A DNA stretch of 64,000 nucleotides from Centroscyllium fabricii (taxonomy: Eukaryota), in assembly GCA_051313645.2 (NCBI GenBank), contig JBNRSN020000029.1, positions 22,506,001 to 22,570,000 on the forward strand, read 5' to 3'. The position numbers and the translations under genes were made by a program. Shown here piece after piece: positions 1-64,000 of the stretch; position 1 is the stretch's first letter, and every line of letters begins with the position of its first letter. A model generated the notes under the pieces. It had not been told where the DNA came from and did no database searches. It saw only the letters and a program-made list of their open reading frames with translations.

Positions 1-12936: not shown

Positions 12937-13326
12937 GGCGGCACGGTGGCAGAGTGGTTAGCACTGCTGTCTCACAGCACTGGAGACCCGGGGTCAAATC
13001 GAGCCTCGGGTACTATCTGTGTGGAGTTTGCACATTCTCCCCGTGTCTGCGTGGGTTTCCTCCGGTGCTACGGTTTCCTCCCACAGTCCAAAGATGTGCA
13101 GGTTAGGTTGATTGGCCAGGATAAATTGACCCTTAGTGTTAGGGGGATTGAATATGTGGGGTTACGGGGATAGGGTGGGATGTGTGTCGGTGCAGGCTCG
13201 ATAGGGATATGGGGAGAGGGCAGGGGCGGTGTGTTGGGTTTGGATGATCAGCCATGATCTCATTGAATGGCGGAGCAGGGCCGAATGGCCTAATGGCCTA
13301 CTCCTGCTCCTAGTTTCTATGTTTCT
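12937..13326 (+). mobile_element. V-SINE (HE1-like) with CR1-derived tail, unit A only
   Basis: tRNA-like head, V-domain GGAGTTTGCACATTCTCCCCGTGTCTGCGTGGGTTTCCTCC and TTTCTATG tail. TSD ATGTAAG at 12930-12936 and 13327-13333; empty site at ~50238. Confidence 0.92.
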
Positions 13327-13511
13327 ATGTAAGCAAAACGGCTTCCGTCATTTTTCAGGAGAGGGACTGTCAGAAATGGTCGGTTTGAAGCCAGATTCAG
13401 AATTATCCCATATTTTTAAACGACCGGGGCAGGATCAATGAACAGGTCCTCTGCGAACTGGGTGCACAACAGCCCAGGGCAACCTAAGGCAATTTCGGTC
13501 AGGCTCTCGGT

Positions 13512-13603
13512 GGCTCGTCGGTCTCGGGGTATGATTCTCACTTAGGAAATTGCGTAATTTCAATACATGGGAGAGGTCCCAGGTTCAAATCGCGGGCGAG
13601 CCC
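13512..13603 (+). pseudogene. tRNA-Pro(AGG) with 20-nt intron, decayed
   Basis: GGCTCGTCGGTCTCGGGGTATGATTCTCACTTAGGA[AATTGCGTAATTTCAATACA]TGGGAGAGGTCCCAGGTTCAAATCGCGGGCGAGCCC. Confidence 0.85.
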
Positions 13604-13993
13604 CTCACCAACTCGGCCATCACATCCGCAATCGCTTTTCTTTAAAAAATACTGACACACTGATTGATCCGGGACTGTGCACACCCCCGGTTTAAACAGA
13701 CAGAGTGAACCTTGACTGACCCCGCCCATTATAAACAGGCCTGATTATCATTGCTTTTGAATTCGATGGAAATCGAAATCGGCGGTTTCTATAACGGTCG
13801 GCAGATTTCGATGCGCGATTTAATCCAGTGGGCCAATTTGAAGATTTGCTCCACTGTCATTTTCACCTTATCTCCGTCATTTCATTCCAGCCTAATGAAT
13901 TGAGTTTAGGTGTCAGGTGAGGGACTGAAATACATGGTCGGTTTGAAGTCAGATTCAGAATAGGCAAGATAAAGATCAGGTGACTTATTTAAT

Positions 13994-14050
13994 CGACCGC
14001 GGCAGGACTCGAAACTGCAAATTTCTGATAACTGAACGAGTCACGCCGAA
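13994..14050 (-). pseudogene. tRNA-Arg(TCG) 3' half plus intron; 5' half deleted
   Basis: CGACCGCGGCAGGACTCGAAACTGCAAATTTCTGATAACTGAACGAGTCACGCCGAA followed directly by upstream flank sequence. Confidence 0.8.
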
Positions 14051-14224
14051 TGACGCCGATGTTCTTCTTATGCGGAGAATTGCGAGCAGATTCAGAGAAA
14101 CTGCTCATGTGAGAAATGAATTTCAGAAAAGACAAACATACTTCAAATCAATGAACAGGTCCTCTGCGAACTGGGTTCGCAACAGCGCAGGACAACCTAA
14201 TGCATTTTCGGGACTGCTGTCGGC

Positions 14225-14313
14225 GGGTCGTTGGTCTAGTGGAATGAATCTCGATTTGGGCGCTACGATGCGTAAAATGCCACAGGTCCCGGGTTCAAAT
14301 CGCGGACGAACCC
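14225..14313 (+). pseudogene. tRNA-Pro(TGG) with 17-nt intron, decayed
   Basis: ..CTCGATTTGGG[CGCTACGATGCGTAAAA]TGCCACAGGTCCCGGGTTCAAATCGCGGACGAACCC; several stem mismatches. Confidence 0.85.
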
Positions 14314-14483
14314 TGCCATATTTAGTTAAACCTCACCAACTCGGCCACAACATGTGGGATCGATTTTCATTAAAAAAAATACTGACACATTGAATGATCC
14401 GGGACTGTGAGGATACCTGTGTGATTTTGAGGAAATTGCGATTACAAATCATGTTTTACCTAGCATTAAGTTCAAATTAATAA

Positions 14484-14554
14484 AGACGAGAATGAGAATC
14501 GAACCATGCGTCTAGGGAAGAATGGATCAGCATTTCATGGTCTTCCACCTCGTC
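14484..14554 (-). pseudogene. tRNA-Ser(GCT) relic with D-arm deletion (paralog 51231-51301)
   Basis: GACGAG ends retained; same module position as the other Ser copies. Confidence 0.75.
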
Positions 14555-14800
14555 TGGCAGCTGCACCGCAGTCAATCATTCCATATCCTGTAATTTGCAT
14601 CTAAGCAGAAACAACTCTGAACTAATGTCCCATTCACCACTTGTCCTGACTTGAACTCAGGTCTACAATGTTTAAAATGTATAATTAGCTTCATGTAAGC
14701 AAAAGGCCTTCCGTTAATTTCAGGTGATTGACTGTCAGAAATTGTCGGTTTGAAGCCAGATTCGGAACAGGGAAGAAAAAGATTATCCCTTAGATTTAAA

Positions 14801-14881
14801 GAACCGAGGCAGGACTCGAACCTGCAATCTTCTGATAACAGAAAGATTTACACCGAAGTCAGACGCCTAGGCCACGCGGCC
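14801..14881 (-). pseudogene. tRNA-Arg(TCG) with 16-nt intron and 8-nt D-loop deletion
   Basis: Minus: GGCCGCGTGGCCTAGGCGTCTGACTTCGG[TGTAAATCTTTCTGTT]ATCAGAAGATTGCAGGTTCGAGTCCTGCC. Confidence 0.85.
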
Positions 14882-15061
14882 GCTGCGACCCGCAACGTTG
14901 TCCTTATGCGGAGAATTGCGAGCAGATTCAGGGAAACTGCTCATATAAACAAGTGAATTTCAGGAAATGTAATCATATTTAAAATCAATGTACAGGATCT
15001 CTGCGAACTGGGTTCACAACAGCGCAGGGCAACCTAATGCAATGTTGGTCAGGCTCTCGGC

Positions 15062-15150
15062 GGCTCGTTGGTCCAGGGGAATGATTCTCGCTTTAGGCGC
15101 TGCGCCACGTAAAATGCGAGAGGTCCCGGGTCCAATTGGCGGACGAGCCC
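15062..15150 (+). pseudogene. tRNA-Pro body with TAG anticodon and 17-nt intron; B box damaged
   Basis: GGCTCGTTGGTCCAGGGGAATGATTCTCGCTTTAGG[CGCTGCGCCACGTAAAA]TGCGAGAGGTCCCGGGTCCAATTGGCGGACGAGCCC. Confidence 0.85.
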
Positions 15151-15481
15151 CGCCATATTTAGTTAAACCTCACCAACTCGGCCATCACGTGTGTGACCGT
15201 TTTTAATATATATATACTGACACATTGAATGATCCGGGATTGTGAGCATACCCGGTTTAAACAGACACATAGTGAACCTTGACGGACCACGACCCCGCCA
15301 TTATAGACAGGCCTGATTATCATTGATTATGAAATCGATGGAAATATAAATCGGCGGTTTCTCTAACGGGCGGCAGATTACGAGGCGCGATTTAATTTAG
15401 TGGGACAATTTGAAGTTTTGCTCCACAATCATTTTCACTTTATCTCCGTCATTTCATTCCAGCCAACTGAACTGAGTTTAG

Positions 15482-15770
15482 GTGTCAGACGTGGCTCAGC
15501 GGGAGCAACCGCAAGTCACACTCCAGAGACCTGAGCACATAATCCTGGCTGACACTCCATTGCAGTGCTGAGGGAGAACTGAAATGTCAGCGGTGCCGTC
15601 TTTCTGGTATGACGGTCAACCGAGGATTCAGATCCCATGAGAATATGCCGAAAAGATTGAGGATTTCCCTCATTATTTATCTCCCAACCAATGAAACTAA
15701 AAGGGAAAATCTCGTGATTAAGGTCGATACATATTTTAGAAGTTACATTTCCTACGAAACGCAAATGTTA
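15482..15770 (+). mobile_element. Internally deleted DeuSINE in the 1.5-kb module (copies start at ~16986, 18364, 20874, 52127, 54819)
   Basis: GTGGCTCAG head, CACTCCAGAGACCTGAGCACATAATCCTGGCTGACACTCC, GGTGCCGTCTTTC..AACCGAGG. Confidence 0.8.
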
Positions 15771-15964
15771 TGGTTCTGCTCCGTAATCATTTGGCTTTGA
15801 CCCCGCCAGTCTTTCGTTGCGTGCCTGCGATTCCCGATTGCTGCTCCACCTTCATTCGGGATCGCCAGTGGTCTGCTATTATTTTAACAGGATGTGAAGT
15901 GAGCAGGGGTGGTTTTGACGTACTTGCGATTACAAATCCTGTTTTACGCAGCATTGAGTGCAAA

Positions 15965-16047
15965 GGAGGAGATTGAGAATCGAGCCATGCGTGCAAAGAA
16001 GAATGGATTAGCATTTAATGGTCTATAAACCTCTCGGCGACCTCCTC
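15965..16047 (-). pseudogene. tRNA-Ser(GCT) relic
   Basis: AATGGATTAGCA core and AACCTCTCGGCGACCTC; module position. Confidence 0.7.
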
Positions 16048-16294
16048 TGGAAGCGACACGGCAGTCAATCATTCCATGTCCTGTAATTTGCATCTAAGCA
16101 GAAACAACTCTGAACTAATGTCCCCTTCACTACTTGTCCTGCCCGTGCACTCAGGTCTACAATGTTTAAAATATACAATCAGCTCCATGTAAGCGAAAGC
16201 CCTTCCGTTAATTTCAGGTGAGGGACTGTCAGAAATGGGCGGTTTGAAGCCAGATTCAGAATAGGGAAGAAAAAGATTATCCCTTAGATTTAAA

Positions 16295-16383
16295 CGACCG
16301 CGGCCGGACTCGAGCCTGCAATCTTCTGAGAACTGAGCGATTCACACCGAAGTCAGACGCCTTATCCATTAGACCACGCGGCC
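16295..16383 (-). pseudogene. tRNA-Arg(TCG) with 16-nt intron, full length, T-arm substitutions
   Basis: Minus: GGCCGCGTGGTCTAATGGATAAGGCGTCTGACTTCGG[TGTGAATCGCTCAGTT]CTCAGAAGATTGCAGGCTCGAGTCCGGCCGCGGTCG; T54>C; T5 terminator ~20 nt downstream. Confidence 0.88.
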
Positions 16384-16563
16384 GCTACTGACTTCGCTGT
16401 TCTTCTTATGCGGATAATTGCTAACAGATTCAGGGAAACTGGTTATATATAGAACTGAATTTCATGAAATATAAACATATTTAAAATCAATGAACATGTC
16501 CTCTGCGAACTGGATTCACAACAGCGCAGGGCAGCCTGATGCAATTTCGATGAGGCTCTCGGC

Positions 16564-16652
16564 AGTTCGTTGGTCTCGGGGAATGATTCTCGCGTTGGGC
16601 GCAACGCTGCGTAAAATGCGAGAGGTCTCGGGTTCAAATCGCGGACGAGCCC
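16564..16652 (+). pseudogene. tRNA-Pro(TGG) with 17-nt intron, decayed
   Basis: AGTTCGTTGGTCTCGGGGAATGATTCTCGCGTTGGG[CGCAACGCTGCGTAAAA]TGCGAGAGGTCTCGGGTTCAAATCGCGGACGAGCCC. Confidence 0.85.
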
Positions 16653-17477
16653 AGCCATATTTAGTTAAACCTCACAAACTCGGCCGTCACGTTTGGGATC
16701 GTTTTTCTTCAAAAAATATCCAGACACATTGAATGATCCGGGACTGTGAGCATATCCAGTTTAAACAGACACATATTGATCGTTGACTGGCCACGACCCC
16801 GCCATTACAGACAGGCCTGGTTATCATTGCTTATGAAATCGATGGAAATATAAATCGGCGATTTCGATAACGGGCGGCAGATTACTTTGCGCGATTTAAT
16901 TTAGTGGGCCAATTTGAAATTTTGCTCCACCATCATTTTCACTTTATCTCCTTCATTTCATTCCAGCCGACTGAACTGAGTTTACGTGTCAGCCGTAGCT
17001 CAGCGGGAGCAACCGCATGTCACACTCCAGAAACCTGAGCACATAATCCTGGCTGACACTCCATTGCAGTGCTGAGGGAGAACTGAAATGTCCGCGGTGC
17101 CGTCTTTCTGGTATGACGGTCAAAAGAGGCCTTAGATCCCATGAGAATCTGCCGAAAAGATTGAGGATTTCTCCCCCATTTTTTATCTCCCAACCAATGA
17201 AACTAAAACAGAAAATCTCGTCATTAAGGTCGATAAATATTTTAGAAATTACATTTCCTCCGAAACGGAAAAGTTATGTTTCTGCACCCTAATTATTAGG
17301 CGTTGACCCCGCCAGTCTTTCGATGCGTGCCTGCGATTCGCGATTGCTGCTCCATCTTCATTCGGGATCGCCAGTGGTCTGCTATTATTTTAACAGGATG
17401 TGAATGGAGCAGGGGTGGTTTTAAAGAACTTCCGATTACAAATCCTGTTTTACGGAGCATTGAGTGCAAAGTAATAA

Positions 17478-17559
17478 GGACGAGAATGAGATTCGAACCA
17501 TGAGTGCAGATAAAAATGGATTATTATTCCATCGCCTTAAACCTCTCGGCCACATCGTC
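17478..17559 (-). pseudogene. tRNA-Ser(GCT)-derived relic, anticodon loop mutated
   Basis: GACGAGAATGAGATTCGAACC..CCATCGCCTTAAACCTCTCGGCCACATCGTC. Confidence 0.78.
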
Positions 17560-17797
17560 TGGAAGCGACACGGTAGTCAATAATTCCATGTCCTGTAATT
17601 TGCATCTAAGCAAAAACAATGCTGAACTAGTGTTCCCTTCACCACTTGTCCTGCCCGTGCACTCAGGTCTACAATGTGCAATCAACTTCATGTAAGCGAA
17701 AGGCCTTCCGTTAATTTCAGGTGAGGTGCTGTCAGAAATTGTCGGTTTGAAGCCAGACTCAGAATAGGGAAGAACAAGATTACCCCATATATTTAAA

Positions 17798-17886
17798 CGA
17801 CCGCGGCAAGACTCGAACTTGCAATTTTCTGATAACTGAGCGATTTACACCGAAGTCAGACGCCTTATCCATTAGACCACGCGGCC
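17798..17886 (-). tRNA. tRNA-Arg(TCG) with 16-nt intron, structurally intact
   Basis: Minus: GGCCGCGTGGTCTAATGGATAAGGCGTCTGACTTCGG[TGTAAATCGCTCAGTT]ATCAGAAAATTGCAAGTTCGAGTCTTGCCGCGGTCG; all four stems pair. Confidence 0.9.
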
Positions 17887-18052
17887 GCTGCTAATGCCGA
17901 CGTTCGGCTTATGCGGGGAATTGCGAGCACATTCAGGGAAACTGCTCAAATTAACAAGTGAATAAAGGATATATAAACATATTTAAAATCAATGAACAGG
18001 TGGGTTCAGAAAGCGCAGGGCAACCTAATGCAATTTCGGCCAAGCTTTCGGC

Positions 18053-18121
18053 GGCTCGTTGGTCTGGGGTAATGATTCTCCCTTCGGGCGCTACGCTACG
18101 TAAAATGCGAGATGTCCCGGG
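18053..18121 (+). pseudogene. tRNA-Pro(CGG) with 17-nt intron, 3' end deleted
   Basis: ..CTCCCTTCGGG[CGCTACGCTACGTAAAA]TGCGAGATGTCCCGGG fused directly to downstream flank ACTGTGAGC. Confidence 0.85.
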
Positions 18122-18654
18122 ACTGTGAGCATACCCGGTTTAACCAGACACATAATGATCCTTGACGGACCACGACCCCGCCATTATAGACAGCCCTGAT
18201 TATCATTGCTTATGAACTCGATGGAAATATAAATCGGCGGTTTCGATAACGGGCGGCAGATTACAATGCGCCATTTATTCCAGTGGGCCAATTTGAAGTT
18301 TTGCTCCACTATAATTTTCACTTATCTCCGTCATTTCATTGCAGCCGACTGAACTGAGTTTCGGTGTCAGACGTTGCTCAGCGGGAGCAACCGCAAGTCA
18401 CACGCCAGAGACCTGAGCACATAATCCTGGCTGACAATCCATTGCAGTACTGATGGAGAACTGAAATGTCAGCGGTGCCGCCTTTCTGGTACAAGGTTCA
18501 ACCGAGGCCTCAGATCCCAGGAAAATATGCCGAAATATTGAGGATTTCTCCCCATTATTTATCTCGCAACCAATGAAACTAAAACAGGAAATCTCCTGAT
18601 TAAGGTCGATAAATATTTTTGAAATTACATTTCCTCTGAAACGGAAATGTTATA

Positions 18655-19690
18655 GAATCAAAGCAACATGGAAGATAGGAGCAGGACTTGGCCATTCGGC
18701 CCTTCGAGCCTGCTCGACATTCAATTAGATCACAACTCATCTTCAGATTCCTTGCCCTGTCCCTGCCTTCTCCACATATACCTTGATCCCTTCAGCCTGA
18801 AGAAATATATCCAACGCTAACTTGAATATATTCAATGAACAGGCCTCCACCGCCCTCTGTGGCAGAGAGTTCCACAGGTTCACCACTCTCTGGCTGAAGA
18901 GATTCCCCCTCATCTCAGTCCTAAATGACTTTCCCCTTATCCTTAGACTGTGGCCCCTGGTTCTGGACTCCCCTTTCATCGGAAACATCCTTCCTGCCTC
19001 CAGAGTGTCCCGGCCTGAAAGAATTGTATAGGTTTCGGCGAGATCCCCACTCAATGGACTGACCTACAGTGATTATAAGCCCAATCTAATCAATCTCTCC
19101 CCATCCGTCATTCCTGCCATCCCAGGTATCAGCCTGGTTAATTTCCTGTACTAGCTCCGTGGCAAGAACGTCCTTCCTCAGATGAGGTTTCAAAAACTTC
19201 ACTCAATACTCGAGGTGTGGTCTCACCAAGGTCCTGCAGAGCTGCAGCTGGACATCATTGTTCCTATATTCGAAACCTATTGCTACGAAGGCCAACATAC
19301 TATTTGGCTTCTTAACCGCCAGTTGCACCTGCAGTGACAGGTGCACAATCACAACCAGGTCTCTTTGCACTTCCCCATCTCCCAATCTATTGCCATTCAA
19401 ATAATAATTTGCCCTCCTGTCTTTGCCACAAAGTGGATACCCTCACATTTATTCACATGTTGCTATTTGCCATGTATCTGCCCAGTCCCCCAACCTGTCC
19501 AAATCGCATTGGAGTTTCTCCTGCCACCCAGGTTTGTGTAGTCTGCAAATTTGGAGATATTTCATCCAATTCCCGCGTCCAGATGTCTTGTGAAAAGCTG
19601 GGGTCCAAGGAACGATCCTTCCGTCACCGCCTACCATTCGGAATACCACCCTCTGTTTTCTAACTGCCAATCAGTTCTCTGTACAAGTTT
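18655..19690 (-). mobile_element. CR1 LINE 3' fragment (paralog ~52418-53480)
   Basis: Frames GDLAETYTIL..RTRGHSLRIRG..FSQRVVNLWNSLP and LVRPHLEY. Confidence 0.88.
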
Positions 19691-19936
19691 ATAGCTTGCT
19701 CCCTTTCGTTTCGGCTTCCTAATCATTTGGCCTTGTCCCCGCTAGTCTTTCGTTGAGTGCCTGCGATTCGCGATTGCTGCTCCACCTTCAATTAATCGAA
19801 TTGAAGATCGCCAGGGGTCAGCTAATATTTGAACAAGACATGAAGCGTGCAGGAACACAGCGCTGAATCACAAGTGTGATTTTGACGAAATTGCGATTAC
19901 AAATACTTTTACGCAGCATTCAGTGCAATGTAATAA

Positions 19937-20010
19937 CGACGAGAATGGGAGTCGAACCCAGAGCACAACCGATTAGCAGTCCATCGCCTTAACCTCTCAG
20001 CCACCTCGAC
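19937..20010 (-). pseudogene. tRNA-Ser(GCT) with 8-nt variable-arm deletion (paralog 53749-53822)
   Basis: CGACGAGAATGGGAGTCGAACCCAGAGCACAACCGATTAGCAGTCCATCGCCTTAACCTCTCAGCCACCTCGAC. Confidence 0.82.
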
Positions 20011-20221
20011 TGCCGTGTATACTGCATTCAATCATTCCATTTCCTGTTATTTGCATCTGAGCAGAAACAACTCGGAACGAATGTCCCCTTCACCGCTTGT
20101 GATGCCCGCTTGTCATGTAAGCAAAAGGCGTTCCGCTGTTTTCAGTTGAGGGAGTATCAGAAATGATCGTTTGAAGCCATATTCAGAATAGGGAAGAAAA
20201 AGATTAGCCCATTTATTAAAA

Positions 20222-20290
20222 CGACCGATGCAGGGCTCGAACCTGCAATCTGTACGAATCACGCCCAATTCGGACGCCTTACCCATGGCC
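20222..20290 (-). pseudogene. tRNA-Arg(TCG) relic with deletions (paralog 54034-54102)
   Basis: CGACCGATGCAGGGCTCGAACCTGCAATC..GACGCCTTACCCATGGCC in module position. Confidence 0.72.
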
Positions 20291-20452
20291 GCTGCTAACT
20301 CCGACGTTCTTCTTACTGGACCAATTGCGAGCAGATTCAGCGAAACTGCTCTGATAAGAAGTGAATTTGAGAAATATAAATATATTTCAAAGGAATCATA
20401 CGGGTCCTCAACGCGCAGGGCAACGTAATGCAATTTCGGGCAAAATCTCGGC

Positions 20453-20541
20453 GCTTCGTTCGTGTAGGGGAATGATTTTCGCTCAGGGAATATTGCTAGG
20501 TAAAATACGACAAACCCCGGATTCCAATCGCGGACGAGCTC
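20453..20541 (+). pseudogene. tRNA-Pro(AGG) with 17-nt intron, heavily decayed (paralog 54266-54354)
   Basis: ..TTCGCTCAGGG[AATATTGCTAGGTAAAA]TACGAC..; 89 nt like the other copies. Confidence 0.78.
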
Positions 20542-21334
20542 CGGCATATTTAGTTAAACCTCTCTAACTCGGCATATCACACCTGGAATCGTTTTTCTTC
20601 AAAAAAATACTGACACACTGAATGATCCGGGACTGTGAGCACACCCGGTTTAAACAGACACACAGTGAACCTTGACTGACCACGACCCCGCCATTATACA
20701 CAGGCCTGATTATCATTGCTTATGAAATTGATGGAAAAATAAATCGGCGGTTTCTATAACGGGCGGCAGATTGCGAAGCGCGATTTAATCTAATGTGCCA
20801 ATTTGAAGTTTTTAAACACTATCATTTTCACATATTTCCGTCATTTCACTCCAGCCGAACGAACTGAGTTTCGGTGTCATACGTGGCTCAGCGGGAGTAA
20901 CCGCAAGTCACATTCCAGAGACCTGAGCGCATAATCCTGGCTGACACTCCATTGCAGTGCTGATGGAGAACGGAAATGTCAGCGGTGCCGTCTTTCTGGT
21001 GTGGGGGTCAACCATGTCACTTTCGGATGCTCAATCCTCTGCCTCGCTGTGGCTTATTGAGTCCTGTAGGAATCAAACAGTAAAGTTCCTGAGCAAGTGA
21101 CTTCAGATAAAGACATTTAGCAAACAATCGGATAATCAACGGACTGCGGAACATTCAATGGATCTTCAAACTCACAGGTGGACCTGCAAAACTTATTACA
21201 ATCAGTGATCGTTATGGGCTTCTCTGGACAACAGGAGGTGAACAACACAATTTTATGAAGACATGGACGGCGGATGAACCCCATACAGAAGACACAAACC
21301 CAGCCTCATATCCATAGGATTGATGTTACTTTTT

Positions 21335-22720
21335 CGAAAGCGAAATAATGCGGATGCTAGAAATCTGAAATACAAAATGAAATTGCTGGACACACTCAGC
21401 AGGTCAAGCAGCATTAGTGGAGAGAGAGACAGAGGTAACGTTGTTGGTCGATAAAATTTCATCAGGACTGGGAAAAGTTAAAGATGTGAGCAGGGAAAGG
21501 GGGCGGGAAGGAAATAACAAAATAGAAGGCCTGTGACAGGGTGGAAGGCAGGAGTGATCACATGACAAAAGGGAAAGGGAATGAGAATGAGCCATGTAAG
21601 CAACAAATATGCGCCGACAAGAAATGTAAAAGGGAATTGGAGAATCATTACCAATAGTGACTGTCCGAAAAAAATGGGAGCAGTGCTTAGAATCTGAAAA
21701 TACTGAACTCAGTGTTGAGTGTGGAAGGCTAACAAGAGCCTATTCGAAAGATGAGATGCTGTTGCTCGAGCTCCGATTGAGTGTGGGAGGCCGAGAACAG
21801 AGAGGTCAGAGTGAGAGTGGGGAGCAGAATTCAGATGACCAGCGACCGGAAGCTTGGGGACTGAAGTGATGTGTTCGGCAAAGCGATCACCCAATCTGTG
21901 TGTGGTCTCCCCAACCTAGAGGAGTCGGCAGCGATTAGAGTTTATTAAATTGCAAGAAGTACAAGTAATTCGAGGTTTCACCTGGAAGATGTGTTTGGGA
22001 TCCTGGACGTTGGGAAGGGAGGAGGTAAAATGGCCGGCGTTGCATCTCCTGCGCTTGGACAGGCAGGTGTAGTGGGAAGAGGAAGGGATGGTCGGGTGAT
22101 AGATGAGTGGGGCAGAGTGTCGCAGAGGGAGCGGTCTCCTCCGAATGCTGAAAGGGGACGGGAGGGGAAGATGTGTTTGGTGGCGGGATCACGCTTGAGG
22201 TGGTGGAAAAGGCAGAGGATAATCCGTTGAATGTCGAAGCTGGTGGGGTGAAAGGTGAGGACAAGGGGAACCCTGTCTTGCTTCTGGGAGGGTGGGGAAA
22301 GGGTGAGAACCGAAGTGAGCGAAATAGAACGGGCAGGGTCGAGGGTCCTGTCCGCCATGTTGGAGGAAATTACTCGGTTGAGGGAAAAATAAAACATATC
22401 GGAAGTTGGCATCATCAGAAGGGATGTGATGGAGATGGAGAAACTGAGAAGATGGAATAAAGTAGTTACAGGAATCAAGGTGGGAGGAAGTGTCGTCACG
22501 TTAGCTGTGGGAGCAGCTGGGCTTATTTGGTTCATGTGAGTGGATTCAAAGGAGAAATAGTTCAATGTATGTTAGAAACAAGTTCAGCCAGGCGGAGGAG
22601 GGTGGTCGTGAATATGGACTGTGTTGGCCTCCGTTCCCTCTACACCTCAGCCGCCATGCTGGAGGTGTAGAGGGAATGGAAGCCCATAGTGAAAAGCAGA
22701 CGGTGAGGAACAGGAAACTG
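21335..22720 (-). mobile_element. Decayed Penelope-like element, GIY-YIG region (paralog ~55300-56600)
   Basis: Frames DRVPLVLTFHPTS, ITCTSCNLIN..C..YVG and GDRFAEH; terminal CTGATGAA..GAAACG motif (clearer at ~55398-55428). Confidence 0.85.
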
Positions 22721-22844
22721 GAAAGTAACTGATGTTAAATCCTACCACAGCAGCACTCAAATCAATGATATTATCAATAGATTGATATTGTGGTGTGAAA
22801 GGAATTTGTTGAATTGTGTGCAACTGCGCGTCGCTACTGACATC

Positions 22845-22927
22845 ACCAACATGGCCGAGTGGTTGAAGGATTTGAGTTAAAGTTCGAGTCTACGTCAATT
22901 CGTGCAGGGTCGAGCACTACTCTGGTG
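22845..22927 (+). pseudogene. Old class-II (Leu-like) tRNA relic (paralog 56713-56795)
   Basis: ACCAACATGGCCGAGTGGTT A box, degenerate B box GGGTCGAGC and TCTGGT end at tRNA-Leu spacing. Confidence 0.5.
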
Positions 22928-23992
22928 GAGGTGATAACCCATCCGAGAATTGCAACTATTGGGAAAGGAATTGTCATAGTTATATTTCATATTTCCTGGC
23001 AGCGGTCCTACATTCACAGTAGAAGCTCCGCCGACTGGCAGGAAATGGGAACAGGATTGAGCCATTCAGCCCTTCGAGCCTTTTCCGCCATTCAGTGAGA
23101 TCATGTCTGACCTGGATCTTAAATTCATCCACCTGCTTTGACTCCAAATCCATTCCTACCCTTACCTACACATATTTATCGAGCACAGATTTAAATTGTT
23201 GATTTAAATGGCAAAAGAACTAAATGTGAGATGATGAGGTTTTTTTATTCCTCAGAGGTTAGTTATGATCTGGATTGCATTGCCTGAACTGTTGTTGGAA
23301 GCAGGTCCGGCAGCAGATCCATCACTGTAGTAACTTTCAGCAGGGAATTGGATAACTATTTGATGACGAACAATGTGCAGGGCTGTGGGGAAAGTGCGTC
23401 GTTCACTGCTTCTATGATGCGACAATCCTCTACCTCAGTGAGCTTGTGTTTTCACCGGTAAACCTGAGGTCACGGCTTTAATTCCTGTCTGAGCAGGCAG
23501 GGACTTTCTCACCTTTAGTGTGGTGTTTCTCTTCTTCTCGCTCTATGATTCGCTTTATTACTCTCTGTTGCTGTCTTTCTTTCCGTGTGTCAGTGTCTCT
23601 GTAGGTTTCATTCATTCTCATTCTTTTTCTGTACGCTTTTCTAATTGGGTCTCTGTTTATCCGTCCAACTATTTATTTCTCTCAGTCACTCTCTCCATCG
23701 CTCCCCACATCATTTTACTCTGCTTCTCATTAATTAACCATTTAATAAGCGTTGGTTCAGTTTGAGCTTGCTGACCTTGGGTGTTTGATATTCTTAATTC
23801 AAAAATATGTGCGTTATTGACGGGAGTGTTACATGTTCTGTCGGCTAAAAGCCGAGGGGTTACCTGTTGGTTACGAACGGTCAGCTAAAGGCGTTACCTG
23901 CCCAGCTGCTGTGATCTTCAGTTCAGTTTTTCACAGGTCGCAGTTTTAGAAAATGTCTTTATCCTCTCACATTTTCAGATTATGCTGATGTC

Positions 23993-25600
23993 AGAACATA
24001 AGAACATAAGAAATAGGAGCAGGAGTCGACTAATCGGCCCCTCGAGCCTGCTTCACCATTCAATAAGATAATGGCTGATCTGATTCTAACCACCAATCTA
24101 CTATCACAGAACCATCTCCTCAATCTAAAAGAATCAGACACACGAAATAGGAGCAGGATCAGGCTACACGGTCCCGGGACCCGCTCCACTACCCACAGGG
24201 CCATGACCGATCTGAACCTATACTCATGTCCAAATTCCTGCCCGCTCACCGTAACCCTTAATCCCTTTTAATTCTAGGAAGCTGTCTATTTCTGTTTTAA
24301 ATTTATGTAATGATGTAGCTTCAATAGCTTTTTGGGCAGCATGTTGAATGGACCTACTACCCTCTGAGTGAAGAAGTTTCTCCTCATCTCAGTTTTGAAA
24401 GAGCAGCCCCTTATTCTAAGTTTATGCCCCCTAGTTCTAGTTTCACCCTTCATCGGGAACACCCTCCCTGCTTCCACCCGATCCAACCCTTTCACAATAT
24501 TATATGTTTCAATAAGATCGCCCCTCATTCATCTGAACTCCAATGATTAGAGTCCCAATCCACTCAACCTATCCTCATATGTCCAACCCCTCATCCCTGG
24601 CATTAACCGAGTGAACCTTCTTTGTACCGACTCGAGAGCGAGTATGTCCTTTCTTAAGTATGGACACCAAAACTGTACGCAGTATTCCTGGGGTGGTCTC
24701 ACCAATACCATGTACAAGTGAAGCAACACCTCCGTATTTTTATATTCTATTTCCTTAGCAATGAAAGACAACATTCCACTGGCCTTCTTAATCACTTGAT
24801 GTACCTGCATACTAATATTTTGTGTTTCGTGCACCAGGACCCCCAGATCGCTTTGCACATAGTACTTTCCAGTTTCTTGCCATTAAGATAATAACTGGCT
24901 CTCCGGTTTTTCCTGCCAAAGTGCATAACCTCACACTTTCTAGTATTGTATTCCATCTGCCGAATCTCTGCACACTCACTTAGCATGTCCATGTCCCCCT
25001 GCAGGTTTTTTATGCCCTCCTCCCTCACTACTTTGCCTCCCATCTCAGTATCATCTGCAAACTCTGATATGTTACAATCGGTCCCCCCCTCCAAATCGTT
25101 AATATAGTTTGTAAAGAGTTGGGGACCCAGCACTGACCCTTGCAGAACACCAATAGTTACCCATTGCCAGTCTGAGAATGAAACATTTATCCCAACTCTC
25201 TGCCTTCTATTAGATAGCCAATCCTCTATCTCAGGCAGAATATTACATCCAATTCCGTGATTTTTTATTTTTAGCAATAATCGTTTCTGTGGCACCTTGT
25301 CAAATGCCTTTTGAAAGTCTAAATACACTACGTCCACTGGTTCCCATTTAGCCACCCTATATGTTACTTCCTCAAAGAACTCTAACAAATTTGTCAAACA
25401 AGACATCCCCTTCATAAAACAATGCTGGCTTTGTCCTATTAAATTATGTTCATCCAAATGTCTTGTTACTGTCTCCTTAATAATGGACTCCAAAATTTTA
25501 CCCATGACAGATGTTAGGCTAACCGGTCTATAGTTTCCAGCCTTATGTCTACTGACCTTTCTAAATAAGTGTGTTACATTAGAAGTTTTCCAGTCTGCCT
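23993..25600 (-). mobile_element. CR1 LINE RT fragment with frameshifts (paralog ~57858-59445)
   Basis: ORF 24792-25505: YLDFQKAFDKVP, QGSVLGPQLF, FADDT; (TTCTTATG)n tail. Confidence 0.93.
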
Positions 25601-25690
25601 GGATTGTAGTTTACGCTGCGCTGAAAACTAAATTTCGAATCTGCAAGGGATTTGTTAAATTTTCAGGCACTGCACGGCTGTGCTTGTGTC

Positions 25691-25773
25691 ACCAGGATGG
25701 CCGAGTGGTTAAGGCGTTGGACTTAAGATCCAATGGACATGTGTCCGCGTGCGATCGACCCCCACTCCTGGTA
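25691..25773 (+). tRNA. tRNA-Leu(TAA), near-intact but T-arm/B box altered (possible pseudogene)
   Basis: ACCAGGATGGCCGAGTGGTTAAGGCGTTGGACTTAAGATCCAATGGACATGTGTCCGCGTGCGATCGACCCCCACTCCTGGTA. Confidence 0.85.
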
Positions 25774-28700
25774 GATGCTCCGGCAACGGGGGTTGAAAAT
25801 AAGAACTAAAACTAGTTTTGGTATGAAACCGTTTAAAAGTATTTTGATGTCTGCAACGGTTGATGCCTCATTTATAATTCACCTTTTAAGACAGCGTTCC
25901 TTTATTGACAACTGGTGTTCTAAACACAGGAACAGGAGGAGGCCATTCAGACCCTTGAGCCTGTTCGCCATTCACTTAATTAATGTCTGAGCTGTGTCTT
26001 AACTCCGTCCATCTGCTTTGGCTCCACATCATTTGAACGCACGTCTATCAAAAACCTACCGATCTCTGATGTATATTATTAATTGAGGTGACATATGCTG
26101 CTATTTTTGGGAGAGAGTCCCACACTGCTACCAGTCTTCGCGTGAAAAAAATGCTTCTTCACTTATTTGCCGAATGGCCTGCCTCTGATTTTATGATTAT
26201 GTCCCTTTGTCCTAGACTCCACCACCAACGGCGAAAAAAGATTTATCTGTATCTACCTTATCAATTCCTTTCAAAATCTTAAAACGCTCAATCAAATCCC
26301 CACAACCTTCTATATTCCAGGAGGTAGAATCCCAGTTTATGTTATCTCTCCTCATAGTTTAACCATTGGAGCGCTGGAAACGTTCTGGTGAATGTGCGCT
26401 TCACTCCCTCGAAGGTGATTCTATCCTTTCTAACGGGCAGTGTCCAGAGCTGTACAAGAATTCCAGATGTGGTCTTACCAGGTCTCAGTGTAGTTGTAGA
26501 ATAACGTCCTCTCCTTGAAATTGCAGCCCTCGTTATTAAGCCTAACATGCTATGAGGTCTTTTGCTTATTTTCGTTGTCTGTGTACATGGTCCCGAAATC
26601 ACTTTGGAGTTCCACTGTTCCGAGCTGTGCTCCATATAATTAATACTCGGATCTACCTTTTTGGTCTATAATGAATGACGACATAATTACCTGCGTTGCC
26701 ATCCATCAGCCAATGTTCCATCCATTCACTTAATCTATCAATATATCTTTGTAATTATATGCTGCTGTTTAAACGACTTACCGTACAACCAGCCTTTGCA
26801 TCACCGGCAAACTTGGATATATGGCTCTCTATTGTGTTTTCTAAGTCATTAATGACTATAGAAGGAACCATTTATTTAATATCAATATTTATAAACGGGC
26901 CATGCTGGGACAATCTGACAGGGTCTGTGGGGAGAGGAAGTTAGAGGTAAGGTTTCAGCTCGATGGACATCTGTTCCTCCAAATAAACATCACGCAAGTG
27001 TTAGTGTTTAAATAGTAAAAAAGAGAACTCACACTCCTATAGCACCTTTCACGACCTTGGGGCGTCCCAATTGCTCACCAATGCTCATGTTGAGTCACGA
27101 CAGTACCACTAGGTTCCAGCCATCATTAGAGCCTTGATCGTAGCATGGCCAAAGGAGCTGAATTCTAAAGTCGATGTGAGAGTGATTGCTCTTAGAATCA
27201 AAACAGCATTAGACCACGTGTTGCATCAAGGATACCGAGTAAAATTGACATCAATGGAATCTGTGGGGTGACGGGTGGGGAAATTCCACTGCTGGAGACA
27301 CACCTAACAAAAGGAAAGATGATTGTGTTTGTTGGAGGCCAATCATGTCATCACCTGGACATCACTGCAGGAATTAATCTTCACCTGCTTCATCAATGAC
27401 CTTCCCTCTATAATAAGGCCAGAAGTGGGGATGTTCAGCAATGATTGCAAAGTGTTCATTTCCATTCTCATCTCATCAGATAATGAAGCAATCCTGGCCT
27501 GCATGCAGCAAGACCTGGACAACATTCAGGCTTGGGCTGAAACGTGGGACGTAACAATCGCGCTACACAAGTGCCAAAGTTTCTTCCACAGCACTTCCAA
27601 CAACCGCGAACTGTAACTCCTAGAAAGACAAGAGCAGTTAGCGCATGGGAAGACCGCCACCTGCAAGTTCCCCTCCAAGGCCTACACAATCCGGACATGG
27701 AAATATATCGTTGTTCCTTCATTGTCGCCGGGTCAAAATCAGGGAATTCCTTCCCGAAGAACACTGTGGGTAACTTCGCCTCACGGACTGCAGTGGTTCA
27801 AAAAGACGCTCATTACCTCCTTCTCAAGGGCAGTTGGAGATGTGCAATAAATGCTGGTATTTCCAGCGACACCTCATCAAGTGAATGGCGGATTTTTAAA
27901 ACATTGCTTTACAGAAAATGATGTTTCCTTGAAGCGTAATCACTGCTTGTAATGCAGGAAAAAGCGGCAGCCAAATTCTACACAGCAAGATCCCACTGGT
28001 GATTTTGGCTGTCCGACACAGAAATTCCCAGGACTCCTTGGCGAACTTTCTACCTCTTAGAATCATAGATATCTTAGAAATTTGCCGCACAGAATGAGGG
28101 CCATCGGCTCTGGTCGAAGGAGCTATCCAGCCTAATCACACTTCCCAACTATTGGTCCGTAGCCTTGCAGTCTACGGCACATCAAGAGCATATCCAAGTA
28201 CCTTTCAAATATGGTGAGTGTTTCTGCCTCTACCACCATTTTAGGTAGTGAGTTACAGACCCCACCACCCTTTGGGTGAAAACCAGTTCTCCTCAACTCC
28301 CCTCTAATCCTTCCACCAATCACATTTTATATCTCTGCCTCCTTGTTATTGACCTCTCTGATAACTGAAATAGGTGCTTCCTATCCACTCTCGCTCGGCC
28401 GCTCATAATTTTAGACTCCTCAGTTAAGTCTCCCCTCCGCCTCCGCTGCTCCAAAGAAAATAACTCCAGCCTATCCAATCTTTCCTCAGAGTCAAACCTC
28501 TCTAGTTCTGGCAACAACCAAAGGACAAGAGTGGACTCAGATTGAATGTAATTGGCAAATGAACCAGAGGGGAGATGAGGATATGTTTTATTACCTTGCG
28601 ATTTGTTATAATCTGTAATGCTCTGCCTGAAATGGTGGTGGAATCAGATTCAATAGTAACTTTCAAAAGGGGAATTGGATAAATACTTGAATTGGAAAAT

Positions 28701-28960
28701 TTTGCTGGGGTATGGGGAACGAGCTGGGAATAATTGGATTCCTCTTTCAAGAGCACGACGGAGCAATTCGCCTCCTTCTGTGATGTATGATTCTATAATT
28801 CTTTGAAAGTTTTTATGAAAGGATTTATGGAAATTGGGCTGTTATCTTCCGGCTCCACTACCTCTGTTTAATTCTGTGCACAAGCGACTGTTCTGTTTGA
28901 ACCTCATTGAAATGATTCGAGGTTCGGTCCCAATGAAGCTCAAGTTAATCGCTGATGTAT

Positions 28961-29028
28961 GGCGTGGTGGCCAAGTGGTAAGGCGTCGGTCGCGTAAACC
29001 GAAGATCATGGGTTCGACCCGCATCTAC
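28961..29028 (+). pseudogene. tRNA-Thr(CGT) interrupted in the acceptor stem; last bases GCCT at 31819-31822
   Basis: Matches 3469-3536; also T33>G and a T-stem mismatch. Confidence 0.92.
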
Positions 29029-30020
29029 ATAGAACATAGAACATACAGCACTGTACAGGCCCTTGGGCCCTCAATGTAGTGCCGCGCTTAGCCCGTCTCC
29101 GATTTTTCCTGTCCCCCCTACTCTTCCTTCCCCTCCACGTACCTATCTATCATCCTTTTAAAAGCTCCCAGACTGTCCACATCCACTATTTCAGATGGTA
29201 GCCTATTCCACTCCCCGACCACTCTCTGTGTAAAGAACTTGCCCCTGCCATCCCTTCTGAATCTTCCTCCTTGAATCTTGTGCTCGTGCCCTCTTGTTGT
29301 CGTTCTTCCCACCCGGGGAAACAGTCTCTGCACGTTTAATCTATCGATCACCTTCATCATCTTGAACATCTCTATTAAGTCCCCCCTCATCCTTCTCCGC
29401 TCCAGGGAGAAGAGTCCCAGCTCCCTCAACCTCTCCTCGTACAACTTTCCCCCCATTCCCGGCAGCATCCTGGTGAATCTCGTCTGCACCCTCTCCAATG
29501 CCTCCACATCCCTCCTGTAGTACGGTGCCCAGAACTGTACACAGTACTCCAAGTGTGGTCTCACCAGTGACCTGTACAGCTGTAGCATGACCTCCAATTT
29601 TTAAACTCTATTCCCCTGTTGATGAAGGCCAATACCCCATAGGCCTTTTTTACTGCCTTATCCACCTGGGTGGCCGCCTTCAATGATCTGTGTACATATA
29701 CTCCCAGATCACTTTGCTCCTCTGTTTCACTCAGGACCCTTCCATTGACCCTATACTCCCTATTCCTATTTGTCCTACCGAAGTGTATCACCTCGCATTT
29801 CCCCGTGTTGAACTCCATTTGCCATTCTTCAGCCCAGCTCTGCATCCTATCTATATCCCTCTGAAGCCTTCTACTTCCTTCCTCCTCATCCACTACTCTC
29901 CCAATCTTTGTGTCATCTGCAAATTTGCTGACCCACCCCTCAGTCCCCTCCTCCAAGTCATCGATAAAGATTACAAACAGTAGTGGCCCCAACACCGACC
30001 CCTGTGGCACCCCACTGGTC
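29029..30020 (-). mobile_element. Young 5'-truncated CR1 LINE, unit B only
   Basis: ORFs 29561-30193 (from SGVPQGSVLGPLLF, KFADDTK) and 29118-29597 joined by one frameshift; (CTATGTT)n tail at 29029. Confidence 0.95.
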
Positions 30021-30134
30021 TCCAACCCGAGTGCCAACATAATAATTTTTTTCTTAAATAAATTGAACCTGCAGCAGAAAAAACACGTTCCTACCCCGAT
30101 CTCGTGCTGTTGATGCCATGCTGAGGAAAAAACC

Positions 30135-30275
30135 GGCTGATCTCCCTCTCCAAACGGCCGATCTCCCGCTCCAAACAGCCGATCACCCCTCAAACGGCTG
30201 ATCTACCGCTCCAGACGACTGATCGCCCCTTGCAAATGGCCGATCTTGTCCAAATGGCCGATATGCTGTTCCCCG
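30135..30275. repeat. ~21-bp minisatellite, about 7 degenerate units
   Basis: Unit GGCCGATCTCCCGCTCCAAAC. Confidence 0.8.
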
Positions 30276-30399
30276 ACTGCGAGCTGGGCCGCAAACATGA
30301 TATCAGCACATGCGCACTGGGGCCAACTCTAAAAACCGTATTTATCCGAAAACCGAGACTCGCCCCGTCCCCAGGTTTTCAGATAAAGGGTTGTGTCCC

Positions 30400-30700
30400 T
30401 GTAGTACCACACAACACGATGGAGGGTGTCCTTGGTGTGAAGATGGGACTTCGTCTCCACAAGGACTGTACAGTGGTCACTGCTGCCAATGCTGTCATGG
30501 ACAGATGCACCTGCAACTGGTAGATTGGTGAGGGCGAGGTCAAGTAGGTTTTTCCCTTATGTTGGTTCTTTTGCCATCTGCCGCAGGCCCAGTCTGGCAG
30601 TTATGTCCTTCAGGACTTGGCCAGCTCAGTCAGTAGTGTTGCTTACCGAACCACTCTTGGTAGTGGACATTGAAGTCCCCCACCCAGAGAACATTCTGTG
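30400..30700 (-). mobile_element. CR1-type endonuclease-region fragment
   Basis: Minus frame NVLWVGDFNVHYQEWFG..PTxGKNLLDLALTNLPV. Confidence 0.7.
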
Positions 30701-30735
30701 TATTGTAGTATCTAACGCCTAACCTAAAATATTAA

Positions 30736-31637
30736 GGGGGAAATATTTGGTTGCTTGCGCCTGCCGTTAGCACTCAAAGACGGCTGCTAATGGGGTGCAA
30801 GCCTGGGCTGATGCCTCCCGCGATATTCAGTGGGTGCCGGCGATGACGCAGTTGAAGTGCGCAGCGCCCCGCTCACGCCCTGGCTGCGAACTTCAGTCAC
30901 GCCCGCTGCCAACGACAGGGTCAGGGGTGCGTGCTTGCAGCACGGGAGTGATATTTAAAGGGGGGGTGGCGGGCGGCCATTATTCTTGCTGGCCGACTGC
31001 CAGCACCTGCCCCCTCTGTCGTCCCCGGCCTTCCCCGATGCCCCCTGATGTAATAATGGAGTCTGATACATCAATAACTTAATCCACTACATTATCACTA
31101 AGTACAAAGACGGGTTTTACCATGCTTCCAGGTGAAGCTTTCTCCCCATACTGAGCAGTTCCAGTATTTATCGTAACAGGAAACAGGAAGTGACATGTAC
31201 AGAGTTCACCCCTTAGTCTTCCCCCGGAAGTCTGTTCAATATTACCACACCCCCCCACCACCGCTGTGTGCTGGCTGTGCTCCGTCAGCCCGGCACTTCC
31301 CTCGAGTGCCGGGCTCCTGCGGCGGCATTGCAATCCCTGGTGGCCCAACGGGGCTCCGGCCGGAACCACGCTAGGCCGCTCCCCTATAATCAGGGGAGAA
31401 TGGCCTGCATTTCCGCGGCGCGGCGTTCTTAATTGCGTGCGCAACGACCCACAGCGCCCGAAATTCAGTTGTTGAGCCTAAAGAATGAGGTGGGGCGCCT
31501 GCAGTAGCGCTCGACCTCCTCCTTGGGGCGCTAAAACCGATTTTCCCGAGGAGCGGCGCGAGCGTTAGCCGGGTGCTAAAAGTAGTGCTCTGCCGAGGTT
31601 AGCGCCCCAAAATGGGCGCCACCGAATTTTTCACCCC
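30736..31637. mobile_element. Putative GC-rich non-autonomous DNA transposon (MITE-like)
   Basis: Imperfect inverted ends GGGGGAAATATTTGGT ... ACCGAATTTTTCACCCC; CpG-rich subterminal blocks. Confidence 0.45.
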
Positions 31638-33470
31638 AACTGTTTATATTTGGAAAGACGATCGGCATGTTTTAACCACGGGTTGTCGTGGATTACTTAC
31701 CAGTGTCTTGTTTGATGTGAAGTGACCTGCAGCTGGACGAGGTGCACTGTATTGTCAAGGGTTTGCACTTTCCAGCCACACTGACACATGAGTGGCATTG
31801 CAGTCCTGGGAGGCCTATGCCTGAGGATGTTATATTACATTTAATTTGAAGTTTTTAAGGTTTCTCCTTTTTATCTCTATCAAAGCCATTAATAATTTTG
31901 ATTTTTTTACCATCTCTCCTCTTGACATTCTTTTCGCTCAGGAGAAAACTCGCAGCTTCTCCAGTCTCTTCATATAAATGAGGGCGCCCATCCCTGGTAT
32001 CATTCCAGTAACATTATTCTGCCCTCTATCCAAGGGCTTGGCTTGTTTTCCAAAGTATGGTGCCCTTAATTGAACGCAATGCTCCAACTGAGGCCTCAAC
32101 ACTGCTTTATAAACGATTAGCATAATTTCATTGGTGTTAGACTCTATTCATCTGTTAATAAAGTAAAGGATCCCCAATCCCTTTTCACAAATTTCTCAAA
32201 TTGTCTTCCCACCTTCATAGATTTGTGCGTGCGCACACCCCATGTGTCACTCTTCCTTCACCCTCCTTCAAATTCTGCCATTTAGAGCTAATTATTAAAT
32301 TGCAGGGGAGATCATTCTGAGCGTTTTCGTGCCAGTGATCTGCAGAGGGAGCTGGTTAAAGGAAATAATCGCCCCATAAAGGTTCTACAATTTAGTTTAC
32401 ATTGTCGCTCCTCATTCCTCCGACCAAAATATATCACTTTGTACTTCTTTACGTTAACTTTCATCTGCCATGTGTGTGCCCATTTCACCAGTTTGTTTCT
32501 GTCATACTCCCCCTTTTGTAGCTCTTAATATCTGCTTCGCGACCCTTTGCTGTTCTTTGAAACGTTCCCATTCACCAGGATCACTGCAATGTTTTGCAAT
32601 TGTGTTTGATTTTTAATGCGGTCTCTTACCTCTTTAGCCATCCATGCCTGTTTTACGGCCAGTTGAGATCTTGCCCCTCAGATGTTTAAACAGATTCTGT
32701 TTCATCTTAAATTGCTTTAGAGCATCTCCCATCTTCTGTACTTTTACCTATGAACAGATTTGTTCAGTTTACTGTGGACAGGCTCTGTCCTGTTAAAGAC
32801 GGACTTACTGAAACCTAGAAGCTTGGTAGCTGTTTCGGATTTCTCCCTTCCAAACACTGCGTTGAACTCGATCATGTTATGCTCTCTATTAAATAGATCT
32901 CCTTGTTTACTAAGACTGATGAAAAATCTTGCTCGTTACTCATTCCTAAGTCTAATATGGCATGCCCCCTTGTTGTCTCTCGGACATATTGTTGTAGAAA
33001 TCTATCCCGGTCACACTGAATAGTTCACTATCTTACTGGTAAGTGCTAGTCTGCTTACCCCAATCTATATGCAAGTTAATATCGCCCATTAATTCAACTC
33101 TGCCTTTATGACGCGCTTGTCTAATCGCTGCATTTACGCAATCTAACACTTCAGACCTGCGACCAGGGAGCCTATGCACAAATCCGACTTTCTTAATCTC
33201 TCAGTCTTAAATAGTTGCCTATTTCTTAATTATACCCATAAATTCTCCACTGTCGTATACCTCTCCTGATATCCTCTCTTAACATTGCATTGATTTAATC
33301 TTGAATCAGTAAGTCTACTCCTCATCCTGCACCATTCCCCTGTCTTTTCTGTAGACTTGCAAAACCACTTCCGCCCCTTTGTATTGTCGCCATCTTGAGA
33401 TTAAGGCTAATATTCCATGAACCTTGAATGTTTTCTACGTGTCCCGTCGTTTGAAATAATTACTGTATGT

Positions 33471-35791
33471 GGACATTTTGGCATTTTGGCAGGACGAACA
33501 TGGAGTGGGAATACACCATGAATGGTAGCACTCTATGGAAGACAGAAGATCAGAGTGACATTGGTGTACAGGTACACAAGTCCTTGAAGGCAGCAGGGCA
33601 GGTGGGTAGGGTGATCAAGAAGTCATATGGGATACTTGCCTTCATTAGCAGGTGCGTAGAATATAAAAATAGGGACGTGAGGATGGAGCTGTACAAAACT
33701 GTGATGAGGCGAAAGATGGAGTATTGTGTGCAGTTCTGGTCGCCACACTATAGGGAGGATGAGAAAGCTTTGGAGAGGGTGCAGAGAAGATTCACCAGGA
33801 TGTTGCCTGGGATGGAGAGCTTCAGCTATGAGGAGAGACTGGACAGGCTGGGGTTGTTTTCCTTGGAGCAGAGGAGGCTGAGAGGGGACATGATTGAGGT
33901 GTACAAAATCGTGAGTGGCATAGATAAGGTAGATGGTGGGGATCTTTTTCCATTGGAGGAAGAGTCAATAACGAAGGGGCATAGATACAGGGTGAGAGGC
34001 AGGAGGTTTTGGGGAGATGTGAGGAAGAACGGTTTCACCCAGAGGGTGGTTGGAGTCTGGAACTCACTGCCTGAAAGGGTGGTAGAGGCGGGAACTGTCA
34101 CAACGTGCAAGAAGCATTTGCATGTACACTTGAAAGGTTACAGCATAAAACGCTACGGTCCAAATGCAGGAAAGTGCGATTAGAATAGACTAGGTTTGGA
34201 TAGGCGGCACGGACGTGTTGAGCCGAAGAGTGAACGCACGGAAGGCCGCGGGTCCTGAAGGCATCACCGGCCGGGCACTCAAAGAAATTGCCGTCCAACT
34301 GGCTGAAGTCTTCAGTGACATCTTCAACCTATCACTGGCGAAGGCAGCTGTCCCTACCTGCTTCAAATCCGCCACCATCATCCCTGTGCCCAAGAAAACG
34401 GCCGTGACGTGCCTGAACGACTACCGCCCTGTTGCACTTACACCCATTATCATGAAGTGCTTCGAGCGGCTGGTCCTGGCCCACATCAAAGCCAGCATCT
34501 CCGCCGCCCTGGACCAATACCAGTTCGCCTACCATGGGAACAGATCTACAGAGGATGATATCACTACGGCTCTTCACTCTGCACTAAACCAACTGGATTG
34601 CAAAGATACATATATCAGAATGCTGTTTATTGACTACAGCTCAGCATTCAACACCATCGTCCCCAGCAAATTGTCTACCAAACTACTCACCCTCGGCCTG
34701 AACACCTCCCTCTGCAACTGGACCCTGGACTTCCTAACCAACAGAGCACAGTCTGTGAAGTTAGGCAACCTCACCTCCCCCCCTTATCCTGAACACGGGG
34801 GGCCCACAATTTTGTGTGCTCATCCCCCTCCTCTACTCCCTCTTCACTCACGACTGTGCGGCTGTCCATGGCTCCAACACGATCATCAAGTTCGCGGATG
34901 ACACCACGGTGGTTGGCCAGATCACCAACAATGACGAATCAGCCTACAGGGATGAGATCCAGCGCCTTGTGGGTTGGTGTGCCGACAACAACCTGGCACT
35001 GAACACCAAGAAAACCAAGGAGATCATAGTGGACTTCCGGATGACTGGAAGAAGAAGACACCCCCCCCCATCTTCATCCAAGGGGCTGAGCTGGAAAGGG
35101 TGTCCAGCTTCAAGTTCCTCGGGGTCCACATCTCGGAAGATCTCTCCTGGTCAATTAACACCTCCTCTCTGGTTAAGAAGTCCCAACAGCACCTGTACTT
35201 CCTAAGGAAGCTGAAGAAAGCCAGGCTGTCATCCGGCATCCTCTCCAACTTCTACCGCTGCACAATAGAAAGCATACTGACAAGCTGCATCACTGTCTGG
35301 TATGGGAATTGCACTATCTCGGACCGGAAAACCCTACAGCGGGTAGTCAAAACTGCCCAACGAATTACCGGTACACAGCTACCGTCAATGGAAAGCATCT
35401 ACCTCAAACGCTGCTTACGGAGGTCTATGAACATTATTAAAGACCCCACACACCCCAGCCACAGTCTGTTCGCCCCCTGCCCTCCGGGAGACGCTACAGA
35501 GCAATTTGCACCCGCACGACTAGATTTCAGAACAGCTTCTTCCCCAGGGCTGTCAGCCTTCTGAACTCTAAAAAGAAACTCCGCTACCTGCACGCCTGAT
35601 AATGTAATTTACTGTATGCAATTTGCATGTAATTTATTTATTTTATTTGCACTACTCTCGGGAGAGTCGAGTCTTCGTCTCGTTGTATTGTACTAGTACT
35701 CTGCAATGACAATAACACATGAATTGAATTGAATTGAATTGAAGGGCCTCTTTCTGTGCTGTATGTCTCTATGACTCTATGACTCTATGAC
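33471..35791 (+). mobile_element. Young CR1 3' fragment whose 3' UTR is split by a Rex1 insertion
   Basis: Open ORF 33467-34183 (EYCVQFWSPHY..RGDMIEVYKI..TQRVVGVWNSLP); (CTATGACT)n tail; possible ATGT TSD. Confidence 0.93.
34229..35740 (+). mobile_element. Rex1/Babar-type LINE, 5'-truncated and frameshifted RT
   Basis: [55 protein letters not shown]; (GAATT)n tail; GAAG TSD at 34225-34228 and 35741-35744. Confidence 0.92.
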
Positions 35792-35979
35792 ATGTAAGCC
35801 TCTGTGCTCATCCACAGTTCCTAATGTCTCACCATTTTGAAATTACTCTAATCCACCATTCTTCTTTTGAAAGTGGTTGATCTCACAGTTATCTGACTTG
35901 TTCAGTATATCCAGACTTTACTTCTTTTATTTCAGATTTCAAGCATCAGCAGCAGTTTGCTTTGGTTTCTATGAAGAAG

Positions 35980-37110
35980 TTGCTTGGCTCTGTGTAGGAG
36001 CTGTCTGTGTCACTGCAGGAGCTGCCCGGGTCTGTGAAGGCATATCTTGGTCTGTGCAGGATCTGCCTGGGTCTGTATAGGAATGTGTCTGTCTCAGCAG
36101 GAGTTGTCTGTTATTGTGCATGAATATCTGGGTCTGCGTTAGAGTTGTCTGGGTCTGTGTAGGAATTTCTGTGTCTGTGTAGGAATGTCTGGGTCCTGCA
36201 AGGAACATTCTGTGCCTCTCTTGGAACAATCCATTCCCGTGTAGGGTGTGTCCATGTCAGTGTAGGAGCTCATATATAGGTGCAGACTGAGTCATTGTAG
36301 GAATTTTCTGGGTCTATGTAGGAACGAATGGATCGGTGAAGGAGCTCCTGGGTCTGTATATGTGCTCTTTCCTTCAGGGTAGGAGCTCCCTAGCTCTGTG
36401 TAGGACAGTCTCTGCCTGCGGTGGTGCTCCCTGTGTCAGGGTAGGAGCTCCCTGATCTGTGTAGTTACTTTTGTGCCTGTTATGGTATTCCCTCTGTCAG
36501 GGAAGGAGCTCTCCGGATCTGTGTAGTTACGTCTGTGTCTGTTATGGTATTCCCTGTGTCGGGGCAGGAGCTGTCTGGGTCTGTGTAGTTAAGTCTATCC
36601 CTGTGATGGTGCTCCCTGGAGTAGGGCAAGTGCAGATTATGGGTGCGTAGCAAATTCTGTGCCAGTAATGGTGCTCCCTGAATCAGGGCAAGTGCTTACT
36701 GTGCCTGAGTAGGAATATCTGTGCCTGTGGTTGTGCTCCCTGTGTCAGGGTAGGAGCTCCTTCGGTCTGTGTAGTTAAGTCTCTGCTTGTGTCAGCTTAG
36801 GAGCTTACTGGGTCTGTGTACTTAAGTCTGTGACTGTGATGGTGCTCCCTGGAGCAGGGTAATTGCTGTCTGGGTCTGTTCAGGAATGACTGTGCCAGTC
36901 ATGGTGCGCCCTGTCTCGATATAGGAGCTCCTTGTGTCTGTGTAGGAAAGCCTCTGCATGTGATGGTGCTCCCTGTAGCAGTATAGGAGCTCTCTGCGTC
37001 TGTGTCAGAATGTCAATGCCTGTGATGGTGCTTCCTCTGTCAACATAGGGGCTGACTATGTCTGTGTAGGAAAGTATGTGCCAGTGCTGGATCTCCCTGT
37101 GCCGATAGGT
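35980..37110. repeat. Degenerate ~17-bp minisatellite with ~51-bp higher-order period
   Basis: Recurring TCTGTGTAGGA, GGTAGGAGCTCC and GTGATGGTGCTCCCTG blocks. Confidence 0.85.
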
Positions 37111-37892
37111 TAAGGCTAATCCATTGTTTCCCATACGCTAGTAGACCCCAATTCGCTCACGATGGACCAGAAGTTGGGGTCGGAGTCTTCCCGTGGGTGC
37201 AAGCCGCCAACCTGCACTTACCTTGTGCGCCGGCCGTTGAGCTGTGGGAATACCGATCCTGGGCCTGCTTCGAATGTCGGCGTGCTGTGCTCGCATTTCT
37301 CAGCAGCGCAGATAGTGCGATGCTTCCTCTGGGATCACGAGGGCCATGGAGAGCCAATTGCAGCAGAGACTGCTCCATTCATAAGTTTGACAGGAATAGC
37401 TGTCAAAACTTTGAAAACCACAAGCCACAAAAATCACTGAAAATTCAAATAAATGCTTTTCAAAAATCACATTTTTAAAATAACTATAAATTACATTATA
37501 TAGTTATATCAAACAATAATTGAAATATTTCGTAACGGGGCTAAAAATTAGCTCAACTTTCTTTAAAGAATTAAAAAATAATAAACCTGTGGAAAAATGC
37601 TTTAAGTTAAATTAATTCAGCACATAGCTTTTTAAAAGCAAACCTTGCACCTGCTTAATTCGTTTCTATATTTGTCTGAATTACCCGGACAGAAAATCGT
37701 ATCGGAAAACCGCAAGTGCAATGCGTATGCGCTGCCGCTCCCGCGCTTCACCGTGTGACCCCTTATGCAGCGAACGGAAGTGCCGGTTTGCTGCGCATGC
37801 TCAGTGCATACAGAAAAGCGGCACTTTGCAATGGTCTTCGGATGCGGATCCCTTCCGTACACAGGCGTTCAGAGGCCAATTTCTAGGCCATT

Positions 37893-38930
37893 GACTTGGA
37901 TAGGTAGTGTTTTGGAGGACAGAAAGCAGAGAGTAGGAATTAAAGGGTCTTTTTCCGAATGGCAGGCAGTGACAACTGGAGTACCGCAGAGAACGGTCCT
38001 TAGACCCTAGCTATTCACAATATACATTAATGATCTAGATAAGGGAAATAGATGTAATATCTCCAAGTTTCAAGTCGACACAAAGCTGGGTGGGAATGTG
38101 TGCTGCAAGGACCAAGAAACTACAGGACGATTTGGACAGGTTGGGTCATTGGACAGAAGCGTGGCAAATGCACTATAATGTGGATAAATGCGAGGTTATC
38201 AACTTTGGTGTCAAAAACAGGAAGGCAGACTATTAACTGAATGGCAATAGATTGGGAGAAGGTGAAGTACAACGAGACCTGGGTGCCCTTGTGCACCAGT
38301 CGCTGATGGTAAGTATGCAGCTGCAGCAGGCGGTGAAGAAGGCAAATGGCATGTTGGCCTTCATAGCGAAAGGGTTTGAGTACAGGAACAACATCATGAA
38401 TATTGCATGCAGTTTTGTTCGAGTTATCTAAGGAAGAATGTTCCTGCCCTGGATTGAGTGCAGTGAAGATTCACAAGGCTGGAATGACAGATGAGGAGAA
38501 GTTATCTCGATTGGTCTTATACTCGCTGGAGTACAGACGAATGAGAGGGATCTCATCGAAACTTATAAAATTGCAACTGGTCTGGACAGGCTAGATGCAG
38601 GAGGAATGTTCCCGATGATCGGCGAGTCCAGAACCAGGGGTCATACACTTAGGATAAGGGCGTAAGCCATTTAGGACAGATATGAGAAATAATTTATTCA
38701 CCCTGATTTTGGTGAACCTCTGGAATTCTCTACCACAGAATGTAGTTGAGGACAAGTCATTAAATATATTCAAGAAGTAGTTACATATATTTCTTAGAGA
38801 TAAAGGATATGGGGAGAAGGCAAGTACGGGGTACGGAGATTGGATGATCATCCATGATTTTATCGAATGGCGGAGCAGGCTCGAGGGGCCGAATGGCCTA
38901 CTCCTGCTCCTATCTTCTATGTTACTTTGT
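37893..38930 (+). mobile_element. Decayed CR1 LINE RT/3' fragment
   Basis: WIGSVLEDRKQRVGIKGSFSEWQAVTTGVPQ; 3' end GGCCGAATGGCCTACTCCTGCTCCTAT. Confidence 0.88.
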
Positions 38931-39128
38931 TCGCCAGCGATCCTCACATTCCAGGAAGGAATACGAAGTCCAGCATTGCCACGCACAAGGCCGCTTAATA
39001 AACGGATTGTTAATGAAGTGTCCGACTCACTAAATACTGCTTGACCTGATCAATTTTTCCTAGCCCATATATTTTTAATTTGCACTTCGCAACGAACATT
39101 TCTTAGCAAAACCATAAAGGAAACACAA

Positions 39129-39210
39129 AATTATGGCAGCGACTCTAACCCTCGACTTCAGAGCACAATGGATTAGCAGTCCATCGCCTTAACCTCTCGG
39201 CCACCTCGTC
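39129..39210 (-). pseudogene. tRNA-Ser(GCT): 5' two-thirds conserved, T-arm decayed
   Basis: CAGAGCACAATGGATTAGCAGTCCATCGCCTTAACCTCTCGGCCACCTCGTC. Confidence 0.82.
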
Positions 39211-39326
39211 TGCCGGGTGCACTATATTGAATCATTCGATTTCTTGCAACTTCCATCTAAGCAGAAACAACGCTGAAAGGCAACTTCCATCTAAGCAGAA
39301 ACAACGCTGAACGATCCGGAGCGGTT

Positions 39327-39857
39327 GCTATGATGACGCACTGCTTTGAATTTCAGTTGAAATTTAAAATTATATTCATTTTTTTTTAATTTTAAACTTT
39401 GGCCCTTTGGGAAAGATGGCAGAGAGTCCAGTCAATGTTTTAAGTTTAAGTTTGAATTTGTTTTTTTAAGTTGATAAGTTATAGGCGTTTCGATGGTTTC
39501 GGGTGGCCTGGTAGTATTGCAGGCCCCAGATCTCCTCAGCCTCACTCCCAAGGCGCAAGAGCTTTTTCGTCCGTTTCTGGATGCGGGAGCTCGAAGTTCC
39601 TTGGGCCGTGATCGGGCCTCTCCACTCCCGTGGGCGGGAGCCCGAAGTTCGTTGGGCCGTGGTCGGGCCTCTTCACTCCCATGGGCGGGATCCCGAAGTT
39701 CGTCGGGCCGTGGTCTGGCCTCTCTGTGTATCTCTATGTTATTTTGTTGCACGGTTTAATGTACAGCACGTGTGTAAATAGCAGTAAGCATTTCACTGTT
39801 TGAATTTTCTGTTCAATTCATGTGACAATAACATTTTAACTTACTTACTTACTTACT
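39327..39857 (+). mobile_element. Putative non-autonomous retroposon with internal 51-bp tandem repeat and (TTAC)n tail
   Basis: Interrupts module flank CGGTT|TAAAxAGA..AGTGAACC; ~2.8 x 51-bp units at 39584-39724; TGACAATAAC precedes the tail. Confidence 0.55.
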
Positions 39858-39912
39858 TTAAATAGATGCAGAGTGAACCGTGACTGACAACAATCACGGG
39901 TACGATTAGTAG

Positions 39913-39947
39913 CGATATCAGACGCCGTATCCATTAGGACAAAGGTA
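39913..39947 (-). pseudogene. Old tRNA-Arg(TCG)-like 5' fragment
   Basis: Minus: CCTAATGGATACGGCGTCTGATATCG. Confidence 0.5.
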
Positions 39948-40587
39948 TTGCTTGTGCAGTCCGACTATTTTGCTTCTGATGGCCGGCCCTGCTTCACAAT
40001 GCTTGTCTGTCGAGCGGTCCCGCAGGACTGAATTTATCAACTGGTTTCACCGCGCCAATTGAGATTGGTGCGAATGGGAGATGTGCCCGCAGGAACAACG
40101 ATGGTCGCAGAGCAAACGTAAGAGTGGTGAAGTTAAGCAGGTGACTGTGAATGATAGATTAAGTTAATACCTCAGGAATGTGGTAATGAAATGGAGGGAG
40201 GAAAGAAAAGGAGGGATATTGATAGTGGAAGAAACAAAAAGCTGGGAGAAGAGACGGTTGAATTTTGAATCATCAAACTCAGGCACTTGAGAGCGCGGGA
40301 ATTGATGGAGGAAAAAGGTCTTCACCGCCAAAAAATAATATTTGTTTCAGGTAGTAATGATTGATTTCTTGTTTAATTCTATCAGCAGGTGCCGCAGAGG
40401 ACACAATACATAAAGCGAGTTGCACCTTGACTGGGATTCAAAGCAATGCAAATTACTGGAGACTATACGAACACGGCACTACACAGCAGCTGCTGGTGCT
40501 CTGCTCTGACCACAGCAAAGTAACGCACGGCACTGCTTAGAAAAGATAGATTTTTGGAGAAGGCCAAATCAGCACCGCCAGAAATTA

Positions 40588-40639
40588 TGACAGCGGTGGA
40601 ATAAGACCAAGGCCCAGAGCGACTGGAGCCTTAATCCAG
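40588..40639 (-). pseudogene. tRNA-Leu(AAG) 3' fragment
   Basis: Minus: CTGGATTAAGGCTCCAGTCGCTCTGGGCCTTGGTCTTATTCCACCGCTGTCA. Confidence 0.7.
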
Positions 40640-40730
40640 AATGGGTACTGATGCAGCCGCAGTTACATTTAAAAGGATTGTCGCCCTTTCACATGAGAAG
40701 AAACTCACCCCTGGCGAGTCATAACAAAGT

Positions 40731-40736
40731 AAAAAA
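40731..40736 (-). terminator. Pol III oligo(T) terminator of tRNA-Thr(AGT)
   Basis: T6 immediately after the discriminator base. Confidence 0.8.
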
Positions 40737-40810
40737 AGGCCCCGCTGGAAATCGAACCCAGCATCTCCTGTTTACTAGACAAGCGCTTTGACCAGCTAAG
40801 ACACGGAGCC
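40737..40810 (-). tRNA. tRNA-Thr(AGT), full length with G10>T and C61>T (possible pseudogene)
   Basis: Minus: GGCTCCGTGTCTTAGCTGGTCAAAGCGCTTGTCTAGTAAACAGGAGATGCTGGGTTCGATTTCCAGCGGGGCCT. Confidence 0.88.
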
Positions 40811-41109
40811 AAGCTACACATACAGTGCCCGCCTCCACTCACTGATATCTATCAGCTTCTGGTCACTCACTGCTGGAGACCGAGGCGTTTTTTTTATTTA
40901 TCCATCTCTCTTGTCCGCCTTGTTTCGGGATTCTGTGTGTATCTCTCGCAGCTTTTATCTCAGTGTCAATCTGTGAGTTGATTCTGATTGAATGTCTGTG
41001 TTTGTGTCTTACATTAAATAAATTAGGTTATCAGACAATTCTTCCTCTGCAACTGATTGTGGACTCGACCCCCTTTCGTGCCTGGAGATATTTTATCACC
41101 TTTAACGTG

Positions 41110-41940
41110 AATTGTTTTGAAGTTTTCTCCTGATGAACTCTATCAAACTCATTCATAATTTTGAACACTTCTATCAAATCTCTTCTTGGAATTCTCTGCT
41201 CTAAAAAGGAAATTCCCACACATCTCCATTCTCATCACATAAATGACATCCATCACCCCTGGTACCATTTTAGTATATCTATTCTGCATTCTCTCCAAAA
41301 TCTTGACTTTCATCTTAAAATGTGGTGCCCAGAATTGAAGACAATTCTCCAGCTGAGGCCTCACCTGTGTTTTTAAAGTTATAGCCTAACTTGCTTGCTT
41401 TTGAAATCTATTACTAAAGCCAAGGATCCCACGTGCTTTTTTACCAGCCTTCTCAACTTGGCTGGACAGATTCACAGATCTGTGTACGCACACAGCATGT
41501 CGCCCAATACCTGCACCCACTTTAAAATTGTACCATTTATAGGCAGTTAATAAACTGCAGGGGAGAATTTCCTGACCAGTTTCGGGGCCAGTGATCTCCA
41601 GCGGGAGCCGATTAAAGTAAATATTTGTTCACTTTGAAATGTTACCATTGAATTAATGTTGCCTCTTTTCTTCATCCTACCACAATGTATAACTTCAAAT
41701 TTTCTGCGTTAAATTACATCTGTTACGTGTCTGCCCATTTCACCAGTCTGTATATGTCCTCATGTAACCTGTTACTATCCTCCTCAGTATTTACTACATT
41801 ACAATCTTTCGTATTGTCTGCAAACTTTCAAATTATGCCCGCTCTACCCAAGTTCAGGTCATCAATTTTCATTAAAAAAGCGGCGGTCCTCCTGTCGACC
41901 ACTTGGTCCACCACTCTATCCTTCCTTCCAGTCTGAGCAG
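41110..41940 (-). mobile_element. Decayed CR1 fragment, old paralog of 3570-4230
   Basis: RPQLENCLQFWAPHF and RRDLIEVFKIMNEFD frames. Confidence 0.75.
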
Positions 41941-42679
41941 CTGATATCCTCACTCATCCACTCTATCTGCACAAATTGCCTGACCTGCGGAACAATTCAA
42001 ATAGAGAGTGAGAAACGAAAGCAGATAACCTTCAATACTGAGATCCATTGATTTATGTTAGGCATGGTTATTAAAGGTTCCAGGAACAATGGAGTTAAGG
42101 TACAGAACAGCCATGACCAACTGAATGGTGGAACATGTTCGAGGTGCGGAATGATCACATCATGTTCCTTTGTACAGAGATCCACACACTCAAATCCAAA
42201 CACAACATCACAAACCCGCAGAGTTAGAGGCATAGAGAAACAAAGCTGGAGAGATAAGCACGCAGACAGGGAAATAATCTGAGACAGATAGAAAGATAGT
42301 GACAGAGAGAATGCGAGACAGCAGAGAGAGAAACAGAATACGAGGTAGAAACTGGGTCAAAGAGAGACAGAGGAAGAGGAACAGACAGAGAGTGACAAAG
42401 AGAGAGAAATGAAGAAACAGGCTCAGAAGTAGCGAGTCATTGGAGTGTACAGCATCTCAAATAGAACATTATAAAATGTTAGAAATAACTAAGAATGAAG
42501 TTGCCTTTATTCACCATTTCCACATTGCGCAAGTCTGCCTCTCTCTCAGGGCTTCCCATCTAAGGAGGAGACCGTGCAGAGAGAATGGGGTCCCAGTGAT
42601 TCCCCATAGTAACTAGCCCCGGGACAGACTGCGGTTGCATGTCGCTGTTTAGTTATAAAGAAGGAGGGACACCGTCTGA

Positions 42680-43312
42680 TAGAGATTTAGACACAGAAAT
42701 AGAGAGAAACAAACAGACAGAGACAGAGACAGCGAGAGAGAGATTGAGAGATAGAGAGATAAATATATATAGAGGGAAAGAGAGAGAGAGCGGGAAAGAG
42801 AGTTAGAGAGAGAAAAATAGATAGAGAGAGAAAGAGAGAGAGAGAGCGGGAAAGAGAGTTAGAGGGAGAGAAATAGATTGAGAGAGAAAGAGAGAGAGAC
42901 AGAGAGAGAGGGAGTAACAAACAGACAGAGACAGCTGTAGAGCGGGAGAGAGAAAAAGAGGGAGACAAATAGATAGATAGAGAGTGAGATAAACAAACAG
43001 ATAGAGACAGCGAGACAGAGGGAGAGAGAGAGAAATAGATAGAGAAAGAGAGAGAGAGAGAAACAAACAGACAGAGACAGCGAGAGTGAGGGAGAGAGAT
43101 TGTGAAAGTGATATATATATAGATATATATATATATATATAAAGATAGATAGATAGATAGAGAGAGAGAAAGAGAGAGAGAGAAACAAACAGACTGAGAC
43201 AGCGAGAGAGAGGGTGAGAGATAGAGAAATAGATAGAGAGAGATAGAGAGAGATAAATAGAGCGAGAGAAATAGAGGGAGTGGGAAAGCGAGAGAGCGGG
43301 AAAGAGAGGAAG
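42680..43312. repeat. GA/TA compound microsatellite
   Basis: (GA)n, (GATA)n and (TA)n runs. Confidence 0.95.
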
Positions 43313-46300
43313 AAACTGTTGGGAATTTGCTGCAGTTTCCCAAGTCCAGGGCGGGAACATCAAGTTCTAACACAATTGGCTGTAAGCGCTGTGGGATATT
43401 CTGAAGTCGGGAAAAGAGATACAATACAACTCCTTCCGTTGATCATCTTTACAAACTGCTGGGGTTAACAATTAAATAGGTTGACAAGACTATTTATATA
43501 TTTCTCCCCGTCTGTCCCCCTCCCTCTCTCTGTCTCCATCACTCATGTTTCTTCCTTCCCGCTCTGTGACACTCTCGTTGTCTCTGTCTCTCTCTCTCTC
43601 TCTCTCTCATACCCGCAGAATAGCGAATCACAGGGTCAAAGAAGGAAACTGATTTGTGTCTCTGTCCTGTTTCAAAACCGCAAAATGAAAGAATCCCGCG
43701 ATGATGGCTCGGTCGGAATAGTTTCTGCGGGGAGTTTGACCTTCCCCCAGAGGTGGCGAGAGAAAAGGACGCGAGGCTATTAAGAGGCTTCACGAAACTA
43801 ATTGCATTAATGTCTGGAGTCTAAAGCAATTTCGGATGTAAGAAATTTTCAGACACTTTACATCGAATGTACAGCACGGGAAAAGGCATTTCGGCGCAAC
43901 TGGTCTCTGCCGGCGTTTATGCCGCACACGAGTCATCTCACTTTCAGCATATATTTCTATTGCTGTCTCCCTCATGGAATTATCTAACTTCCCCTGACAT
44001 GTATCAATGCTATTTATCTCAACTGTTCCTTGTGTTAGCGCGTACTTTGTGTAAATGACTATCTGCTGAACTCCCTATTGGATTTAGCAGTGTCTAACTT
44101 ATATTGGTGACATCTAGCTTTACTTACCGCGACAGAAGAGCTTTCCGCTCCCCGCCAGCGCTCGGAGACCGATAAATCCGTCAGGTGCAGCATTCATCCC
44201 CAGGGCTGAAATATTTCTCGGTTTAAACGCCTGTTGTCAGCCGACTGCAGCGCATCCAATGCTGAAAATGAGCGACAATGATCTTGAAACAGTGAACAGG
44301 TCAGTGCGTCACAGAGCGGAACTGACAGTAACCTAACTATCTTTATTATTTCACATCTTTATCTTCTATACCCAAAGGAATACAAGCCTTGACTGTGCAG
44401 ATGTTCTCAATAATCTAACCCGCTTAGCCCCGGTATCATTCTGGTGAATCTGCGTTGCACCCACGCCAAGGCCAATCTTTATTTCCTGAGGTGCGGTAAC
44501 CGGAATTCAACGCAGGACACCAGATGTGGTTTAAGCAGAACTTTATGCAACATATGAACATAGGAACACGAGTGGGCCATTTAGCCCCTCCAGCCTGTTC
44601 CGCCATTCAATGGCAGCATGGCTGATCTGCGACCGAACTCCATATACCCGCATTTGGACAATATCCCTTAATACCATTGGTGAACGAAAATCTATCAATC
44701 TTAGATGTAAAATTAACATTTGATCCAGCATCAATTATTGTTTGTGGAAGAGAGTTCCAAACTTCTACAACGCATTGCGAGCAGACAAATACCCCTAGTC
44801 CTAGACTCTCCAAACAGCAGAAATACTTTTTCTCTTTCTGTCCTATCTATTCCCTTTAATATCTTGAAATCGTCGATTAATTCTTGCCTTAAACTTTAAA
44901 TTATCGGGAAAACAACCGTACTTCGTGTAATCTCTCCCCCTAATTTAACCCTTGGAGTCCGCATTTCATTCTGGTAAACCTGCATTGCATTCCCTCCAAG
45001 GCCAATATATGTGCAGCTTTCAAAATATCTTAGAACAATTTGTCCGTGACGACAAATACACTCTGTGTACAGGTATATTCTGTTAAGTAACGCAGTTTTA
45101 GTAAGCAATAGACATCCAGCAGAAAGAAGTTATGCTTAACAAGACGATAGTCGCAGTCCTTTCGTTGAACCGCAGTGTTCCTTCCGAGTGACTGTGGAGC
45201 GGTCTCCTGAAGCATCTTGCTGTGTTTAGTTGACTGAAGCTCCTTTCAATCTCTGGTTATGCGGTGTGCGCTACTTTAAGTGTTCCAGACTTGTATCTTT
45301 GTACCCTTTTCCCTATCGTTTTGCTTTCGGTGCAGAATTTAGCCCTCTGACAGCTGGTAAAAGTATTGCTTCCATCGTTAGCCATCTAATGACCTTTTTT
45401 TGTCCCACTAGGTCTCTTTCTGTGCACAACATAGTACAGTTATCTTAGATGTTCACTTTTCATTAACAGTTCTCAAAATGTGTTCTGAGCAGTCTGTCCA
45501 TCCTATAGCTGTGTAAATGAAATATGTGTCCAACTCCTCTCTCTTTCTCTAGTTCTTGTCTCTTTAAGCATCATATTACTCAAGTACTCGTGCACAGCGG
45601 TCTCCATAAGCTTAGCAATAAATTCCGTTACTTCAGTAACTGGTAACACAGCAGCTTAAGTCAGGTTGCCATAATTTTCCATCCTGCTTTTCTCCCAACC
45701 AGCGCCGTTTTATACAGGCGTTTAACATGCAATTTCACATATTATAGTTCTTAATAATGTTTATAAAACCTACAGCTACACTCATTCCTACAAATGGTTA
45801 CTAAGCTGTGGTTGCCGAGAGCTGTTCACCGTGCATTAGGTGTGGGCTGCAACCTCACCCAATCGACCTCGCAAAATCCTGCCCACGTCCTTGTGCTCAG
45901 CATGGGAGAGCTGTCCAGCAGAGTAGTCCAGTAACAACGTAGCATTGTCGTACTCAAATACTCCTACTCAAAGAATCACAACTTTTCACAAAGTTCCAGA
46001 TTCCCTCCTCACCATCCCTGTGTGCTTCCTGTCCCACCGGTAGGACAGACCCACCAGAGATGGGGTTCACATGTCCCATTGGTAGCAATAGTCATTGGTG
46101 CAAGATTCCATTCGATACATTTAGATCGGCCTGACCACAAATTCTCAAATTACTGACCTGCACCGTGTGTTTTACCTCCGCAATCATTATTGTGCTGATT
46201 TACCGATATTCAATTTGTTGCGTAACCACAAGTCTAAATGAATCTCCATGATATTTAACTGTAATATAAGTTATTAAGAACAGTACGAATACTCTGCAGG

Positions 46301-47605
46301 ATAATGAATATAAACAGCAGGAATATTACAAAAAAATCGAAAAAGTTTCAAAAACTCAGCAGGTCGTGCAGCATCTGTGGACATGATGTGGTGGTGCCGG
46401 TGTTGGATTGGGGTGGACAAATGCAAGAAGTCACACAACACCAGGTTATAGTCCAACAGTTTTATTTTAAATCACAAGCTTTCGGAGCGGCTGCCCCTTC
46501 GTCAGGTGAAAGACAAGTTGATTTAAAGAACGCACGAGAAGCTGCCGGGGGAAGAATCAGCCTCTGCTCCCTTTTCAGCGGCTGCTGAAAACCTGCCTCC
46601 AGAATATAAACTGAATGTAGATTTGCAATTAACCTTCAGGGTAGAGCCGAAACACAGCTGTCGGGTTTAAATATATCCAACCAGAGGCAGCGTTAAATCT
46701 CATGTATTACTGAAATGCCTCAATATATCAATAAGAAAATAAGTGTGTTTAAACTGCAGTGGGGTGATATAACGTAGATTCGGGGCCAGTAGTATCCAAA
46801 GTGATCTTTCCAGTGACTCTCTCGCCTCTCTCTTCCCTTTCTCCCACATGCTGCCGGTTTTTAAACCTTGTTTTAAATCTGCTGCTCTGGGCCAGTGTAT
46901 TCCACAGTCTCACAGCCCGTTCTACAAATATCGTTTCACTTCTATGTTTATTGGTTCTGGGTATAGAAAAGAAAAATAAACATGTTTTGCATTTATCTAG
47001 CAAGTTATAAAAAGCTTTACGACAAATGAAGTACTTTCGAAGTGTAGTCACTGTTGTGTTATAGGATACGTGGCAGCCAAATTGCGCACAGCAAGCTGCC
47101 ACAATTAGATAGGAACCGATATCCTGTTTTAGTGATGTTGATTGAGGGATAAATATTAGCCATGACACAGGGATAATTACCCTGCTCTTCGTCGAAATTG
47201 CCTTTGCTGTTCAGCTGAGAGGCCAAACAGGGCCTCGGTTTATCGGCTCATCCAAAAGACGGCATCTCCGATAGTGCAGCGCTCCCTCAGTATTGCACTG
47301 AACTGTCAGCCTAGATTTTCATTCTCAAGTCTTGGAATAGTTAGTGGATTTCAGGAGGCGGGAGGAATCTCTCCCAAGCTCCACCTTAAATTCCGCACAG
47401 ACATTACCCATAAACCCTTCAATTTAGTTGCAAGCATCTCTCTATCTCTCCATAACTATATATTTGTTCTCTCTGATTTGCCACTGTTAAGCTTCGGAGG
47501 CTTCATTGAACAGCCACTTCTGATCAAATCTGTAACATCAGCGGAAATGGGAAAAAAAATGTAACGACTCAGGCAAAACGTCACCACCGAAACCTGGCTA
47601 AATAA

Positions 47606-47701
47606 CGACTGTGGTGGGACTCGAACCCACAACTTTTGAATGACTTTACCCAATTATCATTAATCAGTAGTCCAATGCACTATCCATTGCGCCACAGAGC
47701 C
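47606..47701 (-). pseudogene. tRNA-Arg(TCT)-derived gene, anticodon now ACT, intron region 6 nt longer
   Basis: Minus: GGCTCTGTGGCGCAATGGATAGTGCATTGGACTACTGATTAATGATAATTGGGTAAAGTCATTCAAAAGTTGTGGGTTCGAGTCCCACCACAGTCG. Confidence 0.88.
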
Positions 47702-50040
47702 GGTGACATGTGTGTTTTCTCGTTACTCTATATAGGGATCGACATTGTTGGTCAAATGCAGATTTATCTCAATCTCTCTGCTGCTTTTCTTGTCGCTCTT
47801 TAAAATTTTCTATCTAACACTTTGTCTCACTCTCAATATCCATGTCTTTTTCTCTCTCTCTTACAGTCCCCAATTAAGACAATATTTTCTCTCGCTGTGT
47901 ATAATTCTCCCACTTACTCAAATTAATTTTTCAACCAATTCCAATGGAATAGAGATCACGGATTAGAGACAGATCTTTCCACCCTTCCTTCCTTCCATTA
48001 CATTGGCTGCCGCGTTTCCTACATACAACAGTAACGTCACTTCGAAAGTACTTCATTGGTTGCAAAGCGTTTTGGCACGTTCGGTGGCCATGAGCGGCGC
48101 TGTGGAATTGTGAGTCTCTCTCTCTTTCCTTGTTCGCACTTTCCTGCATTATTGGACAAGGAGCCTGATTGTGATGTTAACTCTGTGATCAAAATCTCAT
48201 CAGTTCCAATCATAACATCGTCTTTTTGCAGATTTATTAAAATCTATTTGATTGAAAATTTCCAACTTGTAATAACATCGTCCGTTTAAAGCCAGTGAGT
48301 TATTACAGGCGTTTGGTAATCCTCAGAGGAACGGAAGAAATCATGCAACAATAGAAACAGAGTCAGTGCCCAGCTCTGCAGTTCCGGGCAATCCTCGCCT
48401 CCTCCTGTTACATTGTCACATCGATGAGAGAAGCTGAGAGCGAACTCCATCTACACACACTTTACAATACTTGAAAGGTTAACGCGAAAGCAACCGATGA
48501 GGAATCATAGAATCATAGAAAGTTACAGCACGGAAGGAGGCCATTTCGGACCAACCTGTCCGCGCCGAGCAGCAAAGAGCTATCCAGTCTAGGAAGCTGG
48601 AAAAATGGTTAACTTTATAATTTGATAATTAATTTAATGTCATACTTTCGATCGAATTCAGGCGAGCGCATTTTTAAGATTGGCACCAGGTCTGTATATT
48701 TCATATCTGTTAACATTTATTCTGGTCCCGCTCTTCATAAGGAACACAGCGTCCCGCGCCACGGGCATTCAAAGACCTTTCAATTTTGTCGAACCATTTT
48801 TAATCGCTGCTTTCACCCACTAGCGCCCTATTCATTTATCCGTTAATTGCTTCAAATCGCACACTTCAAAACACCTGTAAAGATTAAATGGGATGACATT
48901 CGATCTCACTGCACCGCCCCAGCGGGCCAAAGTTTCACATTTACACCCTCATTGGCAGCTAGGTGGCGCTGCCGGTCATTTACGCATCTCAACTATTTTT
49001 GGAAAAGCGTCAACCAGCTAGAAAAGAAATTCCAGTTCTTGAGTTAAGGCCCTCTATCACAAGATTCATAAAGAAAATTTATGAACAATCGGGCCGCTGT
49101 CCTTCCAAAGGCCGTTCCCGTTTTTGCAGCACTTCTCCGTCGAGCAATCCCACAGATCTAAATGTATCGACTGATTATAAGGCTCTAATGCACATTGGTG
49201 CGAATGGGTCCGGTGCCCAAAGCAGCGGTGGTAGCAGATCAAACATAACGTGGTAAACAGCTGAAAGTGAATGTTAGATTACGCAGTATCGCAGCAAAGT
49301 GACAATGAAATGGAAGGAGGAAAGTAACGGAGGGCTCATGATTGTGGAAGGAAGATAACGTTGGCGGGTTTGTATTATGGAGCAACAACACAGGCATGTG
49401 AGAGCGCGGGAATTTGAAGGTGTAAATAGGTTTTCTGCACCAAAAATACACATTTCTTCAGGTGGTAAATACTGGTGTGTCCTAGCGGGCTATCAGAGTA
49501 AAGCGGGCTGGGCTGTAAGAGGAATTCGCGCCGTAGCTGCTGTTACAACGCAGATCATCAGCCACTTTACGATAACGGTGGCACACACCAGCTGCGGAGT
49601 TAACGTCTCTTTCCCTGATGATTCTTTGCGCCCAGTCTCTGCCAGTGGCCTTCTTGTAGATAACTGAATGATTCACACCGAAGTCAGGCGAATTATCCAT
49701 TACGCAACGCGGCCGCTGGTGTCGGCTACGTTCTTTTTATGGAGAGAATTGTGAGCAGATTCATGGAAACAGCTCACATAAATAAGTGAATTTCAGCAAA
49801 TATACACATATTTAAAATCAATGAACAGGTCCTCTGTTCCCGCAAGTCTTTCGTTTAGTGCCTGCGATTCGCGATTGCAGCCCTACCTTCATTCAACAAC
49901 TATGAAGATCGCCAGTGGTCTGCTATTATGTTAACAAGATACGAAGAGTACAGGGTTGCAGACCTGAATCACCATTGTGATTCTGACGAGATTGTGCAAA
50001 ACAAATCCTACGTTATGCAGCGTTCAGTGTAAAGTAATAA

Positions 50041-50122
50041 GGACGGAGATGGATTGCGAGCCCACGCGTGCTGAGCACAATGGATTAGCAGTCCATCGCT
50101 TTAACCTCTCGGCCACCTCGTC
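50041..50122 (-). pseudogene. tRNA-Ser(GCT), damaged T-loop (paralog of 12733)
   Basis: 82 nt; GCT anticodon arm intact; T-loop CTCGCAA. Confidence 0.88.
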
Positions 50123-50346
50123 CGAAGGATGCAGTGTTCGTTGTATCCAGGCAGAAACACCTTGAACGAATGTCCCCTTCACCACGTGTCATGCCCCGTA
50201 CTCAAATCTAGAATGTTTAAAACGTACAACCAGCTTCATGTAATCAAAAGGGCTTCCGTCATTTTTCAGGTGAGGGACTGTCAGAAATGGTCGGTTTGAA
50301 GCCAGATTCAGAATAGGCAAGATAAAGATCAGCCGACTTATTTAAT

Positions 50347-50434
50347 CGACCGCGGCAGGACTCGCCCTGCAATCTTCTGATAACTGAACGATTCACGCCG
50401 AAGGCAAACGCCTTACCCATTAGGCCACGCTGCC
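50347..50434 (-). pseudogene. tRNA-Arg(TCG) with 16-nt intron, decayed
   Basis: ..CCTTCGG[CGTGAATCGTTCAGTT]ATCAGAAGATTGCAGGGCGAGTCC; T-loop lesion. Confidence 0.85.
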
Positions 50435-50613
50435 GCTGCAAACGCCGATGTTCTTCTTATGCGGAGAATTGCGGGCAGATTCAGATAAACTGCTCATGTG
50501 AGAAGTGAATTTCAGAAAAGATAAACATTCTTCAAATCAATGAACATGTCCTTTGCGAACTGGGTTCGCAACCGCGCAGGGCAACCTAATGCAATATCGG
50601 TCAGTGTCTCGGC

Positions 50614-50702
50614 GGCTCGTTGGTCTAATGGAATGATTATCGCTTTAGGCGCTGCGCCACGTAAAATGCGAGAGGTCCCGGGTCCAATTCGCGGACGAGC
50701 CC
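50614..50702 (+). pseudogene. tRNA-Pro body with TAG anticodon and 17-nt intron
   Basis: ..ATCGCTTTAGG[CGCTGCGCCACGTAAAA]TGCGAGAGGTCCCGGGTCCAATTCGCGGACGAGCCC. Confidence 0.85.
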
Positions 50703-51547
50703 CGCCACATTTAGTTAAACCTCAGCAACTCGGCCATCACGTCTGTGATCGTTTAATTTTTTTTTACTGACACATTGAATGATCCGGGACTGTGAGCATC
50801 TCCGGGTTAAAGAGACACATAGTGATCCTTGACGGACCACGAGCCCGCCATTATAGACAGGCCTGATTATCATTGCTTATGAAATCGATGGAAATATAAG
50901 TCGGCGGTTTTTATAATGGGCGGCAGATTACGAGGCGCGATTCAATTTAGTGGGCTAATTTGAAGTTTTGCTCCACAACCATTTTCACTTTATCTCCGTC
51001 ATTTCATTCCAGCCGACCGAAGGATGCAGTGTGAGTTGTATCCAGGCAGAAACACCTTGAACTAATGTCCCCTTCACCACGTGTCCTGCCCGTGCACTCA
51101 GGTCTACAATGTTTAAAATGTACAATCAGCTTCATGTAAGCGAAAGCCCTTCTGTTAATTTCAGGTGAGGTGCTGTCGGATATGGTCGGTTTGAATCATG
51201 TTTTACGCAGCATTAAGTTCAAATTAATAAAGACGAGAATGAGATTCGAACCATGCGTCTAGGGAAGAATGGATCAGCATTCCATGGTCTTCCACCTCGT
51301 CTGGCAGCTACACGGCAGTCAATCATTCCATATCCTGTAATTTGCATCTAAGCAGAAACAGCTCTGAACTAATGTCCCATTCACCACTTGTCCTGACTTG
51401 AACTCAGGTCTACAATGTTTTAAAAGTATAATTAGCTTCATGTAAGCAAAAGGCCTTCCGTTAATTTCAGGTGAGTGACTGTCAGAAATTGTCGGTTTGA
51501 AGCCAGATTCGGAATAGGGAAGAACAAGATTATTCCATATATTTAAA

Positions 51548-51636
51548 CGACCGCGACAGGACTCGAACCTGCAATCTTCTGATAACTGAACAACTTACAC
51601 CGAAGTCAAACGCAATATCCATTAGACCACGCGGCC
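51548..51636 (-). pseudogene. tRNA-Arg(TCG) with 16-nt intron, D-stem disrupted
   Basis: Minus: GGCCGCGTGGTCTAATGGATATTGCGTTTGACTTCGG[TGTAAGTTGTTCAGTT]ATCAGAAGATTGCAGGTTCGAGTCCTGTCGCGGTCG. Confidence 0.88.
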
Positions 51637-51815
51637 GCTGCTAATGCCCACGTTCTCCTTATGCGGAGAATTGCGAACACATTCAGGGAAACGGCTCATG
51701 TAAACAAGTGAATACAGGATATATAAACATATTTAAAATCAATGAACAGGTCTTCTGTTAACTGGGTTCACAACAGCGCAGGGCAACCTAATGCAATTTC
51801 GGCCAAGCTTTCGGC

Positions 51816-51884
51816 GGCTCGTTGGTCTGGGGATATGATTCTCGCTTCGGGCGCTACGCTACGTAAAATGCGAGATGTCCCGGG
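51816..51884 (+). pseudogene. tRNA-Pro(CGG) with 17-nt intron, 3' end deleted
   Basis: CTCGCTTCGGG[CGCTACGCTACGTAAAA]TGCGAG; same deletion junction as 18053. Confidence 0.87.
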
Positions 51885-54577
51885 ACTGTGAGCATACCCG
51901 GTTTAACCAGACACATAGTGATCCTTGACGGACCACGACCCCGCCATTAGAGACAGCCCTGATTATCATTGCTTATGAGCTCGATGGAAATATAAATCGG
52001 CGGTTTCTTTAACGGGCGGCAGATTACATTGCGCCATTTATTCTAGTAGGCCAATTTGAAGTTTTGCTCCACTATTATTTTCACTTATCTCCGTCATTTC
52101 ATTCCAGCCGACCGAACTGAGCATCAGTGTCAGACGCAGCTCAGCGGGAGCAACCGCAACCCACACTCCAGAGACCTTGGCACATAATCCTGGCTGACAC
52201 TCCATTGCAGTGCTGACGGAGAACTGAAATGTCAGCGGTGCCGTCTATTTGGTACGACGTTCAACCGAGGCCTCAGATCCGAGGAAAATATGACGAACAA
52301 TTGACGATTTCTCCACATTATTTATCTCGCAACCAATGAAACTAAAACAGAAAATCTCGTGATTAAGGTCGATAAATATTTTAGAAGTTACATTTCCTCT
52401 GAAACGGAAATGTTATAGAATCAAAGCAACATGGAAGATAGGAGCAGGAATAGGCCATTCAGCCCTTCGAGCTTGCTCCGCCATTCAATTAGATCACGAC
52501 TCATCATCAGATTCAGTGCCCTGTCCCAGCCTCCTCCCCATATCCCTTGATCCCTTCAGCCTGAAGAAATATATCCAACACCTTCTTGAATATAATCAAT
52601 GAACCGGCCTCCACCGCCCTCTGTGGCAGAGAGTTCCACAGGTTCACCACTCTCTGGCTGAAGAGATTCACCCTCATCTCAGTCCTAACTGACTGTCCCC
52701 TTATCCTTAGACTATGGCCCCTGGAACTGGACTCCCCTTTCATGGAAACATCCTTCCTGCCTCCAGAGTGTCCCGGCCTGAAATAATTTTATAGGTTTCG
52801 GCGTGAACCCCACTCAATCGACTGACCTACAGTGATTATAAGCCCCATACACTCAATCTCTCCCCATCCGTCATTCCTGCCATCCCAGGTATCAGCCTGG
52901 TTATTCTGCTGTACTACCTCCGTGGCAAGAACGTCTTTCCTCAGATTAGGTGTCAAAAACTTCACACAATACACGAGGTGTGGTCTCACCAAGGTCCTGC
53001 AGAGCTGCAGCTAGACTTCCTTGTTCTTATATTCGAACCCTCTTTCTACGAAGGCCAACATACCATTTGGCTTCTTAACCGCCTGTTGCAGCTGCAGTGA
53101 CAGGTGCACAAGCACACCCAGGTCACTTTGCACTTCCCCATCTCCCAATCTTTTGCCATTCAAATAATAATCTGCCCTCCTGTCTTTGCCACAAAGTGGA
53201 TACCCTCACATTTATTCACATGTTGTTATTTGCCATGTATCTGCCCAATCCCCCAACCTGTCCAAATCGCATTGGAGTTTCTCGACATGCTGCTCGGAGC
53301 ATACCCTCCCACCCAGGTTTGTGTCGTCTGCAAATTTGGAGATATTTCATCCAATTCCCTCGTTCAGATCATTAATATGTCTTGTGAAAAGCTGGGGTCC
53401 AAGGAACGATCCTTCCGGTACCCCATTAGTCAGCGCCTGCCACTCGGAATACCACCCTCTGTTTTCAATCTGCCAATCAGTTCTCTGTACATGTTTATAG
53501 CTTGCCCCCTTTCGTTTCTGCTTCCTAATCATTTGGCCTTGTCCCCGCTAGTCTTTCGTTGAGTGCCTGCGATTCGCGATTGCTGCTCCACCTTCAATTC
53601 ATAGAATTGAAGATCGCCAGAGATCTGCTAATATTTGAACAAGACATGAAGAGTGCAGGAACACAGCGCTGAATCACCAGTGTGATTTTGACGAATCCAA
53701 AATTGCGATGACAAATACTTTTGCGCAGCATTCAGTTCAATGTAATAACGACGAGAATGGTAGTCGAACCCATAGCTCAACCGATTAGCAGTCCATCGCA
53801 TTAATCTCTCAGCCACCTCGACTGCCGTGTATATTACATTCAATCATTCCATTTCCTGTTATTTGCATCTAAGCAAAAACAACTCGAACGAATGTCCCCA
53901 TCACCGCTTGTGATGCCCGCTTGTCATGTAAGCAAAAGTCGTTCCGCTGTTTTCAGTTGCGGGAGTATCAGAAATGGTCGGTTTGAAGCCAGATTCAGAA
54001 TAGGGAAGAAAAAGATTAGCCCATTTATTAAAACGACCGATGCAGTGCTCGATTCTGCAATCTGTACGAATCACGCCCAATTCGGACGCCTTACCCATGG
54101 CCGCTGCTAACACCGACTGTCTTCTTATTGGACCAATTGAGAGCAGGTTCAGCGAAACTGCTCCGATAAGAAGTGAATTTGAGAAATATAAATATATTTC
54201 AAAGGAATCATACGGGTCCTGAACGGCGCAGGGCAACCTAATGCAATTTCGGCCAAAATATCGGCGTTTCGTTAGTGTAGGGGAATGATTTTCGCTCAGG
54301 GAATATTGCTAGTTAAAATACGACAAGCCCCGGATTCCAATCCCGGACTAGCTCCGGCATATTTAGTTAAACCTCTCCAACTCGGCCATCACACCTGGAA
54401 TCGCTTTTCTTCAAAAAAAATACTGACACACTGAATGATCCGGGACTATGACCACACCCGGTTTAACCAGACTATTAGTGAACCTTGACTGACCACGACC
54501 CCGCCATTATGCACAGGTCTGATTATCATTGCTTATGAAATTGATGGAAAAATAAATCGGCGGTTTCTATAACGGGC

Positions 54578-54699
54578 ATAATGTGGAGGTGCCGGTGTTG
54601 GACTCTTTGTTCACCTGACGAAGGGGCAAAAGCTCCGAAAGCTTGTGATTTAAAATAGAACCGTTGGACTATAAATCTGGTGTTGTGTGACTTGTTGCA
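54578..54699 (+). mobile_element. 122-bp Penelope-like mini-insertion with hammerhead core and inverted end, unit B only
   Basis: TSD TCTATAACGGGC (54566-54577) / TCTATGACGGGC (54700-54711); empty site at ~20753-20764. Confidence 0.85.
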
Positions 54700-57600
54700 T
54701 CTATGACGGGCGGCAGATTACGAAGCGCGATTTAATCTGTGGGCCAATTTGAAGTTTTTCTCCACTATCATTTTCACTTATCTCCGTCATTTCACTCCAG
54801 CCGAACGAACTGAGCCTAGGTGCCAGACGTGGCTCAGCGGGAGCAACCACAAGTCACACTCCAGAGACCTGAGCACATAAACCTGGCTGACACTCCATTG
54901 CAATGCTGACGGAGAACGGAAATGTCAGCGGTGCCGTCTTTCTGGTGTGGCGGTCAACCATGTCAGTCTAGGATGCCCAATCCTCTGCCTCGCTGTGGCT
55001 TATTGAGTCCTGTAGGAATCAAACAGTAATGTTCTTGAGCAAGTGACTTCAGATAAAGACATTTAGCAAAGGACTCGGAAAATCAACGGACTGCGGAACA
55101 TTCAATGGATCTTCAAAGTCACAGGTGCACCTGCTAAATTATTACAATCAGAGATCGTTATGGGCTTCTCTGGGCAACAGGATGTGAACAAAACAATTTT
55201 ATGAAGACACGGACGGCGGATGAACCCAATACACAAGACCGACACATTATTGCTTGATAACCCAGCCTCATATCCATAGCATGGATGTTACTTTTTCGAA
55301 AGCGAAATACTGCGGATGCTAGAAATCTGAAATACAAACTGAAATTGCTGGACAAACTCAGCAGGTCAAGCAGCATTAGTGGAGAGAGAGACAGAGGTAA
55401 CGTTTCAGGTCGATAACATTTCATCAGGACTGGGAAAAGTTAAGAATGTGAGCAGGGAAAGGGGGCGGGAAGGAAATAACAAAATATAATGCCTGTGACA
55501 GGGTGGAAGGCAGGAGTGATCACAGGATTAAAGGGAAAGGGAATGGGAATGAGCCACGTAAAGAAAAAATATGCGCCGACAAGAAATGTAAAGGGAACTG
55601 GTGAATCATTACCAACAGTGACTGTCCGAAAAAAATGGTAGCTGTGCTTTGAATCTGAAATTACTGAAGTCAGTGCTGAGTCTGGAAGGCTAACAAGTGC
55701 CTATTCGAAAGATGCAGTGCTGTTGCTCGAGCTCCGATTGAGCAAAATTAGAACAGTGTGGGAGGCCGAGGACAGAGAGGTCAGAGTGAGATTGGGGAGG
55801 AAATTTAAGATTACCAGCGAGCGGAATCTTGGGGACTGAAGTGATGTGCTCGGCAAAGCGATCACCCTATCTGTGTGTGGTCTACCCAACGTAGTGTAGT
55901 CTGCAGCGATTAGAGTTTATTAAATTGCAAGAAGTACAAGTAATTCGAGGTTTCACCTGGGAGGTGTGTTTGGGACCCTGGACGTTGGGAAGGGAGGAGA
56001 TAAAAGGGCCGGCGTTGCATCTCCTGCGCTTGAAAAGGAAGAAATGGTCGGGTGATAGATGAGTGGAGCAGAGTGTCGCAGAGGGAGAGGTCTCCTCCGA
56101 ATGCTGAAAGGGGACGGGAGGGGAAGATGTGTTTTTTCGTGGGATCACGCTGGAGGTGATGGAAATGGCAGAGGATGATCCGTTGAATGTCGAAGCTGGT
56201 GGTGTGAAAGGTGAAGACAAGGGGAACGCTGTCTTGCTTCTGGGAGGGAGGGGAAAGAGTGAGAACCGAAGTGAGGGAAATAGAACGGGCACTGTCGAGG
56301 GTCCTGTCCACCATGGTGGAGGAAATTACTCGGTTGAGGGAAAAACAAAACATATCGGAAGGTGGCATCATCAGAAGGGTTGTGATGGAGACGGAGAAAC
56401 TGAGAAAAAGGAATAAAGTAGTTACAGGAATCAAGGTGGGAGGAGGTGTCGTCAAGTTAGCTATGGGAGCAGCTGGGCTGTTGGCCTCCGTTCAAGGAAG
56501 AAGCGGAGAGCCCCTCAGCCGCCCTGCTTGAGGTGTAGAGGGAATGGGGGCCCATCGTGAAAAGCAAACGGTGAGGAACAGTAAACTGGAAAGTAACTGA
56601 TTTTAAATTCGACCACAGCAGCACTCAAATCAATGGTATTATCAATAGATTTGTATTTTGATGTGAAGGGAATTTGTTGAATTGTGTGCAAATGCGCGTC
56701 GGTACTTCCATCACCAACATGGCCGAGTGGTTGAAGGATTTGAGTTAAAGTTCGAGTCTATGTCAATTCGTGCAGGGTCGAGCACTACTCTGGTGGAGGT
56801 GATAACTCATCCGAGAATTGCAACTATAGGGAAAGAAATTGTCATAGTTATATTTCATATTTCCTGGCAGCGGTCCTACTTTTACAGCAGGAGCTCCGCT
56901 GATTGGCAGAAAATGGGAACAGGGGTGAGCCATTCAGCCCTTCCAGCCTGTTCCGCCATTCAGTGCGATCAAGTCTGACCTGGATCTTAAATTCATCCAC
57001 CTGCTTTGACTCCTAATCCATTCCTACCCTTACCTACACATATTTATCGAGCACAGATTTAAATTGTTGATTTAAATGGCAAAAGATCTAAATATGAGTT
57101 GATGAGATTGTTTTATTACTCAGACGGTAGTTGTGATCTGGAATGCATTGCCTGAACTGTTGGTGGAAGCAGGTCCGGCAGCAGATCCAACACTGTAGTA
57201 ACTTTCAGCAGGGAATTAGATAAATATTTGATAACGAACAATGTGCAGGGCTGTGGGGAAAGTGCGTCATTCTATGGTTCTGTGATGCGAGAATCCTCTA
57301 CCTCAGTGAGCTTGTGTTTTCACCGGTAAACCTCAGGTCACGGCTTTAATTCCTGTCTGAGCCCGCAGGGACTTTCTCACCTTTGGTGTCGTGTTTCTCT
57401 TCTTCTCGCTCTATGATTTTCTCTATTTCTCTCTGTTGCTGTCTTTCTTTCCGTGTGTCAGTGTCTCTGTAGGTTTCTTTCAGTCTCAATCTCTTTCTGT
57501 ACGCTTTTCTAATTGGGTCTCTGTTTATCCGTCCAACTATTTCTTCCTCTCAGTCACTCTATCCATCGCTCCCCACATCATTTTACTCTGCATCTCATGA

Positions 57601-59537
57601 GTTAACCCTTTAAGCGTTGGTTCAGTTTGAGCTTGCTGATCTTGGGTGTTTGATATTCTCAATTCAAAAATATGTGCGGTATTGACGGGAGGGTTACATG
57701 TTCTGTCGGCTAAAAGCCGAGGGGTTACTTTTTGGTTATGAACTCTCAGCTCAAGGCGTTACCTGCCCAGCTGCTGTGCTTTTCAGTTCAGCTTTTCACA
57801 GGTCGCCGTTTTAGAAAATATATTTATCCTCTCACATTTTCAGATTATGCTGATGTCAGAACATAAGAACATAAGAAATAGGAGCAGGAGTCGGCTAATC
57901 GGCCCCTCGAGCCTGCTCCAAAATTCAATAAAATCATGGCTGATCTGATTCTAACCACCAATCTACTATCACAGAACCATCTCCTGAATCTAAAAGAATC
58001 AGACACACGAAATAGGAGAAGGATCAGGCTACACGGTCCCTGGACCCGCTCCACTACCCACAGGGCCATGACCGATCTGAACCTAGACTCATGTCCAAAT
58101 TCCTGCCCGCTCCCCGTAACCCTTAATCCCTTTTAATTCTAGGAAGCTGTCTATTGCTGTTTTAAATTTATGTAATGAAGTAGCTTCTACAGCTTTTTGG
58201 GGGGCATGTTGGATGGACCTACTACCCTCTGAGTGAAGAAGCTTCTCCTCATCTCAGTTTTGAAAGAGCAGCCCCTTATTCTAAGTTTATGCCCCCTAGT
58301 TCTAGTTTCACCCATTATCGGGAACACCATCTCCGCGTCCAGCCGATCCAACCCCTTCACAATATTATATGTTTCAATAAGGTCGCCCCTCATTCATCTG
58401 AGCTCCAATGAGTAGAGTCACAATCTACCCAACCTCTCCTCATATGTCCAACCCCTCATCCCTGGCATTAACCGAGCGAACCTTCTTTGTACCGACTCGA
58501 GAGCGAGTATGTCCTTTCTTAAGAATGGACACCAAAACTGTACGCAGTATTCCAGGTGTGGTCTCACCAATACCTTGTACAACTGAAGCTAAACCTCCGT
58601 ATTTTTATATTCTATTTCCTTAGCAATGAAAGACAACATTCCATTGGCCTCCTTAATCACTTGATGCACCTGCATACTAACCTTTTGTGTTTCGTGCACC
58701 AGGACCCCTAGATCCCTTTGCACATAGTACATTCCAGTTTCTTGCCATTAAGTTAATAACTGGCTCTACGGTTTTTCCTGCCAAAGTGCATAACCTCACA
58801 CTTTTCAGTATTGTATTCCATCTGCCGAATCTCCGCCCACTCACTTAGCATGTCCATGTCCCCCTGCATGTTTTTTATGTCCTCCTCCCTCACTACATTG
58901 CCTCCCATCTCAGTATCATCTGCAAACTTTGATATGTTACACTCGGTCCCCTACTCAAAATCGTTAATATAGTTTGTAAAGAGTTGGGGACCCAGCACTG
59001 ACCCTTGCAGAACACCAATAGTTACCGATTGCCAGTCTGAGAATGCAACATTTATTCCAACTCTCTGCCTTCTGTTAAATAGCCAATCCTCTATCTCAGG
59101 CAGAATATTACCTACAATTCCGTGATTTTTTTTCCAGCAATAATCGTTTCTGTGGCACCTTGTCAAATGCCTTTTGAAAGTCTAAATACACTAGGTCCAC
59201 TGGTTCCCCTTTAACCACCCTGTATGTTACTACCTCAATGAACTCTAACAAATTTGTCAAACAAGACTTCCTCTTCATAAAAGCATGCTGGCTTTGTCCT
59301 ATTAAATTATTTTTATCCAAATGTCCTGTTACTGTCTCCTTAATAATGGACTCCAAAATTTTACCCATGACAGATGTTAGTTTCCAGCCTTATGTCTACT
59401 GCCCTTTTTAAATAAGTGTGTTACATTAGAAGTTTTCCAATCTGCCTGGATTGTAGTTTACGCTGCGCTGAAAACTAAATTTCGAATCTGCAAGGGATTT
59501 GTCAAATTTTCAGGCACTGCACGGCTGGGCTCTTGTC

Positions 59538-59620
59538 ACTAGGATGGCCGAGTGATTAAGGCGTTGGACTTAAAATCCAATGGACATGTGTCCCCGTGGG
59601 ATCGGTCCGCACTCTTGGTA
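59538..59620 (+). pseudogene. tRNA-Leu(TAA), decayed
   Basis: ACTAGGATGGCCGAGTGATTAAGGCGTTGGACTTAAAATCCAATGGACATGTGTCCCCGTGGGATCGGTCCGCACTCTTGGTA. Confidence 0.85.
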
Positions 59621-59672
59621 GATGCTCTGGCAACGGGGGTTGAAAATAAAACCTAAAACTAATTTAGGTATG

Positions 59673-62600
59673 AAACCGAATAAAAGGCTTTTGATGTCTG
59701 CAACGCTTGGTGCCTCATTTATAATACACCCTTTAAGACAGCATTCCTTTACTTACAACTGGTGTTCTAAACAAAGGAACAGGAGGAGGCCATTCAGCCC
59801 CTTGAGCCTGTTCGCCATTCACTTAATTTATGTCTGAGCTGTGTCTTAACTCCGTCCATCTGCTTTGGCTCCACATCATTTGAACGCACGTCTATCAAAA
59901 GCCTCCCGATCTCTGATGTATGTTATTAGTTGAGGTGACATATGCTGCTATTTTTGGGAGAGAGTACCACACTGCTACCAATCTTCGCGTGAAAAAATAC
60001 TTCTTCACTTATTTGCCGAATGGCCTGCCTCTGATTTTATGATTATGTCCCTTTGTCCTAGACTCCGCCACCAACGGCGAAAAAAGGGTTATCTGTATCT
60101 ACCTTATCAATTCCTTTCAAAATCTTAAAACCCTCAATCAAATCCCCACAACCTTCTATATTCCAGGAGGTACAAAGCCAGTTTATGTTATCTCTCCTCA
60201 TAGTTTAACCATTGGAGCGCTGGAAACGTTCTGTTGAATGCGCTTCACTCCCTCGAAGGTGAATCTATCCTTTCTAATGGGCGTTGCCCAGAGCTGTACA
60301 AGAATTCCAGATGTGGTCTTACCAGGTCTCAGTGTAGTTGTAGAATAACGTCCTCTCCTTGAAATTGCAGCCCTCGTTGTTAGGCCTAACATGCTATGAG
60401 GTCTTTTGCTTATTTTCGTGGTCTGTGCACATGGGCCCGAAATCACTTTGGAGTTCCACTGTTCCGAGCTGTGCTCCATGTAATTAATACTCGGATCTAC
60501 CGTTTTGGTCTAAAATGAATGACGACATAATTACCTGTGTTGCCATCCATCAGCCAATGTTCCATCCATTCACTTAATCTATCAATATATCTTTGTAATT
60601 ATATGCTGCTGTTTAAACGACTTACCGTACAACCAGCCTTTGCATCACCGGCAAACTTGGATATATGGCTCTCTATTGTGTTTTCTAAGTCATTAATGAC
60701 TATAGAAGGAACCATTTATTTAATATCAATATTTATAAACGGGCCATGCTGGGACAACCTGACAGGGTCTGTGGGGAGAGGAAGTTGGAGTTAAGGTTTC
60801 AGCTCGATGGGCATCTGTTCCTCCAAATAAACATCACGCAAGTGTTAGTGTTTAAATAGTAAAAAAGAGAACTCGCACTCCAATAGCACCTTTCACGACC
60901 TTGGGGCGTTCCAATTGCCCACCAATGCTCAGGTTGAGTCACGACAGTACCACTAGGTTCCTGTCATCATTAGAGCCTTGATCGTAGCATGGACAAAGGA
61001 GCTGAATTCTAAAGTCGAGGTGAGAGAGATTGCTCTTAGAATCAAAACAGCATTAGACCAGGTGTTGCATCAAGGATCCCGAGTAAATTTGACATCAATG
61101 GAATCTGTGGGGGGACGGGTGGGGACATTCCACTGCTGGAGACATACCTAACAAAAAGAAAGATGATTGTGTTTCTTGGAGGCCGACCCTGTCATCACCT
61201 AGACATCACTGCAGGAGTTAATCTTCACCTGCTTCATCAATGACCTTCCCTCTATCATAAGGCCAGAAGTGGGGATGTTCAGCAATGATTGCAAAGTGTT
61301 CAGTTCTATTCTCATCTCATCAGATAATGAAGCAATCCTGGCCTGCATGCAGCAAGACCTGGACAAAATTCTGGCTTGGGCTGATACGTGGAAAGTAACA
61401 ATCGCGCTACACAAGTGCCAAAGTTTCTTCCACAGCACTTCCAAAAACCGCGATCTGTCCCTCCTAGAAAGACAAGAGCAGTTAGCGCATGGGAAGACCG
61501 CCACCTGCAAGTTCCCCTCCAAGGCCTGCACAATCCTGACCTGGAAATACATCGTTGTTCCTTCATTGTCGCCGGGTCAAAATTCGGGAATTCCTTCCCG
61601 AAGAACACTGTGGGTAACTTCGCCTCACGGACTGCAGTGGTTCAAAAAGGCGCTCATTACCTCCTTCTCAAGGGCAGTTGGAGATGTGCAACAGATGCTG
61701 GTATTTCCAGCGACACCTCATCAAGTAAATGGCGGATTTAAAAAAAATTGCTTTACAGAAAATTATGGTTTTTTGAAGCGTAATCACTGCTTGTAATGTA
61801 GGAAAAAGCGTCAGTCAAATTCTACACAGCAAGATCCCACTGGTGATTTTGGCTGTCCGACACAGAAATTCCCAGGACTCCTCGGCGAACTTTCTACCTC
61901 TTAGAATCATAGATACCTTAGAAATTTGCCGCACAGAAGGAGGGCCATCGGCTCTGGTCGAAGGACCTATCCAGCCTAATCACACTTCCCAGCTATTGGT
62001 CCGTAGCCTTGCAGTCTACGAGACATGAAGTGCACATCCAAGTACCTTTCAAATATGGTGAGTGTTTCTGCCTCTACCATCATTTCAGGTAGTGAGTTAC
62101 AGACCCCACCACCCTTTGGGTGAAAACCAGTTCTCCTCATCTCCCCTCTAATCCTTCCACCAATCACATTTTATATCTCTGCCTCCTTGTTATTTACCTC
62201 TCTGATAACTGAAATAGGTGCTTCCTATCCACTCTCGCTCGGCCCCTCATAATTTTAGACACCTCAGTTAAGTCTCCCCTCCGCCTCCGCTGCTCCAAAA
62301 AAATAATTCCAGCCTTTCCAATCTTTCCTCAGAGTCAAACCTCTCCAGTTCTGGCAACAACCAAAGGACAACAGAGGACTCAGATTGAATGTCATTGGCA
62401 AATGAACCAGAGGGGAGATGAGGATATGTTTTATTACATTGCGAGTTGTTATAATCTGTAATGCTCTGCCTGAAATGGTGGTGGAATCAGATTCAATGGT
62501 AACTTTCAAAAGGTGATTTAGATTAATACGTGAATTGGAACATTTTGCTGGGGTATGGGGAATTAGCTGGGAATAATTGGATTCCTCTTTCAAGAGCACG

Positions 62601-64000
62601 ACGGAGCAATACGCCTCCTTCTGTGATGTATGATTCTATGATTCTTTGAAAGGTTTTATGAAAGGATTTATGGAAATTGGGCTGTTATTTTCCGGCTCCA
62701 CTACCTCAGTTTAATTCTGTGCACAAGCGACTTTTCTGTTTGAACCTCATTGAAATGATTCGAGGTTCGGTCCCAATGAAGGTCAAGTTAATCGCTGACG
62801 TATGGCGTGGTGGCCAAGTGGTAAATCGTCGGTCTCGTAAACCGAAGACCATGGGTTCGACCCCAATCTACGCCTGAGGATGTTATATTACATTTAATTT
62901 GAAGTTTTTAAGGTTTCTCCTTTTTATCTCTATCAAAACCATTCATCATTTTGAATTTTTTTATCAACTCTCCTCTTGACATTCTCGGAGCTCAGGAGAA
63001 AACTCGCAGCTTCTCCAGTCTTTTCATATAAATGACGGCGCCCATCCCGGGTATCATTCAAGTAACTTTATTCTGCCCTCTGTCCAAGGGTTTGGCTTGT
63101 TTTCCAAAGAATGGTGCCCTTAATTGAACGCAATGCTCCAACTGAGGCCTCAACACTGCTTTATAAATGTTTAGCATAATTTCATTGGTGTTAGACTCTA
63201 TTAACCTCTTAATAAAAGAAAGGATCCCCAATCCCTTTTCAAAAATTTCTCAAATTGTCTTCCCACCTTCATAGTTTTGTGTGTGCGCACACCCCATGTG
63301 TCACTCTTCCTTCACCCTCCTTCAAATTGTGCCATTTAGAGCTAGTTAATAAATTGCAGGGGAGATCATTCTGAGCGGTTTCGTGCCAGTGATCTGCAGA
63401 GAGAGCTGGTTAAAGGAAATAATCGGCCCAAAGAAGTTCTACAATTTAGTTTACATTGTCGCTCCTCATTCCTCCGACCAAAATATATCACTTTGTACTT
63501 CTTTACGTTAACTTTCATCTGCCATGTGTGTGCCCATTTCACCAGTTTGTTTCTGTTCATACTCCCCCTTTTGTAGCTCTTACTATCTGCTTCGCGACCC
63601 ATTGCTGTTCTTTGAAACTTTCCCATTCACCAGGATCACTGCAATGTTTTGCAATTGTGTTTGATTTTTCATTAATTTTAATGCGGTCTCTTACCTCTTT
63701 AGCCGTCCATGCCTGTTTTACGGCCAGTAGAGTTCTTGCCCCTCAGATGTTTAAACAGATTATGTTTCATCTTAAATTGCTTTAGAGCATCTCCCATCTT
63801 CTGTCCTTTTACCTATGAACAGATTTGTTCAGTTTACTGTGGACAGGCTCTGTCCTGTTAAAGACGGACTTACTGAAACCTAGAAGCTTGGTAGCTGTTT
63901 CGCATTTCTCCCTTCCAAACAGTGCGTTGAACTCGATCATGTTATGCTCTCTATTAAATAGATCTCGTTGTTTACTAAGACTGATGACAAATCTGGCTCT
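59673..64000. repeat. Large tandem tDNA unit C (partial, runs off the window)
   Basis: Colinear with 1-4630 and 25826-32940; lacks the 430-739 and 29029-31814 insertions. Confidence 0.95.
62804..62875 (+). pseudogene. tRNA-Thr(CGT), D-stem and T-stem mismatches
   Basis: GGCGTGGTGGCCAAGTGGTAAATCGTCGGTCTCGTAAACCGAAGACCATGGGTTCGACCCCAATCTACGCCT. Confidence 0.9.

Follow-up and report, generated by a model that had tools for sequence, protein, structure and literature searches.

The window, the whole stretch of 64,000 nucleotides of the Centroscyllium fabricii genome analysed here, holds nine tRNA-Pro-like copies. All are on the plus strand, six of them within 13512..20541 and three outside it (50614, 51816 and 54266). 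Together with their tRNA neighbours, the features are as follows.

12732..12815, minus strand: tRNA-Ser(GCT), intronless, third gene of the Ser-Arg-Pro unit; more copies at 17478-17559, 19937-20010 and 50040-50123
13434..20863, no strand: decayed tandem array of Ser-Arg-Pro units; over long stretches it matches the intact C480 array unit (contig C480) at 67-77% identity
13512..13603, plus strand: tRNA-Pro(AGG) pseudogene with type 3 intron of 20 nt (13548-13567), 8 exon changes, one of them G37A, and a deleted terminator
14225..14313, plus strand: tRNA-Pro(TGG) pseudogene with type 1 intron of 17 nt (14261-14277) and 9 exon changes
15062..15150, plus strand: tRNA-Pro pseudogene with type 1 intron (15098-15114) and 7 exon changes; its anticodon has become TAG by mutation
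16294..16384, minus strand: tRNA-Arg(TCG) with 16-nt intron; faces the Pro copy of its Ser-Arg-Pro unit head to head
16564..16652, plus strand: tRNA-Pro(TGG) pseudogene with type 1 intron (16600-16616) and 7 exon changes, one of them U32G
17797..17887, minus strand: tRNA-Arg(TCG) with 16-nt intron and C32:G pair; more copies at 51547-51637 and 50347-50435
18053..18121, plus strand: tRNA-Pro(CGG) pseudogene with type 1 intron (18089-18105), ending prematurely in the T arm
20453..20541, plus strand: tRNA-Pro(AGG) pseudogene with type 2 intron of 17 nt (20489-20505) and 16 exon changes
50614..50702, plus strand: tRNA-Pro pseudogene (TAG) with type 1 intron (50650-50666) and 8 exon changes, close kin of the copy at 15062
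51816..51884, plus strand: truncated tRNA-Pro(CGG) with type 1 intron (51852-51868), a duplicate of the 18053 copy
54266..54354, plus strand: tRNA-Pro(AGG) pseudogene with type 2 intron (54302-54318) and 15 exon changes, a duplicate of the 20453 copy

In line with the preliminary description of this DNA, each Pro copy (9/9) carries an insert at 37/38, directly after position 37. The insert types were also recovered as described: type 1 (17 nt) in six copies (TGG at 14225 and 16564, TAG at 15062 and 50614, CGG at 18053 and 51816), type 2 (17 nt) in the AGG copies at 20453 and 54266, and type 3 (20 nt) in the AGG copy at 13512. The third-last intron base is A in 9/9 copies, and U32 is missing only at 16564. 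All nine are damaged: two end prematurely in the T arm, the other seven show 7-16 changes over 71 exon positions relative to an intronless tRNA-Pro gene of the same genome, and the mature tRNA body is intact in 0/9. ARAGORN at default settings called 0/9 of the window Pro copies, and none of the nine is annotated in Rfam.

The view that the window contains three distinct introns was not upheld. All nine copies have one set of flanks in common, and intron sequences intermediate between the types exist. Hence, three independent introns within the window were rejected, and types 1-3 probably diverged from a single ancestral intron. Furthermore, three of the nine copies are duplicates of others at a higher order; 17441-20764 and 51194-54577, for example, match at 90%.

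The decayed copies have many relatives elsewhere in the genome. A genome-wide search with an exact anticodon-arm pattern for tRNA-Pro gave 141 matches, while the reversed pattern, used as control, gave 0. An insert of 11-25 nt at 37/38 was present in 130 of the 141 matches and absent from 11. Introns of tRNA genes are generally 15-30 nt long (PMC10485636); 124 of the 130 inserts measured 16-25 nt, and 6 of the 130, at 11 nt, fell under the usual range. The same introns recur on many contigs, which, together with the empty control, argues against chance or misassembly as their source. Exons identical to those of an intronless gene were found in 45 of the 130 intron-bearing matches, compared to 9 of the 11 intronless matches. 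These 45 provide the intact relatives that the preliminary description called for, and intron-bearing Pro sequences thus do not exist only as decayed copies. The inserts are tRNA introns at the canonical position, and the term 'once-functional' used in that description understates the case, since the family looks alive on other contigs.

In human TSEN, a pair between base 32 and the third-last intron base is required for the 3' cut (PMC8479045). Among 66 distinct Pro introns, the base at -3 can pair with U32 in 64 (61 A, 3 G); A occurs at -1 in 47 and at -2 in 43. The last intron bases form on average 3.94 of 5 complementary pairs with positions 32-36, whereas 2000 shuffles gave 2.34 ± 0.13; a register shifted by one base still gave 3.47 of 5, the intron ends being A-rich. 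Unconstrained folding of eight precursors did not produce a full cloverleaf, and the stems were therefore fixed in later folding. With fixed stems, a 5-pair helix is predicted for the main AGG family at a probability of about 0.9. The predicted anticodon-intron pair exceeds 0.5 in 20 of 70 intron-anticodon types (mean 0.28, versus 0.02 when shuffled), and does not rise above 0.24 in the C3 family or in type 1 of the window.

Among other isotypes, Arg-TCG shows a similar gain: genome-wide, 80 of 83 matches carry an intron. As described earlier for C32:G, the third-last base was G, opposite C32, in 14/14 distinct Arg-TCG introns examined. Conversely, neither the Ser-GCT nor the Thr-CGT pattern had any match with an insert genome-wide (0 and 0), which excludes a general insert artefact of the arrays. 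The proposed covariation of the anticodon-intron pair is found between isotypes (U32:A in Pro, C32:G in Arg) but not within Pro, because U32 is fixed in every Pro gene.

Many members of the family appear intact as genes. Of the 93 array or cluster genes, 52 were near-intact, being identical to the intronless gene or changed only at the variable positions 16, 20, 59 and 73; among the 52, a TTTT run follows within 15 nt in 47, and 51 have A at -3. A loose search of the C480 array, free of the exact pattern, found 68 copies, all with an intron at 37/38 (68/68), and 55 of the 68 were at most one change away from the intronless gene. Three Pro intron lineages without shared flanks were found genome-wide, each holding genes at 0-2 tolerated changes.

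An alternative explanation might be that the intron-bearing genes form a satellite of tRNA origin that is transcribed without useful splicing, was amplified in tandem and is intact simply because the arrays are young, with all working tRNA-Pro coming from the roughly nine intronless genes. Nine intact intronless Pro genes span all three anticodons, and the intron-bearing genes may thus be dispensable. Altered Arg and decayed Ser genes were amplified within the same units, and the large C811 arrays contain damaged copies only. Yet the C480 and window units differ by 23-33% while the C480 exons still equal the intronless gene, an outcome that neutral drift would presumably seldom produce. Nor does a satellite sit well with three lineages that lack shared flanks but each retain near-perfect genes, or with a -3 base that tracks position 32 in both Pro and Arg. 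We regard this explanation as unlikely.

Variation between array copies bears on the same question. In 99 young-array Pro copies, the 71 exon sites contained no common variant and 57 rare ones, whereas the 139 flanking sites contained 21 common and 83 rare variants (Fisher p 5e-5 for common variants, a value that overstates independence because array copies are related). The Ser relic of the same arrays had no comparable deficit of common exon variants. The altered Arg-TCG gene (at least 7 changes, including the T loop) showed only 1 common exon variant in 73 sites and hence did not behave as a neutral control; such uniformity of altered exons is what a satellite would also display. A rearrangement downstream of this Arg gene inflates the contrast between its exons and flanks, but the exons are also somewhat slower than the upstream flank. 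These Arg counts come from a redone control, as the initial version mixed two Arg relics and non-homologous flanks. Pro exon divergence was 0.040 at a flank divergence of 0.122 (100 copies) or 0.059 at 0.117 (104 copies), varying with the choice of damaged copies admitted.

Possibly, the genes are spliced but kept for a role outside translation, with introns or precursors acting as small RNAs, or arrays serving as polymerase III/TFIIIC chromatin landmarks. Non-coding functions of tRNA introns are reported in PMC10275265, the altered Arg neighbour may be constrained too, and the introns diverge faster than the flanks while retaining a complementary 3' end. However, the absence of common variants from all 71 exon sites means that constraint spans the whole tRNA body, including the acceptor and anticodon stems, and thus extends beyond the promoter boxes; intron sequences, moreover, are unconserved between lineages. 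Such a role seems very unlikely to us as the main explanation.

Instead of selection on the intron-bearing genes, gene conversion with the intronless genes as donors might maintain exon identity. Conversion between tRNA genes that belong to one isodecoder has been described (PMC4090602). It should strip introns as well, yet 0/68 C480 copies lack one; A16 and G59 persist as the C3 family's own exon variants, and conversion would not account for the -3 base. We therefore consider gene conversion highly improbable. Weighing against splicing of the intron-bearing genes, array-type flanks or exon variants were seen in 0/11 intronless matches, and there is thus no spliced copy among them in the genome.

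Traces of the precursor were found outside the arrays. Thirty-seven dispersed intron-bearing copies resemble their array parents at -1 to -3 and over a 10-nt trailer, with background beyond. Directly 3' of these 37 copies lies a SINE head in 29, a SINE 3' piece in 2 and neither in 6; other SINE heads number about 10 in 133 kb. One dispersed copy (L006) combines the window's type 1 intron with perfect exons. The dispersed copies match a primary transcript (3-nt leader, intron and 10-nt trailer), which points to germline transcription of the family. Insertion of a SINE behind genomic tRNA genes was rejected as their origin, as the upstream likeness stops at -3. A check of 55 loci for target-site duplications found mostly 7-9-nt matches or none, and no convincing set. 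Comparison of the SINE with the text of PMC5499810 assigned it to no named family. A look-up of the C480 unit among sequencing runs listed no RNA run.

Our results are best explained by a large family of Pro genes with an intron at 37/38, whose intact members are probably transcribed and spliced to ordinary tRNA-Pro. These members, mostly in tandem arrays, would be transcribed by RNA polymerase III, starting 3 nt upstream of the gene and stopping about 10 nt downstream, as the dispersed copies suggest. LINE machinery would have copied unspliced precursors back into the genome, in most cases as fusions with a SINE. From known chemistry, TSEN would read the tRNA body and the U32:A pair and cut both intron ends, and RTCB would ligate the two exons; a tRNA-endonuclease domain exon is present in the genome. 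The resulting tRNA-Pro would not differ from the one encoded by the few intronless genes. The variant spectrum suggests birth-and-death turnover of the arrays, in which single copies may mutate freely while spreading lineages retain a perfect tRNA body. With the same good but not complete confidence, the nine window copies can be read as broken or decayed members of this genome-wide family, and the window array, in which most copies carry U20A and C62G, as an older branch of it.

The family resembles the known TSEN/RTCB-spliced genes (human Tyr-GUA, Ile-UAU, Leu-CAA and Arg-UCU) as described in PMC10275265, PMC10485636 and PMC8479045: a short 37/38 intron in a normal tRNA body, a pyrimidine at 32 opposite a third-last purine, and intron sequence that varies within a family. 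It differs in its isotypes, Pro (AGG, TGG, CGG) and Arg-TCG, which lie outside the usual animal intron set, and the suggestion of a wider tRNA-intron repertoire in this lineage is thereby borne out. It also differs in that intron-bearing and intronless genes with identical exons coexist, with the intron-bearing ones in the majority. Animal tRNA introns are described as essentially limited to four anticodons. Introns in Pro and Arg-TCG are called essentially absent in animals (PMC12530127). A Squalomix preprint (10.1101/2025.06.08.657570) reports abundant intron-containing tRNA loci in shark genomes; 'proline' and 'arginine' are absent from its main text, although its Fig. 3A and supplements may hold isotype counts, and the text compared names no isotype and does not address function or origin. 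Our literature search, which left most subscription journals and GtRNAdb outside its scope, found no report of vertebrate intron-bearing Pro or Arg-TCG genes.

In yeast, tRNA-Pro(UGG) genes carry introns. Lachancea Ala-UGC and Kluyveromyces Gly-UCC have an intron in an isodecoder that is intronless in relatives, read in PMC4090602 as modern gain. Compared to these yeast gains, the present case concerns a vertebrate, all three Pro anticodons and several lineages in tandem arrays, with intronless genes retained. The dispersed copies, in turn, recall the U6 chimeras with L1, L2 and RTE, in which a retroelement is attached to the 3' side of a polymerase III transcript that ends in its U run; human pre-tRNA retropseudogenes are mentioned in the same source (PMC4476161). 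Here, in contrast, the captured RNA would be an unspliced pre-tRNA, the partner is mostly a full-length SINE, and convincing target-site duplications were not found at the loci checked.

Tentatively, sharks may have gained tRNA introns repeatedly, at least three times in Pro and twice in Arg(TCG), each gain acquiring the anticodon-intron pair, with intron-bearing genes now supplying most proline tRNA; we regard this as possible, though doubtful. To our knowledge, the origin of introns in tRNA genes is unexplained. If repeated gain is true, the family would be a living vertebrate case of tRNA intron gain, with the intronless parents still present for comparison. An identical mature Pro sequence with and without intron, several lineages and dozens of apparent unspliced-precursor snapshots would make gain, spread and loss testable across shark genomes. 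Within the same cell, the effect of an intron on modification, expression and fragments could be compared.

Our results show that the window contains nine tRNA-Pro-like sequences, all on the forward strand. Six lie within the interval covered by the preliminary description, and three lie beyond it:

50614, forward strand, tRNA-Pro-like copy
51816, forward strand, tRNA-Pro-like copy
54266, forward strand, tRNA-Pro-like copy

The nine copies are housed in a decayed Ser-Arg-Pro tandem repeat unit. The window also holds intron-bearing tRNA-Arg genes, among them:

16294-16384, tRNA-Arg(TCG) with intron
17797-17887, tRNA-Arg(TCG) with intron

As described earlier, every Pro copy carries one of three insert types (type 1, 17 nt; type 2, 17 nt; type 3, 20 nt) right after position 37, with A as third-last intron base, and only the copy at 16564 lacks U32. 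All nine are indeed damaged. Compared to L033, an intronless Pro gene that occurs naturally in this genome, seven show 7-16 differences per 71 exon positions, while the remaining two end inside the T arm. All nine share their upstream flank, and also the trailer unless deleted. They are not independent, because the array is partly duplicated 34-37 kb downstream at ~90% identity. Elsewhere in the window, higher-order repeats of 3-6 kb with 92-94% identity (740-4630, 22645-29028 and 56513-62871) hold intronless Leu-TAA and Thr-CGT genes; the top-scoring tRNA lies at 3469-3540. There is also a 62-base tandem repeat (36374-37100) with a related 21/41-base repeat (35981-36195).

The preliminary description would have been refuted had intron-bearing Pro sequences existed only as decayed copies. 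This is not the case, because intact ones exist. The 7.2-billion-base genome was searched with an exact 28-base Pro anticodon-arm pattern allowing a 0-25-base gap at 37/38, which gave 141 matches against 0 for the control, all 141 recovered in the DNA. An insert of 11-25 nt at 37/38 was present in 130 matches, and 11 were intronless (5 TGG, 5 AGG, 1 CGG); both numbers are lower bounds, because any core change hides a gene from the pattern. The nine window copies fall outside the 141. Leaving position 34 aside, 45 of the 130 intron-bearing and 9 of the 11 intronless genes had exons with no difference from the intronless gene. Of 93 Pro genes in arrays or clusters, 42 were identical and 10 more differed only at 16, 20, 59 or 73; TTTT occurred at most 15 nt away in 47 of these 52. 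The largest intact array, on contig C480, has 68 Pro copies in 180 kb (loose search), all with introns, including 31 perfect copies and 24 with one change.

Variation among 99 Pro copies from four young array stretches is consistent with selection on the exons. The 71 exon sites had 57 rare variants and no common ones, versus 83 rare and 21 common variants at 139 flank sites (p = 5e-5). In pairwise comparisons at 10-20% flank divergence, exons diverged at one third to one half of the flank rate, and introns outpaced the flanks. Long stretches of the C480 unit are 23-33% diverged from the window unit, yet the C480 exons match the intronless gene exactly. Common exon variants were not depleted in the Ser relic of these arrays (17 in 82 sites). 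The altered Arg-TCG neighbour, however, with at least 7 changes in 68/68 C480 hits, shows a single common variant across its 73 exon sites, which counts against the selection reading of the Pro exons. Its downstream flank is rearranged; compared to the upstream flank, its exons still evolve more slowly. In the C480 arrays (L061-L078) its altered T loop is identical in every copy and its exons are near-uniform; this gene may be carried along as a dead copy, or may encode a non-canonical RNA under constraint.

Comparison of flanks from 16 representatives separated three Pro lineages: lineage 1, with the window, C480 and other C811 loci (72-89% flank identity between loci); lineage 2, with C3 and C811:25.18 Mb (upstream flank 72%); and lineage 3 on C689. 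No flank hit connected any of the three lineages with another, or with the seven intronless loci that were included. At C689:39.70 Mb, a small Pro cluster (L147, L148) has its own 22-nt intron, U20C and flanks unlike the arrays. In the single genome compared, the lineages may reflect either separate gains or very old divergence. In yeasts, lineage-specific tRNA intron gains are known, by a speculative mechanism (PMC4090602). Within lineage 1, the three intron types are real, but their separateness is not upheld: since flanks are shared and intermediates bridge the types, they likely descend from one intron.

Eukaryotic TSEN reads the tRNA body and removes introns at 37/38 only (PMC10485636), and the 3' cut by human TSEN requires base 32 to pair with the third-last intron base (PMC8479045). 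Of 66 distinct Pro introns, 61 had A as the third-last base and 3 had G. The last two positions were more variable (A in 47 and 43), and the fourth-last likewise A-rich (56). Intron positions -3 to -7 complemented bases 32-36 at an average of 3.94/5 over 70 intron-anticodon types, which are related and hence not 70 independent tests, compared to 2.34 +/- 0.13 when shuffled and 3.47 at a one-base slide. With stems fixed in the cloverleaf, the base-32 pair was predicted at ~0.9 in the main AGG family, and at >0.5 in 20/70 types; neither the window's type 1 nor the C3 family exceeded 0.24. One tRNA-endonuclease domain exon was found in the genome, which we take to be TSEN34-like. In six Pro-TGG genes of the main lineage (L083, L089, L095, L098, L103, L113) an intron G faces U34, where AGG genes have T facing A34. 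Possibly, this G compensates for an anticodon shift; it is absent from other TGG and CGG Pro genes.

Outside the arrays, 37 lone intron-bearing Pro matches are dispersed over many contigs. Compared to the closest array parent, they agree by 59-84% at -1 to -3 and 57-95% in the 10-nt trailer, but only ~25% beyond. A SINE head directly follows 29 of the 37, a 3' piece 2, and neither 6; the 133 kb around 44 loci hold 39 SINE heads in total, including those behind copies. The SINE in the window presumably resembles shark SINEs. Judged from sequence, the dispersed copies have the shape expected of polymerase III primary transcripts fused to a retroelement, and their junctions resemble U6/LINE chimeras (PMC4476161). 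No convincing target-site duplications were found around them. The window's type 1 intron occurs in 13/37, one of which (L006) has perfect exons. Three intronless copies show the same junction type. None of the 11 intronless Pro matches has array-type flanks or variants, and hence the genome shows Pro precursors and no spliced product. A search of sequencing runs for a C480 unit listed none of RNA. Chimeras of a whole pre-tRNA and a full-length SINE are frequent (L005, L006, L010, L034, L053, L083, L088 and others), and may document more widely where polymerase III starts and stops in this genome. T-stem position 62 was changed in 14/37 dispersed versus 4/95 young array copies, an excess partly reflecting the C811 branch (G62 in 23/27). 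It may be that defective precursors persist in unspliced form and are copied at a higher rate.

Introns also characterize Arg-TCG: 80 of 83 matches have an insert of 15-17 nt, one retains a 2-nt remnant, and two are intronless. The introns fall into two families, and all 14 distinct introns examined have G at -3. In 40 kb of C922, 4/6 Arg-TCG hits were one change from the intronless gene; C922 4.0-7.9 Mb (L141-L144) is a large array with near-intact intron-bearing copies. The genome pattern search found no insert-bearing Ser-GCT or Thr-CGT, and the stretches examined held no credible introns in further isotypes except canonical Arg-TCT. For tRNA-Sec, 19 of 53 scored candidates exceeded the Rfam cut-off, with anticodon TCA in 4/4 inspected and clusters at C745 22.9-23.1 Mb and C1 310.7-310.8 Mb (L161-L164). 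Many tRNA-Sec copies were reported in sharks, with a single one in every non-shark examined there (Squalomix preprint 10.1101/2025.06.08.657570). The tRNA-Sec number seen here and the SINE resemblance suggest that this genome is a shark's.

Animal tRNA introns are described as prevalent in Tyr-GUA, Ile-UAU, Leu-CAA and Arg-UCU and essentially absent elsewhere (PMC12530127, PMC12168002); humans have 28 intron-containing tRNA genes in four families (PMC10275265, PMC12168002, PMC8479045). In literature outside GtRNAdb and most subscription journals, we found no report of vertebrate intron-bearing Pro or Arg-TCG genes. For sharks, a partial earlier note of intron-containing tRNA loci exists (Squalomix preprint). 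An 11-nt intron occurs in six Pro genes (C480:939528 and related; L065, L123, L127), several with perfect exons; such unusually short introns offer a natural test of the minimum intron length for TSEN. Ordinary tRNA splicing is the most likely mechanism. What is unusual for an animal is the choice of isotypes, the majority status of the intron-bearing genes and the presence of retroposed precursors.
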